Positions 1-64,000 of a stretch of DNA of 64,000 nucleotides are shown here, in pieces. Source of the stretch: Gammaproteobacteria bacterium (GTDB lineage Bacteria; Pseudomonadota; Gammaproteobacteria; Eutrophobiales; Eutrophobiaceae); assembly GCA_965205955.1 (NCBI GenBank), contig OZ242192.1, positions 2,376,796 through 2,440,795 on the forward strand. Direction: 5' to 3'. The notes beneath the pieces were generated by a model that was not told the DNA's origin, did not search any database, and saw only the letters and a program-made list of their open reading frames with translations. How positions within the stretch are numbered: the first letter of the stretch is position 1; the number at the start of each line of letters is the position of its first letter. A program made the position numbers and the translations under genes.

Positions 1-302
1 GATACCGTGCCAGCAAAGTATGACCGTTATAATGAAAATCACCTATGACAGGCACCTCGCATCCCTTTGCCGCCAGCCGCTCGCAAATAGGCGCAACCTG
101 TCTCGCCGCCTCATCGGTATTAACAGTGACGCGAACCAACTCCGAACCCGCCGCAGCAAGCTGCCGGATCTGCGTGACGGTTGAATTCAAATCAGCCGTA
201 TCGGTATTGGTCATTGACTGCACAACAACAGGATGACCGCCGCCCATGGCCACTGAGCCTACCTTGACAGAAACACTATCGCGTCTCTTTGACAGCGCAC
301 AC
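1..302 (-). CDS. ispG: 4-hydroxy-3-methylbut-2-enyl diphosphate synthase IspG, N-terminal part (gene continues beyond the window start)
   Basis: Minus-strand translation reads ...[94 protein letters not shown]. This is colinear with the E. coli IspG N-terminus ([29 protein letters not shown]...). The in-frame start is probably GTG at 302; an internal ATG lies at 247. Confidence 0.8.
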
Positions 303-594
303 ATTGAAGACATTGAGTAAGGAACCCGACTATTGAATATAGCCGGCAGTCTCAATGACCGCAGCCTGACTGTCAAGAAAACAGAGAAAAAACCAGGGAG
401 TGTAGTACGTAAACATATTCAGTAGTATAATCGGATCCCTGATAAACAAAAGATCTAAGGAGTCTCTCACATGCAAATACCAACGCACATTTGTTGCACC
501 GCTTGCGGCATCCTTGCTGCTGGCCGGATACCGATTTCCTGTTTATCCCTCCATCGGTCTGGCGATGGCGGGCAAAAATCGAGAGGAAACAGCG

Positions 595-1023
595 ATGGAA
601 ACAACCGTTCATAGCACGGCGATGAGCCGGAAACATTCCGCCCTCGTCGCCGTTGCAGGCGTAGCTCTCGCCCTTCTACTTGCCTTCATTCTGACACTTT
701 TACCGAAAGAGAAAGCCATTCTTGCGCTCGCGGTTTTTGTCGGTATGTTCAGCGGCGTTTATTTCGGCGTGGCGCTGTCGCCGACCGGCATCAAAAATAC
801 AGTGATGAACATCGCCATGGCGCTGATTTTTTTGGCGCTTGCATTTCTAGGGGCATGGCTTAGTCCGATGTTTTTCGCACTGGCGTGCTTTATGCATGCA
901 GCGTGGGATTTTGTCATCGGGCATCCCAAGGCACTCAACGAGCCGATTGCCCCGTGGTACATGCCGATATGCGTCGGCGCAGATATTGTCCTCGGCGTAT
1001 TCATCATCTTCTGGTTTTTCTGA
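595..1023 (+). CDS. small integral membrane protein of unknown function, about 4 TM helices
   Basis: ORF 514..1023 is strongly hydrophobic (LVAVAGVALALLLAFILTLLP, AMALIFLALAFLGAWL). The ATG at 595 is preceded by GAGAGGAAA, a Shine-Dalgarno-like sequence, at -7. Confidence 0.5.
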   Translation: METTVHSTAMSRKHSALVAVAGVALALLLAFILTLLPKEKAILALAVFVGMFSGVYFGVALSPTGIKNTVMNIAMALIFLALAFLGAWLSPMFFALACFMHAAWDFVIGHPKALNEPIAPWYMPICVGADIVLGVFIIFWFF

Positions 1024-1226
1024 ACGGCGCATCGCGGCGGCGATAGACAGCTTCATTCCAAATAACAATTTTTCCAGGATTGAGCCGTGACCCGGCGCAA
1101 GACACGGTCACATTACTCCGCAGACCGGAAACGATGAACCCCATTTCGACCGGGATACAGGAAAGGGATCCATTCCCGCCCAAAAAAAGCATATAAACAG
1201 TCCTGACCTTAAGTTTTAGGCAGAAT

Positions 1227-1284
1227 TGTGACTCCGATCACGCATAAAGGCATATGAATTATCCGATTTGTGAACCAAGTCACA
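1227..1284. promoter_or_regulatory. two tandem CRP/FNR-family-like palindromic operator sites
   Basis: Site 1 is 1227-1242, TGTGActccgaTCACg. Site 2 is 1269-1284, TGTGAaccaagTCACA, a perfect CRP half-site consensus. Their centres are 42 bp apart, about four helical turns. Site 2 is centred about 42 bp upstream of a predicted start site after a TAAAAT -10-like hexamer (1306-1311), which is class II geometry. Confidence 0.35.
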
Positions 1285-1635
1285 ACTTATTCTAAATATA
1301 TCGTCTAAAATTACTTACAGTATCCATATAAACATATATAGGTGCCTGCAAGATGTATTTTTGAGTATGAGTGCTTGGGATCGTATCTACCACTTCCCTC
1401 CTTCCTCCGGTAACAACGGTTTCAAGCACTTTTTTTTCAGCGGTTCAATACCCACCATTCAAAAAAGCTCCCGGATAATTAAAGAAAGAATCTGCACAGC
1501 CTGATCGAACCCTGCGCAGATCCGACAAGCCCCGAACAAACTCACTACCGAGTTTCCGGATCCTCTGCCATTTTGTCAATCCCGGCACGGTAAACGGAAT
1601 GGAAAGGGGGGGCACAGCACATTTTCTCGGACGCA

Positions 1636-1666
1636 AATAAAAAAGGGCGGCACCGCAGCACCGCCC
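1636..1666 (-). terminator. rho-independent terminator of the tracrRNA
   Basis: Minus strand GGGCGGUGC-UGCG-GUGCCGCCC forms a 9-bp stem (two G-U wobbles) followed by UUUUUUAUUU. On the plus strand the sequence is aaataaaaaagggcggcaccgcagcaccgccc. Confidence 0.6.
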
Positions 1667-1768
1667 TTGCACCTTTATTAAAGGGTTTGGCGCGAATCTC
1701 GAAGATTCCTTGTTAACGGACTAACGAGACCGCATTTCCTTGTGTGTGTTTGACATTCTATCAAGCAC
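1636..1768 (-). ncRNA. tracrRNA (trans-activating crRNA) of the adjacent type II CRISPR-Cas system
   Basis: The minus strand at 1749..1726 reads ACACACAAGGAAAUGCGGUCUC. This is perfectly complementary (22-23 nt) to nt 9-31 of the crRNA-sense CRISPR repeat GUUGCGGUGAGACCGCAUUUCCUUGUGUGUUACAAU. It is followed by GUUAGUCCGUUAAC, which resembles the S. pyogenes nexus UAGUCCGUUAUC. Two small hairpins follow (GAAUCUUCGAGAUUC and CCUUUAAUAAAGG). The last element is a GC-rich terminator hairpin with a U-tract. A TTGACG-N16-TATAAT promoter lies just upstream on the same strand. Confidence 0.6.
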
Positions 1769-1779
1769 AATCTTATTAT
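1750..1779 (+). promoter_or_regulatory. candidate cas9 promoter, arranged face-to-face with the tracrRNA promoter
   Basis: Plus-strand TTGACA (1750-1755), 18 nt, then TATTAT (1774-1779). This -10 occupies the same AT-rich hexamer region as the minus-strand TATAAT of the tracrRNA promoter. The cas9 ATG is at 1819. Confidence 0.3.
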
Positions 1780-1802
1780 ACGAATTCATTCTCTATCGTC
1801 AA
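1775..1802 (-). promoter_or_regulatory. sigma70-like promoter for the tracrRNA
   Basis: The minus strand has TTGACG (1802..1797), 16 nt, then TATAAT (1780..1775). The predicted start site is about 1768, roughly 18 nt upstream of the anti-repeat. Confidence 0.45.
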
Positions 1803-1818
1803 CTGTTATCTACAAAAG

Positions 1819-4800
1819 ATGGGAAAATTTACAACTCGGCTAGGTTTAGATCTCGGCACGGATTCCATCGGCTGGATGCTTTATCGGCTTGCCGATGGCG
1901 GCGAAATTGCGTCCGTCATCGGCGGCGGTGTGCGCGTTTTCTCGGAGGGACGCAACCATAAAAGTTTAGCTTCGCTAAACGCGGACCGTCGCAAAGCGCG
2001 GAGCATACGGCGCAATTTTTTCCGCAAATCGCAACGGCGCAACCGGTTGTTGCAATCGCTGGCAGAATTCGGATTGTTTCCCGCGAAAACAGAAAACGGC
2101 GAAATCATCCCCGATTACATCACTGGAAAAGCATTGGAAAAATTAGACCCGTGGCGATTGCGTGCGGAAGGAGCGGCAAGAGCATTGCCGCCGTATCATG
2201 TCGGTCGGGCGTTATTTCACTTGAATCAGCGGCGCGGTTTCAAAAGCAACGCCAAAACTGACGACGAGAGCGACAGCAAAGTCATCGGCAAAGCGCGCGA
2301 AAAATTGCGCGAGGCGCGAGGCGAATTGACGGTAGGTCAATATCTTCACTCGCGTCGCCAAAACACCGACAGCCCCAGTCATGAACGCACTGTCCGCGCT
2401 CGCCCCCTCAAAGTAACCGCAAAAGGAGTGGGAGAATATGAGCCGCTGTATCCATTTCGGGACGACATCGCAGAAGAGTTTGACAGAATCTGGGACACGC
2501 AAAAAACCGCGAATCCCGATTTTGGAAAAACCGCAAGCGGCGAATGCGGACGCGAAATAATCCGCGCGATTATCGTCGACCAGCGCGACTTAAAACCGCC
2601 GATTGTCGGCAAATGCCCCTTTTATCCCGACTTGAATCGAGCGCCGATGGCGTTGCCGTCATTTCAACGATTCCGAATTTTCAACGATTTGAATCATCTG
2701 GAATACAGCGATGAAAACGGACTCCATCAACTGATCATCGATGAGCGCGAGAAGATTCTTGATTGGCTTTTGAGCAAGAATCGGATGTCCTTTGACGACA
2801 TGCGCGAGAAAATCCTTAAAAACGAAGGGGCGAAATTCAATTACGAAAAAACCATCCGGCTGAAGCGCAATAAGAATAAACCCGAAATAAGAGAGGGAGA
2901 GGAGAAAGCGCGCCGCAAAAGCATCAACGGCGACATCACCGGCTATAAACTCCGCAACGCTCTCGGCAAGCATTGGGGCGCGCTAAAATGCGAAAGCGGA
3001 CTTTTAGCAAGTCAGGATAAATTCGTCCAGATTCTTCTGGACGAAAGTGAGGAAACTGCGCGTAAAATTCTCACCGACTGGGGATTAAGCGAGGACGAAA
3101 TTACTGCGGCATTCAAGGTGACTGCAGGATTGCCGAAAGGTCGTGCGCGTTTTTCCGGCAAAGCGATTCGGGCGTTTATTCCATATCTGGAAAAAGGAGA
3201 TTTGCTCGGCGATGCAATTGACAATGCGCAAGCCGACGGAAAAATCGGCAAACGGCACACAGACGACGGCGGCAAAATTTACGACAAACTGCCGCGCTAT
3301 CAAGAGGTCGGGCGATTGCGTCATCTTTGCCTGCCGCGAGTCCCCGAAGACGAAGACAAACCGGAAAATCAACGCATTCCCAATCCGACCGTGCATGTCG
3401 GATTAAATCAAGTGCGCGCGGTGGTGAACGACATCATTCGCATTTATGAAATTGACAACAAATCGCTGCAGATTGCGCTGGAAATTGGCCGCGATTTGCC
3501 TGTCGGCGCGAAAGGTCGCAAGGAGCGCGAAAGAGAAAACTCGGACAACCGCGACAATAGCGAGCGCATCGCTGCGCGGCTGAAAGAATTCTCAAAATTC
3601 CGCAACATGGAGACATCTGACATAATCAAGCGCCACATGCACTACATTAAGAAATGGAAACTATGGGAGGAATTATCTAAAAATTGCCTTGACCGCAAAT
3701 GCGTATTTTGCGGAAAAGTTCAAATAACCGCCAAAGATCTCGTGTCGGCGGACAGCGGAATCGAAATTGAGCACATTCTTCCGTTTAAGGAAACGCTTGA
3801 CAACGGTTACATGAATTTAACTCTGGCCTGTCAGGCATGCAATCAGGCAAAGAGAAAGAATGACCCCTATGCGGCGTTTGGCCACGATGAATCCCGCTGG
3901 CTTGGAATTCGCAAACGCGCGAGCAAATTGCCGCATGCCAAATTCGGGCGTTTTGACAAAGGCGCGTTGGAAAAGCGCAAATTTGACAAGGATTCTTTTT
4001 TGCCGCGTCAACTGCCAGAAACGCAGTATATCAGCCGTGCGGCATTGCATTATCTGCAGGCGATTTGTCCGGATGTTTATGTCATGCCGGGACGACTGAC
4101 TGGATTACTGCGAAGCAAATGGGGACTTAACAGCATCCTCGCGGATTTTCGGGGCGACGACAAAGATAAAAACATCAGCACTAAAAACCGCGAAGATCAT
4201 CGCCATCATGCGATTGACGCGGCGGTCGTCGGCGCAACGACGCGAAGCGTTTTGCAAAAAGTGGCGACGGCGGCAAATACCGGAATGGACAGTGAGCACT
4301 TGTTTTCCGATAAGGTGCCATGGCCTACCGCCGGAGAGGAAAATTTTCGGCGGATGGTGAAATCGGCAATTGGCAAAATTGTCATTTCGCACAAGCCGCG
4401 CCGTCACAAACAGGGCAAACTGCACGACGAAACGGCCTATCGCGTTGGTAAACAAGATGGCCCTTGGACTGTTGTATCCCATCACATCCCCATTTCCAAA
4501 TTGACCGCGCAAGCTCTCTACGAGGAAACGTCAGAAAACGAATTCGCGAACACATGGGGAAAAGCCGCAAAACTCCGAGACCACAAAAATTTGCGGCGGC
4601 GCCTGATTGATTGGAAAACAGAATTCGGCGGCGATTTCAAAAAAGCTCTTGAAAAAGCGCGCGAATGCGGAATCCGCCGAGTTGAGGTAATGGAGCGAAA
4701 ACGAGCAGATTCGCTAATCCCAATTCGCCATAAAGGAAAAGGCGGCGACGGCGGAGTCAAGCATTACTTACCCGGCAGCAATTGGGCGTACGAAATTCGC

Positions 4801-5199
4801 CTTTGCCACAACGGACTATGGGAAGGCAAAGCCATCACCACCTTTGAAGCAAACGCTCGCAAAGCAGCCGATGAGACATCAGAGCCGCTCCCGCTTGTCA
4901 TGCGTCTACACCGCGGTGACATGGTGATTTTGCAAAACCCTAATGACAATGACTTGAAGAAATTGAGCAAGAAACACGGCTCAATAATCGGATATGTCAC
5001 TCAAATCAGTGACGGTTATGTCGCAATTGCAGAACATACTGATGCGGTTCCGGATAGTCGGAGTCGAAAAAATGACAACAGCCAGAGCCGCTTCATCTTT
5101 CTCACTTCGGGAGATGTTTTTCGAACACGAAAAGTGCGGAAGATAGATGTCAGCCCGGCGGGATTAATTCGGAAAAACCCCATTCCCACAAACCAATGA
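1819..5199 (+). CDS. cas9: Cas9 endonuclease, about 1127 aa, RuvC and HNH motifs intact
   Basis: RuvC-I: MGKFTTRLGLDLGTDSIGWML. Arg-rich bridge helix: RRKARSIRRNFFRKSQRRNRLL. RuvC-II: LQIALEIGRDL. HNH: IEIEHILPFKETLDNGYMNLTLACQACNQAKRKND, with CVFCG and CQAC zinc-ribbon cysteines. RuvC-III: HRHHAIDAAVVGATT. The gene overlaps the cas1 start (ATGA). Confidence 0.92.
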   Translation: MGKFTTRLGLDLGTDSIGWMLYRLADGGEIASVIGGGVRVFSEGRNHKSLASLNADRRKARSIRRNFFRKSQRRNRLLQSLAEFGLFPAKTENGEIIPDYITGKALEKLDPWRLRAEGAARALPPYHVGRALFHLNQRRGFKSNAKTDDESDSKVIGKAREKLREARGELTVGQYLHSRRQNTDSPSHERTVRARPLKVTAKGVGEYEPLYPFRDDIAEEFDRIWDTQKTANPDFGKTASGECGREIIRAIIVDQRDLKPPIVGKCPFYPDLNRAPMALPSFQRFRIFNDLNHLEYSDENGLHQLIIDEREKILDWLLSKNRMSFDDMREKILKNEGAKFNYEKTIRLKRNKNKPEIREGEEKARRKSINGDITGYKLRNALGKHWGALKCESGLLASQDKFVQILLDESEETARKILTDWGLSEDEITAAFKVTAGLPKGRARFSGKAIRAFIPYLEKGDLLGDAIDNAQADGKIGKRHTDDGGKIYDKLPRYQEVGRLRHLCLPRVPEDEDKPENQRIPNPTVHVGLNQVRAVVNDIIRIYEIDNKSLQIALEIGRDLPVGAKGRKERERENSDNRDNSERIAARLKEFSKFRNMETSDIIKRHMHYIKKWKLWEELSKNCLDRKCVFCGKVQITAKDLVSADSGIEIEHILPFKETLDNGYMNLTLACQACNQAKRKNDPYAAFGHDESRWLGIRKRASKLPHAKFGRFDKGALEKRKFDKDSFLPRQLPETQYISRAALHYLQAICPDVYVMPGRLTGLLRSKWGLNSILADFRGDDKDKNISTKNREDHRHHAIDAAVVGATTRSVLQKVATAANTGMDSEHLFSDKVPWPTAGEENFRRMVKSAIGKIVISHKPRRHKQGKLHDETAYRVGKQDGPWTVVSHHIPISKLTAQALYEETSENEFANTWGKAAKLRDHKNLRRRLIDWKTEFGGDFKKALEKARECGIRRVEVMERKRADSLIPIRHKGKGGDGGVKHYLPGSNWAYEIRLCHNGLWEGKAITTFEANARKAADETSEPLPLVMRLHRGDMVILQNPNDNDLKKLSKKHGSIIGYVTQISDGYVAIAEHTDAVPDSRSRKNDNSQSRFIFLTSGDVFRTRKVRKIDVSPAGLIRKNPIPTNQ

Positions 5200-6119
5200 C
5201 CGGGCGCATTGTTGAAATTGCCGAGGGCGGACGGCATCTCTCGCTGCATCGCGGATTTATGGAAGTGCGCCACAACGATGAATTGCTCGCGCGAATTCCG
5301 CTTGATGATTTGCTTGCCGTTATCGTCAGCGGACACGGCTGCACGCATTCTTCCAATCTTATCGCCGCTTTCGCCGAGCGCGGAACGCCTTTTATTATCT
5401 GCGCCGCAAACTATCAGCCGATTGCATGGACGATTCCGCTGTTCGGCCATCATGCGCAAAGCGCGCGAATGCAGGCGCAGGCCAGAGCTAAACTTCCTCT
5501 CAAAAAACGGCTGTGGCAGCAAGTTGTCCGCACCAAAATCAGCAATCAGGCCGCAGTGTTGGAGGTATTCGGTAGTGGCGGCAACCGATTGAAAAGGCTT
5601 TCAACTAATGTGCGCTCCGGAGACCCGTCTAATGTGGAAGCGCAAGCTGCAAGATATTATTGGAGTGCACTGTTCCCTGACAGATTCTCGCGCAATAAAA
5701 ACGGCGGAGGCATTAATTCTCTCTTGAATTACGGCTACGCGATAATTCGCTCGTGCGTCGCAAGAGGCGTGACGGCGGCGGGATTACATCCGACGATTGG
5801 CATTCATCATCGTGGGCCGACCAATCCAATGTGTCTTGTGGACGATCTGATGGAACCGTTTCGTCCGCTTGCCGATTGCGTTGTTCGGAATCTCATCGAC
5901 AAAGGAATCCATGAAATCAGCCCCGATGTTAAAAGGATTCTCGCTTCGCTCGCCGTGATGGACATGCCCGGTCCGTCCGGCGTAACAACTTTGTTTACCG
6001 CCGCCGCACGGTTTGCCACTTCACTCGCGCAAATTCTAATGGGCGAAAATTCATCTTTGGAAACGCCGCAAATGCCGACACCGCTTACGCTGTTGTCAGT
6101 TGCCGACGGCAATGACTGA
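5196..6119 (+). CDS. cas1: Cas1 integrase
   Basis: 307 aa with typical Cas1 motifs: EAQAARYYW, SLLNYGYAIIRSCVARGV, HPTIGIHHRG and CLVDDLMEPFRP. The start ATG overlaps the cas9 stop. Confidence 0.9.
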   Translation: MTGRIVEIAEGGRHLSLHRGFMEVRHNDELLARIPLDDLLAVIVSGHGCTHSSNLIAAFAERGTPFIICAANYQPIAWTIPLFGHHAQSARMQAQARAKLPLKKRLWQQVVRTKISNQAAVLEVFGSGGNRLKRLSTNVRSGDPSNVEAQAARYYWSALFPDRFSRNKNGGGINSLLNYGYAIIRSCVARGVTAAGLHPTIGIHHRGPTNPMCLVDDLMEPFRPLADCVVRNLIDKGIHEISPDVKRILASLAVMDMPGPSGVTTLFTAAARFATSLAQILMGENSSLETPQMPTPLTLLSVADGND

Positions 6120-6228
6120 AGGCTAAGCAGCTATCGTATAATGCGGCATCGTTTGCGCCCCCCCGCATGATGACTGAAATATTGAGTAGCTATCGGATAA
6201 TGTGGATGTTTGTGATGTTTGAGACCTG
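6113..6228. repeat. diverged 58-bp tandem duplication of the cas1-stop/cas2-start junction
   Basis: Unit 1 (6113-6170) is atgactgaaggctaagcAGCTATCGtATAATGcgg.... Unit 2 (6171-6228) is atgactgaaatattgagtAGCTATCGgATAATGtgg.... Unit 1 retains only a 4-codon relic, ATGACTGAAGGCTAA, overlapping the cas1 stop. Unit 2 supplies the cas2 start, MMTEILSSYR. Confidence 0.6.
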
Positions 6229-6504
6229 CCGGTGGGAACGAAAAAAGAACGCACTCAGGCAACCAGTTTTCGCAATCATCTGCTCGGTCTTGGGTTTGAA
6301 ATGGTGCAGTTTTCTGTTTATTCGCGTTTCTGCTCAGGTAAGGAGCGCGTGGAAACCTTGGCGCAACAAGTCGCCGCGAATCTGCCGGTGGGCGGTAAAG
6401 TGGACATCCTTTCATTTACCGACAAGCAGTACGAAAACATTATCAGCTTTGAAGGGCGCACACCGCAAACGCGTGAAAAACCGCATCAACTCACGCTGCT
6501 ATGA
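6167..6504 (+). pseudogene. cas2: cas2 with a frameshift (net +2/-1 nt near 6221-6226), or a sequencing error in an otherwise intact cas2
   Basis: Frame A from ATG 6167/6170 gives MMTEILSSYRIMWMFVMFE.... Frame B from 6223 gives DLPVGTKKERTQATSFRNHLLGLGFEMVQFSVYSRFCSGKERVETL...GKVDILSFTDKQYENIISFEG. Together they are colinear with S. pyogenes Cas2 ([47 protein letters not shown]...[22 protein letters not shown]). Deleting GA from tttGAGAcctg restores ATG TTT GAC CTG CCG, which is M F D L P. In frame B a TGA at 6220-6222 sits just upstream of the first Cas2-like codon. Confidence 0.6.
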
Positions 6505-6577
6505 ATCGAATCGCCGCGTTTTTTGGAAGGGAATCGCCCTCGTTTTTCCCGCAAATTCAATGGGATAGACAAGGACG

Positions 6578-7802
6578 ATTGTAACACACAAGGAAATGCG
6601 GTCTCACCGCAACGGAATCCCGGAATTAGCAAAGCACTATTTTATTGTAACACACAAGGAAATGCGGTCTCACCGCAACTTTGCTCCAGATACCTGTATA
6701 TAACTGGTTAATTGTAACACACAAGGAAATGCGGTCTCACCGCAACTGACTCTCTTGAGGACCGCCGACGCGCCGAATTGTAACACACAAGGAAATGCGG
6801 TCTCACCGCAACGCTTTGGCGATACTGGCAAGAGCGTGATAGATTGTAACACACAAGGAAATGCGGTCTCACCGCAACCTAAAATGCAACTGATAGGGAT
6901 GCTGTGTCATTGTAACACACAAGGAAATGCGGTCTCACCGCAACTTGAAATGTCACAACCCCCGCAAGTATTATATTGTAACACACAAGGAAATGCGGTC
7001 TCACCGCAACGCCGGTGTTGCGTTCGAGCGCCTGCATTTGATTGTAACACACAAGGAAATGCGGTCTCACCGCAACGATATTTCGATGCTGAAGGTGCCT
7101 CGGCTGATTGTAACACACAAGGAAATGCGGTCTCACCGCAACTGATTTGCAAAATGAGGTAGATCGTTGTATATTGTAACACACAAGGAAATGCGGTCTC
7201 ACCGCAACACTCACTCTCTTCAATCTTGCTCTGTAGTCATTGTAACACACAAGGAAATGCGGTCTCACCGCAACAGCAACAATCGTGCCAGAAAACCTAA
7301 AAGTATTGTAACACACAAGGAAATGCGGTCTCACCGCAACGGCGCATTATTGAAAGCCCGCACGTGTAACATTGTAACACACAAGGAAATGCGGTCTCAC
7401 CGCAACTGAAGAAACCTACTACCAAAAAATACGTCAATTGTAACACACAAGGAAATGCGGTCTCACCGCAACGAAAAGAGATTTGCCCCAAAGCGGACTA
7501 TCATTGTAACACACAAGGAAATGCGGTCTCACCGCAACTAATAGGTGTTATGCGCCATGCCTGTGGGTATTGTAACACACAAGGAAATGCGGTCTCACCG
7601 CAACCACAAACAACGGCTTATGTCAAGTTTTGCTATTGTAACACACAAGGAAATGCGGTCTCACCGCAACAGTCATTGAGTCTCAGGCAGTAGCTATCCT
7701 ATTGTAACACACAAGGAAATGCGGTCTCACCGCAACAGTCATCAAGGCCGGGCTGGCCACCCTTTGATTATAACCCACAAGGAAATGCCACTTCACCGCA
7801 AC
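6578..7802 (-). CRISPR. CRISPR array of 19 repeats (36 bp) and 18 spacers (30-31 bp); the terminal repeat (7767-7802) is degenerate; transcribed on the minus strand from promoters embedded in each repeat
   Basis: The plus-strand repeat ATTGTAACACACAAGGAAATGCGGTCTCACCGCAAC starts at 6578, 6644, 6711, 6777, 6843, 6909, 6975, 7041, 7107, 7173, 7239, 7305, 7371, 7437, 7503, 7569, 7635 and 7701. A degenerate copy, attataacccacaaggaaatgccacttcaccgcaac, is at 7767. The reverse complement GTTGCGGTGAGACCGCATTTCCTTGTGTGTTACAAT ends in an extended -10 (TGnTACAAT). The N. meningitidis II-C repeat does the same (GTTGTAGCTCCCTTTCTCATTTCGCAGTGCTACAAT). Confidence 0.95.
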
Positions 7803-7896
7803 CGGTGCAATGTTAGCCCTTGAGTGATAATCAGCTTTGCACCGAACCCGACTGCGGCTATAATAGGCCGTTAATTCTCTGTGGCCTGGACCGATA

Positions 7897-9357
7897 ATGC
7901 GTATAACTGAAGAAGCATTGACCTTTGATGATGTATTGCTCGTACCGGATTATACCGAGATCCTGCCGCGTGATGTGTCTTTGCGGACTCGGCTGACGCG
8001 ACGGATAGAGTTGAATATCCCGCTGATCTCCGCGGCAATGGATACCGTTACCGAATCGGGAGTCGCGATAGCGCTGGCTCAGGAGGGAGGGATTGGGATC
8101 ATTCATAAGAATATGAGCCCGGAGATGCAGGCGGAAAATGTTCGGCGAGTCAAAAAATATGCAAGCAGTGTGATCAAGGATCCGCTCACGGTTGGGCCCT
8201 ATACCAGTATCCAGGAAGTTATCGATTTAACCCGGGAAAACAATATCTCCGGTGTGCCGGTTGTGGATGGCGAAGAGCTGGTTGGCATTGTTACCAGCCG
8301 TGATTTCAGGTTTGAAAAGAAGACAAGCGATCCGGTCAAAAATATTATGACGCACAAGAAAGACCTGGTGACAGTGCGGGAAAATGCCACCAAGGATAAA
8401 GTGCAGGATTTGCTGCACCGGCATCGGATTGAAAAAATACTTGTAGTCGATGACGAGTTTCGGCTGGCCGGGCTGATTACGGTCAAGGATATGCAAAAGG
8501 CGTCCCAATATCCAAATGCCTGTCTGGATGAAGCGAGGCGTCTCCGTGTCGGTGCGGCGGTGGGTGTAGGCAAGGCATCCATGGAGCGCGTCGAACAATT
8601 GGTTGACGCGGACGTTGATGTGATTGCGGTGGATACGGCACACGGGCACTCGAAGGGGGTGCTGGACATGGTCAAATGGATCAAGGCGCAATTTGAAGAT
8701 ATTCAGGTAATCGGCGGGAATATTGCCACCGGAGAGGCGGCGCTTGCATTGGCGGATGCGGGAGCGGATGCGGTCAAGGTGGGTATAGGTCCGGGGTCAA
8801 TTTGCACTACCCGTGCCATCAGCGGTGTCGGCATACCGCAAATATCCGCGATAGCGAATGTTGCCAAGGCCCTCAGGGAAAAGGCGATCCCGATAATTTC
8901 GGATGGAGGAATACGCTATTCCGGTGATATTGCCAAGGCCCAGGCTGCCGGCGCCTATAGTACGATGATCGGCGGTTTGTTTGCCGGATGCGAGGAGGCG
9001 CCGGGCGAGATCGAGCTTTATCAGGGCCGCTCCTACAAGTCTTACCGCGGCATGGGGTCTGTTGGGGCAATGTCACAGCAGCATAATTCATCGGATCGTT
9101 ATTTTCAGGAAAATGATGAGATTGAAAAACTGGTTCCGGAAGGGGTGGAAGGCCGGGTGCCTTATAAAGGGCCGCTGGCGGCAATAGTGCATCAATTGCT
9201 CGGCGGTGTCAGGGCGGCGATGGGCTATACGGGTTGTTTGACCCTGAAAGAGATGCGGGAAAAGGTGCGTTTCGTTCGTCTGACCGGGGCGGGCTTCAGA
9301 GAAAGCCATATCCATGACGTTACGGTTACCAAAGAACCACCGAATTACAGAATTTAA
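7897..9357 (+). CDS. guaB: IMP dehydrogenase
   Basis: 486 aa, colinear with E. coli GuaB: [23 protein letters not shown], two CBS domains and the C-terminal KEPPNYRI. Confidence 0.95.
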
Positions 9358-9441
9358 ATCGAGCATCCTCGTCCAACCGGCTGCGGCGCCAATACTATTG
9401 AGTAAGCTCGATCCCTCCCAATACGACAGTGTGAGGTATAA

Positions 9442-11016
9442 ATGATGGACAATATACATTCGGAACGTGTATTGATCCTCAATTTCGGGTCACAGTACAC
9501 GCAATTGATTGCACGACGGGTGAGAGAGGCTGGAATTTATAGTGAGATCCGTTCCTGTGACAGCGATGAACAGGCGATCAGGGATTTCAGGCCCAACGCC
9601 ATCATCCTTTCCGGGGGGCCGGAGTCGGCAACAAAGCCGAATGGCCGGCGGGCGCCTGATGCCGTCTTCGATATGGGCTTGCCGGTGCTGGGTATTTGCT
9701 ACGGCATGCAAATCATGGCGCAACAATTGGGGGGGAAAGTCAAATCCTCATTGCGTGAATTCGGTCATGCGCAAGTGCGGGCGCGTGGTCATTCAGAGTT
9801 GTTACAAGGCATTCAGGATGAAACCAATGCCGAGGGGCATGGCATATTGAATGTCTGGATGAGTCACGGCGACCGGGTAGAGGAATTGCCGCAGGGATTC
9901 AAGGTAATTGCTTCCACCACCAATGCGCCTATTGCCGGCATTGCCAATGAATCAAAGCGCCTGTACGGACTGCAATTTCATCCCGAGGTCACACACACCA
10001 GGCAGGGCGCGGCGATACTGCGGCGTTTTTTAGGTAAGATATCCGGCTGTCATGCGCTTTGGACAACGGAAAATATTATTGAGGACACGATAACAAGAGT
10101 AAAGCGGCAGGTGGGGAAGGAAAAGGTTCTGCTGGCCGTGTCGGGGGGCGTGGATTCTTCAATCGTGGCCGCCCTGCTGCACCAGGCCATTGGTGATCAG
10201 CTGGTGTGTGTATTTGTCGATAATGGACTGTTGCGTCTGAATGAAAGCGAGCAGGTACGGAACACCTTCGTTGAATGTATGGGTATAGACATCATCAGAA
10301 TCGATGCGCGGCAGCGTTTTCTCGAACAATTGCGGGGGGTGGAAGACCCGGAGCAAAAACGCAGGATTGTCGGAGGCGAGTTCATCAAGGTGTTTGAAGA
10401 GCATGCGAGGGATTTTGAAGGGATCAAGTGGCTGGCACAGGGCACTATCTATCCGGATGTTATCGAGTCCGGCAGTTCCGGCGCCGAGCCAGCGCATGTG
10501 ATTAAATCGCATCACAATGTCGGAGGACTGCCGGAAACTATGAGCATGAAACTGATTGAGCCCCTGCGCGAATTGTTCAAGGATGAGGTGAGAAAACTGG
10601 GTGTCCAACTCGGATTGCCTGAATCCTTGGTGTACAGGCATCCTTTCCCGGGGCCGGGTCTAAGCGTTCGCATTCTGGGCGAGATCAAGCAAGAATATAT
10701 CGACTTGTTGAGATCAGCGGATAACATTTTTATCGAGGAATTGAAAACAAACAATTTATACGATGAGGTGAGCCAGGCCTTTGCCGTTCTCCTGCCGGTG
10801 CGCTCGGTAGGCATCATGGGCGATCGCCGCAAATATGGCTACGTGGTTTCACTGCGCGCAGTGGTTACCGTTGATTTCATGACTGCGCACTGGGCACATT
10901 TACCCCATGATTTTCTGGAAAAGGTTTCCAACCGCATTATCAATGAAGTGGACGGCATCTCGCGGGTAACCTATGATATTTCCGGCAAGCCGCCGGCGAC
11001 CATTGAGTGGGAATAG
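9442..11016 (+). CDS. guaA: GMP synthase (glutamine-hydrolysing)
   Basis: 524 aa: [32 protein letters not shown], and the C-terminal PPATIEWE. Confidence 0.95.
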
Positions 11017-11143
11017 GGGTTATGATCCGGGCCGATTTATAAAATTTCCGTATACAGAAAAAATATACTGTTCAAATCATCCAAATAGTTCTAGAATAAG
11101 CAACTTTAAAATTGAAATTTAACCAACCAGGGGAATTTTAGAC

Positions 11144-11329
11144 ATGCCTACTCTAAAAGAATTGAAGAAGCAACAAGTAGAACTTGAAAAGAAAATTGCA
11201 ATAGCTCGTAAGGATGAACGAACCGAAGCGCTCAAAAAGGTTAAGGAGCTTTGCAAGGAATTTGGATTTACAGCCGGGATGCTCAAAGGGACACTGGCTG
11301 CTGGACGTAAATCCAAATATAAATCCTGA
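11144..11329 (+). CDS. small coiled-coil protein resembling the N-terminal dimerisation domain of H-NS/MvaT-family nucleoid proteins, with a Lys-rich tail and no canonical DNA-binding domain
   Basis: 61 aa: MPTLKELKKQQVELEKKIAIARKDERTEALKKVKELCKEFGFTAGMLKGTLAAGRKSKYKS. The heptad pattern resembles the MvaT/H-NS N-terminus. An AT-rich promoter region lies upstream. Confidence 0.3.
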   Translation: MPTLKELKKQQVELEKKIAIARKDERTEALKKVKELCKEFGFTAGMLKGTLAAGRKSKYKS

Positions 11330-11491
11330 TCCGCTCATCCGGAGCAAAGCGTCTATAGTTAAAACTGAGCTGCATTCAGTAGTATTTACGATCCTCTATA
11401 AAAAGGAAGCTGGATGCAGTACGCAGGAAAAAGTGCGGTTACTGCCCCGATAAATGGCAATGCTGTCAATGAATGTGCCACATTAAAAAGT

Positions 11492-11851
11492 ATGGATATT
11501 ATTTACCTGAAAGATCTGCGCATTGACACAATCATCGGCATCCATGATTGGGAGCGACGGGTACAGCAGACTGTTAGTATCGATCTGGAAATGGCGGCAG
11601 ATAACAGGAAAGCCGCAACCAATGACTGCATCGATGACACCTTGAATTATAAGGAAGTGGCAAAATGCCTTATTGCTTTTGTCGGGGCCAGTCAATTTCA
11701 ATTGGTTGAAACGCTGGCGGAGCGAATTGCGGAAATGCTGGTGAATGAATTTAATGTGCCCTGGCTCAGGCTGAGACTGAACAAACGCGGCGCACTCACA
11801 GGTGTGCGCGATGTCGGTGTAATTATAGAACGAGGCGCGGAAAACAGATGA
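11492..11851 (+). CDS. folB: dihydroneopterin aldolase
   Basis: MDIIYLKDLRIDTIIGIHDWERRVQQTVSIDLEMA... is the FolB fold signature. The gene overlaps the folK start. Confidence 0.8.
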   Translation: MDIIYLKDLRIDTIIGIHDWERRVQQTVSIDLEMAADNRKAATNDCIDDTLNYKEVAKCLIAFVGASQFQLVETLAERIAEMLVNEFNVPWLRLRLNKRGALTGVRDVGVIIERGAENR

Positions 11852-12336
11852 CCCAAGTGTATGTGGGCATTGGCAGTAATATCGATCGCATTAATAATGT
11901 CAAAGGCGGGATCCTTGCGCTGAAGCAGCAGTTTGGCAAGGTCATTGTTTCCCCGGTTTATGAATGCAGGCCTTTTGGTTTTGAGGGCGATAATTTCTAC
12001 AATCTCGTCGTCGGTTTTGAGACGAATTCCGATGTTGAAAAACTGCATTCCGAACTGCGTCGTATTGAGTTTCAATTCGGGAGGAAAAGGAATGAACCGC
12101 GATTTTCTTCCAGAACCCTGGATATCGATCTATTGCTTTATGGTGATCTGGTCAGTAAAAAGAGGGGCATCCCGCGTCATGATATTATCAAATACGATTT
12201 TGTGTTGAAGCCTCTGGCAGATATTGCTCCCCATTGGCGGCACCCTAAAACAGGCGCGGTAATCACATCCATGTGGGCTATATTCGACAAATCAAAGTCC
12301 GCATTGACAACTGTTACGCTGAATTTGAATGATTGA
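11848..12336 (+). CDS. folK: 2-amino-4-hydroxy-6-hydroxymethyldihydropteridine pyrophosphokinase (HPPK)
   Basis: MTQVYVGIGSNIDRINNVKGGILALKQ...VSPVYECRPFGFEGDNFYNLVVGFETN...RTLDIDLLLYGD is typical of HPPK. Confidence 0.85.
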   Translation: MTQVYVGIGSNIDRINNVKGGILALKQQFGKVIVSPVYECRPFGFEGDNFYNLVVGFETNSDVEKLHSELRRIEFQFGRKRNEPRFSSRTLDIDLLLYGDLVSKKRGIPRHDIIKYDFVLKPLADIAPHWRHPKTGAVITSMWAIFDKSKSALTTVTLNLND

Positions 12337-12342
12337 CCTTCC

Positions 12343-12753
12343 ATGAAACAACTACTCTTCGCAACACTTATTATCGCGCTTGCAGGATGCGGCGGATTCA
12401 AAAAAAAGCAGCCGGCGGAACATTTGAAAAAGGCAATGACGAATTACGAGGTGGCCTTGCGCTGGTCCCTCTACAAGAAGGCGGTTTTCTACCATAAAAG
12501 AAGGGAAAGCGGCAAGCCCGCCGCCGCCGTCAATATCGATGCAATAAAAGAGCTCCGTATCACCGGTGTTGACACCCCGGATATAGTCATAAATGACGAT
12601 CAGACCGAGGCCATAGTCACGGTTGAAATCAGTTATTACCAGCAAGATTACGGAATAATCAAAAACATGAGGTTCCAGCAAATCTGGTGGTATGATCCGG
12701 AATCGGAGCATTGGTTTACTGAAAGCGATTTCCCGAATCTTGAATCGCAATAG
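12343..12753 (+). CDS. lipoprotein of unknown function
   Basis: The signal peptide has a lipobox: MKQLLFATLIIALAGCGG. Confidence 0.5.
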   Translation: MKQLLFATLIIALAGCGGFKKKQPAEHLKKAMTNYEVALRWSLYKKAVFYHKRRESGKPAAAVNIDAIKELRITGVDTPDIVINDDQTEAIVTVEISYYQQDYGIIKNMRFQQIWWYDPESEHWFTESDFPNLESQ

Positions 12754-12817
12754 TCCGGATTCCGCCGGATCAATCGCACCGTATATTCCAACGCCCGGAC
12801 GGGATGCGGTGCGCATC

Positions 12818-13543
12818 TCAGGAATATAAGGTTCTTCCTCCATCAATGGTCAGCACTTGTCCGGTCATGTAATCGGCCCCTTCGATCAGGAATAGCGCCG
12901 CATTTGAAATATCTTTGTTTGTCCCGGCCCTTTTGAGGCTGATTCTGCTCAGGATCGCTTGCATCTCGTCCTCGGATGTATTGGACGGCCAACTGATTGC
13001 CCCCGGCGAAATTGCATTCACCCGTATATCGGGGGCCAACTCCCTGGCCAGTGATTTGGTCAGCATGATGATGCCAGCCTGGGAAATACTGTACATTGAA
13101 TATCCTCGCAGAGGACGCTCGGCATGAATATCGGCAATATTGATGATTGTCTCCAGCCCTGTTTGCGGTTTAGCCAGTAGCTGGGAAAGAAAAAAAGGCG
13201 CTTTTACATTCACATTCATTATATCTTCCCATACAGGGCTCGATGCAGTGTGTACAGGAGTGGGAAGAAAAACAGATGCATTATTTATCAACACATCAAT
13301 CCTGCCCTTGAATTTCAGAGCGGCGTCACAAAGAGAGTGTAGCGAGTCATTGTCCGCCAGGTTCGCATGCACTGAAATGGCGGACTCCGGTCGCGTATCA
13401 TTCAGCCTTTTCTCAAGTGTGCCGGATTCAACCCGGGACGAATTGTAATGAATAACGACATCCATACCGGCCTCATGCAGGCAGCCTGCCACATATGCGC
13501 CGATCCTTTTCGCCGCCCCGGTAATCAATACGGTTTTTTGCAT
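12818..13543 (-). CDS. short-chain dehydrogenase/reductase, pteridine-reductase-like (FolM/PTR1 family)
   Basis: The N-terminus TGAAKRIG carries the TGxxxRxG motif. YxxxK is present (YSISQAG). The gene sits next to folBK. Confidence 0.65.
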   Translation of the reverse strand: MQKTVLITGAAKRIGAYVAGCLHEAGMDVVIHYNSSRVESGTLEKRLNDTRPESAISVHANLADNDSLHSLCDAALKFKGRIDVLINNASVFLPTPVHTASSPVWEDIMNVNVKAPFFLSQLLAKPQTGLETIINIADIHAERPLRGYSMYSISQAGIIMLTKSLARELAPDIRVNAISPGAISWPSNTSEDEMQAILSRISLKRAGTNKDISNAALFLIEGADYMTGQVLTIDGGRTLYS

Positions 13544-13598
13544 ACTTCAGCACTTATTTCCTTGATAAGATATTTCCACGGCATACCATGCGCGTATT

Positions 13599-14801
13599 AT
13601 GTGGCAATCGACAGAATTGAAAACACTCCAATCACTTCCGCTTCCCGATAATCATGGATTGCGGCACAGCCAGGCCGTACATGATTCCCTGTGCGAATAT
13701 ATAAACACCCAAAACGGCGTGATTCGTTTCGATCAATATACTGCATTTGTCCTGTACAAACCAGGCCTGGGATATTACAGCAGCGGCAATCAAAAGTTCG
13801 GCGCGGCGGGTGATTTTACGACGGCGCCGGAAATTTCACCGCTGTTCTCCCGCTGCATGGCCAATCAATGCCGGTCAATTCTGGAGCGCATCGATAATGG
13901 CGCAATTCTGGAACTCGGCGCCGGCTCAGGCATCATGGCCTGCGATATTTTGCAGCATCTGGAGCAGATGGGGACGCTGCCTGCAGAATATCTGATACTT
14001 GAACTAAGCGCCGAATTGCGCGACCGGCAGCAGACCTTGATAAAACAGCAGGCGGCGCATTTATTCGACCGGGTAAAATGGCTGGATGCGTTGCCGGAAG
14101 ACGCCTCTTTTTCCGGCATTATTATTGGCAATGAAGTGCTGGATGCAATGCCCGTGAGGCGCTTCATCATCGATGAAGAGGAATACCGGCAGTTAGGCGT
14201 GTGCGTTGCCGATGATCAACTCGCATGGAAGATCATGGACATGGACGAGGCCTTAACAGAAGAAACGGAAAAAATCCCGCAATTCCTGAGCGGGAATTTT
14301 TGCAACGATTATATTTCTGAAATTAATTTACAATTGCAGCCCTGGCTGGCTGCGTTATCCGCATGTCTATATCGGGGCGCAGTTTTGTTGACAGACTACG
14401 GTTATCCGCTGGCGGAATACTTTCACCCGCAGCGCTCCGGCGGCACATTGCTTTGCCATTACCGCCATCGCGTCCATGACGATCCCTTCCTGTATCCGGG
14501 CTTGCAGGATATCACCGCATCGGTGAATTTTACCGCATTGGCGGAAAAGGCCGTGCAATGCGGATTCGAAGTAAGCGGTTATACCTCGCAGACCTATTTT
14601 CTGGCGGGAAACGGATTGGAAAATGAGATGCGGCGTTATGCTCAGCCTGATGCCAGAACCCGGGCGGAAATTTCACGGCAGGCGCGTATCCTGACTTTGC
14701 CTGGTGAAATGGGGGAGCGCTTCAAGGCGATAGTATTGACTAAAGAATTTGATACTATATTGCAGGGATTTTCGATACGGGATCAGCGCATACTGTTATA
14801 A
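13599..14801 (+). CDS. class I SAM-dependent methyltransferase, MidA/NDUFAF7 (DUF185) family
   Basis: Motifs TAPEISPLFSRCMANQ, ELGAGSGIMACDIL and PVRRFII. Confidence 0.65.
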   Translation: MWQSTELKTLQSLPLPDNHGLRHSQAVHDSLCEYINTQNGVIRFDQYTAFVLYKPGLGYYSSGNQKFGAAGDFTTAPEISPLFSRCMANQCRSILERIDNGAILELGAGSGIMACDILQHLEQMGTLPAEYLILELSAELRDRQQTLIKQQAAHLFDRVKWLDALPEDASFSGIIIGNEVLDAMPVRRFIIDEEEYRQLGVCVADDQLAWKIMDMDEALTEETEKIPQFLSGNFCNDYISEINLQLQPWLAALSACLYRGAVLLTDYGYPLAEYFHPQRSGGTLLCHYRHRVHDDPFLYPGLQDITASVNFTALAEKAVQCGFEVSGYTSQTYFLAGNGLENEMRRYAQPDARTRAEISRQARILTLPGEMGERFKAIVLTKEFDTILQGFSIRDQRILL

Positions 14802-14943
14802 ACTCATTTACTTGCCGGATTTTCCCAAAAACCAGCCGCGAATAATACGCTGCGCGATAGCGGTTCGGTAATAACAGCAAGCCGTCACAGGCAAGAATGG
14901 CCGCCGCTGTTTTTCTTTTTCACGCTCATATAACGATAAAAAA

Positions 14944-15744
14944 TTGGATCTGATACATATCATCGTACTCTCGATCATTCAGGGTCTGACCGAATTTTTG
15001 CCGGTATCGAGTTCCGCCCATTTGATCTTGCTGTCGTGGATTGCGGGTTGGCAGGATCAAGGGCTGGCGCTCGATGTTGCGGCGCACTTCGCCAGCGCAT
15101 GCGCGGCACTGATCTATTTCAGAAAAGATGTAGCCCGGATACTGAATGCGGGTTTTATTTCCGTAGCGCAGCGGGAATGCAATACAGTCGACGCAAAATT
15201 ATTCTGGCACATCGTGATTGCCAGCATTCCCGTTCTGCTCGCCGGATGGCTTGCACGAGAGATCATTACAGCGCATTTGCGCGACCCGTTGATTATTGCC
15301 TCCGCCTCCATCGGTTTCGGCCTGCTGCTCTGGTTTGCCGATATAAAAGGTAGCAGGAGCCGTTCGATAGCTACGATTACGATGCGGGATGCGATCATTA
15401 TCGGTCTCGCCCAGGCCGTGGCGCTACTACCCGGCACTTCCCGCTCAGGCTTTACCATAACGGTCGCATTGATGCTGGGGCTGGACAGAATTTCGGCGGC
15501 GCGCTTTTCCTTCCTATTGGCGATCCCTGTCATTCTCGTTGCGGCAACATATGAATTTTTCATACTGATTCAATCCGGGAACACCGTCGATATGATGGAT
15601 TTCCTTATCACAGCCGGGTTATCGTTCATCACTGCAATACTTACCATCCATTATTTTCTAAGGTTTATCGAACAGATAGGGATGCTGCCGTTTGTGATCT
15701 ATCGGGTGATCCTGGGTGGGGCGCTTTTCATAGTATTCCTATGA
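14944..15744 (+). CDS. uppP: undecaprenyl-diphosphate phosphatase (UppP/BacA); TTG start
   Basis: LTEFLPVSSSAHLIL, PGTSRSGFTIT, 266 aa polytopic membrane protein. Confidence 0.9.
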   Translation: MDLIHIIVLSIIQGLTEFLPVSSSAHLILLSWIAGWQDQGLALDVAAHFASACAALIYFRKDVARILNAGFISVAQRECNTVDAKLFWHIVIASIPVLLAGWLAREIITAHLRDPLIIASASIGFGLLLWFADIKGSRSRSIATITMRDAIIIGLAQAVALLPGTSRSGFTITVALMLGLDRISAARFSFLLAIPVILVAATYEFFILIQSGNTVDMMDFLITAGLSFITAILTIHYFLRFIEQIGMLPFVIYRVILGGALFIVFL

Positions 15745-15765
15745 AAAAATTGCCGACGAACAGGA

Positions 15766-16317
15766 TTAAAACGAGGAGTCCGTACCTTGCAGAAATTCGA
15801 TTTCCTCCCTGGTGGACATTCTGCCCAGTATTCCATTACGGTGCGGATAGCGGCTAAACTGTTCGATGATTGCCTTATGTTTCAATTCAAATTCCAGACT
15901 GGATCCCAAACCGGGCTCACGGTACAACTCAACGGCAATTTCGTGCATAGCCAATGATTCACTGTGCATGTACGGCATATATAAAAAGGTCTTCTGATTA
16001 TTATCCAGATTTTCCTGGGTCCTATTTGCCACCGCCTGCTGGGACAGGCACAGTGCGAGCGGATCATGGATAAAAGCATTTCTATGCCCCCGGTACAGAT
16101 TGCGTGAAAACTGATCGATAACGATAATTTCCGCAAGACACCCGCCCGGATCCTCCCGCCAGCGGTAAAGCTCGCAACGGATCGCCTGTTGATGAATCTC
16201 AAAAAAGCGCCGCCTAATCGCTTCGTCCAGCTCATCTGATTTTGTCCACCAACATTCCCGATCCAGTTCCGCAAACCAAAAATCCAGGATCTGCCGGTAA
16301 TTGGCAACCTCGGCCAT
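15766..16317 (-). CDS. DUF924 family protein
   Basis: 183 aa, beginning MAEVANYRQILDFWFAELDRECWWTKSDELDEAIRRRF. Confidence 0.6.
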   Translation of the reverse strand: MAEVANYRQILDFWFAELDRECWWTKSDELDEAIRRRFFEIHQQAIRCELYRWREDPGGCLAEIIVIDQFSRNLYRGHRNAFIHDPLALCLSQQAVANRTQENLDNNQKTFLYMPYMHSESLAMHEIAVELYREPGLGSSLEFELKHKAIIEQFSRYPHRNGILGRMSTREEIEFLQGTDSSF

Positions 16318-17525
16318 TATTGCGCTTCAGCCAGCAAATCCACCCGTCTTTTTCGCAGTTCACCAGCCAGGGCCATGCCGACAAATCCCTGATCGAGCAG
16401 CTCCTGCACATCGATCTTGCTGCACTCTGCAAGCGCACTGACAAAAAAATCAGACTGCGGATAATCCATATCTTCAAAGCCGGCACGTCCGCGTATATCC
16501 GCTTCGCATACCAGCAAAAACTGTCGAAATCTATCCGGCCTGCGAAACGCATCCAGCGCCTCGAGCTTTTTCAAAACAGTTCCCGGCCTCATCTCCATAA
16601 TGCGATGGCAATCTATATGGAAACGCGAAACCAGGACGGCAAGCTCCCGGTATTGGCGGGGTATTTTAAGGCGATCGCACATTTGCTCAATAATTACCAC
16701 CCCTCTTTCCGCATGCCCGTGATGTGACGGCCATTCCTCACGAGGAGTTTTCGCCTTGCCCAGATCATGGGTCAATGCCGCAAACCGAACCCGGAGATCA
16801 TCCGTCAATCGCGCCGCCTGCTCCAGCACCATCATAGTATGAATGCCGGTGTCAATTTCAGGATGATGCTGCGCAGGTTGCGGAACACCAAACAATGCTT
16901 CCACTTCCGGCAATAATACCTTCAGGGCATTGCAGGTGCGCAAAACGGAGAGGAACTGCTGCGGATATTTTGTAGCAAGGGCTTTCTCTATTTCCGCCCA
17001 GACGCGCTCGAGGGCCAGATAATTCAATTCCTTGCCGGCGGCAATCTGTTCCATTAACGCTATGGTTTCATCGGCAACCTGGAAATTAAACCGTGCGGCA
17101 AAACGGGCAACCCGCAGGACCCGCAACGGATCCTCGACAAAGCTGGGTGACACATGCCGCAGAATGCCCTGTTCGAGATCGGCCCTGCCATTGAAGGGAT
17201 CGATTAAATTGCCATCCCGATCTTCCGCAATGGCATTGATGGTTAAATCACGCCGCCTCAAATCATTTTCCAGGGTGACATCCTCCCCGGCATGAAAAAT
17301 GAATCCTCCATACCCCGGGGCAACTTTTCTCTCGGTGCGGGCCAGCGCATATTCCTCCTTGCTCTCCGGCTCCAGGAACACCGGAAAGTCTTTCCCCACC
17401 TGTTTAAAACCCTGTCGGATCATTTCATCAGGACTGCTGCCAACCACGACAAAATCACGATCCTTGATCTCCAGACCCAGCAGTTTATCGCGCACGGCTC
17501 CGCCTACAAGATAACTATTTAGCAT
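16317..17525 (-). CDS. cca: multifunctional CCA-adding tRNA nucleotidyltransferase / 2'-nucleotidase / phosphatase
   Basis: MLNSYLVGGAVRDKLLGLEIKDRDFVVVG is the polymerase-beta head. The C-terminal HD domain has HHPEIDTGIHTMMV...ALTHDLGK. Confidence 0.9.
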   Translation of the reverse strand: MLNSYLVGGAVRDKLLGLEIKDRDFVVVGSSPDEMIRQGFKQVGKDFPVFLEPESKEEYALARTERKVAPGYGGFIFHAGEDVTLENDLRRRDLTINAIAEDRDGNLIDPFNGRADLEQGILRHVSPSFVEDPLRVLRVARFAARFNFQVADETIALMEQIAAGKELNYLALERVWAEIEKALATKYPQQFLSVLRTCNALKVLLPEVEALFGVPQPAQHHPEIDTGIHTMMVLEQAARLTDDLRVRFAALTHDLGKAKTPREEWPSHHGHAERGVVIIEQMCDRLKIPRQYRELAVLVSRFHIDCHRIMEMRPGTVLKKLEALDAFRRPDRFRQFLLVCEADIRGRAGFEDMDYPQSDFFVSALAECSKIDVQELLDQGFVGMALAGELRKRRVDLLAEAQ

Positions 17526-17588
17526 AGTGCCGCAAGGTACCTGTAAATGAGTAATTCACCATTTCAGACCACAATAACTCCGATACAT

Positions 17589-18578
17589 TCAGGTCTTATT
17601 CGAAACATCGCGAGAATCATCGTGGCGTTCCCGCATAGTCTGCCGACCAAGATAGGTCGGCACTACCGCCTCGATACTGGTGGGAACAATCTGATAGGCC
17701 CGCAACGCATTCGTTTCACAGATGCTGTCTTTCCTGGTGGAATTATAATTATCCATCGAAAAGGGCTTCTCCATGCCGAAAAGACCGTATACAAATCCGA
17801 ACAAGTCAAAAATGCCGGCCTGCAGGCGGGATAAAATATCGGGCAATGGGATCAGGATGCGGTTGCGGCCGGTTTGCTTCATCGTGTAGCGCACCAGTTC
17901 TTCAAGCGTATAATCCGCCGGCCCGCACAAATCGAGGCGTTTTCCATAGCTGTCCCGATCATTGAGCAAACGGGCTATTACTTCCACAACATCGATAACA
18001 TATACCGGCGCAAATCGCGCACCGGGGCAAGCCAGTGGAAAAAATACCGGTGTGATTTTCAGCAGCCCGGCAAAGCGGTTAAAGAAACTGTCACGGTAGC
18101 CGAAAATAACCGAAGGTCTGAAGCTGGTGACTTTTATCCCATACTCGTTTTGATGCAGCAATTCCTCCGCCCGGCCCTTGCTGCGCAAATAATGACTCGC
18201 TCCATTTTCTGCATCCGCATTCAATCCGCTCATTTGCAGGAGCCTCTTTATATTATTCTGCCGGCAGGCCTCCAGCAGCTTCTCGGCCAATGCTACATGC
18301 GCATGATGAAAGCCGCGGCCCTTGCGGCCCCGTTCATTGAGTATTCCGACCAAATTTATCACCGCATCACAGCCTGCAAGCTGCCGCGTCAATTGCTGCG
18401 GATCATGAATATCCGCTTCGACTAAATCGAGATCAGGGATCAAGATGGTGTTGCTGCGATTATATTCCCGGTTGCGGGTCAGGACGCGCAATAGATAGCC
18501 CTCTTTTGCCAATCGATTGCAAAGACTGACACCTACGAAGCCGGTGCCACCGAGTATCCCGATGCGACGAATGATCAT
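17589..18578 (-). CDS. NAD(P)H-binding epimerase/dehydratase-fold protein, complex I NDUFA9-like
   Basis: IGILGGTGFVGVSLCNRL is a Rossmann fold; 329 aa. Confidence 0.65.
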   Translation of the reverse strand: MIIRRIGILGGTGFVGVSLCNRLAKEGYLLRVLTRNREYNRSNTILIPDLDLVEADIHDPQQLTRQLAGCDAVINLVGILNERGRKGRGFHHAHVALAEKLLEACRQNNIKRLLQMSGLNADAENGASHYLRSKGRAEELLHQNEYGIKVTSFRPSVIFGYRDSFFNRFAGLLKITPVFFPLACPGARFAPVYVIDVVEVIARLLNDRDSYGKRLDLCGPADYTLEELVRYTMKQTGRNRILIPLPDILSRLQAGIFDLFGFVYGLFGMEKPFSMDNYNSTRKDSICETNALRAYQIVPTSIEAVVPTYLGRQTMRERHDDSRDVSNKT

Positions 18579-18581
18579 CGT

Positions 18582-20567
18582 CTAATTCCGATAAGAAACC
18601 TGCCGGTCGAAACAACGCGATCCGGCATCCACGGATTTTTTGCCGTCTGTACCCGCAGACATTCGCTGCGAAATCGGCACGATAGCGCCGTCCATGCGCC
18701 AGTCATAAACACTCGCAAAATAAAACACACGGCGAACATATTTTCGCGTTTCCTTGTAGGGGATTTTTTCGACCCATACATCCGGCGCCTCGCAATCATT
18801 TCCCTGAGAAAGCCAGGTCTTTACCCGATGCGGCCCGGCATTATACGCCGCGGTAGCCAGTACCATATTGCCTTTGAATTTATCCAGCATCATCCGTAAA
18901 TAAGCGCTGCCTATCGGCACATTGGTTTCAGCCTGTCTCAATTTTCCGGTTTTGAAATTCTTCAAACCGATACGCTTCGCCACCATTTTACCCGTTGCCG
19001 GCATGACCTGCATTAAACCCAATGCGCCGGCAGGTGATTTTACATTTTCCATAAACGCACTTTCGGCGCGAACCAGACCAAACATCCAGTTTGAATCGAG
19101 CCCCCTTTTCCCCGCATATTTGCCCAGCAGATCCTCATACAGGATGGGAAAACGCAATACCAGATCATCATAGGCACGAGCCTTGCCCAAGGTCATGATA
19201 ACGCGATCATGCCAGCCCCATTTTGTCGCCAGCATCGCCGCGATCTGCATTTGACGGCTGGTCAATGTATCCAGGCAGTGGAGCCATTCGCGGCTGGCCG
19301 CATTGGGCATATCCAACCGGTAAAACTCATACGCGCGCTGCATTGCCGGAACAGCGGCAATGCGGTCCATTTCGCCGGGATTCAGCGACAATGAAAAATA
19401 ATTCATACTGTACTGCCGCTTGATGCGATCGGCCGCAATAAAGCCATAATAATCCCTTTCAGTCGCCAACTGTGCATAGATCCGCTTCGCCTTTTCAGTG
19501 GCGCCGGTTTCCTCCAATGCCCTGGCATGCCAGTACTTCCAGCGCAATTCGATCTTTTCCGTAGCAGGCTGATCTTCCGTCCAGCGCCTGAGCAAATACC
19601 AATCGGGCACATGCAATGCAGTGCGCAGACGCCAATGAAAAACCTCTTCATCGACCATGCCGTTATCAATGCGGTCCAGCAAAGCGACCGTCATCGGGTG
19701 CTGGTTTGCGGCTGCGCTGACGGCGAGCAACCTATCCAGGCCCGACCGCTCCGCCGGCATAAAGACATACTGTTTCTGCAACGCTTCCCAGCGATCGATT
19801 GCCCTGGAGAGATTTCGCTTGGCCAGCCGCCCAATGCCATGAACCAATATCTCCCGGTTGATGGGCGTATCGCCAAATTTCCCCCTATCCATCACCCTGG
19901 CAGGATCCTTATGTACCGCTATCCATTGTGCCGCCCACTTCCTGTGTTCGGCATCCAGGCGCCTGGCCAGATAATTCGCCAGACCCGGTTGATTATTGCC
20001 CATCGCCAGCCGAATGCGTTGCCAAATCAGTTCATCAGTCATCAAATCGCTTTTATAGAGAAGCTCGAAAGCCGGATCGCACTTAGGCGGCTGCGACTTG
20101 CCCACCAGCCAGAGCGTGCGAATATCTTCCAGCAAATGGTCCTCATCGCCCGTCTCCATTCTTGCCCGAAGCTGGTAGCATTGCAGCACCGCACTCTTCT
20201 GCGGTGTATAGCTGGTCAGAAAACTTTTCCAGCGGCCTCCCCGGGCAAGATGTTTAAGCCAGGTAATACGCAGGCTGTTGGCAACCGGCAAATCATCATG
20301 CCGCTCAAGAAAATTCACCACATCGATTTCCTTCACCTTCCAGAGTCTGGACTTGAGATAGTCATACCGCAAATAGGGATACAGCGGATAATCCTTCAAA
20401 CCGTCGGCCAGACGATTAAATTCTGTAATCTGATTTTTTGCCAATGCCCGTTTCGCCGCAAGGTAGTCCTGGCGCTGCAAAGTACGCGACTCGGCAAAAC
20501 CTGCAGATGGGCCGGCGATGATCGTTACAATGATTAGAAAAATACAGCCCCTTGCTACTCGTTTCAC
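18582..20567 (-). CDS. slt: soluble lytic murein transglycosylase (Slt70 family)
   Basis: Signal peptide, a superhelical N-domain, and the C-terminal catalytic motif GALGLMQVMPATGKMVAKRIG...AYNAGPHRV. Confidence 0.85.
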   Translation of the reverse strand: MKRVARGCIFLIIVTIIAGPSAGFAESRTLQRQDYLAAKRALAKNQITEFNRLADGLKDYPLYPYLRYDYLKSRLWKVKEIDVVNFLERHDDLPVANSLRITWLKHLARGGRWKSFLTSYTPQKSAVLQCYQLRARMETGDEDHLLEDIRTLWLVGKSQPPKCDPAFELLYKSDLMTDELIWQRIRLAMGNNQPGLANYLARRLDAEHRKWAAQWIAVHKDPARVMDRGKFGDTPINREILVHGIGRLAKRNLSRAIDRWEALQKQYVFMPAERSGLDRLLAVSAAANQHPMTVALLDRIDNGMVDEEVFHWRLRTALHVPDWYLLRRWTEDQPATEKIELRWKYWHARALEETGATEKAKRIYAQLATERDYYGFIAADRIKRQYSMNYFSLSLNPGEMDRIAAVPAMQRAYEFYRLDMPNAASREWLHCLDTLTSRQMQIAAMLATKWGWHDRVIMTLGKARAYDDLVLRFPILYEDLLGKYAGKRGLDSNWMFGLVRAESAFMENVKSPAGALGLMQVMPATGKMVAKRIGLKNFKTGKLRQAETNVPIGSAYLRMMLDKFKGNMVLATAAYNAGPHRVKTWLSQGNDCEAPDVWVEKIPYKETRKYVRRVFYFASVYDWRMDGAIVPISQRMSAGTDGKKSVDAGSRCFDRQVSYRN

Positions 20568-20660
20568 TAATTGCTCCCGGAAAATGTTTGAATCAACTAT
20601 TAATTTAATACTTTAATAATTTTTCTTATTTGTATCAAATTATTTAATTTTCTCCATTAA

Positions 20661-20843
20661 TATCACGGCATCTTATACTTGAAATCATCAAAAAATGAAG
20701 CCAAACAAGCCTTTTATAAAAAAGTGGTTGAAAATTTATCCAGAGATCCCGGGATCAAACCTGAAAATATCTTTATTCCCATCACAGAAAATCACGACGT
20801 TGACTTTTCCTTTAAGGACGGAATAGCTCAATTTGTGGTCTAA
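20661..20843 (+). pseudogene. orphan C-terminal fragment of a tautomerase-family protein, with no ATG start
   Basis: The frame reads ...EAKQAFYKKVVENLSRDPGIKPENIFIPITENHDVDFSFKDGIAQFVV*. Immediately upstream, an in-frame TAA lies at 20658-20660 and there is no Met. Confidence 0.3.
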
Positions 20844-20922
20844 AAAATCGAGATAACAATACGCGCCACCGCCCGCAGACAGGCGCATTATACCCCGACG
20901 CGATTGGCTTGACAAATCAAAA

Positions 20923-21013
20923 GGAGCACAGGCATTCCTGCCTGTGTTTTTTTTCGCGGGCAGGAATGCCCACGCTCCTGTGTTTTTTTCGCGGGCAGGA
21001 ATGCCCACGCTCC
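20923..21013 (+). terminator. long imperfect hairpin plus T-run, then a second direct copy of the 35-bp right arm
   Basis: GGAGCACAGGCATTCCTGCC (20923-20942) pairs with GGCAGGAATGCCCACGCTCC (20959-20978) and is followed by tgtgttttttt. The unit tgtgtttttttcgcgggcaggaatgcccacgctcc is present twice (20943-20978 and 20979-21013). Confidence 0.45.
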
Positions 21014-21035
21014 GGTTGCCGACGCGGATTGATCG

Positions 21036-21648
21036 CGGCATATAATGGGATATATATGGTTATATTGGCATATAAATTGTTATAAATTACTATAAACTTT
21101 GAGACAGACATCATGGAAAACCCGTCAAGGCGGTCAGCGCACGGCATATAATGGGCTATATATAGTTATATTGGCATATAAATTGTTATAAATTACTATA
21201 AACTTTGAGACAGACATCATGGAAAACCCGTCAAGGCAGTCAGCGCACGGCATATAATGGGCTATATATGGTTATATTGGCATATAAATTGTTATAAATT
21301 ACTATAAACTTTGAGACAGACGTCATGGAAAACCCGTCAAGGCGGTCAGTGCGCGGCATATAATGGGATATATATGGTTATATTGGCATATAAATTGTTA
21401 TAAATTACTATAAACCTTGAGACAGACATCATAGAAAACCCGTCAAGGCGGTCAGTACGCGGCATATAATGGGATATATATGGTTATATTGGCATATAAA
21501 TTGTTATAAATTACTATAAACTTTGAGACAGACATCATGGAAAACCCGTCAAGGCGGTCAGCGCACGGCATATAATGGGCTATATATGGTTATATTCATG
21601 TATAAATTACTATAAGTACACAAGATGGAAGTCATGGAAAACCCCTTT
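21036..21648. repeat. tandem repeat of five complete 106-bp units plus a partial sixth, carrying the promoter, RBS and first codons of the downstream ATPase gene
   Basis: Units start at 21036, 21142, 21248, 21354, 21460 and 21566. Each unit contains cggcaTATAATggg, TTGGCA-N17-TACTAT and gacatcATGGAAAACCCGtcaagg...taa. That last element is a 12-codon mini-ORF, MENPSRRSAHGI*. The sixth unit has a roughly 10-bp deletion and runs into the real gene start, atggaagtcATGGAAAACCCC. In the fifth unit the mini-ORF ATG is mutated to ATA. Confidence 0.9.
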
Positions 21649-22800
21649 TCTCCGGGGGCGGGAACGTCTCCTCCCGAACTTGTCGGGCGGGAGGAGGCTT
21701 TGGAGCAGGCTCGCATTCTGTTTGGCAGGGTCAAACTTGGGCGTTCTGGAAAGAGCATGCTGCTTACCGGCTTGCGCGGTGTCGGTAAAACCGTTCTGTT
21801 GAACCGGATGGAAAAAATGTCTCAGTCCGAAGGATATCGGTCCATTAATATCGAGGCGTCCGAAGACAAGCCGCTTGCTTCCCTGCTGGTTCCCTCTTTG
21901 CGGAAACTGCTTTTTGACTTGGACAGGATGGAGGGCGCGGGCAAAAAAGTCCGCCGCGCTCTGGCGGTTTTGCTGGGTTTTGTCGGCGCCGTCAAAGTGT
22001 CTGTAGGGGATTTGAGTATCGGTCTGGAGCTGGAACCGGAACGCGGAACGGCGGATAGTGGGGATATGGAGGTCGATTTGCCGGACTTGTTCACGGTTAT
22101 TGCCGAAGCCGCGCAGGAAAGAGGAACGGCAGTCGCCATTCTTATTGATGAAGTGCAATACTTGGAGAAATCCGAGTTTGGCGCTCTTATAATGGCGATG
22201 CACAAGATGCAGCAGCGTCAGTTGCCACTGGTTCTTATCGGCGCCGGTCTACCTGTTTTGCCGGGTCTTGCGGGCAATATAAGATCGTATGCGGAACGGC
22301 TATTCGATTTTCCGCAGGTGGGCGCTTTGTCCGAGGAAGACGCCGATATGGCTTTGCAGAAGCCGGTTCAGGAAAAAGGAGTCAGTTTTGAATCCGCCGC
22401 TTTAAGGGAGATTTTTAGATGGGCGCGCGGATACCCTTATTTCATTCAGGAGTGGGGCCATCAAGTGTGGAATCAGGCCGAGGTTTCGCCGATCACGCTG
22501 GCCGTCGTGCAGGCGGCCTCACAAACCGTAACCCTCCGTCTTGACAAGAATTTTTTCCGTGTCCGGTTTGACCGACTGACTCCAAGAGAAAAAGAGTTTC
22601 TGCGGGCGATGGCTGAGGTTGAGGGCGACAACAAGCGCACCAATGATGTTGCGTCTTTCCTGGGATTGCCGATTACAAGGGTGGGGCCCGCACGCGCAAA
22701 CCTGATTAACAAGGGCATGATATACAGCCCGTCACACGGGTATCTGGCTTTTACCGTGCCGTTGTTTGGCGAGTTTATGCGGCGGGCGATGCCGGATTGA
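21625..22800 (+). CDS. AAA+ ATPase of the archaeal-type ATPase family (PF01637-like) with a C-terminal winged-helix domain (DUF234-like)
   Basis: FSPGAGTSPPELVGREEALEQARILF; Walker A LTGLRGVGKT; Walker B AILIDEVQYLE; C-terminal RLTPREKEFLRAMAEVEG. An alternative start is at 21634. Confidence 0.7.
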   Translation: MEVMENPFSPGAGTSPPELVGREEALEQARILFGRVKLGRSGKSMLLTGLRGVGKTVLLNRMEKMSQSEGYRSINIEASEDKPLASLLVPSLRKLLFDLDRMEGAGKKVRRALAVLLGFVGAVKVSVGDLSIGLELEPERGTADSGDMEVDLPDLFTVIAEAAQERGTAVAILIDEVQYLEKSEFGALIMAMHKMQQRQLPLVLIGAGLPVLPGLAGNIRSYAERLFDFPQVGALSEEDADMALQKPVQEKGVSFESAALREIFRWARGYPYFIQEWGHQVWNQAEVSPITLAVVQAASQTVTLRLDKNFFRVRFDRLTPREKEFLRAMAEVEGDNKRTNDVASFLGLPITRVGPARANLINKGMIYSPSHGYLAFTVPLFGEFMRRAMPD

Positions 22801-22827
22801 ATGCCATAGGCCCGAACACACATTCCC

Positions 22828-25800
22828 TCACACCGCCGCCCACGCATCCGCCATCAATTCCGCCTGTTCCAGCACCCTGTCGGCTGCCAGTTTCTGCTCA
22901 TCGGGCGGATAGCCGTATTTTTTCAGCAGCCGTTTAACGACGGTTCTCAGCTTTGCCCGTGCGCTCTCTTTTATCGTCCAGTCAATTGAGGTGTTCTTTT
23001 TCACGCTCTCGGCAAGGGTTTGCGCAAGCGCCCGCAAAGTGTCATCGGTCATCACTTCTTTTGCGCTCGCATTCATCGCCAGCGCGTCATAAAACGCGAC
23101 TTCATCCTCGGACAGCCCCATATCAACCGCCCGTTCATCGGCCGTTCTGATCTCTTTGGCCATCAGGATCAACTCCTCGATCACCTGCGCCGCCGTCAGC
23201 AGATTGTTTTTGTATCTCCGGATCGCATCCTCGAGCATCTCGGAAAACCTTCTGCTTTGCGCGAGGTTCTTTCGCGTTCGGGTCTGTATCTCATCGGCGA
23301 GGATTTTTTTGAGCAGTTCCAGCGCGAGGTTTTTGCGCTGCATTCCGCGTATCTCCTCGAGGAAATCATCGGACAGGATCGATATGTCGGGCTTTTTGAT
23401 TCCGGCCGCGTCAAAAATATCAATCACGCCGTCCACCACCACCGCCCGGTCAACGATCTGCCGGATTGCGCTTTCCATCTCCGCCCCGCTTACGCCGCTG
23501 CCGTCCCGTTCAAATTTTGTCAGCCGCGCCTTTACCGCCTGAAAAAATCCGACCTCCGCCTTTATCCCCATCGCACGCGGATCGGGAACCGAAAGCGCAA
23601 ACGCCTTCGACAGCAGCACGACCTCACGGGTAAACCTTTCCTTACCGTCCTCAAGACCGAGAATATATTCCTCGGCCTCCAGAATCAGCCTCATCTTTTC
23701 TCCGGCTTTGGCATCGGCGCGGAAGTATTGCCTGTAATCAAACCTGCCAAACATGGCGGCGACCACATCGTATTTTTCCAGCATCTTCGTAACCGCTGTT
23801 TCCTGCTCAAACGCCGGCGTTCCGCCGCCACCGTTTTTCGTGTATGCGCCCAGCGCCCGCTTCAAATCCGAGGCGATGCCAATATAGTCAACCACCAGTC
23901 CGCCGGGCTTGTCCTTGTAAACCCGGTTCACGCGGGCGATTGCCTGCATCAGGTTGTGTCCGCTCATGATCTTGTCAACATAGATGGCGCCCAGACACGG
24001 CGCATCAAAACCCGTCAGCCACATATCGCGCACAATCACCAGTTGCAACGGATCGGTCGGATCCTTGAATCGTTCCCCGAGCGCTTTCCGCTCCGACTTC
24101 GTGGTCGCGTGTTTGTGCCACTCGGCGGGGTCGCTCGAGGATGAGGTCATCACCACCTTTATTGCGCCCTTGTCTTTATCGTCATCGTGCCATTGCGGAC
24201 GCAGGGCGGTTATCTCAGCATACATCTCCACCGCAATGCGGCGGCTCGTGGCGACTATCATCGCCTTGCCTTCAAAGGCTTCCCGCCTGGTTTCAACGTG
24301 GCGCACAATATCCGCCACAACGGTTTTGATGCGGTCCTTGTGCCCGATAATCGCTTCCTGTTTCGTCCATTTGGCCTTGGCTTTTTCGATTGCGGTCGCC
24401 TCCTCGCTTTCGGTTATCTGCTCGATCTCGGCGTCCAGTTCTTCCTTCTCTTCCTGTTTGAGATGCACTTCGACAAGACGCGACTCATAGTAGATGGCCA
24501 CGGTCGCCTTGTCTGTAACCGCCTGCTCGATGTCGTAGACATCTATGTAGTTGCCGAAAACCGCCGGCGTTGAGATGTCTTCTTTCTCAATAGGAGTTCC
24601 GGTAAATCCGATGAAAGAAGATTCGGGAAGGGCATCTCTCAGGTATTTGGCAAAACCGTATTTTGTCCTCACCCCGTCTTTGACAAAATGGGTTTTTGCC
24701 CCGAATCCGTACTGGCTGCGATGCGCTTCGTCGGCGATGACAACGATATTCTTTCTATCCGATAGCAGTTCAAAATTTTCATTTCCTTCTTCAGGTGAAA
24801 ACTTCTGAATGGTCGAAAACACGATGCCGCCGCCCGCCGTTTTCAAAAGCCGCTTCAAATGCTCGCGGCTTTCCGCCTGCTTCGGCTCCTGGCGCAGCAG
24901 ATTTCTGCCCGCCGCAAAGGCCCCGAACAGCTGATCATCGAGATCGTTGCGGTCGGTAATCACAACGATGGTAGGGTTTTCCATTTCCCGATTGACAACC
25001 AGCAGTCCGGCATAAAAAACCATCGCAAGCGATTTTCCGCTGCCCTGCGTGTGCCACACAACGCCCGCCTTGCGGTCTCCTTTCGGCTGATCTTTGACGC
25101 CGGGCAGTCCGTATTTTTGCGGATCTTCCTCTACGGGCAAGCTGACCCTCTTTCCCCCGTGGGATGCTCTTATTGTGGATTCAACCGCTTTTTTAACCGC
25201 ATGGTATTGATGATAGGCGGCGATTTTCTTGATAGTGATGACTTTCGTCATGCTACCACCCTCTCTTCCGTCTCTCCCAGAGGGAGAGAAACTTTTTTGA
25301 GGCAGGGTGTTTTCAATTTTTTGGAGGACTTCCTGTATATTGTTCAGCAGGTCTTTGTTTTTAAATCGCAGGACGGTATTTCCGAGACTTTTCAGAAATT
25401 TGTCTCTTTTTGCGTCTTCTTGTGTCTCCGTATTGTGGACTTCACCGTCAAGTTCAATGATCAGTTTTTCGGAGTGGCAATAAAAGTCGGCGATATAATG
25501 CCCTATTTGGTGCTGTCTCCTGAATTTCAATCCGTTAAACCTTTTATTTCTAAGCAACTCCCAAAAAATTTCTTCCGTTTCGGTCTGCTTTTCCCGTAAC
25601 TCCTTCACCCGCTCAATCATCCCCGCAAACCGCATCCCCGCCCGATAATGCCCCTCCTCACTCTCCCCACCATTCCCAATCCCCCTCCTCTCCCTCTGGG
25701 AGAGGCCGGGAGAGGGTATCAACGGAGTTGATTCAGCAGGAATCAACTCCGTTGATTTCTCAAACACGGTAAAGTGCCGGATCAAATCAATCAGCACATT

Positions 25801-26514
25801 CGGGCGCAGCATTCCCCTGATAACAGTTTCAAGCCAGGGCGTTGTCGCAGGGTCTTCCCTTTCACCGTCCACGGTTTTCCAGGCCATAAAGCGGTTCCAG
25901 CCCGCCGTCAGTGAACCGGCCCTGGCATCGAGTCCGTCCGAGGCCACGAGCACACCGTTATAGCAGAACAGACTCGGTATCGTTTCTTTGTAGTTTTGCA
26001 GTTGATCGAACGCCTTTTGAACGGTTGCCTGTTCATCGGTCGGGTTTTTCAATTCAATCACCGCCATCGGCAGGCCGTTTATGAACACGACAACATCGGG
26101 GCGCTTGGTGGTGTTGTTTTCGGTAACCGTGAACTGATTGCAGACTGCAAGGTTGTTGTTGTGCGGATTTTTAAAGTCAATCAGCCGGACTCTCGCGCCG
26201 ACCGTTTCGCCGTCCTTTTGGTACTCTTCGGCGACACCTTCGACCAGCATTCGATAGAACTCCTGATTGCTTGCAATCAGGTTGTGACCGGAAAGGGAAA
26301 GCACCTGCCGTATCGCCTGCTGCCGCACACCGTTTGGAACCTTCGGATTAAGATTGTCAATCGCGGTTTTGAGGCGGTTGCGCAAAACCACATCGGCAAC
26401 GCCGTCTCTTTCGGTTTCCTGTTGTTCGGGGGGAATGTAGGCGTAACCCTGCTTTTCAAGCAGTTCTACCGCAAACTTTTCCACGTCCGATTCGTAGAGA
26501 GCGGTCATGTGCAA
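22828..26514 (-). CDS. hsdR: type I restriction enzyme R subunit HsdR, with a roughly 165-aa in-frame DUF559 insertion
   Basis: 1228 aa. The N-terminal nuclease/HsdR-N region runs ...LIDLIRHFTVFE. The SF2 motor has the AAYHQYHAV, GSGKS and DEAH-like motifs, and a C-terminal helical domain follows. Between aa 255 and 422 lies FWELLRNKRFNGLKFRRQHQIGHYIADFYCHSEKLIIELDGEVHNTETQEDAKRDKFLKSLGNTVLRFKNKDLL, a complete DUF559 (Vsr-like endonuclease fold) module. Confidence 0.9.
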   Translation of the reverse strand: MHMTALYESDVEKFAVELLEKQGYAYIPPEQQETERDGVADVVLRNRLKTAIDNLNPKVPNGVRQQAIRQVLSLSGHNLIASNQEFYRMLVEGVAEEYQKDGETVGARVRLIDFKNPHNNNLAVCNQFTVTENNTTKRPDVVVFINGLPMAVIELKNPTDEQATVQKAFDQLQNYKETIPSLFCYNGVLVASDGLDARAGSLTAGWNRFMAWKTVDGEREDPATTPWLETVIRGMLRPNVLIDLIRHFTVFEKSTELIPAESTPLIPSPGLSQRERRGIGNGGESEEGHYRAGMRFAGMIERVKELREKQTETEEIFWELLRNKRFNGLKFRRQHQIGHYIADFYCHSEKLIIELDGEVHNTETQEDAKRDKFLKSLGNTVLRFKNKDLLNNIQEVLQKIENTLPQKSFSPSGRDGREGGSMTKVITIKKIAAYHQYHAVKKAVESTIRASHGGKRVSLPVEEDPQKYGLPGVKDQPKGDRKAGVVWHTQGSGKSLAMVFYAGLLVVNREMENPTIVVITDRNDLDDQLFGAFAAGRNLLRQEPKQAESREHLKRLLKTAGGGIVFSTIQKFSPEEGNENFELLSDRKNIVVIADEAHRSQYGFGAKTHFVKDGVRTKYGFAKYLRDALPESSFIGFTGTPIEKEDISTPAVFGNYIDVYDIEQAVTDKATVAIYYESRLVEVHLKQEEKEELDAEIEQITESEEATAIEKAKAKWTKQEAIIGHKDRIKTVVADIVRHVETRREAFEGKAMIVATSRRIAVEMYAEITALRPQWHDDDKDKGAIKVVMTSSSSDPAEWHKHATTKSERKALGERFKDPTDPLQLVIVRDMWLTGFDAPCLGAIYVDKIMSGHNLMQAIARVNRVYKDKPGGLVVDYIGIASDLKRALGAYTKNGGGGTPAFEQETAVTKMLEKYDVVAAMFGRFDYRQYFRADAKAGEKMRLILEAEEYILGLEDGKERFTREVVLLSKAFALSVPDPRAMGIKAEVGFFQAVKARLTKFERDGSGVSGAEMESAIRQIVDRAVVVDGVIDIFDAAGIKKPDISILSDDFLEEIRGMQRKNLALELLKKILADEIQTRTRKNLAQSRRFSEMLEDAIRRYKNNLLTAAQVIEELILMAKEIRTADERAVDMGLSEDEVAFYDALAMNASAKEVMTDDTLRALAQTLAESVKKNTSIDWTIKESARAKLRTVVKRLLKKYGYPPDEQKLAADRVLEQAELMADAWAAV
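25252..25756 (-). mobile_element. in-frame DUF559 endonuclease-like module inside hsdR, bounded by inverted 19-bp hairpin elements
   Basis: Hairpin A (25271-25289) is tctctccc-aga-gggagaga. Hairpin B (25687-25705) is cctctccc-tct-gggagagg, roughly the reverse complement of A. An adjacent 16-bp perfect hairpin, ATCAACGGAGTTGATT-cagcagg-AATCAACTCCGTTGAT, lies at 25718-25756. The DUF559 coding sequence lies between A and B. Confidence 0.45.
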
Positions 26515-27749
26515 TTTTCCCAGAGCGACTTCACCGGCAGCGCATACAGGTTTTCGCCGAAACTCAACACGCTGTCACCGCAATACAGCAACGCGCCGCC
26601 GGCAAAACGCGCGCCCGTCGCGTCTTTGAGTTTGCGCAGCCCTTTGAAGTCCGCGCTCGTTACCGTGCCGGACGCCTTTACTTCTACACACGCCAAAGCG
26701 GTTGCGCCCCGTTGTATGACAATATCGACTTCGCTTCCGGCCCGGTCTCTGAAATGATAAAACGTATGGCGTTGACTATGTGCGCTCGCCTGTCGCCGCA
26801 GTTCCTGCAAAACAAATGTTTCCAGAATATGGCCGAACAATGACCGGTTGCCCGACAGGGTGGCTCGATTCAGGTTGAGCAAGGCGCAGATTACTCCCGT
26901 ATCGCCGAGGTGTATCTTTGGCGTTTTGACCAGCCGTTTCATGTAATTGCCGTGCCATGCGGGCGTTCTCTCCAGCAGAAACATCTTCTCGAGCAAGATC
27001 AGGTAACTGCGAATTGTCAGCCGGCTCAGTTGGAATGAAGACGCCAGACGGTTCACATTCAGAAGCTGTGCGGTGTGCGCCGCCGCCAGTTCGAGCAATC
27101 GAGGCAGGGTTTCAAGAGAATGAATCTCCGCAATCATCGGCGCATCTCTTTCAACCAGGGTTTCAATGTAGGTCTGATACCAGTTTGCCCGCCGTGCTGC
27201 CGAGCGTTGCAGCGCCGCCGGATAACCGCCCGCCACAACCCGGTCGATAATCTGCTCACCGCCCGGCGCGTCCTGGCGAATAGTGAAATTCGGAGCAAAC
27301 ATCGAATCCAGCAAGGTCGGCGGGGTTTGTTCAAGCTCGCTCTGTGAAAAAGGATGCAGCCTTATGATATCCGTCCGACCGGCAAGCGATTCTTTTATCC
27401 GCACCATTTGCAGCAGGTTCACCGAACCGGTCAATATAAAACGCCCCGCTTCACGGTTGCGGTCAACCGACAGCTTGATTGCGGGAAACAGCCCGGGGGC
27501 CAACTGCGCCTCATCCAAAATGACCCGTTCCGGCAGGGTGTTGACAAACCCGGCCGGGTCTTCCACGGCGTAACTGCGCGTGCTTTCATCATCGAGGGTG
27601 AAGTATTCGTAGCCCGCCGGCTTGCCAATCATCCGGGCAAATGTGGTCTTGCCGCACTGACGCGGCCCCTGTATCAGCACAACGGGGGAATCCTGCAATG
27701 CTTCCTGCAAGCGTGGGGCGGCATGGCGGGGGTAGATGGTGTTGTCCAT
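26505..27749 (-). CDS. AAA ATPase with a C-terminal DUF4143 domain (ATP-binding protein common in defence islands)
   Basis: Walker A VLIQGPRQCGKTTFARMIG; Walker B RVILDEAQ; 414 aa. The gene overlaps the hsdR start, suggesting an operon. Confidence 0.75.
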   Translation of the reverse strand: MDNTIYPRHAAPRLQEALQDSPVVLIQGPRQCGKTTFARMIGKPAGYEYFTLDDESTRSYAVEDPAGFVNTLPERVILDEAQLAPGLFPAIKLSVDRNREAGRFILTGSVNLLQMVRIKESLAGRTDIIRLHPFSQSELEQTPPTLLDSMFAPNFTIRQDAPGGEQIIDRVVAGGYPAALQRSAARRANWYQTYIETLVERDAPMIAEIHSLETLPRLLELAAAHTAQLLNVNRLASSFQLSRLTIRSYLILLEKMFLLERTPAWHGNYMKRLVKTPKIHLGDTGVICALLNLNRATLSGNRSLFGHILETFVLQELRRQASAHSQRHTFYHFRDRAGSEVDIVIQRGATALACVEVKASGTVTSADFKGLRKLKDATGARFAGGALLYCGDSVLSFGENLYALPVKSLWENCT

Positions 27750-27754
27750 GGCGT

Positions 27755-27892
27755 GGCTGATTGTTAGTCAAGTATGCGGCTAATTGTTAGTTTAGGGTAT
27801 GGCTGATTGTTAGTGTGGAGTGCGGCTGATTGTTAGTCAAGTATACGGCCAATTGCAAGCTCAGGGGGTGGATGATTGCAAGATCAGGGGGG
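27755..27892. repeat. six tandem 23-bp repeats in the promoter/5' region of the DUF4143-ATPase and hsdR operon
   Basis: The units are GGCTGATTGTTAGTCAAGTATGC, GGCTAATTGTTAGTTTAGGGTAT, GGCTGATTGTTAGTGTGGAGTGC, GGCTGATTGTTAGTCAAGTATAC, GGCCAATTGCAAGCTCAGGGGGT and GGATGATTGCAAGATCAGGGGGG. They begin 6 bp upstream of the ATG at 27749. On the minus strand each unit carries a TTGACT (-35-like) element. Confidence 0.7.
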
Positions 27893-27951
27893 CTTTCTAT
27901 CTTTGGGTCGTTCTACTGCGAGTTCTTCAACATCGGATTCGTGGCGGGCAG

Positions 27952-28803
27952 TTATTTCGACTTGTCAGCCAGGGGACGCGGATTTTTCAAGCCTTTTTTC
28001 TCGTCGGATTTCAGTTTTCTCGCCACTTTCTTGACATCTTCTTCGGGAGGCAGTTTTTCCGGTTGAATGCCGCGCTCTATCAGGGTCTTCCTTACGCTTT
28101 CGTTACTGGTGATGTGCTCATCGGATATTTCCTTTTCGCTGTGCATACGGTTTTTATCGACGTTGAATATCGTAATCTCCGTGGCAAAGTCTTTCGCCTT
28201 GAGAATGATGGTCGGGGCAAAATCCGCCAAAGCCCGGTTTTTCGGAACCTGCCATTTGTCTTTCATCTGTTCGGTGGTGTAACCGAACAATGCCTTGTCG
28301 CCTTTGGAGCGGATAATGCCGAAGTTTCGGTCGCTTCTCGTTTGTTCATAGATGACACCGGACAGCTCTTTTTCGGTGTCCGCCAGTTTTCGGCGAGCGG
28401 ACACCCTTTCGGCTTCCAGCATTTTCTGTTGGATAATCTCGAACTTTCTGGTCTGAGTGGCAAAGTAGGTTTGGGCTAAGGCGATTTCTTCCTTGCGCGG
28501 GTCGCCGTTTTGGGCGATGAGGTAGCAGGCGTAGCGGGTGAGCATGATGTCGGCCACTTCCCGTTGGCTGCCGGAGCCCAGGGAGACCATTTTGCTGGCG
28601 TCAACGAAATGGTCGGAAATTGTATGATTTGAGACCTCACAGGCGATTTTGGCTTTGTTGGCAACCTGTAAGAAGTTTCGCCAGTCTGTATAGCCCAGCA
28701 GACGCTGAAGGTCGCGGGCGAGCCAGAATTCAACACCGTTTTCGGTTTGGTTGGCGTGGGATTCAAAGTCTTTGGTGAGGGATTGTATGATTTCGGTTTT
28801 CAT
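27952..28803 (-). CDS. dinD: DNA-damage-inducible protein D (DinD/KilAC-domain family)
   Basis: VEFWLARDLQRLLGYTDWRNFLQVANKAKIACEVSNHTISDHFVD...LGSGSQREV...LTRYACYLIAQNGDP matches the E. coli DinD pattern. Confidence 0.7.
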   Translation of the reverse strand: MKTEIIQSLTKDFESHANQTENGVEFWLARDLQRLLGYTDWRNFLQVANKAKIACEVSNHTISDHFVDASKMVSLGSGSQREVADIMLTRYACYLIAQNGDPRKEEIALAQTYFATQTRKFEIIQQKMLEAERVSARRKLADTEKELSGVIYEQTRSDRNFGIIRSKGDKALFGYTTEQMKDKWQVPKNRALADFAPTIILKAKDFATEITIFNVDKNRMHSEKEISDEHITSNESVRKTLIERGIQPEKLPPEEDVKKVARKLKSDEKKGLKNPRPLADKSK

Positions 28804-28966
28804 TTTGGGGTTCCGATGGTTAAATGAGAATTGTGTCCGTGAATGGTTGTTATTTTACATTATAGGGGGTGGGTTCCCAAAACTGCAGTTTCGAGGTGGT
28901 AGACTTCGCCCTTATCAGAGGGTTCGACAGGTATGGTATCTTTACAAGTGGTGAGCAATCAAGAAT

Positions 28967-30280
28967 ATGATGAATAGCAACAAGGGAGGAAAAATGCGTG
29001 CCTTGCAGGATACATTTGGTCTTTTGGCAGACAAATTACTTTTGATGGAAGGAAATCCTAGCGCTTCTTGGGAAAGAAGTGCGGCAGACCTGATTCCACA
29101 GTTAATTCATATTCTTATCCAAGAGAAGTTCCCAGAGAATAGGAAGACAAAGCCACCTTTGATTTTTTCCGCGATTTCGGAGGATGAGAAAATTTTCCAT
29201 CCTTTCCGAAAACTTAAATTTCAGCTCATTCATAGTGAGTCGTTCACTATTCGCTCAGATAAAAAATTACATGTGGACCAAAAACTCGCCATTTTCACTA
29301 TCCCTATGCTGTATTCAGTTCCTGAATTTTCCCATCAATTGTCACCACGCACCCAAAAAAATCTTTCAGATTCTCCAAATCAGGATCTTGAAACTTCTGA
29401 CCTGTTGCGTTTTGAACATCCTATTGATCCAAGTGAAGTAAAGGAGGTTGCCATTGAGTTTACGGTACAAGGACATCTGGGGGGTGGCTTTTGCACATTC
29501 ATTTATGAAAATCCTTTTGATGAAAATCCACACAAAAAACTTACTCTGAACGAATGGTTGGAACAACCCGTTCTATCGGTAAACGGGCATATGTTCACAA
29601 TAGAAGAAATTATCAAGGAAGTGAGAAACAAAATCGCAGTACATCGGTCTGCTCCAGAAAGCATTAACAAGAAATCATTTATTTACAATACGAGATACAT
29701 TAACGCTTGCGGGGCTTATTGGTCTTATTTTATTTTCTTCTGTGCGCTCCATATCATCACTATAATTCAACAAAAGATAAAAACTGAAATGCGACTCGAT
29801 ATTGATGATAATTTTGCAAAAATTGCTGAATCGAAAAGACCCGATCTAACCACTTTTGGATGGGAAACTAAAGATTGGGGGGGGATAGAATCTTATCTTG
29901 TTCTTTCTGATAATGTTGAATTTATCGCCAATGAGGATATGTCAAAAAACACAACCAAGATATCGTTTTTCTCTTTCAGATTAGAGAGTCAAATGGGACT
30001 ACAGGTTTACTCCATCCCTAGCGTGTTTTTTAGTTTGAAAGCGCAAAAAGAAAAGGAAAGCATAGATGAAGAGAATTGTTTATATTTTAATTTGAAGGAA
30101 AAGAAATGTGGTTTTGGTCTGCATTTCAGAACCACTGCCGATGCGTGGTGTGAATTCGTCAGGGATGAAAAGAATATATTTACGGCAAGGCTTGTCACGT
30201 TCACCGATTATCCCATAAAGGGGAGTATATTCTATAATGACGTTAAAAATACCATGCGCATATTATTTAGCTTTTTGTAA
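28967..30280 (+). CDS. hypothetical protein, 437 aa, AT-rich, with no recognisable motif; the only plus-strand gene in the R-M island
   Basis: Long intact ORF in a roughly 33% GC segment (28.8-31.7 kb), convergent with the DUF3644 gene. No Walker, nuclease or HTH motif was recognised by eye. Confidence 0.45.
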   Translation: MMNSNKGGKMRALQDTFGLLADKLLLMEGNPSASWERSAADLIPQLIHILIQEKFPENRKTKPPLIFSAISEDEKIFHPFRKLKFQLIHSESFTIRSDKKLHVDQKLAIFTIPMLYSVPEFSHQLSPRTQKNLSDSPNQDLETSDLLRFEHPIDPSEVKEVAIEFTVQGHLGGGFCTFIYENPFDENPHKKLTLNEWLEQPVLSVNGHMFTIEEIIKEVRNKIAVHRSAPESINKKSFIYNTRYINACGAYWSYFIFFCALHIITIIQQKIKTEMRLDIDDNFAKIAESKRPDLTTFGWETKDWGGIESYLVLSDNVEFIANEDMSKNTTKISFFSFRLESQMGLQVYSIPSVFFSLKAQKEKESIDEENCLYFNLKEKKCGFGLHFRTTADAWCEFVRDEKNIFTARLVTFTDYPIKGSIFYNDVKNTMRILFSFL

Positions 30281-30782
30281 AATCTAATCAAGGGAATGCT
30301 GCACGAGTTGTCATACCGCAATGAAAATGTCATATTGATAACGTATCATCTTCTGCCCTTCGTTGCTCCATTGAAGTTGTTGACGTGTCGCTATCCACTT
30401 CAACCCACCGCACCTCATGGCCACCATGAGAGATATGCAGATTGCTATCCAACCATTCACGTATTTCCTATCGTTATGGTATCCGGCACAGGGGTGAGAA
30501 ACAGTCGTTCAATTCGTCGCCGCTTCTGTGCCTTCATAGTCGCAAAAACTCCGCGTGGATGAGTCCTGATAGCAGCCTCCTTTATCGTCATGTTCTTCTC
30601 CATAACACATTCGCAGATTTCAACACGCTTCATTTCTGCTATACTTACATTCTGTCCTCTTGTGGTATTCCATGCTTCATATTGAAGCACAACTAAGGGG
30701 GCTTTTTCACGTTGTCTTAATACGACATTTTCATTGTGGTATGACAGTTAACTACATAATTCCCAAATATTTTGTCATGATG

Positions 30783-31754
30783 CTAAGTATATTCTGATCT
30801 ATTGTTTTCACAGTGATTTTTCACGAACGTTAACCATGAATGATACCAGTACCATGTTTTGGCAACTTTTGTTCCAAATCCTTTTGATGGATTTTTTGCA
30901 TTTTCTTTTTGCCATAATTTCGTATGTTGATGTATTTTGAATTTGTTAAATCCATTTCTTTGCATTTCTTTGCAAATTTCACCTGGCAAATATTTCATCT
31001 TTTCCTTCTCTATGACATATTCCTTTTTAAGCCCTTTTGCTATATCAGAATCTGGCGAAATGAACTCAATCACTCTATCCGCTTGTCCTTTTCGATTAGC
31101 CGTTCTTAAGACAAATAAAACTCTGTATGAAAACCTACTATCATTGAAATATCCCTCCGACAAACCTTGATCAAAATCTTGAATATAAGAAGAGATATTT
31201 TGGGGCAAATCTTTGTAATCACGTAAGTCAGCGACTTGACCTTCGCTCAGAGAAGAAAATTGTAGGCTAAAGGACAGGTGTTTTTCGATGCCATCTTTCT
31301 TTGGAAATAATTTTTTAAGATATGTATTGTAATTCAAACAACAGGATTGAAAACGAGCATTTAAAAAATCATCGATTCTTGTTGTCATTCTATGTTCTAT
31401 TTCGTGTCTTAGCCCAATTAAAAATTTTAAATTTAATGTCGTAATTTTGTCAATTGGAGATTTTTCACTATCCAAGCATTTCTCCAATTCCCAGTATTTA
31501 TAGGCATTTTTTTTTGTAGTGGAAAATTTTCTCCGCCTTCCATTTATTTTAAAATATTTGTATTCTATATTCTTGTCATGATAATAGGCATGTAGCAAAT
31601 AAGTCCAAGCAATAATTGAAAGAACGATGAATGACTCTGATTTAAATTGCATATTTGGGTTGTTGAATATTTGAACGGCCGCCAGCATGCCCTCTTTTGA
31701 CTTGCGAAGCTGTTCATTCTTTATAGAGCCAAATTTTCTCGTTCTGCTAGCCAT
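30783..31754 (-). CDS. DUF3644-like protein, commonly found next to hsdS
   Basis: The N-terminus MLAAVQIFNNPNMQFKSESFIVLSIIAWTYLLHAYY fits the DUF3644 N-terminal pattern. The gene overlaps the hsdS stop by 8 bp. Confidence 0.5.
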   Translation of the reverse strand: MASRTRKFGSIKNEQLRKSKEGMLAAVQIFNNPNMQFKSESFIVLSIIAWTYLLHAYYHDKNIEYKYFKINGRRRKFSTTKKNAYKYWELEKCLDSEKSPIDKITTLNLKFLIGLRHEIEHRMTTRIDDFLNARFQSCCLNYNTYLKKLFPKKDGIEKHLSFSLQFSSLSEGQVADLRDYKDLPQNISSYIQDFDQGLSEGYFNDSRFSYRVLFVLRTANRKGQADRVIEFISPDSDIAKGLKKEYVIEKEKMKYLPGEICKEMQRNGFNKFKIHQHTKLWQKENAKNPSKGFGTKVAKTWYWYHSWLTFVKNHCENNRSEYT

Positions 31755-32961
31755 GATATGAAAATGGACTTATTCTCGCTTTTCCACTCATCAACTTCGG
31801 CAACAAAATATCGCGCAGTTTTTTGAGCGTGCGGATTTGAGATTTATTCTTCCGATTTTTATCAAAAACCGATTCTACAGTATCTTGAAATTTATAAACT
31901 AATTCATGCGGATACTTGGGAAAATCAATCGATACTAAATTAGTCTGATTTATTTTCGGTTGTACTGCCCCAGTAATGTATCTCTCAATATTTAATTTCA
32001 AAAGAAAGTGCCAGATAAAAAAGTTATCGTAAGGTTTTTTTGCTTTAAGCACATGGGTATGATTATTCACCCAAAACTTTCCACTAGTATATTGTAAAAC
32101 AGGATACCCTTCACCTGCCTTAACCGTCCCATCTTCGGCCATTAGAATGTATTCGCCTTCGAAAATATAGTCGTTTATGTAATCCATAACTTGAGCAGCT
32201 CCGTAGTATGGATACAATGAATCTCCATCCTTCATTTTTTGCCTTTCTATTTTGGAAAGCGGGATTCTTTTGCTGTCAAAAATCTCTACCACATCCCCTA
32301 GCTTTCCAAACTCCCACCCTTCATTCGCATCTTCCACAAACCACTTGCGAAACAATGCCTGTGCCATATCTTCAAGTGTTTTGTTCTGGCGGTGGAGCAG
32401 CTCTATTTTGTCGTCCAGCGATGATAACACTTCGGCAATGGCTTTTTGTTCGGGAAGTGGGGGGAGAAAAAATTTGTAATCTTTAATTGTTTTTGGTGAT
32501 GTGTGCTTTATTGATGTTCCACTTGCTGCGCCAACTATAAACCAGTGATATTCACCAGTACGCATTAGCCAATAAATAAAATTTCTATCAACCTCTTTTG
32601 ATTCAAATTGTAATAACCCTATCCGCTGATTGTGTAAATACATTTCATCGTTTTTATTATTTTTGGGAACTTTTGCTGAAAAACCAAGAGTGTCTCCTTG
32701 TTTGCTCAAATCAGTCATTGTTACAATAACATCACCTTCTTTCAGAATATAATCTTGTGGAATTTCACCTCTAAAATATTTTAACTTTGATGATTTGAAT
32801 CCTCCACCTATATGAAAATTTCCAGGTGTAACCAAAATATTGTTGTTTGTTTCATCTGTAATATATTTCCCCTTGAAAGCATAGCCGTGTTTTATATCAA
32901 CTAAATCCCCCAACCTAACCTCGCGCCACCCGTGCCGTTCTTTTTGCTCCATCCCGCTCAT
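31747..32961 (-). CDS. hsdS: type I restriction-modification specificity subunit HsdS, with two target-recognition domains
   Basis: Conserved central and C-terminal coiled-coil LPPLPEQKAIAEVLSSLDDKIELLHRQNKTLEDMAQALFRKWF, with two TRD-like halves; 404 aa. Confidence 0.85.
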   Translation of the reverse strand: MSGMEQKERHGWREVRLGDLVDIKHGYAFKGKYITDETNNNILVTPGNFHIGGGFKSSKLKYFRGEIPQDYILKEGDVIVTMTDLSKQGDTLGFSAKVPKNNKNDEMYLHNQRIGLLQFESKEVDRNFIYWLMRTGEYHWFIVGAASGTSIKHTSPKTIKDYKFFLPPLPEQKAIAEVLSSLDDKIELLHRQNKTLEDMAQALFRKWFVEDANEGWEFGKLGDVVEIFDSKRIPLSKIERQKMKDGDSLYPYYGAAQVMDYINDYIFEGEYILMAEDGTVKAGEGYPVLQYTSGKFWVNNHTHVLKAKKPYDNFFIWHFLLKLNIERYITGAVQPKINQTNLVSIDFPKYPHELVYKFQDTVESVFDKNRKNKSQIRTLKKLRDILLPKLMSGKARISPFSYHG

Positions 32962-33284
32962 TGCTCCGAATATATCTGCTCTTTCGTCAACAGTGTTTTC
33001 GCTTTCTCTTCGATGTGCCGTCTCATCGGCGGGTAATCTACAAAGTTGAACACCTGCACATCCACCTTGTATGGCAACGAACTCTCATCAAACAAAGTCC
33101 ACAAACGGTCGGTGGTCGCTCCATCGATGTCGCCGTAAAGCACCAAGTCAATATCGGAATAACTTTTGTAGTTTCCCGTTGCCCTTGAGCCGAACAAGGA
33201 TGCTTTTTCAATGCCGGGGCAATGTTCGCGGAGAATTTTTGCGATACCGCCAATTTGCCGTGCGCTCAATCCATGCGTGGACAT
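32958..33284 (-). CDS. mntA: nucleotidyltransferase (MNT-domain antitoxin of a HEPN/MNT pair)
   Basis: GSRATGNYKSYSDIDLVLYGD carries the GS...D.D polymerase-beta NTase motif; 108 aa. Confidence 0.8.
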   Translation of the reverse strand: MSTHGLSARQIGGIAKILREHCPGIEKASLFGSRATGNYKSYSDIDLVLYGDIDGATTDRLWTLFDESSLPYKVDVQVFNFVDYPPMRRHIEEKAKTLLTKEQIYSEQ

Positions 33285-33288
33285 TGTC

Positions 33289-33702
33289 TCAGAACTGCTC
33301 TCCTAAAACTTCGTAAAGTTCTCCGAAACATGCAAGGTATCTTTTGCTGATCTGCTCTAACGCCTCCTCAAATTTTTTGAAGTCGTAGGTGTGGCTCATT
33401 TTATTACGCACATCCAACGCCGTCATCCAGCCCTCGCCGTCGTGTATGAGATTTGCGGCAATCGCCTCTTTGATAATGGCGCGGGGAGTAACCTGCCCAA
33501 ACACAACATTGTTGTATTCCAGATAGTCCTTTGCCGCCTTCCATGCAAGTTCCATACAGTATTCAAAGCGTTGGATCATGCCCTCTTTTTCCAACTGTGT
33601 CATAGACCCATCACTGTATTTTTCGTTGGCCTCTTGTAGAAGAGTGTATGCTCTACTGAAATTGTTAAAGCGATATTTCCAGCGCGGTTTTTCTTCGCTC
33701 AT
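33289..33702 (-). CDS. hepT: HEPN-domain nucleotidyltransferase substrate-binding protein (HepT-like toxin, HI0074 family)
   Basis: MSEEKPRWKYRFNNFSRAYTLLQEANEKY...RFEYCMELAWKAAKDYLEY...ALDVRNKMSHTYD is the HEPN Rx4-6H-like region. The gene lies 4 bp upstream of mntA. Confidence 0.75.
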   Translation of the reverse strand: MSEEKPRWKYRFNNFSRAYTLLQEANEKYSDGSMTQLEKEGMIQRFEYCMELAWKAAKDYLEYNNVVFGQVTPRAIIKEAIAANLIHDGEGWMTALDVRNKMSHTYDFKKFEEALEQISKRYLACFGELYEVLGEQF

Positions 33703-34231
33703 GTTCTGTTCTCCAGTCGTTAATGTCGGTAATCTGTAAATACATTCGCCGCTCACCGGCGCGAATAGAACGAACCCGTTCCAGAAGTTCCTTGAAATAA
33801 TCCCTACCAAAGACCCGCGTACCCTGCTTGAGCCGTTGGTCATTCATGGCAAAGCCTTCGATGATATATTCTTTCAAAACCTGAGTCGCCCAGATGCGAA
33901 ATTGTGTGGCACGCCTGGAGTTGACCCGATAGCCAACAGCAATGATGGCGTCGAGATTGTAGAACTTCGTTTTGTAACGCTTTCCATCTCCGGCAGTAAG
34001 TTCCAAAATGGAACTTACTGATTTTTCCGGCAATTCACCACTCTTAAAGATGTTTCCGAGATGCTTGGTTATGGCGGGCCTTTGAACCCCGAACAATCGC
34101 GCAATATTTTCCTGCGTCAGCCACAATGTCTCATCTTGTAGCGTAACCTCGAGCCGCACCTCACCGTGAGGCGTGGTGTAAAGGATAAAATCGGCATTGC
34201 CGGAGGACGGCGATTTATTTTTCATACTCAA
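33665..34231 (-). pseudogene. rhuM: virulence protein RhuM family (Fic/DOC-like), 3'-truncated at the hepT-mntA insertion
   Basis: LYTTPHGEVRLEVTLQDETLWLTQENIARLFGVQRPAITKHLGNIFKSGELPE...GYRVNSRRATQFRIWATQVLKEYIIEGFAMNDQRL...RRMYLQITDI matches the first roughly 180 aa of the roughly 330-aa RhuM proteins. It then diverges (NDWRTEHERRKTALEISL*) and overlaps the hepT start. Confidence 0.65.
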
Positions 34232-35891
34232 TTTTGCCCAGGTTCTCCAAGATCCGCTTGTTCAACTCCGCCTCTTCTTTTATCTGCCCTTCAAATTCCG
34301 CTTTGAGTGCGGTAAATCTCTCTTCAAAGTCAAAATCATCCTCGGTTTCCGCCAGCCCCACATAGCGCCCCGGACTCAGCACATAGTCCAACTCTGCGAC
34401 CTTTGCCGTCTTGACCGAGGCGCAAAAGCCGGGGATGTCTTGATATGGGATGCCCTCACCTTCTTTTCCTCTCTCAGAGGGAGAGGAAGGTTGGTGATCT
34501 TTTCCTTTCTCAGGGGAAGGTTGATGATCTTTTCCTCTCCCTTTGGGAGAGGCTAGGTGAGGGTCCCTCCTCCACTGGTGGTAGGTGTTGACAACCCTGG
34601 CTATATCTTCATCTGAAAACTCCCGGGTGCGGCGGTTGATCAAATGCCCCAACTCGCCCGCGTCTATGAACAGGATCTCATCCTGGCGTTTCCGGTCGCC
34701 GTTGTAGCCGTGCCGTTTGTTGGAGACAAACCACAGGCAGGCGGGGATTTGCGTGTTCAGGAACAGTTTTGCCGGCAGATTGACAACGCAGTCCACAATG
34801 CCGGCATCGATGATGTTTTTGCGGATGACGTCTTCGTTGGATGATTTGGAGGTGAGCGAGCCTTTTGACAGCACGAAACCGGCCACGCCTTTGGGCGAGA
34901 GGTGGTGTATGAAGTGCTGCACCCAGGCAAAGTTGGCGTTGCCGGTTGGCGGAATGCCGTATTTCCATCGGCTGTCGCCTTCTAATTGTTTGCCGCTCCA
35001 GTCGCTGTCGTTGAAGGGCGGGTTGGCGAGGATGAAATCGGCTTTCAAGTCGGGATGGGCGTTGTTCAGGAATGAGCCTTCGTTGTTCCATTTCACCTGC
35101 CCGCCGTCTATCTGGCGAATGGCCAGGTTCATCCGGCAGAGGCGGTAGGTGGTCTGGTTGCTCTCCTGTCCGTAGATGGAGATGTTGTCGATGTTGCCCT
35201 GGTGCTGTTTGACGAATTTCTCACTCATCACGAACATGCCGCCGCTGCCGCAGCAGGGGTCGAACACCCGGCCCTTGTACGGCTCTATCATTTCCACCAG
35301 CAGTTTTACAATCGAGCCCGGGGTGTAGAACTGGCCGCCTTTTTTGCCTTCGGTGAGGGCGAACTGGCCGAGAAAATATTCATAGACTTTGCCGAGCAGG
35401 TCTCTCGATTTCGCGGCTTCATCGCCGAGGGCGATGTTGCCGACCAGGTCGATCAACTCGCCAAGCGTTGCGGATGCGACGTTCGGCCTGGAGTATACTT
35501 TCGGCAGAATGCCTTTCAGGGTGTTGTTCTCTCTTTCTATGGCTTCCATGGATTCGTCTAAAATCTTGCCGATGGTTTCCTGTCTCGCTTGTGCTTTGAT
35601 GTGGCTCCATCTTGCGTTCGGCGGCACCCAGAAAACGTTTTCCGCTCTGTATTCGTCCGGGTCTTCGGCGTCGGCGTGTTGATATTCCCCTTCGCCGGCG
35701 GTGAGTCTGGCGTGCAGGGTTTCAAAGGAGTCGGAGATGTATTTGAGGAATACCAGGCCGAGCACAACGTGTTTGTATTCCGCTGCGTCTATGTTGTTGC
35801 GCAGCTTGTCCGCGGCTTTGAATAGCTGGTTTTCAAAATTGCCGGCTTTTTCGGCGTGGTTTTCGGTCGTGGTCTTGCTGTCGGTCAACAT
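34215..35891 (-). CDS. hsdM: type I restriction-modification DNA methyltransferase subunit HsdM (N6-adenine), with a low-complexity in-frame insertion
   Basis: HsdM N-domain AADKLRNNIDAAEYKHVVLGLVFLKYISD; SAM motif FDPCCGSGGMF; catalytic NPPFN; 558 aa. Inserted SPKGRGKDHQPSPEKGKDHQPSSPSERGKEGEG at 34458-34560. Confidence 0.9.
   Translation of the reverse strand: MLTDSKTTTENHAEKAGNFENQLFKAADKLRNNIDAAEYKHVVLGLVFLKYISDSFETLHARLTAGEGEYQHADAEDPDEYRAENVFWVPPNARWSHIKAQARQETIGKILDESMEAIERENNTLKGILPKVYSRPNVASATLGELIDLVGNIALGDEAAKSRDLLGKVYEYFLGQFALTEGKKGGQFYTPGSIVKLLVEMIEPYKGRVFDPCCGSGGMFVMSEKFVKQHQGNIDNISIYGQESNQTTYRLCRMNLAIRQIDGGQVKWNNEGSFLNNAHPDLKADFILANPPFNDSDWSGKQLEGDSRWKYGIPPTGNANFAWVQHFIHHLSPKGVAGFVLSKGSLTSKSSNEDVIRKNIIDAGIVDCVVNLPAKLFLNTQIPACLWFVSNKRHGYNGDRKRQDEILFIDAGELGHLINRRTREFSDEDIARVVNTYHQWRRDPHLASPKGRGKDHQPSPEKGKDHQPSSPSERGKEGEGIPYQDIPGFCASVKTAKVAELDYVLSPGRYVGLAETEDDFDFEERFTALKAEFEGQIKEEAELNKRILENLGKIEYEK
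34458..34560. repeat. three tandem roughly 36-bp in-frame repeats inside hsdM built from the CCTCTCCC-N3-GGGAGAGG hairpin element
   Basis: cctctctc-aga-gggagagg (34468-34486); cctttctc-agg-ggaagg, degenerate (34504-34520); cctctccc-ttt-gggagagg (34534-34552). The same hairpin family flanks the DUF559 insert in hsdR. Confidence 0.7.
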
Positions 35892-35899
35892 GGTTTCTC

Positions 35900-36175
35900 C
35901 AAAATGAGTGCCCTCAGGGGAAAGGCTTTATAGTAGCGTATTATGCTTGCCGGGTGGCAGGGTTAAAATTCACCGGGGCGCTTTTGAGAGGCTTTTTCTA
36001 TTTGTTTGCTGTGCAGCAATCAAACTTTTCCGGGTCGGATCCTATGCCGCACAAGGCCGGTCAATCATTTTGCCAGCCTGGCGGGGGGAGCAGCATTGTC
36101 GCCGTAGCGCACTATCTGTTTTTATTGCAGGACCTGCCGGCGTCAATATCAATGTATTGCCGGCATACTCTATCT
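35900..36175 (+). pseudogene. degenerate duplicate of the tauE promoter and 5' coding region, with an internal roughly 60-bp deletion
   Basis: 35911-36175 aligns with 42316-42640: ggggaaaggctttatagtagcgtattatg...gcaatcaaac..ttccggg..ggat..tatgc...ggcgggggg...cactatctgtttttattgcagg. ORF 35954..36211 reads QSNFSGSDPMPH...GGGSSIVAVAHYLFLLQDLP; TauE reads QSNTSGADFMLH...GGGIIIVPALHYLFLLQGFP. Confidence 0.6.
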
Positions 36176-36224
36176 ATGCGTACCTTCCCCGGTGTTTGTG
36201 ATTATCGGTGAGTGCCGGGTATGG

Positions 36225-38081
36225 TCAGGCGGCGCGGGCTTCCAATAGTTGGCGGCTGAATGAGTTGTTGTCGGAAGTGGTCATTACCAGATCCTCCTGT
36301 GCCCGCGTCATGCCTACGTAGAGTAAGCGGGCGTCTTCTTCCACCCTATCCTCCTTGTCTCCCATATAGCCGACGCCGACAATAATGACCCGTGAGAACT
36401 CCAGTCCCTTGCTGCTGTGCAGCGTTATCAGAGGTACCCGGTCTTCCGCCGGATTATACGCGCTTTTGCTTTTTTTGTCTTTGAGTTGCAAACAGGGAAT
36501 GCCGGCGTTTTCTACTGCACGATGCAATTTGTCGCCCTGATAGTGGCTCAAGTACAGTACCGCCATATCCGCCCAGGCGATCTTGTCTTCATGCCAGCGT
36601 TGTAAACAACTTACAGTGTAATCCAGTTCTTCCGTGAAATTGCCCACTCGCCGTATTTCCGGGTCGGGGCCGCGATTGCCCGCCGCTTCCGGCGCAATCA
36701 GCGGGATATGGTCATCATCCGCGTTTTGCGGTTTGAGATAGTGTGCCGCGAAACGGTAGGCAAAGCGCAATATCTCGCGCGTGTTGCGGTAATTCAGCCG
36801 TAATATGGTGGTGCGCCCCGTGGCTTTAATGCCTACGCTGGCCAGGCTGAAACCCAATCCGGTGCGGGGTTTGTAGATGGATTGCGCATCATCGTACAGC
36901 AGCAGCAATGAATCTGTTTCCGGGTCCACCATCTGCACCACCAGTTTAAGCCAACTCTCTTCAAAGTCGTGGCCTTCGTCAATCATCAGCGCGCCGTATT
37001 GCGCCCGCGGGATCTGGCCTTGATCGACGGCATGGATAACGGTTTCCACTAACTTTTCCACATAAGATTTACCGAATGCCGGCGGGGCCACATGATAGGC
37101 CCTTAACTGCTCTGCGCACCAGTCGTGAAAGTGATATACCTGCACCTGCTGGTCTATACCCTTGGCTTCGATGAACGTGCGCAGCTTTGCCGCCAGCGTG
37201 ATGTTAAAACACAGAACCAGTATGGGCTTTTGCATCAGGGCAGCGAGGTACTGACAGCGATAGCCGAGTATCAGGGTCTTGCCGGAGCCCGCCACTCCGT
37301 GAATGACGCGGTGGCCTTCGCCCAGACTGCGCGCCAGTTGCTCCTGCTGGATGTCCATGATTTTGATGATGTCCGGCAGGGCTTCTGTGATGTCGGTGTC
37401 GTCGTCGGTTGCGGCGAACAGGCTCTCTTGCCTGCCGGTCACGATGCGTATTTCCGGGAATAGATACCAGCGTATGCGGTCAATCTGCGGCAGGGTCAAT
37501 GTGCCGCCAAACCGGTAGGTGAACATGTTCCAGAGTTTTTCCTGGAAGGCTTCCGCATCCGCATCCTTGCCGATGTCGTCCTGGTACAGCATCAGGTGAT
37601 CCGGCAGCAGGATTTCTCTCTCCGCATCCGGTGCGGCTCTGTGCATGCGTTGACGGCTAATGTTGGTAAAGACCACGCCGCAACCCCAGGGCATAATCAG
37701 CTTGCCCCGGTGTGCGCCACCCGCCTGCTGCAACAGGGGGTCGCCGGACAGGGTATTGACTACACGGTATTGATACTGCCGTGCCTGCTCCAGTGGGTGG
37801 GCCTCGGTTACCAGCCCCTTTGCAGTCAGTATTTCTGCGGTTTTGGGTGTAAATTTTTTGATGGTTTCCATCTTCCAGTCCTTTACCTCCAGCAGCAACA
37901 GTCCCCGTGACGGGTGCAGGATAATAAAGTCGGGATAACGGCGCTTTTTGCCGACCGGGATGTCGTACCAGATCAGGTAATCATCTTCCAGAAACCGCTC
38001 CAAACGACGGGCCAGGCGTTTTTCGCCGGCCGTCATGCGCGCCAGGGTTTGGCGGTTCAGGGCAGGGATGATCTCGGCCAC
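36225..38081 (-). CDS. NERD-domain nuclease fused to an SF1 (UvrD-like) DNA helicase; Nhi-like candidate defence protein
   Basis: N-terminal NERD: YLIWYDIPVGKKRRYPDFIILHPSRGLLLLEVKDW. Helicase: VIHGVAGSGKTLILGYRCQYL (Walker A), LMIDEGHDF, and C-terminal motifs; 618 aa. Confidence 0.75.
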   Translation of the reverse strand: MAEIIPALNRQTLARMTAGEKRLARRLERFLEDDYLIWYDIPVGKKRRYPDFIILHPSRGLLLLEVKDWKMETIKKFTPKTAEILTAKGLVTEAHPLEQARQYQYRVVNTLSGDPLLQQAGGAHRGKLIMPWGCGVVFTNISRQRMHRAAPDAEREILLPDHLMLYQDDIGKDADAEAFQEKLWNMFTYRFGGTLTLPQIDRIRWYLFPEIRIVTGRQESLFAATDDDTDITEALPDIIKIMDIQQEQLARSLGEGHRVIHGVAGSGKTLILGYRCQYLAALMQKPILVLCFNITLAAKLRTFIEAKGIDQQVQVYHFHDWCAEQLRAYHVAPPAFGKSYVEKLVETVIHAVDQGQIPRAQYGALMIDEGHDFEESWLKLVVQMVDPETDSLLLLYDDAQSIYKPRTGLGFSLASVGIKATGRTTILRLNYRNTREILRFAYRFAAHYLKPQNADDDHIPLIAPEAAGNRGPDPEIRRVGNFTEELDYTVSCLQRWHEDKIAWADMAVLYLSHYQGDKLHRAVENAGIPCLQLKDKKSKSAYNPAEDRVPLITLHSSKGLEFSRVIIVGVGYMGDKEDRVEEDARLLYVGMTRAQEDLVMTTSDNNSFSRQLLEARAA

Positions 38082-38168
38082 AGGGATACCGCCCGGCTCA
38101 GGCGCAAGCGGCGGGCGGCGCCGCCGGAATGCGTGGTTGTTCGGGCAGGCGTTGAGGCATGTTTCGCA

Positions 38169-39389
38169 TCAGCGGGCGCTTTGGGGAAAGGGCACCGCAC
38201 TTACTTTACTGATAAACTTATCAAAGGTTTTGCCTTTTAATCCCGTGAGGTGGTATGCCTCCCGGTAAAAGAGCCTGCCTTCGCCGACGGCCCTTCCTAT
38301 GGCGGCGCCGAATGGGTGCCCAATACGCACATTTTGGGTGTTCCAGAAATTCCCCCCGGAGCTCCCTCTATTCTGCTCTGCAATCTCTTTTCGTTTCCAT
38401 CTGTTATAGAAAGTGAAGAAAGAGTCGAGATTAATCAGGCCAACATCAAGCATGCGGCGGGCTGCAACTATGGTGCTGACCTTAAAATGACCGGCAACCT
38501 TGCCGTATTGCTCCGTGAGATTGGATGCGTTACTCAGAAACTCTCGGAGATCTTCACTCGGTACCAGGAACTCTGCCGCCACCTGATCGCAGAATTTCTC
38601 GGTAGCATTTTCGGTTTGTCGAAGTCGCTTGAATTTCGAGATGCCGGCAGCGCCAACGAAAATGTGTGCCAGCTCGTGGCTTAGCGTGAACATCTGCGCC
38701 GCTCTGTAATCGGCCCCATTGACGAAGATCAGCGGGGCATAGTCATCAACAAGAGCAAAGCCCTGAAACTCTTCACGGTCCAGTTTTCTATGGGTGTTAT
38801 TCCCCACCACGCCGTTAAACATAACCAGGATGCCCGCATCCTCGACAATGTTTCTCAGACGACGAAGCGCATATTCCCAGGTCGGCTCTTGCGCCGCCCA
38901 GTTTTTTGCCAGACCGAGATGCTTTTTCATGGCCGTCGCAACTGCATCATGCTGCTGTTCAAGACTGGCAGAACCGACAAATGATATTGGCTCAACCCCG
39001 TCTTGCAGCAACTCTTCCCGCATCCATGCCTGTCTTCTTTGCATGGTATGCACCGTCTCCAACAGGTTGGGGCTGGGGCGCTGTCGCAAACGGCTGTCCC
39101 CGCTGCGAAAATCCGGAATGGGCAGCTGATCCAGGTCTTCCGGCGGCTCAGAGAGATACAAAAGTCCGAGGGGCGTGTAGGTTTTGTGGGCGAGTCTGTC
39201 AATCTGGGCGATACTGATTTTCCCGGTTTTCTCCCATTCCTCCACCCGCCCCGGCTCCACGCCGATCTTGCCGGCGAGTTCGGCGGCCTGGTAAGCAACA
39301 CGCTCCCTGGCCCAGCGCAGAACCTCCGGTTTTAGCATAATCTGTTGGCGTCTTCCGTTCATGGGGTACCTCCCGGAATCATTGTACAT
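38169..39389 (-). CDS. XRE-family HTH regulator fused to an ImmA/IrrE-family zinc metallopeptidase (DUF955)
   Basis: N-terminal HTH (LKPEVLRWARERVAYQAAELAGKIGV); HExxH FTLSHELAHIFVG; 406 aa. Confidence 0.7.
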   Translation of the reverse strand: MYNDSGRYPMNGRRQQIMLKPEVLRWARERVAYQAAELAGKIGVEPGRVEEWEKTGKISIAQIDRLAHKTYTPLGLLYLSEPPEDLDQLPIPDFRSGDSRLRQRPSPNLLETVHTMQRRQAWMREELLQDGVEPISFVGSASLEQQHDAVATAMKKHLGLAKNWAAQEPTWEYALRRLRNIVEDAGILVMFNGVVGNNTHRKLDREEFQGFALVDDYAPLIFVNGADYRAAQMFTLSHELAHIFVGAAGISKFKRLRQTENATEKFCDQVAAEFLVPSEDLREFLSNASNLTEQYGKVAGHFKVSTIVAARRMLDVGLINLDSFFTFYNRWKRKEIAEQNRGSSGGNFWNTQNVRIGHPFGAAIGRAVGEGRLFYREAYHLTGLKGKTFDKFISKVSAVPFPQSAR

Positions 39390-39429
39390 GTTCTTTAATT
39401 CGTTGTGTATGGGTCCATAATATATGGCG

Positions 39430-39640
39430 CTCGGGGTGGTTGACGAGCAGTGATGGTATAGGGGATATCAGGGCCAATGCGTGGTGTGGTCGTTGAATGT
39501 TGTAGATCACCAGCCGATCCGGCGAGTTTGCGGTTGAATAAGGTCGGTGATCATGACAGATCCTTGAACCACTGCTTGATCTTGAGTGCCATCAATCTGC
39601 GGCGTCCAGACAAGTAAGCAGGGTCTCAATAGAGTGTTGC
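39430..39640 (-). pseudogene. frameshifted C-terminal remnant of an IS481/IS3-type DDE (rve) transposase
   Basis: Minus-strand frames give ...TQDQAVVQGSVMITDLIQPQTRRIGW followed by LVIYNIQRPHHALALISPIPSLLVNHPE. The YN..RPH.AL...P motif is the conserved end of rve-domain transposases. No intact upstream catalytic region was seen. Confidence 0.4.
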
Positions 39641-40008
39641 GTGACGGAGTAGCGTTGCGTGGCCATCAGTGAAGCTCCTCTACGATCCGACCCAACCAGA
39701 CGTTAGGGACGTGAGGTAGTATTTCGTGTTTTGGAAGACGACGGAAGTGTCTTCCGTTTGGCTTCGCTCCTATTGCAGGACATCTCGACGCGCGGGGTCG
39801 CGCTGCTTTGAAAAGCGGCGTCTCCAGGGTTTCGGATTGGATGGATTTGTTTTTCGGCATGTCACGTTGTCTCCGGTATGGGGTCGTGGAATAAATCGAC
39901 ATAGCTTTGGGGCGATTTTAGTGCGGCGGAAAAATTTTGGCAAGGTGAAAAAATACGCCAAAATGCGCTATAATCAGAGATCGCTTTTTTTTAATGGAGG
40001 GAATTTCA

Positions 40009-40380
40009 ATGGGCGCTCATCAATCAGAGGACACCTGTTGTACGCTGGTGCCGTATTTCAGGATTCACGACGGTAAACTCGACGAGTTCAAATCGCTGTG
40101 CGCACGCTTTATCGAAAAAACGCGCAATGATGAAAAATGCCTGCACTATGCGTTCAGTTTCGACGGCAACGATGCGCATTGTCGCGAGGGCTATACGGAC
40201 GCTGACGCCATGCTGGCACATTTGGAAAGTGTCAGTGATCTGCTGGCGGAGGCCTTCAAAATCGCCAATGTCACGCGGGTGGAAATCCATGCTCCGCCGG
40301 CCGAAGTGGAAAAATTGCGCGAGCCGCTGGCCGATTTTCAGCCCCAATTTTATACGGTGGAATGCGGCTTCCGAGCCTGA
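40009..40380 (+). CDS. antibiotic-biosynthesis-monooxygenase (ABM/YgiN-like) domain protein
   Basis: GGAGGG Shine-Dalgarno at -8. The sequence CTLVPYFRIHDGKLDEFKSLCARFIEKTRNDEKCLHYAFSF...GYTDADAMLAHLESV has an ABM ferredoxin-like fold pattern. Confidence 0.55.
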   Translation: MGAHQSEDTCCTLVPYFRIHDGKLDEFKSLCARFIEKTRNDEKCLHYAFSFDGNDAHCREGYTDADAMLAHLESVSDLLAEAFKIANVTRVEIHAPPAEVEKLREPLADFQPQFYTVECGFRA

Positions 40381-40562
40381 TGCCGAAGGCGCGCACGAAA
40401 AGCGAAGGGTGGTTGCACCCGCTGTTTTTTTACCTTGCGTCAAAAAAACCGGAACATTGCGAGATGGTCTTGCCCCACGGGATGGCGCGATTCGTTAGAG
40501 GGCGGAATGTCGGGGCAAGTACATGGGTCTTGTTTACCCGCCCTCTGATCCCTCCAGGCGTT

Positions 40563-42023
40563 CTATTGGGCTGTTAGTATCACCTTGATGGAATTTATTA
40601 TTGCTTTGATGTAATCGCTGAATGCTTCCGCATGCTTTCCCCGGGCGAATTTTGCGCCTCCCCGTTTGGTGTATGCCTGGATATATTGCGGGTCGATTGC
40701 AATCGCCTTGCCGTAGTCTTCAATGGCTTCCGCATGCTTTTGCAAAGCGGATTTTGCAAGCCCGCGCTTGTTATATGCCCCCGCATCCCGGGGGTTGATT
40801 GCAATGGCCTTGCTGTAGTCTTCAATGGCTTCCTCATGCTTTTGCAAAAATGATTTTGCAAATCCACGGTTGTTGTATGCCCTCGCATCCTGGGGGGTGA
40901 TTTCCGTTGCTCTGGTGTAGTCCTCAATGGCTTCCGCATGCTTTTGCAAAGCGAATTTTGCAAGTCCACGGTTGTTGTATGAGTCTGCTTCCTGCGGATT
41001 GATTTCAATTGCCTTGTTGTAGTCTTCAATGGCTTCCGCATGCTTTTGCAAAAATGATTTTGTAAGTCCGCGAATGTGGTATGCCCGGGCATCCTGGGAG
41101 TTGATTTCAATTGCCTTGCTGTAGTCTTTAATGGCTTCCGCATGCTTTCCCAAAGTCGATTTTACAAGTCCGCTGATGTGGTATCCTGATTCATCCTCTG
41201 GATTGGTTTCACTTGCCTTGCCGTACCCTCTACGGACTTCCGCACGCTTTCCCGAAGCAGATTTTTCATTGCCCCGGTTGTGGTGTGCCTGGGTACCTTT
41301 CAGGGCGATTTCAATTGCTTTTTTGTAGTCTTCAATGGCTTCCTTAAAATTTTCCAAAGCAGATTTTGTGTCGGCCCGGCTGGTGTATGCCTGGATATAT
41401 TGCGGGTTGATTTCAATTGCCTTGCTGTAGTCTTCAATGGCTTCCGTATATTCTTCTAAAGAATATTTGGCATTGCCCCGGTCGTGGTATATCTGGGTAC
41501 CTTGCGGGTCTAATTCAATTGCCTTGTTATAGTCTTCAATGGCTTCCGCGTGATTTCCCAAATCAGATTTTGCATTGCCCCGGTTGTGGTATGACCGGGC
41601 ATCTTGCGGGTTTAATGCAATTGCCTGAGTATAGTCATCAATGGCTTCCGTATATCTTTCTAAATAATATCTGGCAACACCCCTGTACTTCAATTGCTTT
41701 ATTTTTATGATTCGCCTTGTTATTGCGCCAACTAAAAGGATGAGTATGATACAGCTCAATATTACCCGATTGGATTTTAAATACTGTATTATTGGTTGGA
41801 TGTAGCCCTTGCTTGCTTCCGGATGTTTTCCCAAATCAGATTTTGCATTGCCCTCATTATAGAGTACCCCGACATCTTGCCGGTTGTTTTCAGCCAGTGG
41901 CTGGACCGGTGAAATATTGAGTGCCGCTCCTCCCCCGAAAAACAGGATGATGACCAGGGCACATGGCAAACCTGACCGGGGGAAAACATACCTAATAGAA
42001 GAAAAAACCTCATTCATTCGCAT
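40563..42023 (-). CDS. tetratricopeptide-repeat protein with an N-terminal signal/TM segment; internal 102-bp DNA-level repeats
   Basis: More than 10 consecutive TPR units (...AYHIRGLTKSFLQKHAEAIEDYNKAIEINPQ...). The nucleotide repeats of gcttccgcatgcttttgcaaa... are nearly identical, which suggests recent intragenic expansion. Confidence 0.7.
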   Translation of the reverse strand: MRMNEVFSSIRYVFPRSGLPCALVIILFFGGGAALNISPVQPLAENNRQDVGVLYNEGNAKSDLGKHPEASKGYIQPIIQYLKSNRVILSCIILILLVGAITRRIIKIKQLKYRGVARYYLERYTEAIDDYTQAIALNPQDARSYHNRGNAKSDLGNHAEAIEDYNKAIELDPQGTQIYHDRGNAKYSLEEYTEAIEDYSKAIEINPQYIQAYTSRADTKSALENFKEAIEDYKKAIEIALKGTQAHHNRGNEKSASGKRAEVRRGYGKASETNPEDESGYHISGLVKSTLGKHAEAIKDYSKAIEINSQDARAYHIRGLTKSFLQKHAEAIEDYNKAIEINPQEADSYNNRGLAKFALQKHAEAIEDYTRATEITPQDARAYNNRGFAKSFLQKHEEAIEDYSKAIAINPRDAGAYNKRGLAKSALQKHAEAIEDYGKAIAIDPQYIQAYTKRGGAKFARGKHAEAFSDYIKAIINSIKVILTAQ

Positions 42024-42428
42024 ACCTGTAACTCTCCAAAGAAATAAATTGCCAAAAAAGACCGGGCGGTGCGGCGCGTTGTGATGGATGGCTACCAATG
42101 CCCAAGTATACAAGTTACCAAAAAATTCATAAATTGCAACAGTGAAGCAGGAATGTATTGCATTGGGAAGGAGAGGGATATCCGGCCGGGGACAACCTGT
42201 GTTCGACTGCGTCTATATTGCTGCAGAGCTTGTTTGCTATTTGCAACAACCGGTTTGCGCAATTGTCCGCTGTTGCGGAACGGCTTTTTCACGGGCTTGC
42301 TGTAGGTAAAAATGATTTCTCCCGGGGAAGGGCTTTATAGTAGCGTATTATGATTACAGGGTGGCAGCGTTGGAATTCCGGTCATTGTAACCCGCACTGC
42401 TTTTGGGGAGCCTTTTTTCTGTGACTTT

Positions 42429-43268
42429 GTGGTAAAGCAATCAAATACTTCCGGGGCGGATTTTATGCTGCATGAGGCTGACGCAATAATTTTACTGGCT
42501 TATCTTGTCACAGGGGCCTGTGCCGGAATGACGGGCGGGTTACTGGGGCTGGGCGGGGGGATCATCATTGTCCCTGCGCTGCATTATCTGTTTTTATTGC
42601 AGGGCTTTCCGCCGGCGATATTAATGCATATGGCGGTGACTACGTCGCTGTCTGCAATCGTGTTTACCGCGCTGGCATCGGCCTGGACGCATCACAGGAA
42701 AGGGGCGGTGCTGTGGCCTGTGGTGGCGGCGCTGACACCGGGTATAGTTGCCGGCGGCGTGATCGGCGCCTGGCTGGCCAATCACCTGTCCAGCGAGTAT
42801 TTGCGGATGGGTTTTGGTGTGTTTGCATTGTGTATTGCGCTGCAAACGGGGCTCGGCATCCATCCGGCGGCCACGATGTCATTGCCCCGGCGACCGGGTA
42901 TGATTGCGGCCGGCGGCGTAATCGGGACATGCTCCACTGTGCTGGGGATCGGCGGCGGAACGCTCACGATCCCGGCCCTGCTTTGGTGCAGTGTGGGGAT
43001 CAGAAATGCGATTGCGGTATCGGCGGCCTGCGGCATTCCCATTGCTATCGCCGGTTCGGTATCGATGATCGCCGCCGGACTGGATGAGACTGCATCACCG
43101 GAAAATACAATTGGTTATCTGTATTGGCCGGCTTCGGCTGTGATCATTATTGCGGCAATCATTTTTGCCCCGATGGGCGCGCGTTTGACGCATGTGCTGC
43201 CGATTTCTCTTGTCAGGAAGATTTTCGCAGTGGTATTGGCTATTGTCGGGATACGAATGCTGTTCTAA
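42429..43268 (+). CDS. sulfite exporter TauE/SafE (DUF81) family membrane protein
   Basis: Two internally repeated 4-TM halves with GGGIIIVPAL and GIGGGTLTIPALL motifs; 279 aa. Confidence 0.8.
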   Translation: MVKQSNTSGADFMLHEADAIILLAYLVTGACAGMTGGLLGLGGGIIIVPALHYLFLLQGFPPAILMHMAVTTSLSAIVFTALASAWTHHRKGAVLWPVVAALTPGIVAGGVIGAWLANHLSSEYLRMGFGVFALCIALQTGLGIHPAATMSLPRRPGMIAAGGVIGTCSTVLGIGGGTLTIPALLWCSVGIRNAIAVSAACGIPIAIAGSVSMIAAGLDETASPENTIGYLYWPASAVIIIAAIIFAPMGARLTHVLPISLVRKIFAVVLAIVGIRMLF

Positions 43269-43276
43269 TAGTCGGA

Positions 43277-43675
43277 ATGAATGGGTATTGGCCAATATAT
43301 TGCTTTGATATCGGCGACGCAGATTCTCATCAGCGGCAGCGGAAAACTCAAGGCAGATCGCTCGTCGATGAGCGCAAGTCTTTGTATTGCCACAACTGCA
43401 CGCAGTTAGTCTGCTTCAAGAATGAGGCGGCCGGTATCCACGGCCGGCACGAGCACGTGTGCACCAATCCGGCCGGGGTGGTGTATCGCATCGCATGCTA
43501 CAGCAATGCTCCCGGATGCAATGCAATTGGCGCCCCACAATCGGAATATACCTGGTTCACCGGGTATGAGTGGCAGATTGCGGTTTGTGTAGGGTGCGGC
43601 GAGCACCTGGGCTGGATGTTCGCCGGAGCAGATGTGTTTTTCGGACTGATCCGCGAGCGGCTGGTGGAGGATTAA
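43277..43675 (+). CDS. bacterial cereblon homologue (CULT domain, thalidomide-binding-domain-like)
   Basis: CHNC...HEHVCTNPAGVVYRIACYS...IGAPQSEYTWFTGYEWQIAVCVGCGEHLGWMF...FFGLIRERL is colinear with Magnetospirillum MsCI4 (CRQCG...HEHVVFNPAGMIFRVWCFS...WFKGYDWTIALCGQCGSHLGW...FFGLIKDRL). The CxxC...CxxC zinc site and the Trp cage are conserved. Confidence 0.7.
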   Translation: MNGYWPIYCFDIGDADSHQRQRKTQGRSLVDERKSLYCHNCTQLVCFKNEAAGIHGRHEHVCTNPAGVVYRIACYSNAPGCNAIGAPQSEYTWFTGYEWQIAVCVGCGEHLGWMFAGADVFFGLIRERLVED

Positions 43676-43769
43676 ATAGGCAGGGCATGGCGCGCAGACA
43701 ATGTTCGATGTTGAAGGCCGTTGGGGATATACTGCAACGGATACCTGTATTCGTTGAGAGGAAGGGGTA

Positions 43770-44189
43770 ATGGTATTTCAGGAAAAGATGGTGATCGGGA
43801 CAAGCGGGCGTGAAATAATAGAGATCACCCCGGAGGTGCAGCGGTTCGTTCTGCGTTCCAGGATTCAAACGGGTATTTGTCATGTGTTTATCATGCACAC
43901 CAGCGCGTCATTGATGCTGTGTGAAAATGCCGATCCCGATGTCCGGCGAGATATGGAAACCTTTATGTCGAGGCTTGTGCCGGACGGCGATTCGATGTTT
44001 GTGCATACTACCGAGGGGCCGGATGATATGCCGGCGCACGTGCGAACGGCGCTCACGGATTCGTCGATTACCTGTCCGATCAAGGATAATCGCTGTGCGC
44101 TGGGAACCTGGCAGGGGCTGTATCTGTGGGAGCACAGGACTGCATCGCATGATCGAAAATTGATAATCACTATATATGGAGAGCAATGA
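43770..44189 (+). CDS. yjbQ: YjbQ/UPF0047-family protein (secondary thiamine-phosphate synthase)
   Basis: EITPEVQRFVLRSRIQTGICHVFIMHTSASLMLCENADPDVRRDME...LGTWQGLYLWEHR is the YjbQ signature. Confidence 0.75.
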   Translation: MVFQEKMVIGTSGREIIEITPEVQRFVLRSRIQTGICHVFIMHTSASLMLCENADPDVRRDMETFMSRLVPDGDSMFVHTTEGPDDMPAHVRTALTDSSITCPIKDNRCALGTWQGLYLWEHRTASHDRKLIITIYGEQ

Positions 44190-44473
44190 TGGCAAAGGCA
44201 ATATGGAATGGTGTGGTACTGGCGGAAAGCGTTGATTTTCAAAAGGTGGAAGGGAATATTTATTTTCCGCCTGAATCCGTCAACCGGGAATATCTGAGGG
44301 ATACCGACACCCACTCAACCTGTATCTGGAAGGGGCAGGCAAGTTATTATGATGTGGAGGTCAATGGGAAAATCAACAAGGATGCGGCCTGGTATTATCC
44401 GCAACCAAAATCAAAGGCGGAAAATATCAAGGAGCATGTTGCGTTCTGGAAAAATGTCGAAGTAACGGAATAG
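44186..44473 (+). CDS. DUF427 domain protein
   Basis: AIWNGVVLAESVDFQKVEGNIYFPPESV...AAWYYPQPKSKAENIKEHVAFW fits the DUF427 pattern. Confidence 0.65.
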   Translation: MMAKAIWNGVVLAESVDFQKVEGNIYFPPESVNREYLRDTDTHSTCIWKGQASYYDVEVNGKINKDAAWYYPQPKSKAENIKEHVAFWKNVEVTE

Positions 44474-44476
44474 TAT

Positions 44477-45490
44477 ATGCCCCGGAAGAATATGCCAAAG
44501 GGCTGGCAGCCTCCGTATCCGTCCTGGTCGGCGGAATTTGCCCCCGAAGTGCGGGAAGTAATCATCGGCTATTTTGCCGTGCAATCCAAAGACCGGATTG
44601 TCGGTGATTTCGAGGAATGGATGCAGTTGGCGCTGTCGGTCGACAATGCGCCGATGCACTGTGAACGGGCGGTCTATGTGGACGGGCAAGGATATGCGAA
44701 TCAGGTGTGTATCTGCTATTGGACCGACCGGTCTGGCTATGATGCCTGGATAGCATCGGCCGATGCGGAGGGCTGGTGGAATGATGCGAAACGCCTGAGC
44801 GGAGACGCGGGCTACTGGCGCGAGGTTATTTTCGCGCCCAGGTCCCGGCTGGAAACGCTGTTCTCATCGGAGGATGGTGCGGGAATGGCGGCGCTGACGG
44901 ACAGGTTCAGTGAGCCGGTATGTGAACATGCCTACTGGGGAAGTATGCGCGACCGTGTGCCGGATTCGGGGAACAATGACTTCCAAAGCGAAGCGGGGGA
45001 GCGGCTGGCCTGTCGGCCGGCGGTGGACAGCAGGAAAAGGCATGTGCGCATCGTTCCGCCTGAAAATATGTGCCTGATTCGATCGGCGCAGAATTGGACG
45101 GAATGCAAGGACCGGGAGCTGAGTATATATCAAAACAGCGTACATCCGGCATTGATAGAGGGTATGCAGTATATCCGGGATAATCCCATCGACAGCGGCT
45201 GCATCTGTTGCCGCTTTATGGACGAGCTGGGTCAAAATGGGGAGCGGCAGTCAAAGACTTTCGGCATGGCATATTTTCTCACGATGGGGCATCTGGAGGC
45301 CTGGGCCAAGTCACATCCCTCGCATCTGGCGATTTTCGGTAACTTTCAAAAGATGGCGCAAAGTCTGGAGTTCCGGCTGGATCTGAAGCTCTGGCATGAG
45401 GTGATCGTTTTGCCTGCGGGGGAGCATGTTTTCGAATACTTCAACTGCCATGAAAAAACCGGATTGTTGCCGTATTTTTCGCCTGCTTGA
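44477..45490 (+). CDS. oxd: aldoxime dehydratase (Oxd, heme enzyme)
   Basis: Colinear with Bacillus OxdB: WSAEFAPEV...QSKD, HAYWGSMRDRVPDS, NMCLIRSAQNWTEC, YFLTMGHLEAWAKSHPSHLAIFGNFQKM, LKLWHEVIVL. Confidence 0.75.
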   Translation: MPRKNMPKGWQPPYPSWSAEFAPEVREVIIGYFAVQSKDRIVGDFEEWMQLALSVDNAPMHCERAVYVDGQGYANQVCICYWTDRSGYDAWIASADAEGWWNDAKRLSGDAGYWREVIFAPRSRLETLFSSEDGAGMAALTDRFSEPVCEHAYWGSMRDRVPDSGNNDFQSEAGERLACRPAVDSRKRHVRIVPPENMCLIRSAQNWTECKDRELSIYQNSVHPALIEGMQYIRDNPIDSGCICCRFMDELGQNGERQSKTFGMAYFLTMGHLEAWAKSHPSHLAIFGNFQKMAQSLEFRLDLKLWHEVIVLPAGEHVFEYFNCHEKTGLLPYFSPA

Positions 45491-45557
45491 TTGGAACGAC
45501 CACCGTACCCGGAATCGTTTGGGTGTATCGCCGCGGCAATCCTTGTCCGGCCGGTTT

Positions 45558-46643
45558 TCATTGTTTGGCGCCGAGTTGCAGCGCGCGCTGTTTGCATTTT
45601 TCCGGCTCGGGCTGAGTGCCGCCCCAATCCCGGCAATGGCGGATAATTATATTGCATAGCGCCTGCACGTGCTCGTCATCATCATTCAGCGCCGGTATGT
45701 AGGAAAACTCCTCGCCGCCCGCTTCCGTGAAAAAGGCGCGATTCTGCATGTCGATTTCCTCCAGTGTTTCCAGACAATCAACGGAAAATCCCGGACACAC
45801 CACCTGCACATGTTTTACGCCGTCGGCGGCAAGCCCTTTCAGGGTGGCATCGGTATAGGGCTGTAGCCACTCACGCGGACCGAAGCGCGACTGGAATGTT
45901 AGCTGCCAGAGTTCTTCATCCAATTCCAGTTTTTCGGCAACAAGCCTGGCGGTTTTGTGGCATTCGCAATGATACGGGTCGCCGGCGAGGAAATAATGCC
46001 GGGGCAGGCCATGAAAGGAGAATAATAGTTTTTCCGGCCTTGTATGCTGCTGCCAGTGTTTTGCGATGCTGTTTGCCAGTGCGCTAATGTAATCGGGATG
46101 ATCGTGATAGTGGTTGATTATTCTTAGCTCCGGCAGATGCCGCCAGGTCTTCAGGACATCGGCCACAGCGTCAAAGGTGGAAGCGGTGGTTGCCGCGGAG
46201 TATTGCGGGTAAAGAGGGAAGATCAACAGGCGATCGACATTCCTCTGCCGCAGTTTTTCCAAACCGGCTTGAATGGAGGGCTCACCGTAACGCATCGCCA
46301 GTTCGACTTTTATCGAGCCGTCGAATTTTTTTGCAAGCAATGCGGTTATTTTTTCGGCTTTCTTTTTTGAAAAAGCCAGCAGCGGCGAGCCTTCATCGGT
46401 CCAGATCTTTGCATAGGCTTCCGCCGAGCGGCGCGGACGAATGCGCAGAATTATCCCGTGCAGCACAAACCACCATAGAAGTTTGGGTAATTCTATGATG
46501 CGAGGGTCCGACAGAAATTCGGCAAGGTATTTTCTGACTGCGGCCGGTTCGGGCGCAACGGGCGTCCCCAGGTTGGCGAGCAATACGCCGACGCACAGGG
46601 GAGTGTCATGCTTATAGTCCGGATTGCCTTTGTATTTTGGCAT
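45558..46643 (-). CDS. hemH: ferrochelatase
   Basis: LLANLGTPVAPEPAAVRKYLAEFLSDPRIIE...; 361 aa. Confidence 0.9.
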   Translation of the reverse strand: MPKYKGNPDYKHDTPLCVGVLLANLGTPVAPEPAAVRKYLAEFLSDPRIIELPKLLWWFVLHGIILRIRPRRSAEAYAKIWTDEGSPLLAFSKKKAEKITALLAKKFDGSIKVELAMRYGEPSIQAGLEKLRQRNVDRLLIFPLYPQYSAATTASTFDAVADVLKTWRHLPELRIINHYHDHPDYISALANSIAKHWQQHTRPEKLLFSFHGLPRHYFLAGDPYHCECHKTARLVAEKLELDEELWQLTFQSRFGPREWLQPYTDATLKGLAADGVKHVQVVCPGFSVDCLETLEEIDMQNRAFFTEAGGEEFSYIPALNDDDEHVQALCNIIIRHCRDWGGTQPEPEKCKQRALQLGAKQ

Positions 46644-46742
46644 ACAGGGATCTTATATAGGAGCGGAAAGCGTTTGTAAAAATATCCTTTCTCCGCCGGC
46701 TTGAGCGCGTCTGTTTTCAAGAAGCTGACAGAGAGGTATATA

Positions 46743-47849
46743 ATGCTTGGGAACTTATGGATAATTTTATACACAATGCCCGAATACCAGCAATTACTGA
46801 CCCGGCTCGATGATATAAGCTATCAAACGTCGATTCTGAAGGATGTATCGCGCACCTTTGCGCTGACTATCCCGCAGTTGCCTGAATCGCTGTCTGTTAT
46901 TGTGAGCAATGCGTATCTGTTGTGCCGTATTGCAGATACTATCGAAGATGATAAATCCATGCCGGCGGACGGGAAACAGAATTTTACCACAATGTTTATC
47001 CGGGTTGTGGCGGGACAGCAGGGCGCAGAGGAATTTTCCAGGCAGTTGTTCCCTCTGTTATCTGCGGAGACGCCCGGGATGGAGCATGATTTAATCGTCA
47101 ATACGGCCGCTATTGTGCGGATCACCCACGGCTTCAATCGGCGCCAGCGCGCCGCATTGGAACGCTGCGTCACCATCATGGCACAAGGCATGGCGCGCTA
47201 CCAGAACGGCAAAACCCTGGAGGGTGTGAGCAATATCGAGGATATGAATCAGTATTGCTACTATGTGGCCGGGGTTGTCGGCGAGATGCTGACTGAGTTA
47301 TTTTGCGACTATTCGGATGAAATCGGTCGAAATCAACAGAAATTGATGCCGCTTGCGGTGTCGTTCGGGCAGGCTTTGCAAATGACCAATATCCTCAAGG
47401 ATATCTGGGAGGATCATCACAGGGGGGCCTGCTGGTTGCCGCGTGATCTTTTCAGCAAATACGGGGTGGATATCAGCAGAAAACAGCCCGGTGAACGGAA
47501 TGAGGGGTTCAGACAGGCATTGTCGGAACTGATCGGCATAGCACATGCTCACAGCGAGAATGCGCTGCACTATATCCTGATGTTGCCCCCCGGCGAGAGG
47601 GGACTGCGGCGCTTTTGTCTCTGGGCACTGGGTATGGCGGTGTTGACTCTGGATAATATCCATGAAAATCCATGGTTTACCACAGGAAATCAGGTGAAAA
47701 TCAGCCGCCATAGCGTCAAGGCAACCATGCTTTTCACCAATGCGCTGATCAACCATGATAGTGCGCTCCGGTCTCTGTTTGATTTTGCCAGAAGAAATTT
47801 ACCGGTATCGGTTATTCGTCCAAAACTAATCCTCAATCCGGGCGCCTGA
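46743..47849 (+). CDS. squalene/phytoene synthase family protein (HpnC/HpnD or CrtB-like)
   Basis: VSRTFALTIPQLPE...AYLLCRIADTIEDD (first Asp-rich motif) and YCYYVAGVVGEML...DIWEDHHRG (second motif region). Confidence 0.65.
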   Translation: MLGNLWIILYTMPEYQQLLTRLDDISYQTSILKDVSRTFALTIPQLPESLSVIVSNAYLLCRIADTIEDDKSMPADGKQNFTTMFIRVVAGQQGAEEFSRQLFPLLSAETPGMEHDLIVNTAAIVRITHGFNRRQRAALERCVTIMAQGMARYQNGKTLEGVSNIEDMNQYCYYVAGVVGEMLTELFCDYSDEIGRNQQKLMPLAVSFGQALQMTNILKDIWEDHHRGACWLPRDLFSKYGVDISRKQPGERNEGFRQALSELIGIAHAHSENALHYILMLPPGERGLRRFCLWALGMAVLTLDNIHENPWFTTGNQVKISRHSVKATMLFTNALINHDSALRSLFDFARRNLPVSVIRPKLILNPGA

Positions 47850-47955
47850 GACCGCCGCTCAGTAAGATAATCGCTCAGTCGCGTAACGTACCGGTTGATA
47901 TTTCAGGAGGGATGTTGGATACTATGCAATTCCCCCTGTTATTCGGAGATATATT

Positions 47956-49227
47956 TTGACAAACAAAGCGCCCACTGATGGTGAAAAAATCACGATTGAT
48001 GGGGGAGTGCTCAAGGTACCGAATAACCCTGTTATCCCCTATATTGAAGGCGACGGAATCGGCCCGGATGTGTGGCGCGCCACTGAAAAGGTGCTGAGCG
48101 CAGCGGTAGAAAAGGCGTATTCCGGCGACAGAACTATCAAGTGGATGGAGGTGTATGCTGGAGAAAAGGCAAACCGGCTCGCCGGAAACTGGCTGCCGGA
48201 TGAAACGCTGGATGCATGCCGCAAGTATCTGGTTGCAATCAAGGGGCCTCTTACTACTCCGATAGGCGGCGGTTTCCGATCGCTGAATGTGGCACTCAGA
48301 CAGATCCTGGATCTGTATGTTTGCCTTCGACCCATCAGATGGTTTAAGGGGGTGCCCTCGCCTGTCAAGGAACCGCAATTGATCGATATGGTGATATTCC
48401 GGGAAAATACGGAAGATATCTATGCCGGGATCGAATTTAAAAGCGGAACCGAAGAAAACTACCGCCTGATTGAATTCCTCAAAAAGACATTCCCCGACAT
48501 GTACCAGAAGATCCGCTTCCCGGAATCATCGGGCATAGGCATCAAACCGGTTTCCCAGGAGGGAACGTCAAGACTGGTCAGGGCTGCAATTCGTTATGCT
48601 ATCGATAACGGGCGCCGTAGCGTCACATTGGTGCATAAGGGCAATATTATGAAATTCACCGAAGGCGCATTCCGCAATTGGGGCTATGAGACCGCCGAAT
48701 CCGAGTTCCCGGAGCAAACCTATACCTGGGAGCAACAGCAGCGTGAAATGGCGGAGGGCGGCAAGCAGGATCGGGCGGCGACGGATGGAAAAGTATTGAT
48801 TAAAGATGCTATTGCCGACATCACGCTGCAACAGGTGCTTACCCGCCCCTCTGAATTCGATGTCATTGCCACCCTGAATCTGAACGGCGATTATCTTTCG
48901 GATGCGCTGGCAGCACAGGTCGGCGGTATCGGCATTGCTCCGGGCGCGAATATCAATTATGAAACCGGCCATGCGATTTTTGAGGCTACCCACGGCACCG
49001 CCCCGAAATATGCCAATCTGGATAAGGTCAATCCCGGTTCATTATTGCTTTCCGGAGAAATGATGCTGCGCTATCTTGGCTGGAACGAGGCGGCCGACCG
49101 AGTCATCAGCGCCATGGATAAAACTATCATAAGCAAGATAGTCACTTATGACTTTGCCCGCCTGATGGAGGATGGCAAGGAAGTAAAATGCAGTGAATTT
49201 GCGGATGCTCTGATAAGTAATCTATAG
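47956..49227 (+). CDS. icd: NADP-dependent isocitrate dehydrogenase
   Basis: Colinear with E. coli Icd: [62 protein letters not shown]. Confidence 0.92.
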
Positions 49228-49236
49228 GGGCGTATC

Positions 49237-51000
49237 GTGCCGTCAAAACCGTTTGATGATTTGATAGCGGAGTGTTCCCAGATTATCTATGACGGCTTCA
49301 TTCAGTATGATAATCAATTTCACCGCATCACCCGCCGCGCCAGAATCCGGTTTGAAAAGCGCGACTGGAAGGGGCATCAGCAGGATATAGTCGATCGGGT
49401 CGATCTGTATGAGCAATCAGTACGCCGCATAGTAATTCAACTGCGCCGCACCATGGGCGGACGCATCAATGATTATGATCTCTGGAATGAGATAAACACC
49501 TACTTTGGTGAACGGCTGATTGAAGTGCCGGATGCAAATTTTATCAAGACATTCTTTAATTCCACCACCCGCCGCATTTTCGGAACAGTGGGCATCGATC
49601 CGAAACTCGAGTTCATCGCCACCGATTCAATCGATGATCAGGAAATGGCCGCCTCATTAAATATCAGACGCTATCCCTACTGGGATTCGGTACAGCGCAT
49701 TTTTGAAACCATACTTGCGGATTTTTCATTTCGCAACGTTCCCTATAATGATCTGGGAAAGAATGCGGAGCACATTGCCGGGAAAATAAAATCTCATTTC
49801 AATACAGAACGGTCTTCGATAATCGGCATCCGCCGGTTTGAATTTGTTAATTCGTTCTTTTATCAGGCGGCGCGCGCCTATCTGGTCGGCAGAATTATGC
49901 TTTCCGATAACACTCTGCCGCTGGTTATCGCATTTAAAAATGAAGATGATGGAATTCATGTGGATGCCGTACTGCTGACCGAAAAGGAGGTGAGCATTGT
50001 ATTCGGCTACACGCGCTCTTATTATTTCGCCGATCCTACCTCGGTAATAGGCACGGTCTATTTCCTGCATTCGATATTGAAGGACAAGCCTGTCGATGAG
50101 CTCTATACCGTGCTGGGACGACTGCGTCAGGGCAAAACGGAACGGTATAGGATCTTTACCCGGCATATGCGTCAAAGCGATGAGCAGTTTGTGCATGCCG
50201 CGGGCGACAAAGGGCTGGTTATGATCGTATTTACATTTCCTTCCTACGATTTGGTATTCAAGGTCATACGCGATAAGTTTGGCCACCCGAAAAAGGTCTC
50301 ACGCAAAGAGGTAATCGAAAAATACAAATTGGTATCGCACCATGACCGCGCCGGGCGGTTGATAGATACCCAGGAATTTCGCAATCTTGAATATAAAATC
50401 GATCGCTTTTCGGATGAATTGCTGAATGAATTATTGTCCGAAGCCTCCAACACCGTTGAGATTGAAGGCAATAATCTGCTGCTGGGCCATGTTTATATAG
50501 AAAGACGGGTGCGCCCACTCAACCTTTATATCAATGAAATGAGCGATGACGATACCCAGCGGGCTATGATAGATTACGGGCAGACAATCAAGGACCTGGC
50601 TAAAACCAATATCTTCCCCGGCGATCTGCTGCTGAAAAATTTCGGCGTCACCAAGTATAACCGCGTTGTCTTCTACGACTATGATGAAGTTTCACTGGTC
50701 ACGGAATGCAATTTTCGCGATATTCCCGAGTCCGACAATATCGAGGATGAGATGCAGGAGGATTGCTGGTATTACGTCGGAGAAAACGATGTATTCCCGC
50801 AGGAGTTTATAAATTTTTTGGCGATGAACGATACACTGCAGGAGACTTTTATCAAATATCACAAAGATCTGCTCAGCACCCGGTACTGGCGCGATATAAA
50901 GGATAAACATTTAGCGGGAGAGGTATCGCCGGTCATCACGTATGCAAGTCCGGCGGCCTTGTTTCCGGCGCTGCCTGTAGAAAAAGATCAGTCCGATTAA
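49237..51000 (+). CDS. aceK: isocitrate dehydrogenase kinase/phosphatase
   Basis: 587 aa; N-terminal regulatory domain and C-terminal kinase domain typical of AceK. It lies immediately downstream of icd. Confidence 0.9.
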   Translation: MPSKPFDDLIAECSQIIYDGFIQYDNQFHRITRRARIRFEKRDWKGHQQDIVDRVDLYEQSVRRIVIQLRRTMGGRINDYDLWNEINTYFGERLIEVPDANFIKTFFNSTTRRIFGTVGIDPKLEFIATDSIDDQEMAASLNIRRYPYWDSVQRIFETILADFSFRNVPYNDLGKNAEHIAGKIKSHFNTERSSIIGIRRFEFVNSFFYQAARAYLVGRIMLSDNTLPLVIAFKNEDDGIHVDAVLLTEKEVSIVFGYTRSYYFADPTSVIGTVYFLHSILKDKPVDELYTVLGRLRQGKTERYRIFTRHMRQSDEQFVHAAGDKGLVMIVFTFPSYDLVFKVIRDKFGHPKKVSRKEVIEKYKLVSHHDRAGRLIDTQEFRNLEYKIDRFSDELLNELLSEASNTVEIEGNNLLLGHVYIERRVRPLNLYINEMSDDDTQRAMIDYGQTIKDLAKTNIFPGDLLLKNFGVTKYNRVVFYDYDEVSLVTECNFRDIPESDNIEDEMQEDCWYYVGENDVFPQEFINFLAMNDTLQETFIKYHKDLLSTRYWRDIKDKHLAGEVSPVITYASPAALFPALPVEKDQSD

Positions 51001-52376
51001 TCCCCGGCCGGATTATACCAGGCCAATTTTTCATGCAACCGAACCACCTCCCCGACAATAATCATGCTTGGCGGCTTTATTTGCCTGTTTCGCACCGTAT
51101 CCGGCAGCGTTTGCAGACTGCCTATATACACTTTTTGATTTAACATGGTTCCCTGCTCAATGATTGCGGCGGGCAGATCGGGAGACAGACCGCGGCGAAT
51201 CAATTCATAACTCAACTTTTCAATTCCATGCACACCCATGTAAATGGCAATAGTTTGCTGCGGCTGTACCATTGCATCCCAATTCAGGGATAAATTCTCA
51301 TCCTTCAGATGCCCGGTAACAAACAGGCATGACTGGGCAAAATCCCGGTGCGTCAACGGGATCCCCGCATAGCTTGCACAGCCGCTGGCCGCAGTAATTC
51401 CCGGCACTACCTGGAAGGATACGCCGGCCTCGGACAATAACGAGATTTCTTCGCCGCCACGCCCGAAAATAAACGGATCGCCGCCTTTCAGGCGCAACAC
51501 CCGCTTGCCCTGTTTGGCCAGATCCACCAATAATTGATTGATTTCATCCTGTGAAATGGTGTGCTGATCGTTCTTTTTTCCGACATATACACGCTCCGCA
51601 TCCTTGCGCACCAGATCAAGCACCCTTTTCGCCACCAGGCGATCATACAGGACAACATCGGCCTGCTGCATCAGGCGCAAGGCCCTGAAGGTCAGCAAAT
51701 CGGGATCGCCCGGCCCTCCTCCGACCAGATAGACCTCGCCGTGCCTTGCTATGGCATGATTATCATGCTCAAGATATTGTTCGAGCGTTCTAAGCGCCGC
51801 TTCACCCTGTCCGGCATACAGCATCTCTTCGATCGGCCCCTGTAATACTTCTTCCCAAAAGCGCCGCCGCTGCCGCATATCGGGAAAACGCTCGCGCACC
51901 GGTGTGCGAAACCGGGCAATCACCTTTGCCAATTCACCATACGAGGCGGGAATATAGGTTTCGAGACGCGCACGCAACAGGCGTGCGAGTATCGGTGATA
52001 CCCCGCCTGAAGACACCGCAATAAAGACCGGATCGCGATTGACGATGGAAGGCATGATAAAGGTGCAAAGTTCAGGGTTGTCCACCACGTTGACCGGTAT
52101 ATTTTCCGCCTGCGCCAGTTCGGAAACGCGACGATTAACCTGCTCATCATCGCTTGCCGCGATCACCATACAGTTACCGGCTATTAATTCCTCTGCGAAA
52201 TTAGATACTATGGTCTTGATCTGCTGCTGTTCGGAGAGTTGCCGGACGGCTTCATTGAAATCCGGCGACACCACAGTGACCTCCGCTCCAAATTCGAGCA
52301 ACTGCGTTATTTTGCGCAACGCGACCTCTCCGCCGCCGACTACCAGGCAGGGACGATGGGTAATATCGATGGATAT
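50997..52376 (-). CDS. cysG: siroheme synthase CysG; the start codon is uncertain and probably non-ATG
   Basis: C-terminal SUMT domain VVLYDRLV...[13 protein letters not shown]. The N-terminal Rossmann motif [27 protein letters not shown] lies upstream of the TTG at 52319. The frame is open back to a TGA at about 52392 with no ATG. The sequence ...[22 protein letters not shown] aligns to E. coli [21 protein letters not shown]. Confidence 0.85.
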
Positions 52377-52461
52377 AGGTAAATAAGCCAGTTTATTTAT
52401 TCAAAGCTGTATGAAATCGACTCAGACCGGTGCCGGATGATGATAGCCAGCTATATAGTTT

Positions 52462-53433
52462 TTATTCATTAATTTTTTCAAGTTTTTTCTTTTTAATAAA
52501 GAATGTATTAAATCCATATTTATTTATCCTGATCCGTAATGCTTTAAGGATGAAATTTACTGGAATTAAATCTCCAATATAATACCAATAAAACTTGTGC
52601 CCATATATTTTTTTACAAAAATCTATATAAAGTCTTTTATATTTTATTTGCCTTTTTCGATACTCTTTTATTCCAACACAACCTGGAGTATTAACTACTT
52701 CTTTTCTCCATAAAAATCTGTAAAGCCAGGGTTTATTCCTAACAAAATGTAAAAAAATAATTTTATTTTCAGGAAGATTACCTTTAAAAAAGTTATTCCA
52801 TTCTACTCCAAGACGATAAAAACTAAAAAGTCCTTTTATTCTTAAAAAGAAAAAAACTATTTCATCTGTTTCAAAATAAGCAACGTTCAACAAGTCTTTG
52901 TACAGGTTTATAAATTTTTCCTTAAACTTTTTCTTTGCCAAATTTTTATTGTTGTACACTACAACCCCTGAATTCATCCAGAATTCTTCCAAATCTTCTT
53001 CTTTCATACCCAATGTCTTCAGGAATTTTGTATATTCTGCTCTATGTACTTTCCTCAAAGCAAGCTCTTCTACTTCTTCTATTACATTCATAGGTACTTT
53101 ACCTATGCAAAAAATATCTCCATCAAGAACAATTGAATAGGAAAAGCCTTTTTTATAGAAGGCTTCCGGAATGGCACAACTCCAAAAACATTCATTTGGC
53201 CAGAGAAACTTTCTGGTATCCCCAAAAATATTTTCCAGATCAATTTTCAAAACTCCTAAATTGTATTCTTCAATAACTCTTTTGTATTTGTCACTGATAT
53301 TTCCGCAGACAAAATACTCAAAGTTTTTATTTTCCTCGTTCTTCTCCCTTACAGATAAAAGTGTAATTATTGCCTTATAGATATACCTGTCATTCGTTGA
53401 AATTACACAAACAGCAACTTTGTCTCTTGACAT
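52462..53433 (-). CDS. GT-A fold glycosyltransferase, family 8-like; paralogue 1 of 4
   Basis: MSRDKVAVCVISTNDRYIYKAIITLLSV...SIVLDGDIFC (DxD)...NSGVVVYNNKNL; about 28% GC. Confidence 0.55.
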   Translation of the reverse strand: MSRDKVAVCVISTNDRYIYKAIITLLSVREKNEENKNFEYFVCGNISDKYKRVIEEYNLGVLKIDLENIFGDTRKFLWPNECFWSCAIPEAFYKKGFSYSIVLDGDIFCIGKVPMNVIEEVEELALRKVHRAEYTKFLKTLGMKEEDLEEFWMNSGVVVYNNKNLAKKKFKEKFINLYKDLLNVAYFETDEIVFFFLRIKGLFSFYRLGVEWNNFFKGNLPENKIIFLHFVRNKPWLYRFLWRKEVVNTPGCVGIKEYRKRQIKYKRLYIDFCKKIYGHKFYWYYIGDLIPVNFILKALRIRINKYGFNTFFIKKKKLEKINE

Positions 53434-53624
53434 CGCACACTCCTTATTTTCAATGTTATTATCTGCCTCATTAACAAAAACTCCATTCACGCCAGCCCCG
53501 CAGCCATAGAAAAGGACGATTGGCCATATCTATGGATATAGATAAATAAGCCAGTTTATTTATTCGACGCTATAGTAAATCAACTCAGACCGGCGCCGGA
53601 TGATGATAGCCAGCTATATAGTTT

Positions 53625-54602
53625 TTATTCATTAATTTTTTCAAGTTTTTTCTTTTTAATAAAGAATGTATTAAATCCATATTTATTTATCCTGATCCGT
53701 AATGCTTTAAGGATGAAATTTACTGGAGTTAAATCTCCAATATAATACCAATAAAACTTGTGCTCGTATGTTTTTTTACAAAAATCTATATAAAGTATTT
53801 TATATTTGATTCTTCTTTTTTGATACTCCTGTATTCCAACACAACCTGGAGTATTAATTTCTTCTTTTCTCCATAAAAATCTGTAGAGCCAGGGTTTATA
53901 ATGTAAATGTAAAAAAATAATCTTATTTTCAGGAAGATGACCTTTAAAAAAGTTATTCCATTCTACTCCAAGACGATAAAAACTAAAAAGTCCTTTTATT
54001 CTTAAAAAGAAAAAAACTATTTCATCTTCTTCAAAATAGGAAATTTTCGATAAATCCCTGTACAGGTTTATAAATTTTTCCTTAAACTTTTTCTTTGCCA
54101 AATTTTTATTGTTGTACACTACAACTCCTGAATTCATCCAGAATTCTTCCAAATCTTCTTCTTTCATACCCAATGTCTTCAAGAGTTTTGTATATCCTGT
54201 ATTTTTTGCTCTACGTGCTTTCTGCAAAGCAAGCTCTTCTACTTCTTCTATTACATTCATAGGTACTTTACCTATGCAAAAAATATCTCCATCAAGAACA
54301 ATTGAATAGGCAAAACCTTTTTTATAGAAGGCTTCCGGAATGGCACAACTCCAAAAACATTCATTTGGCAATATAAATTCTTTGGAATCCCCAAAAATAT
54401 TTTTCAGATCAATTTTCAAAACTCCTAAATTGTATTCTTCAATAACTCTTTTGTATTTGTCACTGATATTTCCGCAGACAAAATACTCAAAGTTTTTATT
54501 TTCCTCGTTCTTCTCTCTTACAGACAGCAGCGTAATAATTGCCTTATAGACATAACTGTCATTCGTTGAAATTACACAAACAGCAACTTTATCTTTTGAC
54601 AT
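53625..54602 (-). CDS. GT8-like glycosyltransferase, paralogue 2 of 4
   Basis: Nearly identical to paralogue 1 over the first roughly 200 aa and in C-terminal type. Confidence 0.55.
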   Translation of the reverse strand: MSKDKVAVCVISTNDSYVYKAIITLLSVREKNEENKNFEYFVCGNISDKYKRVIEEYNLGVLKIDLKNIFGDSKEFILPNECFWSCAIPEAFYKKGFAYSIVLDGDIFCIGKVPMNVIEEVEELALQKARRAKNTGYTKLLKTLGMKEEDLEEFWMNSGVVVYNNKNLAKKKFKEKFINLYRDLSKISYFEEDEIVFFFLRIKGLFSFYRLGVEWNNFFKGHLPENKIIFLHLHYKPWLYRFLWRKEEINTPGCVGIQEYQKRRIKYKILYIDFCKKTYEHKFYWYYIGDLTPVNFILKALRIRINKYGFNTFFIKKKKLEKINE

Positions 54603-54756
54603 CTTACATTTCTCCTTTTCAATTTTGTTATCTGCTTCATTAAAAAAACTCCATTCGCGCCAACCCCGTAGCCACAGGACGATTGGCAATATCTTAGTCC
54701 GGTTTATTTATGCGACGCTATAGTAGTAACCTGAGCTGTCGCCGATTATGCCCACC

Positions 54757-55707
54757 TTACGATAAAAAATCTCTCACTATTTTTTTTAGCGAGAAAAAGT
54801 CAAGTAATCTTACCAAAGATTGTCTTATGATTTTCTTTATTGGTATTACATCTCCGATGTAATACCAATAAAACTTATGCCCATATATTTTTTTGCAAAA
54901 ATTAATATAAAATTCTCTATATTTTATCCTTCTTTTTTTATTTATCTCCACCCCAATATCATTTGAATCAGGCAGTTTCCCCCATAAAAATCTGTAACGC
55001 CAAGGCTTATAATGTAAATGTAGAAAAATAAGCTCACTGTCAGGAAGGATGGTGTCCAATGCACTGTTCCATTTTAGTCTAAGATCATAAAAATTAAAAA
55101 GTCCTTTCATTCTTAAAAAGAAAAAAACCGTTTCATCTACTTCAAAATAGGAAATTTTCGATAAATCCCTGTACAGGTTTATAAATTCTTCCTTAAATTT
55201 TTTCCTTGTTAAATTTTTATTATTAAAAATTATAGTTCCTGAACACATCCAACATTCTTCAATATCTTTTTGTCTAGAATTAAATTTCTTTATAATTTTT
55301 CGCAATGTAAGCTCGTTTGTTCTTTTCGCCAAAGCAAGCTCTTCTACTTCTTCTATTACATTCATAGGCACTTTACCTATGCAAAAAATATCTCCATCAA
55401 GAACAATTGAATAGGGAAAACCTTTTTTATAGAAGGCTTCCGGAATGGCACAACTCCAAAAACATTCATTTGGCAATATAAATCCTTTGGAACTTCCAAA
55501 AATATTTTTCAGATCAATTTTCAAAACTCCTAAATTGTATTCTTCAATAACTCTTTTGTATTTGTCACTGATATTTCCACAAACAAAATACTCAAAGTTT
55601 TTATTTTCCTCGTTCTTCTCCCTTACAGACAGAAGTGCAATAATTGCCTTATAAACATAACTGTCATTCGTTGAAATTACACAAACAGCAACTTTATCTG
55701 TTGACAT
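54757..55707 (-). CDS. GT8-like glycosyltransferase, paralogue 3 of 4, with an alternative C-terminal module
   Basis: The N-terminal roughly 150 aa match paralogues 1 and 2; the C-terminal half is of a second type (…CWMCSGTIIFNNKNLTRKKF…IPIKKIIRQSLVRLLDFFSLKKIVRDFLS). An A8 tract lies near the 3' end. Confidence 0.55.
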   Translation of the reverse strand: MSTDKVAVCVISTNDSYVYKAIIALLSVREKNEENKNFEYFVCGNISDKYKRVIEEYNLGVLKIDLKNIFGSSKGFILPNECFWSCAIPEAFYKKGFPYSIVLDGDIFCIGKVPMNVIEEVEELALAKRTNELTLRKIIKKFNSRQKDIEECWMCSGTIIFNNKNLTRKKFKEEFINLYRDLSKISYFEVDETVFFFLRMKGLFNFYDLRLKWNSALDTILPDSELIFLHLHYKPWRYRFLWGKLPDSNDIGVEINKKRRIKYREFYINFCKKIYGHKFYWYYIGDVIPIKKIIRQSLVRLLDFFSLKKIVRDFLS

Positions 55708-55862
55708 CTTACATCTCTCCTTTTCAATTTTGTTATCTGCTTCATTAAAAAAACTCCATTCGCGCCAACCCCGTAGCCACAGGACGATTGGCAATATCTT
55801 AGTCCGGTTTATTTATGCGACGCTATAGTAGTAACCTGAGCTGTCGCCGATTATGTCCCACC

Positions 55863-56816
55863 TTACGATAAAAAATCTCTCACTATTTTTTTTAGCGAGA
55901 AAAAGTCAAGTAATCTTACCAAAGATTTTTTTATGATTTTCTTTATTGGTATTACATCGGAGATGTAATACCAATAAAACTTATGCCCATATATTTTTTT
56001 GCAAAAATTAATATAAAATTCTCTATATTTTATTCTTCTTTTTTTATGTATCTCCACCCCAATATCATTTGAATCAGGCAATTTCTCCCATAAAAATCTG
56101 TAATGCCAAGGCTTAGAAGTGATATGCAAAAAAATAAGATCACTGTCAGGAAGGATGGTGTTCAATGGACCGTTCCATTTTACTCTAAGATCATAAAAAT
56201 TAAAAAGTCCTTTTATTCTTAAAAAGAAAAAAACCGTTTCATCTGCTTCAAAATAGGAAATTTTCGATAAATCCCTGTACAGGTTTATAAATTCTTCCTT
56301 AAATTTTTTCCTTGTTAAATTTTTATTATTAAAAATTATAGTTCCTGAACTCATCCAGCATTCTTCAATATCTTTTTGTCTAAAATTAAATTTCTTCATA
56401 ATTTTTCGCAGAAATGCCTGCCCTTTTGTTCCTATCCTCAAAGCAAGCTCTTCTACTTCTTCTATTACATTCATAGGCACTTTACCTATGCAAAAAATAT
56501 CTCCATCAAGAACAATTGAATAGGAAAAACCTTTTTTATAGAAGGCTTCCGGAATGGCACAACTCCAAAAACATTCATTTGGCCATATAAATCCTTTGGA
56601 ACCTCCAAAAATATTTTTCAGATCAATTTTCAAAACTCCTAAATTGTATTCTTCAATAACTCTTTTATATTTGTCACTGATATTTCCGCAGACAAAATAT
56701 TCAAAGTTTTTATTTTCCTCGTTCTTCTCTCTTACGGACAGAAGTGTAATGATTGCCTTATAAACATAACTGTCATTCGTTGAAATTACACAAACAGCAA
56801 CTTTATCTTTTGACAT
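55863..56816 (-). CDS. GT8-like glycosyltransferase, paralogue 4 of 4, same C-terminal type as paralogue 3
   Basis: Same type as paralogue 3. Its start region abuts the addA stop. Confidence 0.55.
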   Translation of the reverse strand: MSKDKVAVCVISTNDSYVYKAIITLLSVREKNEENKNFEYFVCGNISDKYKRVIEEYNLGVLKIDLKNIFGGSKGFIWPNECFWSCAIPEAFYKKGFSYSIVLDGDIFCIGKVPMNVIEEVEELALRIGTKGQAFLRKIMKKFNFRQKDIEECWMSSGTIIFNNKNLTRKKFKEEFINLYRDLSKISYFEADETVFFFLRIKGLFNFYDLRVKWNGPLNTILPDSDLIFLHITSKPWHYRFLWEKLPDSNDIGVEIHKKRRIKYREFYINFCKKIYGHKFYWYYISDVIPIKKIIKKSLVRLLDFFSLKKIVRDFLS

Positions 56817-56853
56817 CTTACATTTCTTCTTTTCAATTTTGTTATCTTCCTTA

Positions 56854-59800
56854 TTAACCAAAACTCCATTCGCGCCAGCCTTGCAACAAAGGGAAGTATA
56901 ACCCAAGCCTGATTTGCCTGCTATCCATTGCCTGTATCAGGCCGGCATACTTTTCCAGTTGGCCCCGGTAGCGTTCCTGTTCACGATTAAGAAAAGTCTC
57001 CACATCCGCTCCTTCGTGCCGGCTGGTTTTATAGTCAATGATCCAGCGTACGCCGTCTTCATCGACAAAAGTGCGATCGATGATTATATTAATCAGCTTG
57101 CCTTCATATAATCCGCTCAACGGATATTCATTATTTTGCTGTTCATGGTCACTGAGTATCCACCGGCCACGCTCATCCTGTACTATTTTATTCAGGGCTT
57201 CGGCAATCTGGACGTCGGCCCAGGCTATTTCATTCTCCCGAATGCCCTGCTGTTTCAGCATTGCCACAAAACGTTCTTTGTTTTGCCCAATTCTTGCCTC
57301 GTTCCACGTATCCACTCCCTCTTCCGCAATCTGCCTGAGGCACTGATGCACTACTAAGCCAACATGCTTTATTGTCTCGCCCGCCCATTGGTATTCAACC
57401 AAGTCATACTCTTGTTCGCTATCCCCCATCTGCTGTTTATTCGCCCACTCTAAGGGTTTATCAGGCAATGGGCTCCGCCAGTCCGGATGAATACGATACA
57501 GTGCATTGTTTTTCATCGGGATGCCCGTCGCCATACCGGCTTCGATTTGCTCCGGGAGCTCCACTTGATAGTGTTGCCGCAATACCGGCCAGAGGTGGCT
57601 CAAGAGCGAGTGCGCTGCCGCTGCGCAAACCATGCCGCCCTCGTTACCCTGTTTACATTCGGCATGACCAATCAAGTGCAGGGATTTTGCGGCACGGGTA
57701 CCGGCAACATAAAGCAGCCGCGTTTCTTCATGATGCTTTTTTCGTTTTTCTATGCTGTCAATGTAGTTGTAGATAGGCGCGGTTTCTTCTCCGGATTCCT
57801 TTATCGGCGCCAATAGCAGATCGTTTCCCTGTTGTTGCCCATTCGACCTCAGCATCCACGCCAATAATTCAGCTTGTCCGCGTTTTTGGCCGCGACCCAG
57901 TCCCGGGACGATGACATGATCGAATTCCAGCCCCTTGGCCTTATGAATGGTCATGATCTGCAAGGCATCGCCGGCCTGTTTGTCGGGGGCGGCATATAAT
58001 TTCTGTACTTCGTCCATAAACCGCTGCGGGTTGTTCAGTTCGCCTCCACGGTCAAACTGTTCCAGCAATTCAAGATAGGTGTTGATGTTCTCCAGGTCGT
58101 GTTCCGCCGCCAGCGTAGCCGGCCCTCCGAGCCGCATCCATAATGTTTCGATGATTTTCCTCAGTGGTTGCCGCTGCTGATTGTCGAAGGCTTCCCGGAA
58201 ACATTCGATCAATTTTTGCAATCTGAGGGCAGCCTGCTTGTCCAGTTGTTGTTTCGGGGCATTTATAGCCTGCCATACCGTGCGCCTGTTCTCACGATTC
58301 ACCAGAGTGTGCATATCCTGCAGCGACAGACCGCACCAGGGCGCCCGCAATACTGCCAGCCAGGCGGTGCGATCGGCCAAATGTATATACGCACGGGTCA
58401 GGGCCAATATATCCTGTATCGCCGGGCGTTGGCCAAGCGCCTCGATCTCTATCGCCCGAAACGGCAGGTCTTGCCTCCTCAATAACGGAACCAGTTCATT
58501 TAAATGCGAACGACTGCGCACCAGTATTGCAATGCTGGCATCAGGGTCTTGCTGTCTGATAGTTTCCAGGATATTCCGCACCTGCTCGGCTTCTTCTGCA
58601 CCGTCGCCGGTAAACAGCGGATAACAGTTGACCGCCCCGCCATCCGGATTATCCTGCGCCATGGACGGCATATAGCGGACCGCCCCGGTGAGGGCATCAT
58701 CCTGATCGGGCAGTATTTCAGCAAAGCTCGTATTGACCCAATCAACCACACCCGGCAAAGAGCGGAAATTGACCGATAGCTGCAACGGCGCTAGTTCTAT
58801 CTGCCCCAGATGCTGCTGGTGGTATGTATTGATAAACAGCCCTACCTCGGCCTGGCGAAAGCGATAGATGGACTGCATAGGATCTCCCACCAGGAATAAA
58901 CTGCGGCCCTCGTCCTGCGTCCAACCTTCTGTCAACTGGCGAATCAATCGATATTGATTAATGGAAATATCCTGAAACTCATCTACCAGTATATGTTTGA
59001 TTTGATAGTCCAGATGCAGCGCCAGATCGGTCGGGGCATCCTCTTTACCCAGCGCGCAAATCGCCGCCTGGGCCATGCCGATGTAATCAATCTGGCTGTG
59101 TTCTGCGAAACACAGGCGCAACTGCGCTTCGGCAACTACCAGGCCTATGCACAGGGCGTTCACCGTTTTCCATTCCTCATCATCATAGGATGCGGCCGGC
59201 AGTATCTTTATTTCGGCAAGCTGGGAGCGCAATTCGTCGTTTGGCTTTAACTGGTTTATCAGGTCTGCAATGCGTTCTTTCATATCAGCGCGTTCCCGAC
59301 TCTCCGGCGTCTTGCCTTTCGGAGCAGGAAATCCATTGCGCTTGTCAAACGACTTTCTCCAGTCATCTTTATCGGTCAATAATAATTTGACAATGCCGGC
59401 CCATTGCTCCAGGTCTTCGATGCGGTCTCCCGGAATAGTTTCAATGGAGGCACAATTTACAATGCTGTGCGTTCCATTTTCCCGCTGCAGATTACCGGCG
59501 GCGAAACGCAGGATACCGCAAAGTTCGGCTTCGACTTCGCGCGGGAAAAGCCTTGCAAGCGCGGCAAGCTGCTCTTCGATGATATTTTGCAATGACTGCT
59601 CCAGAGCGGAACGATCCGGAACCTGCGCCACATGAGGCAGCCACTGATCGCGTTTCTTCAACATATCCACGATCAATCTTTTAATGCGGGGCAGATCGTT
59701 ATCGAGATGCAGCAGCAGGCAGGCGATCGCGTCTGCATAAGACCCCCCATTTTCAAGCTCCGCCAATGTATTGATCGCCGCCTGTTCGTATAAGGGTTCG

Positions 59801-60255
59801 GCGTCATCGACAATCTCCGGTTGCGCACCGAGAGATGACGGCACCGGCATTTGCCCGGATAACCAGGCGCAGAGTGCGTCTATGGTTTGTATGCGTAAAC
59901 GAGCGGGGTTGGCGCGTATATCCCAGTCGTGTTTTGCATCGTGTTTCAATACGGCCTCAGCCAGTTCCCAGGTTTGCCGCCGATGTTCATCCTGCGGCCG
60001 CTGCCCGGTTCTGACAGCCTCAATTGCCGCCAGAATACGGCCTTGCATTTCGGCGGCGGCCTTGCGGGTAAAGGTTACTGCGATAATCTCTTCCGGCGAA
60101 TCGACCAGAGTCAGTAGCCGCAGGTAACGCTGGGTCAACAATTCGGTTTTGCCCGAGCCCGCCGGCGCCTGAATGATGAATGACTGTCCGGGATCAATCG
60201 CCTGCAGGCGCTGTTTGTAATCGATAGGCTGCATTTTTGCTTGCTGAAACTTCAA
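56854..60255 (-). CDS. addA: ATP-dependent helicase/nuclease subunit A (AddA/RexA-like: UvrD-type SF1 helicase plus a C-terminal RecB-family nuclease)
   Basis: N-terminal FIIQAPAGSGKTELLTQRYL (Walker A), helicase motifs, and C-terminal nuclease IIDRTFVDEDGVRWIIDYKTS; 1133 aa. Confidence 0.8.
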   Translation of the reverse strand: MKFQQAKMQPIDYKQRLQAIDPGQSFIIQAPAGSGKTELLTQRYLRLLTLVDSPEEIIAVTFTRKAAAEMQGRILAAIEAVRTGQRPQDEHRRQTWELAEAVLKHDAKHDWDIRANPARLRIQTIDALCAWLSGQMPVPSSLGAQPEIVDDAEPLYEQAAINTLAELENGGSYADAIACLLLHLDNDLPRIKRLIVDMLKKRDQWLPHVAQVPDRSALEQSLQNIIEEQLAALARLFPREVEAELCGILRFAAGNLQRENGTHSIVNCASIETIPGDRIEDLEQWAGIVKLLLTDKDDWRKSFDKRNGFPAPKGKTPESRERADMKERIADLINQLKPNDELRSQLAEIKILPAASYDDEEWKTVNALCIGLVVAEAQLRLCFAEHSQIDYIGMAQAAICALGKEDAPTDLALHLDYQIKHILVDEFQDISINQYRLIRQLTEGWTQDEGRSLFLVGDPMQSIYRFRQAEVGLFINTYHQQHLGQIELAPLQLSVNFRSLPGVVDWVNTSFAEILPDQDDALTGAVRYMPSMAQDNPDGGAVNCYPLFTGDGAEEAEQVRNILETIRQQDPDASIAILVRSRSHLNELVPLLRRQDLPFRAIEIEALGQRPAIQDILALTRAYIHLADRTAWLAVLRAPWCGLSLQDMHTLVNRENRRTVWQAINAPKQQLDKQAALRLQKLIECFREAFDNQQRQPLRKIIETLWMRLGGPATLAAEHDLENINTYLELLEQFDRGGELNNPQRFMDEVQKLYAAPDKQAGDALQIMTIHKAKGLEFDHVIVPGLGRGQKRGQAELLAWMLRSNGQQQGNDLLLAPIKESGEETAPIYNYIDSIEKRKKHHEETRLLYVAGTRAAKSLHLIGHAECKQGNEGGMVCAAAAHSLLSHLWPVLRQHYQVELPEQIEAGMATGIPMKNNALYRIHPDWRSPLPDKPLEWANKQQMGDSEQEYDLVEYQWAGETIKHVGLVVHQCLRQIAEEGVDTWNEARIGQNKERFVAMLKQQGIRENEIAWADVQIAEALNKIVQDERGRWILSDHEQQNNEYPLSGLYEGKLINIIIDRTFVDEDGVRWIIDYKTSRHEGADVETFLNREQERYRGQLEKYAGLIQAMDSRQIRLGLYFPLLQGWREWSFG

Positions 60256-60342
60256 GGTTCAAGACTACTTCGCGGCATTCACCAGGTTTTCTGTGCTTGC
60301 AAGGGTGCGAGTTTCGCTTCAATATGTGCCATGAAGATACGT

Positions 60343-61179
60343 TCACTTGCTGCAATCTATCCGCAATCGGCTTCTTAGGTCATCTTGAGCCTTGAAAATT
60401 TTTGATATTAGATAAGAGGAAAAATAATCAAAATAATTTTTATAATTTAAATTCTCTCTTTTATATAGATTTTTCATAAATCTGTGAGCCTCTAATCTTG
60501 TGATCCACCATAGTCCGCCGGTTTTTTTTAACTTTGACGATATGCTATCTTCAGCATGACAATGGTAATTATAACTTTCTTCGAGAATCAAAAAATTTTC
60601 TTTCCGAAAAATTCGGGAATAAACATTAATTCTGAAATCTATTGCTAATAAGCTGTAATGTAAAGAAAAAATATTTTCATATAAACATTTGGAAAAAAAT
60701 TCCCTTTTCATGCTGATAGAGCTGGTAGGAATAATAGTAGGCCATATATTTTTTTGATACTTTCGTTTTAATTTAAACAATTTTTTTTCATCTTTTTGCA
60801 AAATTAAAACCGGTAAATCAAAAATTACTTCTTTATCATATTGTGCATATTTTTCTTTTAAGCATTGAAGTTTATTGTCTGAAAAAAAATCATCTCCGTC
60901 CAACAAACAAATCACTTCTCCTTTTGATATGTTAAAAGCCTCTATTGTTAAATCTATTTGATTTATAATCGGATAATTACTTATTCTTTCTTTTTTTATA
61001 ATTTTTAAAAAATTTGAATACCTGCTTAAAATATCTTCCGTATTGTCTGTTGACATATTATCCGCAAGAATAATTTCAAAATCTCTCTCCTTTTGACTCA
61101 AACAAGATTTAATACAACGCTCTATGTATTTCCCTTTATTAAAACTGGTAATAATTATGGAAAAATATATTTTATTCAT
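60343..61179 (-). CDS. family 2 glycosyltransferase (GT2), AT-rich, inserted between addB and addA
   Basis: FSIIITSFNKGKYIERCIKSCLSQKERDFEIILADNMSTDNTEDIL and the DxD motif LLDGDDFF; about 27% GC against about 52% flanks. Confidence 0.8.
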   Translation of the reverse strand: MNKIYFSIIITSFNKGKYIERCIKSCLSQKERDFEIILADNMSTDNTEDILSRYSNFLKIIKKERISNYPIINQIDLTIEAFNISKGEVICLLDGDDFFSDNKLQCLKEKYAQYDKEVIFDLPVLILQKDEKKLFKLKRKYQKNIWPTIIPTSSISMKREFFSKCLYENIFSLHYSLLAIDFRINVYSRIFRKENFLILEESYNYHCHAEDSISSKLKKTGGLWWITRLEAHRFMKNLYKRENLNYKNYFDYFSSYLISKIFKAQDDLRSRLRIDCSK

Positions 61180-61290
61180 TTGATGCAGATGATACAGTTT
61201 GCAGAATATTTTTTATAACACTTTATTAACCAATGAACATTGCGCTAGTCTGAAGCCGGGGACATTGGTCATAACCCGGCATATCAAAAT

Positions 61291-63924
61291 TTATGCCCGG
61301 ATGTCGGCCTTTTCATAGATCCGGCATAAGGCATGCAGGTCGCAATATCGGCAGGCCTGTTGATCTCTGGGCGCGACCGTCGCATCACCCTCGCGAAAGG
61401 CCCGGGCAAGGCCGGTCAATTTTTCCCGCCATTCTTCAAGCTGCTCCTGCCAGGAACGATCCTTGGGCCTGTTTACATTGGGGAGCAATTCCCCGTGCTC
61501 GGCAATGCCAATAAAGCGCATTGCTCCGCGCTTGATCCGGGCAAACACCACTCCGGCAATATGTCCCTCTGCGGTAATGGCATACAGAGGCAGTTGCGGT
61601 TCGCTGGGTCTTTCAGTTTGCCAGTATTGAAGGGTTGCGTTGCCGGTCTTGTAATCGATAATCACCCGTTCACCACCGGCCAACTCATCAATGCGATCAA
61701 TTCGCATAGTAATGTTTATATCGTTAAAAGCCAGTCTGTGCCATTGCTCCACCGATATGACTTTGAACGCCGTGCGTTCGCGCTCCAACATCAGCCACTC
61801 CTTCAATAAGGCGACCAGACGCTGCTGTTCCAGCTCGGCAAAGCGTCTGGTGAATGTTTCAGGCCGTATTGCCGCCTGCCGCTTCAAGGTTTTGGCAACA
61901 ACGGAATGGATTACTGTATTCATTTCATTCCCGGATTTTTGCCGGAGATTGTCCGATGTTTTCAATCTCTGCCAAAGATGCTGCAATACCTCATGCACCA
62001 GCGAGCCGCGCTCCGCTGGAGTAGGGCCGATATCCTGCAGCGACAGGCTATCCGCATGCAGTCTGTGTTTGGCAAAGGCCCTGAACGGACAGGCGGCCTG
62101 ATTCTTGAGTATAGCCGTGCCGCCACGAACAAGGCCGCTATCGGTTATTTTTGGGGCAATGTCATCGACAAAGGTCTCGAAGCGTCCGGATCTGAAGACG
62201 ACCGCCCTGAAATCGTCCGCGTCCGAATCGTGCGGTACGGTGCGCTCCTGTAGGAAATCGGCTATCAGAGGACTGGGGCGCAAATCCTGATCCTGATCCT
62301 TCCCGGCGTAACTAAAAACAATTTCTCCGGCTGAATTGGTTAATTCTTCGGTGATTTGCCTTGCCTGCTGATACTGCCGTTTGGCAGTGGCCTCCGGCAC
62401 GTCCGCTGCGGTTTGCAGCGCCAAGGGAATAAACGGGGCGGGTTTCGCCGCAGGCGGCCATTGCTGATCGTGTGCCCCCAGCACCCACAGGAAATCGAAC
62501 TGCATGCCCGCGGCACCGGGTATGCCCAGGATCTGGATCGGTGTTTCGACGGTTTCCGGCTGGAAACTGCTATCCGAAACAATTTGTGACAACCGCGACA
62601 ATGCCTGATTATAGGTGGCATTTTCACTAATCCGATCTAGACTGGAAAGCTGCTGCAGAACATCCTGCCAGGCGGTACTGATTTGGTATTCCTCACTATT
62701 TAAAGGCCGCTCCCCCGGCCAGCCTAACTGCGCCAGCCATTCGGAAAATGTCTTTGCCCAGTCATGTAGCGATTGTTTTTCCGGGGTACTCAAGAAATGC
62801 GTATGGAATTTCTTGAGACTCCGAATGAATATGGGGCATTGTTTGTGCGATCCGGCTTGTTTCTCCGCGAATTGAAACAAGGTCTTTACAGTCAGGGATT
62901 TTTCTCCGTATTCACGCAGGCAGGCATCGAATGACGCGCGCTTGAACCGCTCTGCATCTCTTCCCGATAAATAAGGGGAAAGCAATACTGTGCTGAGCTG
63001 ACTCAATGGAATTTTTCTTCTACCCAATGCCAACAGTGTCATGGCAACATGGACCATTCCATAGCTTGATAAGGGCCTGCCCAATGAAATGGTATAGGGC
63101 TTGACTTCGGTATCTTCAAATTGAATCAATGATTCCGGTGCCAGTACGCCGGAAAATTCACTTTCGATAAGCGCTCGCTGGGATTTTAAATTGAGCGCGA
63201 TAATGCCTATTCTTGCTTCAGGGCCGTCTATCAATTTTTGTTTTGCCCATTGTGCCGCCCGCCTGATCTCGTCGCGGCTATCGGATGCGGCAAATGCCTC
63301 AGCCGATCGATTCTTTTGGCAAATAGCGGCTTTGCTGACACGGCAGCCTGCAGCCATTAATGCCTGAATCAAGGTTTGTTGCTGTGCGGTGTGGCGATCA
63401 AAACCGTACAATACTATATGTCGATCGGTCTGCCGGCTTAGGTTATCGGCAATGTGATCGGGCAGGCTGAAACTGTCCACCCAGTTATTGTCAGCCAGTG
63501 TGCGTTCATAGTCTTGTACCCACATACGGAAGTTATATGCATCATCATTCAAATATATATCTTCGGGAAATACCGGGATCCCCGCGCTTTTGCAGGTTTG
63601 ATAACTGTGTATCGCAAGCCTTGCCGTCGCAATTGGATACAGGCACTGAGCGACAAAATTCGACCGCTGCACCACGTTTTGCCATAATGCCTGTTGCTGA
63701 CAGTTGTTCAATAAAATCGGCTGCCGCTCCATGGTGAATGACATCGCCTGCCATTCGCGCCTGCACCAGCCGGTCCAGGATATAACATCCGGCGTTTTCC
63801 ATGCTGTTTCGGACGTTTGCAGTCGCAACATGGCATAACCATAGCGCAGATGGCGGCTTAAACGTTGCGTTGGTGTGATGATCTCGGCGGCATCCGATAT
63901 ATGCCGGATAATATCCTCATTCAT
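61291..63924 (-). CDS. addB: helicase/nuclease subunit B (AddB-like) with a RecB-family nuclease and an Fe-S cluster cysteine motif
   Basis: The C-terminus has ...ACPFRAF...IDRIDELAGGERVIIDYKTG...CRYCDLHALC; 877 aa. Confidence 0.75.
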   Translation of the reverse strand: MNEDIIRHISDAAEIITPTQRLSRHLRYGYAMLRLQTSETAWKTPDVISWTGWCRREWQAMSFTMERQPILLNNCQQQALWQNVVQRSNFVAQCLYPIATARLAIHSYQTCKSAGIPVFPEDIYLNDDAYNFRMWVQDYERTLADNNWVDSFSLPDHIADNLSRQTDRHIVLYGFDRHTAQQQTLIQALMAAGCRVSKAAICQKNRSAEAFAASDSRDEIRRAAQWAKQKLIDGPEARIGIIALNLKSQRALIESEFSGVLAPESLIQFEDTEVKPYTISLGRPLSSYGMVHVAMTLLALGRRKIPLSQLSTVLLSPYLSGRDAERFKRASFDACLREYGEKSLTVKTLFQFAEKQAGSHKQCPIFIRSLKKFHTHFLSTPEKQSLHDWAKTFSEWLAQLGWPGERPLNSEEYQISTAWQDVLQQLSSLDRISENATYNQALSRLSQIVSDSSFQPETVETPIQILGIPGAAGMQFDFLWVLGAHDQQWPPAAKPAPFIPLALQTAADVPEATAKRQYQQARQITEELTNSAGEIVFSYAGKDQDQDLRPSPLIADFLQERTVPHDSDADDFRAVVFRSGRFETFVDDIAPKITDSGLVRGGTAILKNQAACPFRAFAKHRLHADSLSLQDIGPTPAERGSLVHEVLQHLWQRLKTSDNLRQKSGNEMNTVIHSVVAKTLKRQAAIRPETFTRRFAELEQQRLVALLKEWLMLERERTAFKVISVEQWHRLAFNDINITMRIDRIDELAGGERVIIDYKTGNATLQYWQTERPSEPQLPLYAITAEGHIAGVVFARIKRGAMRFIGIAEHGELLPNVNRPKDRSWQEQLEEWREKLTGLARAFREGDATVAPRDQQACRYCDLHALCRIYEKADIRA

Positions 63925-64000
63925 CGGTGCAGTACCGGGAATTGCTATTTGACGATATTGATTTCGTCTGACCTGAGCGTCTCCGTATATGTATCATGCA

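Follow-up and report, generated by a model that had tools for sequence, protein, structure and literature searches.

A DUF559 nuclease domain flanked by inverted hairpins and inserted in frame in a gammaproteobacterial hsdR gene: a candidate selfish element of restriction-modification genes

The window, that is, the whole stretch of 64,000 nucleotides analyzed here, contains the hsdR, hsdS, and hsdM genes of a type I restriction-modification (R-M) system (Table 1). The HsdR product matches the NCBIfam hsdR model TIGR00348 (E 6e-182) and possesses the N-terminal nuclease, SF2 motor, and C-terminal helical domain of a type I restriction subunit, with hsdM and hsdS nearby. Its Pfam matches are HSDR_N (residues 6-205), DUF559 (300-402), SWI2_SNF2 (433-705), and T1RH-like_C (893-1221), together with a T1R_D3-like domain. 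In the translation, both the nuclease motif of HsdR itself (D138...E152-x-K154) and its Walker A motif (GSGKS) are preserved, and the reading frame stays open all through the insert that carries the DUF559 domain.

Table 1. Coordinates of the type I genes and of the element features in the window
Feature	Position	Strand	Basis
hsdR, host gene, 1226 aa	22828..26508	-	ATG at 26508; ORF list and translation, Pfam, NCBIfam
Whole in-frame insert, residues 251-426, 528 nt	25231..25758	-	Protein and DNA alignments against empty and filled alleles
Terminal inverted repeat, C-terminal side of core	25258..25289	-	Inverted-repeat and pattern searches
DUF559 (Vsr-like PD-(D/E)XK) core, 116 aa, HYRAGMRF to KIENTL	25303..25650	-	Pfam PF04480, PDB match, AlphaFold2, Foldseek
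Terminal inverted repeat, N-terminal side of core	25687..25717	-	Inverted-repeat and pattern searches
Junction foldback, perfect 17-bp stem, 5-nt loop	25718..25756	-	Inverted-repeat search, filled-allele comparison
hsdS, insert-free	31747..32961	-	ORF translation with HsdS central motif
hsdM, 558 aa	34215..35891	-	ORF; homologues carry PF02384 and PF12161
Hairpin-only derivative, about 3 tandem units, nuclease-free	34452..34565	-	Pattern and repeat searches

The insert begins after ...IRHFTVFE (E250) and ends before KKIAAYHQY (K427). It comprises 176 residues, a net gain of 159 relative to the 17-residue linker of insert-free orthologues in the protein alignment. The extent given by the initial annotation (25252-25756, about 165 aa) is close to these values. 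The insertion point is the linker between the HsdR endonuclease and motor domains; it aligns with the position where the endonuclease domain of EcoR124I ends. The insert is no clean addition: the 51-nt linker of the empty alleles, PTRYEDPKTGSVTVRPE, is replaced entirely.

The core of the insert matches PF04480 with 127.5 bits (cutoff 20.6; E 2.6e-37). Because profile positions 6-108 of 109 are matched, the DUF559 domain is complete, in keeping with its initial description as an entire in-frame domain within hsdR. The core also matches PDB 3HRL (E 5e-20). AlphaFold2 gives pLDDT values above 90 across the core, and the flanking segments are predicted to be disordered. In Foldseek searches with the predicted core, the target-normalised TM values are 0.85 for 3HRL, 0.75 for 3R3P (the I-Bth0305I catalytic domain), and 0.46 for 1VSR; 3R3P is the second-best solved-structure match, with a probability of 1.0. 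Vsr, DUF559, and 3R3P were placed in one PD-(D/E)XK group by Steczkiewicz et al.

All residues of the D...E-x-D-G-x-x-H...D pattern are present in the window core (D55, E66, D68, H72, and D79), and they are unchanged in 50 or more of 51 embedded copies and in 32-33 of 33 other DUF559 proteins. Their catalytic role is presumed from Vsr and I-Bth0305I. An N-terminal motif, xYRGGxxFxG, is found in 46-50 of the 51 embedded copies versus 12-20 of the 33 others. The dN/dS of the nuclease is 0.05-0.2, indicating purifying selection (the cores of the window and of locus L004 differ by about 5 substitutions, too few for a dN/dS estimate). The GC content of the core is 0.40-0.42, versus about 0.55 for hsdR. 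Among the sampled cores, the one nearest to that of the window shares only 68% identity with it, and therefore no recent donor is seen.

Two 19-nt hairpins bracket the core, and they are mutually inverted, as the initial annotation had noted: the inner 17 nt are 100% reverse-complementary. On the plus strand, the hairpin on the C-terminal side reads TCTCTCCC-AGA-GGGAGAGA (25271-25289) and encodes ..FSPSGRDGREGG.., while that on the N-terminal side reads CCTCTCCC-TCT-GGGAGAGG (25687-25705) and encodes ..PSPGLSQRERR.., which is predicted to be disordered. With a 2-nt indel, the inverted repeat reaches about 30 nt (25258-25289 versus 25687-25717). The pattern YCTCTCCC-N3-GGGAGAGR, with at most two mismatches, has 4 matches in the window versus 0.03 expected, a number reached in 0 of 100 shuffles. 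Chance hairpins are therefore rejected as an explanation. All four matches lie inside hsdR and hsdM, those in hsdM at 34468-34486 and 34534-34552.

A further hairpin, with a stem put initially at 16 bp, proves to have one of 17 bp and lies at the N-terminal junction (25718-25756). Its outer arm is the sequence adjacent to the host junction (the KSTELI codons) and its inner arm is an inverted copy. The long hairpin is therefore an inverted duplication of junction sequence and lies outside the inverted repeat of the element. Among the homologous filled alleles, only a short version of this foldback is present in L002, L007, and L010, and L005, L006, and L008 have a 12-13-bp foldback made from their own IVFE codons. 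At this site in hsdR (site a), all seven filled alleles (7/7) have a foldback, and changes in both arms preserve the pairing. A perfect stem of at least 7 bp is found at 33% of left junctions, compared with a frequency of 2.3% in background windows (p 5e-6); for right junctions the figure is 12% (p 8e-5). No direct target-site duplication was found at the junctions, either in the alignment with L001 and L002 or among the site-a alleles; inverted copies of the host flank are seen instead.

The closest insert-free HsdR proteins (P0003-P0006) are 87-89% identical to that of the window, are 1065-1066 aa long, and contain the 17-residue linker. P0002 (98% identical), P0118 (60%), and five other genomes, one of them archaeal, have the insert at the same codon position. 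Across clades, the linkers of empty alleles are homologous to each other. Filled alleles lack the middle part of this linker, and hence precise loss of the insert cannot regenerate it. As judged by these alignments, the segment is an insertion absent from the nearest orthologues rather than an ancestral part of HsdR. The initial reading was to be abandoned if all close orthologues carried the segment without hairpins or if DUF559 similarity were lacking in an HMM search; neither is the case, because the close orthologues are insert-free and the HMM match is strong.

In a DNA alignment with L001 and L002, the hsdR flanks are 88-93% identical to the empty allele L001 up to both junctions. The filled linkers resemble each other (KSTELI and SMTKVITI in the window versus KSIELI and QVVTI in L010). 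The linker of the window allele has been replaced by one like that of other filled alleles while the outer flanks match the empty allele; part of this 'linker' is the foldback, and there is no close donor among the samples. The window core is 66-69% identical to those of the other site-a alleles, and the host sequence is 61-65% identical. Within the site-a group, core and host divergence are correlated (r 0.85), which fits long vertical co-inheritance as well as homing. Some pairs at one site have hosts that are 84% identical but cores that are only 56% identical.

The hairpin motif occurs at two loci in the 64-kb window, with a complete nuclease in hsdR and without one in hsdM; a search of the window for further DUF559 copies found none, the hsdR copy being the sole one. 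The hsdM array lies in frame between TYHQWR and YQDIPGFC. In other genomes, the same hsdM site is occupied by a loop of 4-7 residues, a hairpin array, or a full DUF559 element. Near-identical genomes differ in the number of hairpin units, as shown by L004, which is 95% identical and differs from the window by 36 nt in unit number. The array in the hsdM of this system is a derivative of the element that consists of hairpins only. Embedded elements are also hosted by hsdS in L032, L033, L041, L047, L010, and L061.

The distribution of the family was surveyed in 80 genome loci containing the closest DUF559 relatives. In these 80 genomes, hsdR, hsdM, and hsdS together contain at least 58 copies, at about eight recurrent sites. 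In 49 elements the hsdR or hsdM halves are in one frame on both sides, and about ten more elements lie in hsdS or at contig ends; the host ORF is uninterrupted in 48 of 51. Among the long proteins within the best 150 matches of 1.84 billion representatives, the accompanying domains are Methylase_S (26/64), N6_Mtase (12/64), Eco57I (9/64), MmeI_Mtase (7/64), and HSDR_N (5/64). The family extends over many bacteria and some archaea, in R-M genes. In hsdR, hsdM, hsdS, and other R-M enzymes across phyla, it recurs at particular loops or linkers, and hairpin-only remnants are found at the same sites. One hsdR (L045) has two inserts, and one protein of 377 aa has three DUF559 domains. In the DUF559 tree, sequences cluster for the most part according to insertion site, with some switches. 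A search of a viral collection returned only 12 weak relatives, at most 44% identical, and a phage origin is therefore rejected. By eye, no shared motif was seen in the host sequence beside the different insertion sites.

The canonical hairpins are read in all three phases. Their loops are purine-rich upstream (32/40) and pyrimidine-rich downstream (23/26), and family-wide the two ends are inverted in orientation around the nuclease gene. The hairpins are thus conserved as DNA, given their reading in three phases and the inversion between ends. Standalone intergenic DUF559 copies have the same hairpins at their flanks. The loci contain 186 canonical hairpins, 125 of them no more than 350 nt from a DUF559 core, and the density of solo hairpins within hsdR and hsdM is 7.4 times that found elsewhere.

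The initial annotation described a hairpin-bounded element that had entered hsdR without loss of frame, and the recurrence of the same anatomy in dozens of unrelated genomes supports it. Between the two roles it had offered, a selfish nuclease or an added function, a mobile origin is favored, but the choice is not settled. The segment is probably a copy of a small selfish element, similar to a homing endonuclease, whose expression yields a looped-out domain and whose decay leaves solo hairpins. Such an element would consist of a hairpin (consensus CCCTCTCCC-N3-GGGAGAGGG), a DUF559 Vsr-like nuclease, and the same hairpin inverted. In this setting it would lack start signals of its own and would be read through in the host frame; because it is translated in that frame, the nuclease would be produced as a domain looped out of HsdR, tethered by the disordered Pro/Gly/Ser/Arg/Glu-rich peptides that the hairpins happen to encode.

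The spread of the element may resemble homing. The nuclease would cut an empty allele beside a conserved host motif, and during repair a filled allele would serve as the template for the element and for a few of the codons beside it. Such conversion would take place when R-M genes meet by horizontal transfer, with occasional jumps to new sites in the same or neighboring genes. Recombination between the two self-complementary hairpins would delete the core and leave solo hairpin arrays, such as that in the hsdM of the window. Because the junctions carry perfect inverted copies of host sequence, a fold-back or hairpin intermediate of the cut target ends is suggested. To our knowledge, cleavage, homing, or transposition has been shown for no DUF559 protein of this clade, and we know of no homing by homologous repair that has junction foldbacks as its signature. 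The 116-aa core has no recognised DNA-binding module, which counts against homing to about eight different targets with long-site specificity.

More tentatively, the window element might be the first recognised member of a new class of mobile element, in which a nuclease gene with hairpin terminal repeats resides as an unspliced in-frame domain in bacterial and archaeal R-M enzymes. On insertion, the cut ends of the target would pass through a hairpin or fold-back intermediate, and inverted target-site duplications would be left; this mechanism would differ from the homing of introns and inteins and from the known modes of transposition. The element may also alter how the defense enzymes that it invades work. 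No description of a DUF559 nuclease in frame in R-M genes could be found in the literature searched, which did not include most subscription journals, and to that extent the family is undescribed.

An alternative that we regard as rather unlikely is that DUF559, which may have arrived on a mobile element, was recruited as a second nuclease tethered to the R-M complex that aids defense or self-control. Its substrate might, for example, be DNA bound by the methyltransferase core, which it would cut or nick, or DNA that is unmethylated or mismatched; Caulobacter VsrA, also a DUF559 protein, damages DNA only when cognate methylation is missing (PMC12907096). Strong purifying selection with intact presumed catalytic residues, the co-divergence of core and host in the site-a group, and the maintenance of the host frame in nearly all elements are consistent with such a role. 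The hosts, moreover, are almost exclusively R-M enzymes (all three type I subunits plus those of Eco57I, MmeI, and ISP type), and a habitat of R-M genes only, including all three subunits of one complex, is also predicted by a functional tether. HsdR, however, already has an intact nuclease motif of its own, presence of the insert is patchy among close orthologues, and the two inserts of L045 and the triple-DUF559 protein are not expected of a recruited domain. The three-phase inverted hairpins, the junction foldbacks, the solo remnants, and the matching architecture of the standalone copies are also left unexplained. An added function is compatible with a mobile origin and thus does not exclude it.

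It is very unlikely that the mobile unit is instead the hairpin repeat, a MITE- or REP-like sequence moved in trans by an unrelated transposase, with DUF559 a passenger or just a gene that such repeats flank. Arrays of hairpins without DUF559 do exist, with varying unit numbers, and in-frame noncoding palindromes are known from Rickettsia (PMC10969869). However, about two thirds of the canonical hairpins are near a DUF559 core, the pairing holds across many phyla in both embedded and standalone copies, the ends have a fixed inverted orientation about the nuclease gene, no transposase gene accompanies them, and in the window the motif is confined to two type I genes. An ancestral HsdR-DUF559 fusion that was repeatedly lost, with no mobility involved, would fit the similar identities of core and host to the other site-a alleles. 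This is highly improbable and is rejected, because the closest orthologues are empty and have a conserved linker, which empty alleles in several clades share and whose middle part the filled alleles lack; the insertions also occupy about eight sites in three genes, and the base composition of the core is foreign to the host gene. Removal of the insert from the protein by an intein or from the mRNA by an intron may practically be dismissed. The insert is in frame and carries a nuclease, as inteins do, but Pfam finds no Hint or intein domain, and the residues for splicing are absent: there is no Cys, Ser, or Thr at the start (K251) or after the end (I426 followed by K427), and no His-Asn at the end. 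An intron or other known RNA is rejected, since Rfam has 0 matches at gathering thresholds in the whole window, and the absence of stop codons from 48 of 51 elements would not be required of an intron.

If the reading as a selfish element is true, it would add a third way, besides introns and inteins, for homing elements to spare the host gene, namely a tolerated loop-out domain. It would also explain thousands of 'DUF559 / endonuclease domain-containing' annotations and the PSPxGRGxGEG low-complexity loops of R-M proteins. Type I, type IIG, and ISP restriction enzymes would then be a favored habitat of a mobile element, which bears on the evolution and exchange of defense islands, and the junction palindromes would be a clue to an insertion chemistry new for bacterial elements. 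In practical terms, the sites mark where large domains fit into HsdR, HsdM, and HsdS with the frame kept, and the nuclease-hairpin pair may serve as a compact sequence- or structure-specific tool.

Among known systems, I-Bth0305I and the 'fractured gene' Vsr-like (EDxHD) endonucleases of Dassa et al. 2009 (PMC2677866; PMC3239194) have the same nuclease fold as the window core, and, like the window element, the I-Bth0305I family occupies defined sites in conserved genes and varies in presence among alleles. I-Bth0305I is homodimeric and recognizes a pseudopalindrome next to the site of its insertion, and hairpins beside the endonuclease ORF are also recorded for this family (PMC2677866; PMC3239194). 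The EDxHD homing enzymes, however, reside in group I introns, between split-intein halves, or in free-standing ORFs that break the host gene, and they carry NUMOD/HTH DNA-binding modules. In contrast, the window element has no intron or intein, places its nuclease within the host protein, has hairpin terminal repeats, and is hosted by cellular R-M genes rather than phage replication genes.

The ShiLan domain of a phage DNA methylase (PMC11855218) resembles the window element in being an insertion that is neither intron nor intein, with an open host frame, a predicted loop-out, and homing-like evolution. It differs in that its HNH endonuclease is encoded in another reading frame and the in-frame reading is a by-product, whereas in the window element the host frame encodes the endonuclease itself, which is of another family, has hairpin ends, and is found across phyla in type I and IIG systems of cells. 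Inteins are likewise in-frame, host-translated, nuclease-carrying insertions in conserved genes; the window insert, lacking splicing blocks and junction residues, is expected to stay in the mature protein. The hsdM array is similar to the Rickettsia palindromic elements and intragenic MITEs (PMC10969869), short in-frame palindromes tolerated as peptide loops, and the imperfect repeat of about 30 nt with its perfect 17-nt core is of the terminal inverted-repeat type found in MITEs. The Rickettsia elements, however, encode no enzyme and hit unrelated metabolic genes, while the window family has an autonomous nuclease form, R-M hosts, and inverted rather than direct target duplications. Finally, the standalone DUF559 proteins NGO0050 of N. 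gonorrhoeae (PDB 3HRL) and Caulobacter VsrA (PMC12907096) contain the same domain; they are free proteins regarded as repair or Vsr-like enzymes, whereas the window clade is embedded and has the extra xYRGGxxFxG motif.

The extra segment of the window's hsdR contains a complete DUF559 (Vsr-like nuclease) domain, as the initial annotation had proposed, and the HMM match to the inserted segment and the uninterrupted hsdR reading frame bear this out. The protein is identified as HsdR by NCBIfam (TIGR00348, E 6e-182), and it retains intact nuclease and Walker A motifs of its own. By alignment, the insertion point corresponds to about residue 266 of EcoR124I HsdR, at which similarity to the N-terminal endonuclease region stops; in the 2W00 structure, the endonuclease domain of that protein ends near residue 260. 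The GC content of the 116-aa nuclease core is 0.40-0.42, as against about 0.55 for the surrounding gene. The segment is an inserted, hairpin-bounded DUF559 unit held in the frame of its host.

Features of the restriction-modification locus in the window (hairpin sequences on the + strand)
Feature	Position	Strand	Details
hsdR	22828..26508	minus	1226 residues
HSDR_N	hsdR residues 6-205		Pfam
Extra segment of hsdR	K251 to I426 = 25231-25758	minus
DUF559	hsdR residues 300-402		Pfam, E 2.6e-37, profile positions 6-108 of 109 (complete domain)
SWI2_SNF2	begins at hsdR residue 433		Pfam
T1RH-like_C	C-terminus of HsdR		Pfam
Insert hairpin	25271-25289		TCTCTCCC-AGA-GGGAGAGA
Insert hairpin	25687-25705		CCTCTCCC-TCT-GGGAGAGG
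Third hairpin	25718-25756		17-bp stem, 5-nt loop
hsdS	31747-32961	same as hsdM and hsdR
hsdM	34215-35891	minus
Hairpin-pattern matches inside hsdM	34468-34486 and 34534-34552
hsdM hairpin array, no nuclease	34452-34565		CCTCTCYC-N3-GGGAGAGG, about three tandem units

Relatives of the window HsdR were sought among 5.8 billion proteins. Two carry the insert (P0001, 100% identical; P0002, 98%, 1227 aa), and the next-best matches form a long series without DUF559 (1038-1077 aa), from 87-89% identity (P0003-P0006) downward; one distant filled HsdR, P0118, is 60% identical (1213 aa). In the protein alignment, HFTVFE and KKIAAYHQY are joined in the empty proteins by a linker of 17 residues, e.g. PTRYEDPKTGSVTVRPE, and the homologous insert of P0118 lies at exactly the window's position with similar flanks, in keeping with the initial suggestion that a small element had entered hsdR. 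Nucleotide identity between the window and the empty allele L001 is 93% for the 60 nt leading up to the junction and 88% for the 60 nt that follow it. Between these flanks, the window has in place of the whole 51-nt linker of L001 a sequence resembling the junctions of other filled alleles, the left junction peptides being KSTELIP in the window, KSIELIP in L010 and RSTKLTP in L002, and the right ones ending in VITIKK, VVTIKK and VTTIKK, respectively. The empty linkers of several HsdR clades are homologous to each other (K-S/T-x-x-E/x-D-L/P-K-T-G-...-T-I/V-K-K), and their middle part is absent from the filled alleles, so that precise loss cannot recreate the empty linkers. An ancestral HsdR-DUF559 fusion is disfavoured on these grounds, and the segment is an insertion. 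The same insert is found at 99% identity in the close relative's 2.63-Mb metagenome contig, L004. In the motor region of hsdR, a tract at 23400-23850 of the window (nt 450-900 downstream of the junction) is 96-100% identical to L001, as against about 89% otherwise, which suggests that these hsdR lineages have recombined recently.

The two hairpins bracketing the insert had been described as mutually reverse-complementary, and this is perfectly so for their inner 17 nt; allowing for a 2-nt indel, the inverted similarity reaches about 30 nt (25258-25289 and 25687-25717). The further perfect hairpin of the initial annotation is present as well, with a stem of 17 bp rather than 16. A search of the window for further copies gave a total of four occurrences of the pattern (0.03 expected), two of them in hsdM. 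There the array encodes 38 in-frame residues that separate TYHQWR from YQDIPGFC. The L004 hsdM (95% identical) has one hairpin unit fewer, a 36-nt in-frame difference; of the close HsdM orthologues, P0245 (87% identical) has a five-residue loop, KTDGS, at this position, and P0243, P0244, P0246 and P0247 have arrays of 27-43 residues. Other genomes have at the same spot a loop of 4-7 residues, a hairpin-only insert (12 of the 23 loci examined) or the full DUF559 element (L015, L016, L027, P0121, P0124, P0141). Hairpin-only remnants are left at the same sites as full elements.

The genes hsdM, hsdS and hsdR lie on one strand with accessory genes wedged among them (26505-33843). Accessory ORFs of 414 and 283 aa correspond, by length and order only, to the AAA_14/DUF4143 and Bro-N genes of L004, and a small ORF pair lies at 32958-33843. 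The gene content of the hsdS-hsdR interval differs in L004, which has FRG/TPR and GmrSD genes. Beside hsdM, ORF 33665-34231 contains a perfect 12-bp-stem hairpin, CAGTAAGTTCCA-AAA-TGGAACTTACTG (33994-34020).

The closest relatives of the insert protein (45-64% identical) are very often fused to HsdM, HSDR_N or HsdR-motor fragments. One genome per species was scanned, which confirmed 584 stretches, and the best 80 of these loci were fetched. In 48 of them, 49 elements are flanked on either side by host halves that share one frame (tblastn with the window HsdR and HsdM halves); about ten further elements lie at contig ends, are frameshifted or are in hsdS. Counting L002 and the window as well, 48 of 51 elements are free of stop codons over the whole span between the outer ends of the two host matches. 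By site classes defined from tblastn coordinates, insertions recur in hsdR after residue 250 (the window's site), just before Walker A, near residue 106 in the nuclease domain and near residue 573, and in hsdM at about residues 395, 441 and 263; the hsdS site is the central conserved region. Two elements share a single hsdR in one locus (L045:4600-8730), near residues 106 and 573. Among the taxa represented by the fetched loci are Brocadiaceae, Verrucomicrobiota, Nitrospinota, Acidobacteriota, Cyanobacteria, Elusimicrobia and Methanophagales archaea; a viral collection yielded only weak DUF559 relatives. Less similar loci have no N-terminal xYRGGxxFxG motif and are for the most part standalone genes.

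In 1.84 billion representatives, an index-free search yielded 24,549 matches with E of 1e-3 or lower. Of the 150 best, 64 are proteins of 330 aa or more, and in these DUF559 co-occurs with Methylase_S (26), N6_Mtase (12), Eco57I (9), MmeI_Mtase (7), HSDR_N (5), TaqI_C (4) and Type_ISP_C (2), and a few are housekeeping enzymes. The element family is large and specialised on restriction-modification genes. Two proteins, P0363 and P0364, comprise one of 377 aa with three DUF559 domains and one of 1214 aa with two. DUF559 and hairpins also occur inside non-type-I reading frames (L065:2448-5693, L069, L080:3600-5768): in an MmeI/Eco57I-like enzyme they follow the TCFETFPFP motif in frame, and in an EPSP-synthase-NUDIX frame the flanks are direct, not inverted, repeats.

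Of the 51 elements, 33 have a perfect hairpin with a homopyrimidine arm upstream of the core and 26 have one downstream, with CTCTCCC (46/66) or CCCTCCC (12/66) as innermost stem and a loop of 3-5 nt. The hairpins are translated in all three phases (SPSGRG, LSQRER/PSQREG or PLPxGEG), so that what is conserved is the DNA. Loops are purine-rich upstream (32/40) and pyrimidine-rich downstream (23/26), so that the two ends are inverted relative to each other, like those of the window's insert. Standalone DUF559 copies in intergenic DNA are flanked by the same hairpins. Solo canonical hairpins, those more than 350 nt from any core, number 0.327 per kb in hsdR and hsdM vs 0.044 per kb elsewhere in the same loci. 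Annotations over-represented in predicted programmed inversions include 'DUF559 domain-containing protein' (odds ratio 14; PMC9881135), a signal of which the inverted ends could be the source.

The window's 17-bp hairpin consists of sequence adjoining the host junction and an inverted copy of it. This construction recurs at many junctions, the outer arm being host coding sequence: TTGTGTTTGAACG-AAAGGC-CGTTCAAACACAA in L008 and its T:A variant in L005 and L006 (codons IVFER), TTGAAAGTACCCTGC-GGGCG-GCAGGGTACTTTCAA in L019 (IESTLR), TTCCGGTTGAG-TTCA-CTCAACCGGAA in L045 and L053 (IPVE) and, at a 3' junction, TAAACAGAACCGT-GCTGAT-ACGGTTCTGTTTA in L055 (TVLFI). At the hsdM site near residue 395 (L038/L052, L046, L043, L036), TTGCCCGCG.., TTTCCCGCG.., TTCGCCGGA.. 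and TCTGCCGGA.. each pair perfectly with their own inverted copy. At the window's site, each of the seven filled alleles has a foldback of 6-17 bp at its left junction, and changes on both arms preserve pairing. In a crude windowed test, whose simple window definitions missed some cases visible by eye, perfect stems of at least 7 bp occur at 33% of left junctions (p 5e-6) and 12% of right junctions (p 8e-5), vs 2.3% of host coding windows. Alignment with the window revealed no palindrome at the insertion site of the empty hsdR allele. The foldbacks suggest that target ends may have been hairpin-capped or snapped back during insertion; to our knowledge they are no known feature of homing, and they are an unexplained feature of the family.

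Embedded cores have dN/dS of 0.05-0.2 (informative pairs), indicating purifying selection, and D55, E66, D68, H72, D79 and N98 are each conserved in 50 or more of the 51 copies, the window's among them. The AlphaFold2 model has pLDDT above 90 in the core and below 50 in the hairpin-encoded flanks, and among solved structures the closest are 3HRL (a Neisseria DUF559 protein), the I-Bth0305I catalytic domain and then Vsr. The nuclease is intact and under selection.

In a neighbour-joining tree, 84 cores group mostly by insertion site, with all alleles filled at the window's site in one clade; one of the exceptions is L009, which is at the hsdM site near residue 395, yet stands beside that clade and has its termini. 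At the window's site, core and host identities are correlated (r 0.85), which fits an element travelling with its gene across phyla. Filled alleles there occur in a Methanophagales archaeon (L007), Brocadiaceae (L005/L006), Verrucomicrobiota (L008) and Nitrospinota (L010), with hosts 76-92% identical to each other; gene and element therefore appear to move together between distant lineages. At the hsdM 395 and pre-Walker A sites the correlation is weak (about 0.45), and some pairs have hosts 76-84% identical with cores only 50-58% identical, for which separate invasions of a single site are the best explanation.

We infer that the element spreads like a homing endonuclease gene, and the steps beyond the DNA anatomy are likewise inferred. 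Cleavage by the nuclease would fall near a conserved motif of an empty allele, and repair would copy the element, plus a few flanking codons, from a filled allele; occasional jumps would reach nearby sites, and the core might later be lost through recombination between the two self-complementary hairpins. Reading in frame would both express the nuclease and leave the host gene unharmed, as splicing does for introns and inteins. In the main rival reading, the domain persists because it serves the restriction complex; the near-exclusive restriction-modification hosts and the purifying selection on the core both speak for this, and such service does not conflict with a mobile origin. A hairpin MITE with DUF559 as a passenger gene is disfavoured by several tests, among them the distribution of hairpins around cores, and an intein or intron is disfavoured by tests on protein sequence, Pfam domains and Rfam.

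The element is classed here among homing-endonuclease-type selfish elements. The established Vsr-like homing endonucleases reside in group I introns, between split inteins or in free ORFs that break a gene (PMC2677866, PMC3239194), and DUF559 has been classed with them (PMC3424549). One recent precedent for an unspliced, frame-preserving homing insertion is the ShiLan domain of a phage methylase, whose HNH nuclease is read in another frame (PMC11855218), unlike the in-frame nuclease of the hsdR element. In-frame palindromic repeats are known in Rickettsia (PMC10969869). In the literature, which was incompletely searchable, no description was found of hairpin-ended DUF559 elements in restriction-modification genes or of junction foldbacks.

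Two HsdR orthologues, P0115 and P0064, have in-frame low-complexity expansions, e.g. repeated GTAQPQP, without DUF559 (columns ~480-550 of the orthologue alignment), between STxRA and GDRKAGV, the second common DUF559 insertion site in hsdR. Elsewhere in the window, three tandem paralogous genes (354, 345 and 347 aa; 53625-56906) are separated by hairpins at 54836-54872 and 55942-55978, with identical 17-bp stems (TTTATTGGTATTACATC...), flipped 3-nt loops (TCC, GGA) and no sequence relation to the DUF559 hairpins.

Follow-up and report, generated by a model that had tools for sequence, protein, structure and literature searches.

The window analysed here, a stretch of DNA of 64,000 nt, contains a complete type I restriction-modification (R-M) operon on the minus strand. 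The methyltransferase gene hsdM (34215–35891; Pfam N6_Mtase and HsdM_N) belongs to a conserved backbone and shares 93–97 % nucleotide identity with its counterparts in two sister islands, L010 and L085. The specificity gene hsdS (31747–32961; Pfam Methylase_S, GC 0.371) lies in a variable block, and only its central ~180 nt match the same two islands. Between hsdM and hsdS sits a toxin–antitoxin-like MNT–HEPN pair (32958–33843), consisting of an MNT gene (32958–33284, minus strand; Pfam Polbeta/NTP_transf_2), whose stop codon is overlapped by hsdS by 4 nt (ATGA), and a HEPN/NTase_sub_bind gene (33289–33843, minus strand; Pfam NTase_sub_bind). Beyond the variable block are a dinD-like Bro-N gene of the conserved backbone (27952–28803, minus strand; NCBIfam PRK11525, E 6e-109; PADLOC PDC-S13), an AAA_14/DUF4143 ATPase gene 5′ of hsdR (26505–27749, minus strand; identified with Pfam and as PADLOC PDC-S01) and the restriction gene hsdR (22828–26514, minus strand), in which Pfam recognizes an inserted DUF559 endonuclease-like domain. 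This insertion of ~480 nt is present in L085 and absent from L010. Divergent from dinD and transcribed from the plus strand is ORF428 (28994–30280), the subject of this analysis. It had been described as the only plus-strand gene of the island; this holds within the R-M operon, but an AAA_16 ATPase gene elsewhere in the island (21625–22800) is also on the plus strand.

As originally predicted, an uninterrupted plus-strand ORF extends from 28967 to 30280. The start is most likely the ATG at 28994, since a GGGAGG Shine–Dalgarno sequence lies 5 nt 5′ of it and two database copies of the protein, P0001 and P0002, begin at the equivalent position; this gives 428 aa instead of the 437 aa called from 28967. 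ORF428 has a GC content of 0.375, the convergent DUF3644 gene 0.327 and the spacer between them 0.43, against 0.515–0.527 in the flanks. The segment is thus AT-rich as proposed, but the figure of 33 % against ~52 % in the neighbours applies only to the DUF3644 gene, and 28800–31754 as a whole has a GC content of 0.372. All homologues of ORF428 have a GC content of 0.36–0.37; three are in host DNA of 0.51–0.53, and the contig L003, which carries homologue P0005, is at 0.41. The composition of ORF428 is foreign. Estimates of dN/dS for ORF428 are 0.42 against a 76 %-identical orthologue and 0.26 against a 43 % homologue, with values of 0.25–0.38 for the adjoining genes. ORF428 is a real gene under purifying selection.

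The DUF3644 gene (30783–31754, minus strand) is convergent with ORF428 and, as had been claimed, translationally coupled to hsdS, with an 8 nt overlap between its ATG and the hsdS stop (ATGGCTAG), an arrangement also found in L085. The protein matches Pfam PF12358 over residues 16–197 (E 2.2e-56, 190.8 bits, cut-off 27.6) and PADLOC PDLC04948 (PDC-S19) over its full length, residues 1–321 aligning with profile positions 1–323 of 325 (E 5.4e-154). Its Rx4H motif, R115-H116-E-I-E-H120 (RHEIEH), in which the arginine is followed by a polar residue, is invariant in a 16-sequence alignment of the family. The suggestion that this gene is uncharacterized did not stand: the DUF3644 family was described as HEPN in 2013 (PMC3710099), and a DUF3644 HEPN domain is common to two tested systems, HEC-08 (bioRxiv 10.1101/2024.01.29.577857) and Ishtar (bioRxiv 10.64898/2026.07.06.735840). 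Among PADLOC models only PDC-S19 matches the window protein, which is therefore not placed with HEC-08. The gene stands on its own as a HEPN defence candidate that has already been catalogued, and represents one more instance of PDC-S19 with nothing new beyond that. Likewise, ORF428 and the DUF3644 gene do not form a pair, because 5,359 DUF3644 homologues were found against five lineages of ORF428 and L085 has DUF3644 without ORF428.

The spacer between the stop codons of ORF428 and the DUF3644 gene is 502 bp long and contains a MITE-like element of ~438 bp (30309–30746) with 28 nt terminal inverted repeats. The inverted repeat (I1) is 93 % complementary and is found in the window only as one pair, with 0 expected by chance; the DNA fold of the element has a z-score of −5.3. 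A search for structured RNA in the spacer gave no Rfam match at E≤1, and no intrinsic terminator was predicted between the two convergent genes. ORF428 was considered as the transposase of this element and rejected, as the repeats do not bracket it. On the other side, alignments of dinD upstream sequences show that the first ~88 nt of the divergent dinD–ORF428 intergenic region (28804–28993) are the conserved upstream region of dinD, with a minus-strand promoter-like site at 28880–28852. The boundary of the cassette is at ~28891, where backbone identity with L085 stops.

Comparison with the sister islands delimits a variable AT-rich cargo block from 28892 to ~34227, which extends beyond 28800–31754 and takes in hsdS and the MNT–HEPN pair too. 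The window and L085 are 96.9 % identical over 23024–28891 and 97.2 % identical over 34228–40127, yet between these conserved arms only the DUF3644 gene is shared (84 %). The sub-slot 28892–30768, which in the window contains ORF428 and the MITE-like element, is filled in L085 by a minimal CBASS made up of a cyclase and a transmembrane (TM) effector; the ORF428 sub-slot is allelic to this CBASS cassette. In L010, the backbone of which is ~90 % identical, the slot holds the PADLOC candidates PDC-S05, PDC-S34-like and PDC-S15. Both islands thus lend strong support to the original prediction that this variable slot in a type I R-M locus carries cargo, and the presence of CBASS in the same sub-slot of a 97 %-identical island makes ORF428 a credible defence candidate. 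The closest relatives of dinD and the backbone are from MAGs labelled Nitrospirales and Ca. Poriferihabitaceae, names which suggest sponge-associated MAGs.

ORF428 had been put forward as an ORF with no recognizable motif, to be checked by profile HMMs. None of the libraries searched gave a match: Pfam and PDB sequences (E≤10), PHROGs (E≤1), NCBIfam (E≤0.1) and the 5,027 models of PADLOC (E≤0.01). For PDB sequences this was the case both with the full ORF428 profile and with its conserved 95-column core. The 428 aa protein is a true orphan. Relatives were found in only five lineages among ~15 billion proteins. In 5.8 billion proteins, word-indexed searching gave P0001–P0005 only, whether the query was the single sequence or a profile, and an exhaustive phmmer search of 1.84 billion cluster representatives returned only the already-known relatives P0002–P0005. 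No relatives were found in the genome, metagenome (two scans) and viral contig collections, nor by tblastn in plasmid and phage collections, and the region had no megablast match in E. coli genomes. When all ORFs of the 84 loci fetched, of which 80 were dinD-anchored, were examined by tblastn and hmmsearch, no additional or remote relative was recovered.

Every member of the family is inside or adjoining an R-M locus, and ORF428 is in this sense restricted to R-M loci; the family being tiny, statistics on its context draw on four independent loci, of which one sample supplied three. In the window, the gene is inside the complete operon, between hsdS/DUF3644 and dinD/DUF4143/hsdR, with hsdM, hsdS and hsdR all present. 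Locus L001 is a decayed form of the window island, in which the ORF428 homologue has been kept and hsdR, hsdS, DUF3644 and most of hsdM have been lost. On either side of the L001 homologue is a copy of the dinD 5′ region; the two copies form direct repeats of 78 % identity and look like a recombination scar. In L003 the order is hsdS, an AbiJ/Abi_C HEPN gene and P0005. The homologues in L002 and L004 (the latter a frameshift-corrected sequence) are immediately 5′ of a type III mod-res operon. The flanks of these two loci are 95.5–98.5 % identical up to the start codon, whereas within the gene identity falls to 68 % and then becomes undetectable. Two near-identical strains thus hold very divergent alleles of the family at one site, which represents allele replacement. 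Judged by guilt-by-embedding, ORF428 is without mobilome or housekeeping annotation and has homologues beside R-M genes in L001, L002/L004 and L003.

Another possibility is that ORF428 protects its host from neither phages nor plasmids and is a passenger without a role in defence. It could be an addiction-type or otherwise selfish gene, or a mobile-element remnant, that hitch-hikes in recombination-prone R-M loci. The extreme rarity and patchiness of the family, the adjoining MITE-like element and the direct repeats that bracket the L001 copy would all be compatible with this, and more than half of embedded genes are without an assigned role (Payne et al., bioRxiv 10.1101/2024.01.29.577857). 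However, none of the libraries searched revealed a transposase, an integrase or any other mobilome signature, the inverted repeats lie to one side of the gene, and plasmid, phage and viral contig collections are free of relatives. Purifying selection across homologues of 43–76 % identity, and retention of the gene in L001 despite the loss of most of the surrounding operon, also argue against a passenger, which is considered quite improbable.

Alternatively, ORF428 could be an accessory partner, such as an antitoxin, immunity factor, regulator or sensor, of dinD or of adjacent HEPN toxins (DUF3644, Abi_C, MNT–HEPN). The window and L001 both have ORF428 and dinD pointing away from each other across a short intergenic region that the two genes share, and a HEPN-type neighbour is present in the window (DUF3644), L003 (AbiJ-like) and L001 (MNT–HEPN). 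However, none of the 80 other dinD-anchored loci has an ORF428 relative by tblastn or hmmsearch, and an obligate partnership with dinD was rejected on this absence. Of the other fetched loci with a dinD match, 75 are without any relative of ORF428. The disparity between 5,359 DUF3644 homologues and five ORF428 lineages is difficult to reconcile with a partnership, as are L085, with DUF3644 and dinD and no ORF428, and L002, with neither dinD nor a recognizable HEPN neighbour. HEPN genes are in any case frequent in R-M loci (PMC3710099). Such a role is therefore very unlikely, even more so than that of a passenger.

The favoured reading is that ORF428 is a self-contained, single-gene cassette, horizontally exchanged, that fills a swappable slot of the type I R-M operon, flanked by the DUF3644 gene and dinD, and would encode a rare defence effector acting as a second line, of either the abortive-infection or the toxin type. 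Once triggered, its N-terminal domain, a divergent HEPN-like one, would cleave RNA via R211, N212 and H217, and a C-terminal β-rich domain may serve as sensor or regulator, a two-part logic that would be the same as that of DUF3644/DUF4145 HEPN proteins, e.g. HEC-08 and Ishtar. As a whole this reading is held tentatively, at a little below an even chance. The defence function is one that we infer from position; the original proposal of a new defence or Abi gene is thus reasonable as a candidacy, while the function itself rests on where the gene is found.

The predicted layout of the protein is a helical N-terminal domain with R211-N212-x4-H217, followed by the β-rich domain at residues ~290–428. 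An R[N/D]x4H motif is conserved in four of the five lineages, as RNKIAVH (twice), RNKKTGH and RDKIKAH; in P0005, the most distant member, the corresponding segment is ADEEGAH, with alanine in place of the motif arginine. The histidine is invariant. By estimate, about one in six proteins of this size would contain a string of the form R[NDH]x3-5H by chance. The AF2 models are of low confidence, with mean pLDDT of 46 and 54, and were built from only five sequences. In the model of the N-terminal domain (pLDDT 54, pTM 0.58, core segments 58–87), the motif is placed at the end of a helix at 203–219, followed by a loop and a helix at 242–268, and a long insert separates helices 2 and 3. This predicted arrangement would fit the published description of HEPN domains (PMC3710099). 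A Foldseek search of the model against PDB gave nothing below E = 2, and the longest aligned regions among the structural matches are HEPN proteins. A HEPN fold with RNase chemistry is a speculative assignment, possible on these models and on balance doubtful.

ORF428 might instead be a defence or abortive-infection effector that is not a HEPN RNase, with a new fold and possibly membrane action via a hydrophobic helix at 240–258, or with the other invariant residues (H69 in FHP, E187-W-L, K208, R234) as a different active site. The R-M context and the slot evidence would serve this equally well, and the slot of L085 contains a CBASS with a TM effector. The residues invariant across all five lineages are H69, E187, K208, H217, S228 and R234; R211 is not among them. 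Profile comparison gives no connection to HEPN, an hhalign comparison with the DUF3644 alignment returning a probability of 0.2 %, i.e. no relation. The usual Kyte–Doolittle threshold for a membrane helix is 1.6, and the highest 19-residue mean in ORF428, 1.69 at residues 240–258, is just over it. However, this is the single such segment, is located mid-protein and is modelled as a packed core helix (pLDDT 71–75), and the longest-aligned structural matches remain those to HEPN proteins. An effector of this kind is thus unlikely, if less so than a passenger. Assignments as a 2H-phosphoesterase or a PD-(D/E)xK nuclease were rejected, as the respective motifs are not conserved in the five lineages (alignment by eye).

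Taken with the favoured reading of an exchanged HEPN-like effector cassette, ORF428 is by its position a plausible new defence-gene family with a putative, speculative mechanism. If it protects against phages or plasmids, it would be a new protein family among the defence genes riding in R-M operons, and its exchange with CBASS would be a clean natural case of cassette exchange at base-pair-defined junctions. That exchange supports using the positional allelism of near-identical islands, in preference to enrichment in defence islands, as the sharper predictor. General impact is limited by rarity (five lineages, ~15 billion proteins). A more far-reaching but unlikely outcome would be that ORF428 founds a new immune family of single genes whose fold and trigger have nothing to do with HEPN. 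Such a family would persist at very low frequency, with alleles swapped at fixed chromosomal hotspots in a narrow uncultured group, and would illustrate the rare tail of the pan-immune system.

Among known systems, the minimal HEPN toxins of MNT–HEPN (PDB 7ae2, 8xdj, 1jog, 1ylm) give weak structural scores with the low-confidence models of ORF428, which is three times their size, lacks an MNT partner of its own next to it and is without sequence similarity to them. The DUF3644/EC042_2821 HEPN family (HEC-08, Ishtar) is represented in the window by the gene at 30783–31754, a full-length member with the invariant Rx4H. ORF428 resembles this family in predicted architecture only, a helical N-terminal domain with R-polar-x4-H and then a β-rich C-terminal domain. 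Neither sequence nor profile comparison detects a relationship to the family, and the ORF428 motif is ~100 residues deeper in the protein, after an insert of ~140 residues.

The ‘phage defence candidates’ of PADLOC were defined through guilt-by-embedding in type I R-M, BREX, DISARM and Hma loci (bioRxiv 10.1101/2024.01.29.577857). Like these, ORF428 is embedded in a complete type I R-M operon, beside PDC-S01, PDC-S13 and PDC-S19, shows no signature of the mobilome or of housekeeping genes and is found again in further R-M loci. Unlike them, it fits none of the 5,027 models, is far under any abundance cut-off with its five lineages, and is transcribed against the operon. Type I CBASS, with its cyclase and TM effector, is a signalling system of two genes, which lie on the operon strand and have no homology to ORF428, a single gene on the opposite strand; its L085 copy nevertheless occupies exactly the ORF428 sub-slot in a 97 %-identical island.

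Comparative context provides the strongest evidence on ORF428, the plus-strand orphan gene at window 28994–30280. The region lies at the centre of a defence island (~20.6–42.1 kb) flanked by housekeeping genes for an SLT transglycosylase (18582–20567) and a TauE exporter (42429–43268). The type I R-M operon and its embedded genes, all on the minus strand, comprise hsdM (34215–35891), a HEPN/NTase_sub_bind gene (33289–33843), an MNT gene (32958–33284), hsdS (31747–32961), a DUF3644 gene (30783–31754), a dinD-like Bro-N gene (27952–28803; PADLOC PDC-S13), an AAA_14/DUF4143 ATPase gene (26505–27749; PDC-S01) and hsdR (22828–26514). Genes for a NERD-UvrD helicase and an M78-peptidase-like protein are located upstream of hsdM. 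The MNT, hsdS and DUF3644 genes overlap by 4 and 8 nt and are therefore translationally coupled, as had been proposed for DUF3644 and hsdS.

The original prediction of a variable cargo slot inside the R-M locus is strongly supported by three sister islands: those of the window, L085 and L010. L085 is 96.9 % identical to the window over 23024–28891 and 97.2 % over 34228–40127, with all differences confined to 28892–34227. Within this block L085 retains hsdS and a DUF3644 gene of 84 % nucleotide identity, and carries a 2.1-kb cassette (29–34 % GC) between the DUF3644 stop and the dinD upstream region. This cassette holds a minimal CBASS (L085 9279–10962), consisting of a 132-aa TM effector and an oligonucleotide cyclase, the latter split into two ORF calls (198 and 225 aa), which may reflect a frameshift in the 5x-coverage contig. 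At exactly this position the window (28892–30768) has ORF428 and a MITE-like element. The L010 backbone is ~90 % identical to the window, and its slot holds the PADLOC candidates PDC-S05 (an ORF6N protein), a PDC-S34-like protein and PDC-S15 (FRG-TPR) together with an MNT-hsdS fusion. Recognised defence genes are thus positional alleles of ORF428.

The L010 R-M island is ~55 % GC within flanks (18500–20800) of 62–68 % GC, on a contig labelled Ca. Poriferihabitaceae, and the closest dinD relatives occur in MAGs labelled Nitrospirales; this GC contrast and these relatives suggest that the whole island may have been transferred between distant lineages.

Every independent locus of the ORF428 family is an R-M locus. 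L001, a decayed version of the window island, has kept dinD, ORF428, two MNT-HEPN pairs, NERD-UvrD and M78 and lost hsdR, DUF4143, DUF3644, hsdS and most of hsdM. Either side of ORF428 in L001 are direct repeats of ~128 bp (9826–9953 and 11378–11505; 78 % identical), made up of the dinD 5′ end and upstream region, so that ORF428 is followed by a second, truncated dinD start; the repeats look like a recombination scar of cassette acquisition. In L003 the order is hsdS, an AbiJ/Abi_C HEPN gene and the relative P0005, while in L002 a type III methyltransferase-DUF6731-ResIII operon follows immediately after the relative P0003. L004 shows this chromosomal site in a sister strain from the same sample. 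The flanks (L002 10001/L004 5851) stay 95.5–98.5 % identical as far as the ORF428 homologue's start codon, whereas inside the gene identity falls to 68 % and then below blastn detection, with proteins ~50–55 % identical; this is allele replacement of the sort known from defence hotspots. None of 80 other fetched dinD-anchored loci contains an ORF428 relative, so the gene is not tied to dinD; nor is it tied to DUF3644, since L085 has DUF3644 without it.

The plus-strand ORF (28967–30280) is intact as predicted. A GGGAGG Shine-Dalgarno sequence lies 5 nt before the ATG at 28994, at which database copies also start, which makes 428 aa, rather than 437 aa, the most likely product length. GC content is 0.375 for ORF428, 0.43 for the spacer and 0.371 for hsdS, against 0.515–0.527 in the flanks. 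The 33 % GC first assigned to 28800–31754 applies only to the DUF3644 gene (0.327); the interval itself is 0.372, and the low-GC block extends past its right border. The MITE-like element (30309–30746; ~438 bp) lies between the ORF428 and DUF3644 stops and is bounded by terminal inverted repeats of 28 nt, which are 93 % complementary and can be extended to ~40 nt. It occurs once in the window and is missing from L001 and L085. Its 77-aa minus-strand ORF (30457–30690) gave no significant match in a family search.

Several further features were observed. In HsdR, a DUF559 (Vsr-like endonuclease) domain (25230–25759; residues ~302–404) is inserted between the N-terminal nuclease domain and the SF2 motor. 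This insertion of ~480 nt has a lower local GC (~0.47); L085 shares it, and the hsdR of L010, ~90 % identical elsewhere, lacks it. A 106-bp unit repeated 5.3 times in tandem (21036–21596; 95 % matches) directly precedes a plus-strand AAA_16 ATPase gene (21625–22800), with related units at the same island edge in L001 and L010. Downstream of the dinD stop, in the spacer between DUF4143 and dinD, a 23-nt repeat (GGCTGATTGTTAGT...) occurs in two tandem copies (27801–27846), and in three copies downstream of the dinD stop in L001 (8808–8881). A second AT-rich block (~52400–56950; GC 0.31–0.32 versus ~0.5) has four tandem minus-strand genes of 342–354 aa, flanked by genes for a sirohaem synthase and a UvrD/PD-(D/E)xK helicase-nuclease; one matches glycosyltransferase family 8 just under the Pfam cut-off, and the other three have no Pfam match.

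The DUF3644 gene, put forward as an uncharacterised candidate, turns out to be ordinary, with matches to Pfam PF12358 (E 2e-56) and, over its full length, to PADLOC PDC-S19 (E 5e-154); it is a new instance of that known candidate. Its homologues number 5,359 at E up to 1e-5; the best 120 of them are 58–76 % identical to it, with named sources spanning diverse phyla. The R115-HEIE-H120 motif is invariant. DUF3644 was placed in the HEPN superfamily as the EC042_2821 family, which 'occurs in R-M system operons' (PMC3710099). Phage defence by the DUF3644 protein HEC-08 depends on the motif histidine (bioRxiv 10.1101/2024.01.29.577857), and activity against plasmids is described for Ishtar proteins, whose HEPN domains are of the DUF3644 or DUF4145 type (bioRxiv 10.64898/2026.07.06.735840).

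ORF428 lacks a recognisable family signature, in line with the first impression: searches of Pfam (E up to 10), NCBIfam, PADLOC, PHROGs and PDB sequences gave no match. In 5.8 billion proteins, searched twice, and in 1.84 billion representatives, covered exhaustively with phmmer, the only sequences recovered were ORF428 itself (P0001) and four relatives; genome, metagenome, viral, plasmid and phage collections yielded no more. P0002 is 76 % and P0003 42–43 % identical; P0005 (321 aa) is ~31 % identical across the N-terminal half. P0004 is a fragment from a 1x-coverage contig whose gene runs on in another frame, giving a fifth N-domain sequence. The dN/dS is 0.42 against P0002 and 0.26 against P0003 (neighbouring genes 0.25–0.38), hence the reading frame is under purifying selection. 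By these sequence criteria ORF428 is a true orphan yet a real gene, from a family absent from every library searched.

In the five-lineage alignment (428-aa numbering) F68-H69-P70, P174-F175, E187-W188-L189, T202, I206, K208, H217, S228, R234 and Y242 are invariant. The best-conserved block is KEVRNKIAVHR, in which four lineages have R-[N/D]-x4-H and P0005 instead has ADEEGAH. AF2 models are weak (full length, mean pLDDT 46; N-domain, mean pLDDT 54, pTM 0.58, with residues 1–70 and 180–265 at 58–87). The N-domain model begins with helices 2–20 and 26–41, followed by an unmodelled insert of ~140 residues, a β-hairpin (192–202), a helix (203–219) ending in the motif, a loop and a helix (242–268). 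Residues 240–258 have a Kyte-Doolittle mean of 1.69, because of which a membrane-associated effector is an alternative. That ORF428 is a HEPN-like RNase effector whose C-terminal domain would act as sensor is a tentative proposal, less likely than not; that it is defence cargo of some kind is reasonably probable. A HEPN profile match, the sole hard criterion that could be tested, was not found, and ORF428 is therefore not filed among the HEPN proteins; its mode of action may be similar to theirs.

ORF428 is an attractive and cheap experimental target because it is positionally allelic with CBASS at defined junctions. Its rarity and the putative nature of its defence function temper the weight of the finding. 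That R-M operons harbour defence genes, frequently HEPN toxins, is well known. In the published description of HEPN proteins the motif closes helix 3, its R is followed by a polar residue, and helices 2 and 3 can be separated by inserts (PMC3710099); the N-domain layout, as weakly modelled, would fit this description.

Follow-up and report, generated by a model that had tools for sequence, protein, structure and literature searches.

The locus raises the question of why a short hairpin should be present three times, in frame, inside the methyltransferase gene of a type I restriction-modification (R-M) system. The DNA analyzed, termed the window, is a stretch of 64,000 nucleotides from a gammaproteobacterial contig. 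An initial annotation had reported a triplicated hairpin in hsdM and had proposed a small palindromic repeat that inserts into or expands in coding DNA. The host gene was assigned to type I hsdM on the basis of its N6_Mtase and HsdM_N domains, with hsdS at 31747-32961 and hsdR at 22828-26514. The gene and its element comprise the following features, in which the canonical termini are those of the DUF559 nuclease cassettes described further below.

34215-35891, minus strand: hsdM, methyltransferase subunit of a type I R-M system, 558 aa, host of the hairpin-only element (Pfam N6_Mtase, 2.3e-101; HsdM_N, 4e-24; PDB 3khk, 1.7e-126).
34453-34563, minus strand: palindromic element without an ORF, 111 nt between the outer inverted repeats inclusive, coding for DPHLASPKGRGKDHQPSPEKGKDHQPSSPSERGKEGEG.
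34555-34563, minus strand: outer terminal repeat, 5' end in coding orientation, CCCTCACCT on the coding strand, matching the left terminus canonical for DUF559 cassettes, ACCCTCACCCC.
34453-34461, minus strand: outer terminal repeat situated 3' with respect to the coding strand, in which it reads AGGTGAGGG and encodes GEG, matching the canonical right terminus GGGGTGAGGGT.
34534-34552, minus strand: hairpin 1 in coding order, perfect, CCTCTCCC-aaa-GGGAGAGG (CCTCTCCCtttGGGAGAGG on the plus strand).
34504-34520, minus strand: hairpin 2, reading CCTTCCCCTGAGAAAGG in the coding strand (CCTTTCTCAGGGGAAGG on the plus strand), degenerate and with 6 nt deleted compared with the exact 36-nt unit of a close relative (L086).
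34466-34488, minus strand: hairpin 3, with a perfect 8-bp stem, TTCCTCTC/GAGAGGAA, and a CCTCTCYC core at 34468-34486 (CCTCTCTCagaGGGAGAGG) containing one mismatch.

The in-frame triplication was confirmed. A repeat search placed three copies of a 25-nt unit within the 558-aa ORF, with plus-strand starts at 34462, 34498, and 34528, and the minus-strand translation includes exactly KGRGKDHQPSPEKGKDHQPSSPSERGKEGEG, the linker peptide first described. The three copies are in tandem as claimed, while the uniform length of approximately 36 bp did not hold, the spacing being 36 and then 30 nt. Similarly, of the CCTCTC(C/T)C-N3 hairpins on which the units were said to be built, one is perfect, one carries a mismatch, and one is degenerate. 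The 108-nt in-frame insertion was thus described as three tandem units on CCTCTCCC-nnn-GGGAGAGG hairpins, enclosed by a perfect 9-bp inverted repeat that had not been listed before (CCCTCACCT at 34453-34461 and AGGTGAGGG at 34555-34563 on the plus strand). The strand carrying the element is predicted to fold into one long composite hairpin, both as DNA (-26.4 kcal/mol, z -3.1) and as RNA (-57.4 kcal/mol, z -4.0). Tandem Repeats Finder did not call the array at a score of 30 or above, from which it follows that the array is short and imperfect as a tandem repeat. No intron was detected by Rfam at the gathering score in 22000-36500; a match to mir-3202 (27.7 versus 90 bits) was below threshold and was dismissed as spurious.

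The sequence was deduced to be an insertion rather than ancestral, in agreement with the initial annotation. The best-matching solved HsdM, 3khk, aligns with HsdM residues 17-443 and 487-519, leaving approximately 36 extra residues in the window, and approximately 110 of 120 HsdM orthologues lack the insert, reading TYHQWRK-xDGxYxDIPGFC. An empty allele sharing 95% DNA identity with the window was found in L002 (protein P0003); relative to this allele and to the orthologues without an insert, an ancestral loop of approximately 14 nt has been exchanged for the element, which adds 108 nt overall. When filled and empty alleles were compared, the junctions showed no direct repeat, and hence no target-site duplication. 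Terminal inverted repeats, small size, the lack of an ORF, and in-frame placement with the 558-aa host ORF intact are features that the element shares with miniature inverted-repeat (MITE) or Rickettsia palindromic element (RPE)-like insertions.

The prediction that copy number could change without a frameshift was borne out by inserts of 114, 108, 78, 72, 66, and 0 nt among the window and its close relatives, all multiples of 3. Five close relatives carry versions of 66 to 114 nt, some with decayed hairpins; for example, L086 has three exact 36-nt units, and in L087 the hairpins have decayed. (These relatives derive from ENA assemblies ERZ25069316 and ERZ25069326.) With head-to-tail units (36, 30 or 36, 36 nt) numbering 1 to 3 in relatives, the array behaves as a coding-region variable-number tandem repeat, a description that covers the expansion step only. 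In the AlphaFold2 model of HsdM, which is mediocre overall (mean pLDDT, 63.7), residues 446-479 have a pLDDT of 30 to 37, and the insert is predicted to be a disordered linker.

A plain local tandem duplication by replication slippage in a low-complexity Pro/Gly/Lys linker would involve no mobile element, and the likeness to hsdR would then result from coding for similar peptides. This explanation agrees with copy numbers that differ by whole units between relatives, with the predicted disorder of the region, and with the fact that neither the 36-nt unit nor its spacer was found outside this hsdM lineage. The spacer had no other occurrence in the window or in JGI metagenomes, where a scan for the 21-nt spacer GGAAAAGATCAYCAACCTTCC returned four matches, all to unrelated sequences. 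The 36-nt unit was consequently rejected as a dispersed repeat, being private to this hsdM lineage, and the triplication was deduced to be a local duplication. As a full explanation, however, slippage is considered improbable. The insert is missing from most orthologues, so that something must have been inserted first, and both canonical cassette termini are present, including the perfect 9-bp outer inverted repeat. Furthermore, as detailed below, the palindrome is read in three frames in different hosts, which selection on the peptide cannot explain, and the identical site is filled by full cassettes elsewhere. Slippage accounts for the expansion step and not for the origin. The interpretation in the initial annotation was partly supported.

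At up to one mismatch, the hairpin motif CCTCTCYC-N3-GGGAGAGG has 3 sites in the window compared with 0.00 expected (100 shuffles), and at up to three mismatches it has 4 sites (scored as 8 both-strand matches) compared with 0.22 expected on both strands. Perfect pyrimidine-arm palindromes with a stem of at least 7 occur at only four places in the 64 kb, in hsdM and hsdR, giving five hairpin sites with the degenerate hsdM copy. The earlier count of five occurrences, all in R-M genes, was accordingly reproduced (three in hsdM and those at 25687-25705 and 25271-25289 in hsdR), and all of the window copies are intragenic. In a sample of approximately 186 kb of DNA from the source and near relatives, members of the family lie only in hsdM and hsdR, and in unrelated genomes they are mostly in R-M genes; the restriction to R-M genes is thus no coincidence. 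The pair of hairpins in hsdR, whose relationship to each other was previously overlooked, was found to form the two ends of an in-frame cassette encoding a DUF559 domain; the hsdM element has like termini and no nuclease.

22828-26514, minus strand: hsdR, restriction subunit of the type I system, 1228 aa, frame intact, host of the full cassette (Pfam HSDR_N, SWI2_SNF2, T1R_D3-like, T1RH-like_C).
25258-25717, minus strand: DUF559 cassette between the outer inverted repeats ACCCTCTC (25258-25265) and GAGAGGGT (25710-25717; inverted repeat I9), in frame, between the nuclease and motor domains.
25303-25611, minus strand: DUF559 domain (Vsr-like PD-(D/E)XK nuclease), HsdR residues 302-404 (Pfam PF04480, 2.5e-37; PDB 3hrl, 1.6e-18).
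25687-25705, minus strand: left (5') cassette hairpin, CCTCTCCC-aga-GGGAGAGG, encoding LSQRER.
25271-25289, minus strand: right (3') cassette hairpin, TCTCTCCC-tct-GGGAGAGA, encoding SPSGRD, 17/17 complementary to the left hairpin (I1).
25718-25756, minus strand: additional perfect palindrome of 17 bp, located at the left junction, ATCAACGGAGTTGATTC-n5-GAATCAACTCCGTTGAT (I2), encoding STELIPAESTPLI and not of the pyrimidine-arm type.

The identity of the DUF559 domain was clear, its PF04480 score being 127.5 bits against a gathering cutoff of 20.6. Residues E66, D68, G69, H72, and D79 (E..D-G..H...D) are invariant in a 20-sequence alignment (A2) that includes the window and are predicted from it to form the active site. 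The DUF559 insert is absent from 108 of the 120 HsdR orthologues listed, which have a 14-aa loop instead; in the window, the 51-nt ancestral loop seen in the empty hsdR allele of L087 has been replaced. Again no target-site duplication was found, part of the ancestral loop being replaced in both hsdM and hsdR, and this fits either gene conversion or illegitimate recombination without singling out one of them. No Hint or intein family was detected in HsdR by Pfam and the ORF is continuous, so that the cassette is housed in neither an intron nor an intein. Junction palindromes analogous to that at 25718-25756 are present in L003, L006, and L007, and one HsdR cluster (P0121) is 100% identical to the window HsdR.

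Carriers of a cassette at this hsdR site (site 1) are polyphyletic on the HsdR tree, and the window allele falls within a group of empty ones, being 90% identical to P0123. Such scattered occupancy of a single homologous site across divergent hosts, with the nearest relatives empty, is the distribution associated with homing by EDxHD-type nucleases. The distribution might instead reflect an ancient domain fusion with vertical inheritance and repeated loss, the palindromes being decayed old linkers. In keeping with this, the cassettes of the window and L003 are 68% identical, only slightly above the 56 to 62% of their hosts, and the L003, L006, and L007 carriers form one clade. The contrast is stronger for L008, in which the host HsdR is 44% identical to that of the window and the cassette is 68% identical; the other site-1 hosts as a whole are 58 to 61% and 44% identical, yet their cassettes are 66 to 68% identical. 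In addition, the nearest HsdR relatives (87 to 90% identical) retain an intact 14-aa loop of the ancestral type with no scar, and the palindromes beside intact nucleases are perfect and covarying rather than decaying. An ancient fusion is therefore regarded as the least probable of the explanations considered. The host flanks of the cassette belong to the window's own clade except for two or three loop residues, and co-conversion of flanks was set aside as weak evidence for this reason.

In a Nitrospiraceae MAG (L012) and in HsdM of Methylococcus sp. ANG (P0505, WP_367026872.1; this protein also contains two solo elements), a full cassette lies exactly at the window's hsdM site (TYHxWR|...|YxDIPGFC), with the ends CCCTCACCC...palindrome and palindrome...GGGGTGAGGG, both of which are shared by the window element. 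Solo inserts occupy this site in L003, L027, and L038, alongside cassettes at other sites. The interior of the hsdM element has only the hairpin core in common with the hsdR cassette of the same genome and is thus not a recent derivative of the hsdR copy. Given the shared termini and the full cassettes at the same site, the triplet has the appearance of both cassette ends without the nuclease gene, and it is probably a palindrome-bounded DUF559 nuclease cassette in ORF-less form.

The association between the palindromes and DUF559 extends across phyla. The 74 DUF559 loci that could be analyzed come from genomes spanning more than 15 phyla; the nuclease is bracketed by perfect palindromes in 45 of them and accompanied by one on a single side in another 24, and the pyrimidine-arm stem occurs in many covarying variants. 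In 80 unrelated loci, the region up to 250 nt from the nuclease contains 3.9 palindromes per kb, compared with 0.15 per kb elsewhere, a 26-fold difference. The outer ACCCTCACCCC and GGGGTGAGGGT motifs adjoin 21 of 57 left and 21 of 60 right palindromes, compared with 1.5% of random 30-mers. The palindromes are translated in all three frames (26, 12, and 20 cases), from which the signal was deduced to lie at the nucleotide rather than the peptide level. Solo palindromes and in-frame tandem arrays were also found elsewhere, with periods of 63 nt (L032), approximately 42 nt (L073), and 84 nt (L053). Carriers that can be cultured include Methylococcus sp. ANG and Neisseria gonorrhoeae, the latter with the palindromes placed after a DUF559 gene.

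The hosts are biased toward R-M genes. Among the best 150 representatives, the embedding proteins (n = 76) included 26 HsdS, 13 N6_Mtase, 9 Eco57I, 7 MmeI, and 6 HSDR_N proteins, and the embedding genomic ORFs (n = 42) included 19 N6_Mtase, 13 complete HsdR, and 6 Eco57I; as these counts begin from an R-M-embedded query, they describe this DUF559 clade and not the whole family. The nearest relatives of the window cassette lie in frame within HsdR, HsdM, HsdS, and type IIG enzymes, and 33 of the 35 closest loci are inside long open frames. More distant DUF559 relatives are mostly free-standing ORFs of 120 to 150 aa, and palindromes of this kind are missing from the E. coli ycjD-like DUF559 locus. 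A few of the cassette or palindrome hosts are housekeeping genes. At least four insertion sites were distinguished in HsdR and three in HsdM, in addition to those in HsdS and type IIG enzymes, and the nuclease cores group partly by insertion site. The family is large, more than 24,000 clusters at 50% identity matching the DUF559 query. The plasmid collection contained distant DUF559 genes only (<60% identity), and screening viral contigs with the DUF559 profile yielded 12 distant matches (32 to 44% identity) and no sign of phage carriage of this clade.

These data also bear on whether the hairpins belong to a generic REP- or MITE-like genome-wide repeat, unrelated to DUF559 and present in the R-M genes of the window by chance. 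Such a repeat would share the terminal inverted repeats, small size, and lack of an ORF; some solo palindromes do lie in non-R-M genes, and other palindromic repeat families occupy the same HsdM site, such as the VPAKAGTQ-type insert in P0061. The lack of a target-site duplication, the 26-fold concentration beside DUF559, and the confinement to hsdM and hsdR in the approximately 186 kb make it very unlikely. The abundant copies at random positions by which the initial annotation would have recognized a REP-like element were not encountered in that sample or in the unrelated genomes. REPs are extragenic and highly abundant, and their RAYTs are HUH/Y1 (IS200/IS605-like) enzymes. The REP/REPIN-RAYT arrangement resembles the cassette in that short hairpin repeats border a nuclease or transposase gene, copies without an ORF occur elsewhere, and stems covary between lineages. 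In the cassette, however, the enzyme between the hairpins is a PD-(D/E)XK DUF559 protein, and the repeats are mostly intragenic, translated, and low in copy number; those in the window are few and all lie within genes.

For the cassette, the following sequence of events is proposed. The full layout consists of (A)ACCCTCACCCC, a palindrome CCCTCTCCC-nnn-GGGAGAGGG or a covarying variant, a Vsr-like DUF559 domain of approximately 110 aa, a second palindrome, and GGGGTGAGGGT. As the arms are all pyrimidine or all purine, they are free of stops in six frames, and a stop is possible only across the loop; 54 of the 64 possible loops are stop free in all six frames. The ends consequently encode linkers rich in Pro, Ser, and Gly (SPxGRG, PLPxGEG, or LSxxER, according to the frame), so that a cassette can occupy a surface loop of the host without splicing, the nuclease being made as an internal domain. 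From the comparison of carriers, we infer that the cassette is mobile in a homing-like manner and may have spread into empty alleles by nuclease-triggered gene conversion. Solo arrays could have arisen by loss of the ORF between repeated termini or as non-autonomous copies, and R-M genes may be favored as safe harbors that are hard to delete and travel horizontally. In this genome, hsdR has the full copy, and hsdM would keep the two termini alone, at a site filled in other bacteria. The terminus-plus-hairpin unit would then have been duplicated in tandem to three copies, which appear to be gained, lost, and decayed in whole-codon steps within the predicted disordered linker, with no evident R-M function.

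A role for the hsdM insert in R-M subunit interactions, as originally suggested, was not supported. The insert is predicted to be disordered, its length and hairpins drift, and most orthologues work without it. More broadly, DUF559 and the palindromic linkers might be selected by the host as functional parts of R-M enzymes, providing an extra nuclease, a linker of tunable length for subunit contacts, or a phase-variation switch operated by copy number or inversion. Host frames are indeed intact in 33 of the 35 close loci, the catalytic residues are conserved, and unit lengths are divisible by 3. When inversion between the two hsdR hairpins was simulated, the resulting stops truncated HsdR, which would switch the gene off, and predicted targets of programmed inversion show enrichment (odds ratio, 14.3) for the annotation "DUF559 domain-containing protein" (PMC9881135). 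Conversely, no inverted hsdR variant and no adjacent invertase were found, in-frame copy changes leave the gene on, the hsdM hairpins decay in relatives, and no PADLOC model matches the cassette. Carriers are rare and polyphyletic, and the many insertion sites in HsdR, HsdM, HsdS, and type IIG enzymes share no common structural position. Host selection is thus judged unlikely, though somewhat less so than the other alternatives, and the hsdM triplet is most likely a neutral, drifting remnant of the DUF559 cassette rather than a regulatory device.

The cassette was further compared with known selfish and nuclease systems. Inteins are removed from the translated protein by their own Hint-domain chemistry. 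Those with homing endonuclease domains are, like the cassette, selfish, in frame, situated at conserved sites of host proteins, and tolerated as host function is preserved; unlike them, the cassette lacks a Hint domain and splice-junction residues and is expected to stay in the protein. Vsr is encoded by a separate gene linked to Dcm-type cytosine methyltransferases and repairs T:G mismatches arising from 5-methylcytosine deamination. It belongs to the same nuclease superfamily as the cassette enzyme and, like the cassette, is associated in genomes with DNA methyltransferases, whereas the cassette hosts are N6-adenine systems (HsdM, Eco57I/MmeI) together with the non-methylating HsdR and HsdS, with many insertion positions. 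I-Bth0305I, of the Vsr-like EDxHD family, resides in a self-splicing group I intron, has relatives in inteins, and carries N-terminal NUMOD DNA-binding modules (PMC3239194). Both it and the cassette combine a Vsr-fold nuclease with patchy occurrence at one homologous site in unrelated hosts and a host gene that stays functional. The cassette differs in being free of introns and inteins, in keeping its nuclease in the mature protein between translated palindromes, and in that its homing is putative.

For the hsdM element, a close parallel is found in the RPEs, which are approximately 150 bp long, form about ten families, and lie in unrelated metabolic genes of one genus, their cognate enzyme not being known (Ogata et al. 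2000, 2002, reviewed in PMC10969869). RPEs and intragenic MITEs are likewise small palindromes without an ORF, in frame in coding genes, that add a peptide to a host protein otherwise intact and are apparently compatible with its fold. Unlike RPEs, the hsdM element has pyrimidine/purine-arm hairpins, was present only in R-M genes in the DNA sampled, and shares its termini with a nuclease-encoding full-length form found in many phyla.

Taken together, DUF559 could tentatively be viewed as the nuclease of an unrecognized class of mobile element, consisting of palindrome-bounded cassettes that need neither an intron nor an intein. The termini would serve at once as stop-free linkers, as recombination or recognition sites for the nuclease, and as seeds of solo copies without an ORF. 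One clade would have specialized on R-M genes (HsdR, HsdM, HsdS, type IIG) as safe harbors and may also reshape or switch them. In the literature searched, the coverage of which was incomplete, DUF559 cassettes flanked by palindromes within R-M genes were not found to be described. The practical message of the hsdM triplet is modest. If the wider view is correct, it would give a concrete, testable role to DUF559, a large nuclease family of unknown function, and would add to introns and inteins a third way of lodging a selfish nuclease gene in an essential or addictive host gene, one in which the element remains in the protein. It would also identify positions in type I R-M subunits that tolerate insertions and could be useful for engineering, and would explain the recurrent PSPxGRG, PLPxGEG, and LSxxER peptides along with odd architectures in which DUF559 lies inside HsdS, HsdM, HsdR, Eco57I, or MmeI. 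Split R-M gene calls would be explained in the same manner, as for the DUF1156 gene on the Synechocystis sp. B12 plasmid CP101712, which is annotated as three CDSs.

The hairpin triplet in hsdM is best read as an ORF-less derivative of a DUF559 (Vsr-like nuclease) cassette family bounded by palindromes with pyrimidine and purine arms. This reading draws on the following data. The triplet (34458-34560) falls within the hsdM ORF, whose minus-strand translation contains the linker peptide quoted in the initial annotation.

34215-35891, minus strand: hsdM, type I methyltransferase subunit, 558 aa (Pfam N6_Mtase 2.3e-101, HsdM_N 4e-24)
34534-34552, minus strand, in hsdM: perfect hairpin
34504-34520, minus strand, in hsdM: middle hairpin, degenerate
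34466-34488, minus strand, in hsdM: hairpin whose core motif has one mismatch; its shifted 8-bp stem is perfect
34453-34461 and 34555-34563: CCCTCACCT and AGGTGAGGG, a perfect 9-bp inverted repeat enclosing the entire element, absent from the initial annotation

A repeat search returned a 25-nt unit in three copies, starting at 34462, 34498 and 34528. The three tandem units described initially were thus recovered, but not their period of about 36 bp throughout, as the spacing is 36 and then 30 nt. The hairpin motif (CCTCTCYC, three nucleotides, purine arm) was found in the window at three sites with ≤1 mismatch, against 0.00 expected, and at four with ≤3 mismatches; a scan made without the motif placed perfect pyrimidine-arm palindromes at just these four positions in the 64 kb. 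The element folds as a single long composite hairpin (DNA, −26.4 kcal/mol, z −3.1; RNA, −57.4 kcal/mol, z −4.0). No family was matched in an Rfam search of the element, and the array was not called by TRF on the window. The remaining two motif sites lie, as proposed, inside an R-M gene, both in the 1228-aa HsdR ORF (22828-26514). The proposed confinement to R-M genes extended to about 186 kb of the source genome and relatives, where palindromes of this family occurred only in hsdM and hsdR. A generic REP would explain some of the observations and fails on others.

HsdM residues 444-486 are extra relative to 3khk, the closest solved HsdM. About 110 of 120 homologues lack the insert and have TYHQWRK-xDGxYxDIPGFC uninterrupted, and the hsdM of locus L002 (protein P0003) is an empty allele despite 95% DNA identity to the window gene. 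Shorter or longer inserts occupy the same point in close relatives, and the expected change in unit number without frameshift was borne out by lengths varying in whole codons: 114 nt in L086 (three exact 36-nt units), 108 nt in the window, 78 nt in L087 (hairpins decayed), 72 nt in L001 and 66 nt in L088. Pure slippage would account for part of this pattern, yet it too fails on some points. Between filled and empty alleles no target-site duplication was found at the insert, which takes the place of about 14 nt of ancestral loop. In an AlphaFold2 model of mediocre quality (mean pLDDT 63.7), the insert had pLDDT values of 30-37 and no secondary structure, with well-predicted elements on either side; a linker or switch selected by the host would again cover some of the data and fail elsewhere. 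Unrelated small inserts at the same point in other lineages, e.g., the REP-like VPAKAGTQ segment of P0061, indicate that the site is generally permissive. In P0061 and at HsdM site B of locus L016, this linker carries a different palindromic repeat family, with the peptides VVPAKAGTQ and SREGGNP, typical of another REP type. Palindromic DNA of several kinds is thus accepted here.

The full cassette of the window lies in hsdR.

HsdR residues 302-404: DUF559 domain (PF04480, 2.5e-37; PDB 3hrl, 1.6e-18), with the HSDR_N nuclease domain on one side and the SWI2/SNF2 motor on the other
25687-25705 and 25271-25289: hairpins, one on each side of DUF559, mutually complementary at 17/17 positions
25258-25265 and 25710-25717: ACCCTCTC and GAGAGGGT, outer 8-bp inverted repeat bounding the cassette

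At this position (site 1), a 14-aa loop with no insert is found in 108 of the 120 HsdR homologues listed; the cassette is carried only by the protein of the source genome itself, by a 98% relative and by the 60%-identical P0239. The nearest empty hsdR allele has a 51-nt loop where the window has about 552 nt. In an HsdR host tree built with inserts removed, site-1 carriers occupied three separate places: the window protein among empty alleles (90% identical to P0123), L003, L006 and L007 in one clade (58-61% identical to the window), and L008 (44%). The cassettes of these four loci are 66-68% identical to that of the window. An ancient fusion would explain part of these data but not every point. 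The carrier pattern is consistent with recurrent gain of the cassette at a single homologous site, which is the signature of homing but does not establish the mechanism; co-conversion of host flanks around the hsdR cassette was not convincing. A perfect 17-bp palindrome of another type than the pyrimidine-arm ones marks the left junction of this cassette (25718-25756; translated STELIPAESTPLI). In L006 and L007, IVFE codons of the host itself form the left arm of a junction palindrome (TTGTTTTTGAAC...GTTCAAAAACAA); L003 has GGTCAACaaaGTTGACC. The junction palindrome looks like an inverted duplication of the host flank made on insertion, perhaps by fold-back repair.

The triplet was linked to the cassette by its ends. 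In the HsdM of a Nitrospiraceae MAG (L012) and of Methylococcus sp. ANG (P0505, 693 aa), a full cassette lies precisely between TYHxWR and YxDIPGFC, with the ends ...CCCTCACCC-n12-CCCTCTCCCagcGGGAGAGGG...DUF559...CCTTCTCCCgctGGGAGAGGG-n6-GGTGAGGG... The window element, CCCTCACCT-ag-CCTCTCCCaaaGGGAGAGG...TCCTCTCCCtctGAGAGAGGA-aaagaa-GGTGAGGG, comprises both termini without the nuclease in between. Palindromic inserts without the nuclease (solos) are present at the window's hsdM site in L003, L027 and L038, whose cassette is elsewhere in the operon, and P0505 has two more at other HsdM sites. In-frame tandem arrays of solo hairpins were also seen in L032 (63 nt), L073 (about 42 nt) and L053 (84 nt). 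Those of L032 (4716-4935) and L073 (5356-5464) are in HsdR or other host genes, and the L032 HsdR has nine solos besides its cassette. Since each 36-nt unit of L086 combines a hairpin with a terminus-like stretch, the hsdM array was deduced to have arisen via tandem duplication of this unit, the spacer of which is private to this hsdM lineage. On this reading, the triplet could be what a deletion left of the cassette, or else a non-autonomous copy; it would have expanded locally and now be drifting in a disordered linker.

A nuclease-core profile search of GTDB species genomes yielded 80 loci, including Planctomycetota, Verrucomicrobiota, Nitrospinota, Nitrospirota, Acidobacteriota, Cyanobacteriota, Bacteroidota, Thermodesulfobacteriota, Elusimicrobia, Patescibacteria, Gammaproteobacteria and one Methanophagales archaeon. 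A perfect palindrome flanked the nuclease on both sides in 45 of 74 analysable loci and on one side in 24. The stems vary by lineage while complementarity stays perfect (CCCTCTCCC/GGGAGAGGG, TCCCTCCC/GGGAGGGA, CCCCTCCTT/AAGGAGGGG, CCTCCCCTT/AAGGGGAGG, CCCCTCT/AGAGGGG). Within 250 nt of the nuclease, palindrome density was 3.9 per kb, versus 0.15 per kb elsewhere and, by our own rough estimate, about 0.003 per kb by chance. The outer motif ACCCTCACCCC was found beside 21/57 left palindromes and GGGGTGAGGGT beside 21/60 right ones, whereas 1.5% of random 30-mers have such motifs. Translation of the palindromes within host proteins uses each of the three frames (26, 12 and 20 cases) and yields SPxGRG, LSxxER/SQxEG or PLPxGEG, so the conserved object is the DNA palindrome and not a peptide. 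A stop codon is impossible within an all-pyrimidine or all-purine arm, and 54 of 64 loops leave all six frames free of stops.

Of the 35 loci closest to the window cassette, 33 sit inside long open frames (550-1390 codons); among more distant DUF559 relatives, ORFs of 120-150 codons that stand alone predominate. The genomic ORFs with an embedded cassette, 42 in number, include 19 N6_Mtase (14 with HsdM_N), 13 complete HsdR, 6 Eco57I, 2 MmeI, 2 HsdS and 1 type ISP. An exhaustive representative search matched 24,621 clusters at E ≤1e-3, and 76 of the best 150 were embedding proteins (26 HsdS, 13 N6_Mtase, 9 Eco57I, 7 MmeI, 6 HSDR_N, 4 TaqI_C and a few housekeeping enzymes); because an R-M gene supplied the query, all these host counts describe the query's clade. 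Insertion points number at least four in HsdR and three in HsdM, with one after the central conserved helix of HsdS. Nuclease cores group partly by site, the nearest neighbour being at the same site for 26/27 in HsdS, 6/7 at HsdR site 2, 3/4 at HsdR site 1 and 8/15 at HsdM site A. We infer a preference for R-M genes, possibly owing to horizontal travel, addictive R-M systems and many permissive loops; the nuclease substrate and the route of solo formation are likewise deduced.

Two further loci were recorded. On Synechocystis sp. B12 plasmid CP101712.1 (34727-37251), a cassette with canonical termini lies in a DUF1156 methylase-like gene, which is consequently annotated as three CDSs; a TAG in the left terminus breaks the host frame. 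In Neisseria gonorrhoeae (NZ_CP119142.1, about 49.5 kb), a DUF559 gene 42% identical to the window cassette is followed by pyrimidine-arm palindromes (CTCTCTCCCtgtGGGAGAGAG, CCCTCCCCCacaGGGGAGGG; 281-bp period). It may belong to the family of the solved N. gonorrhoeae structure 3HRL, and this locus could offer a tractable model organism.

In its behaviour the cassette resembles a homing element, one that can do without splicing since its ends can be translated whatever the frame. The closest known phenomena each have a defining feature that is lacking here. Rickettsia palindromic elements (PMC10969869) are likewise in-frame palindromes, but the hsdM element has no target-site duplication and dispersal was not seen in the roughly 186 kb sampled; Vsr-like EDxHD homing endonucleases (PMC3239194) differ in that the cassette has no intron or intein; and unlike in REPIN-RAYT systems, its enzyme is not HUH. 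DUF559 proteins are among the annotations enriched in predicted inversion targets (PMC9881135), which may be a consequence of the palindromes on either side. The searchable literature, whose coverage is incomplete, yielded no account of DUF559 cassettes flanked by palindromes in R-M genes.

Passenger genes split the type I R-M operon between hsdM, hsdS and hsdR (26505-34231): RhuM, an NTase_sub_bind/NTP_transf_2 (HEPN/MNT-like) pair, DUF3644, an unassigned 437-aa ORF, Bro-N and an AAA_14/DUF4143 ATPase. Upstream are a NERD-UvrD helicase and an M78/IrrE peptidase, and the region looks like a defence island. A 23-bp tandem unit (27755-27849, 4.1 copies) separates the DUF4143 ATPase and Bro-N genes. 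At 21036-21596, an AT-rich 106-bp tandem repeat (5.3 copies, 95% identity), each unit with TATAAT-like runs and a conserved GC-rich tail, lies directly upstream of an AAA_16 ATPase ORF (21625-22800, plus strand) and could, from its sequence, be an iteron-like or promoter array. Next to it, at 20941-21013, a 35-bp tandem unit (2.1 copies) has a terminator-like hairpin and T-run. A CRISPR-like array at 6577-7803 has about 18 copies of the 36-nt repeat ATTGTAACACACAAGGAAATGCGGTCTCACCGCAAC with a 66-bp period, and the TPR protein gene at 40563-42113 is a DNA-level tandem repeat of 102 bp (9.4 copies, 75% identity).
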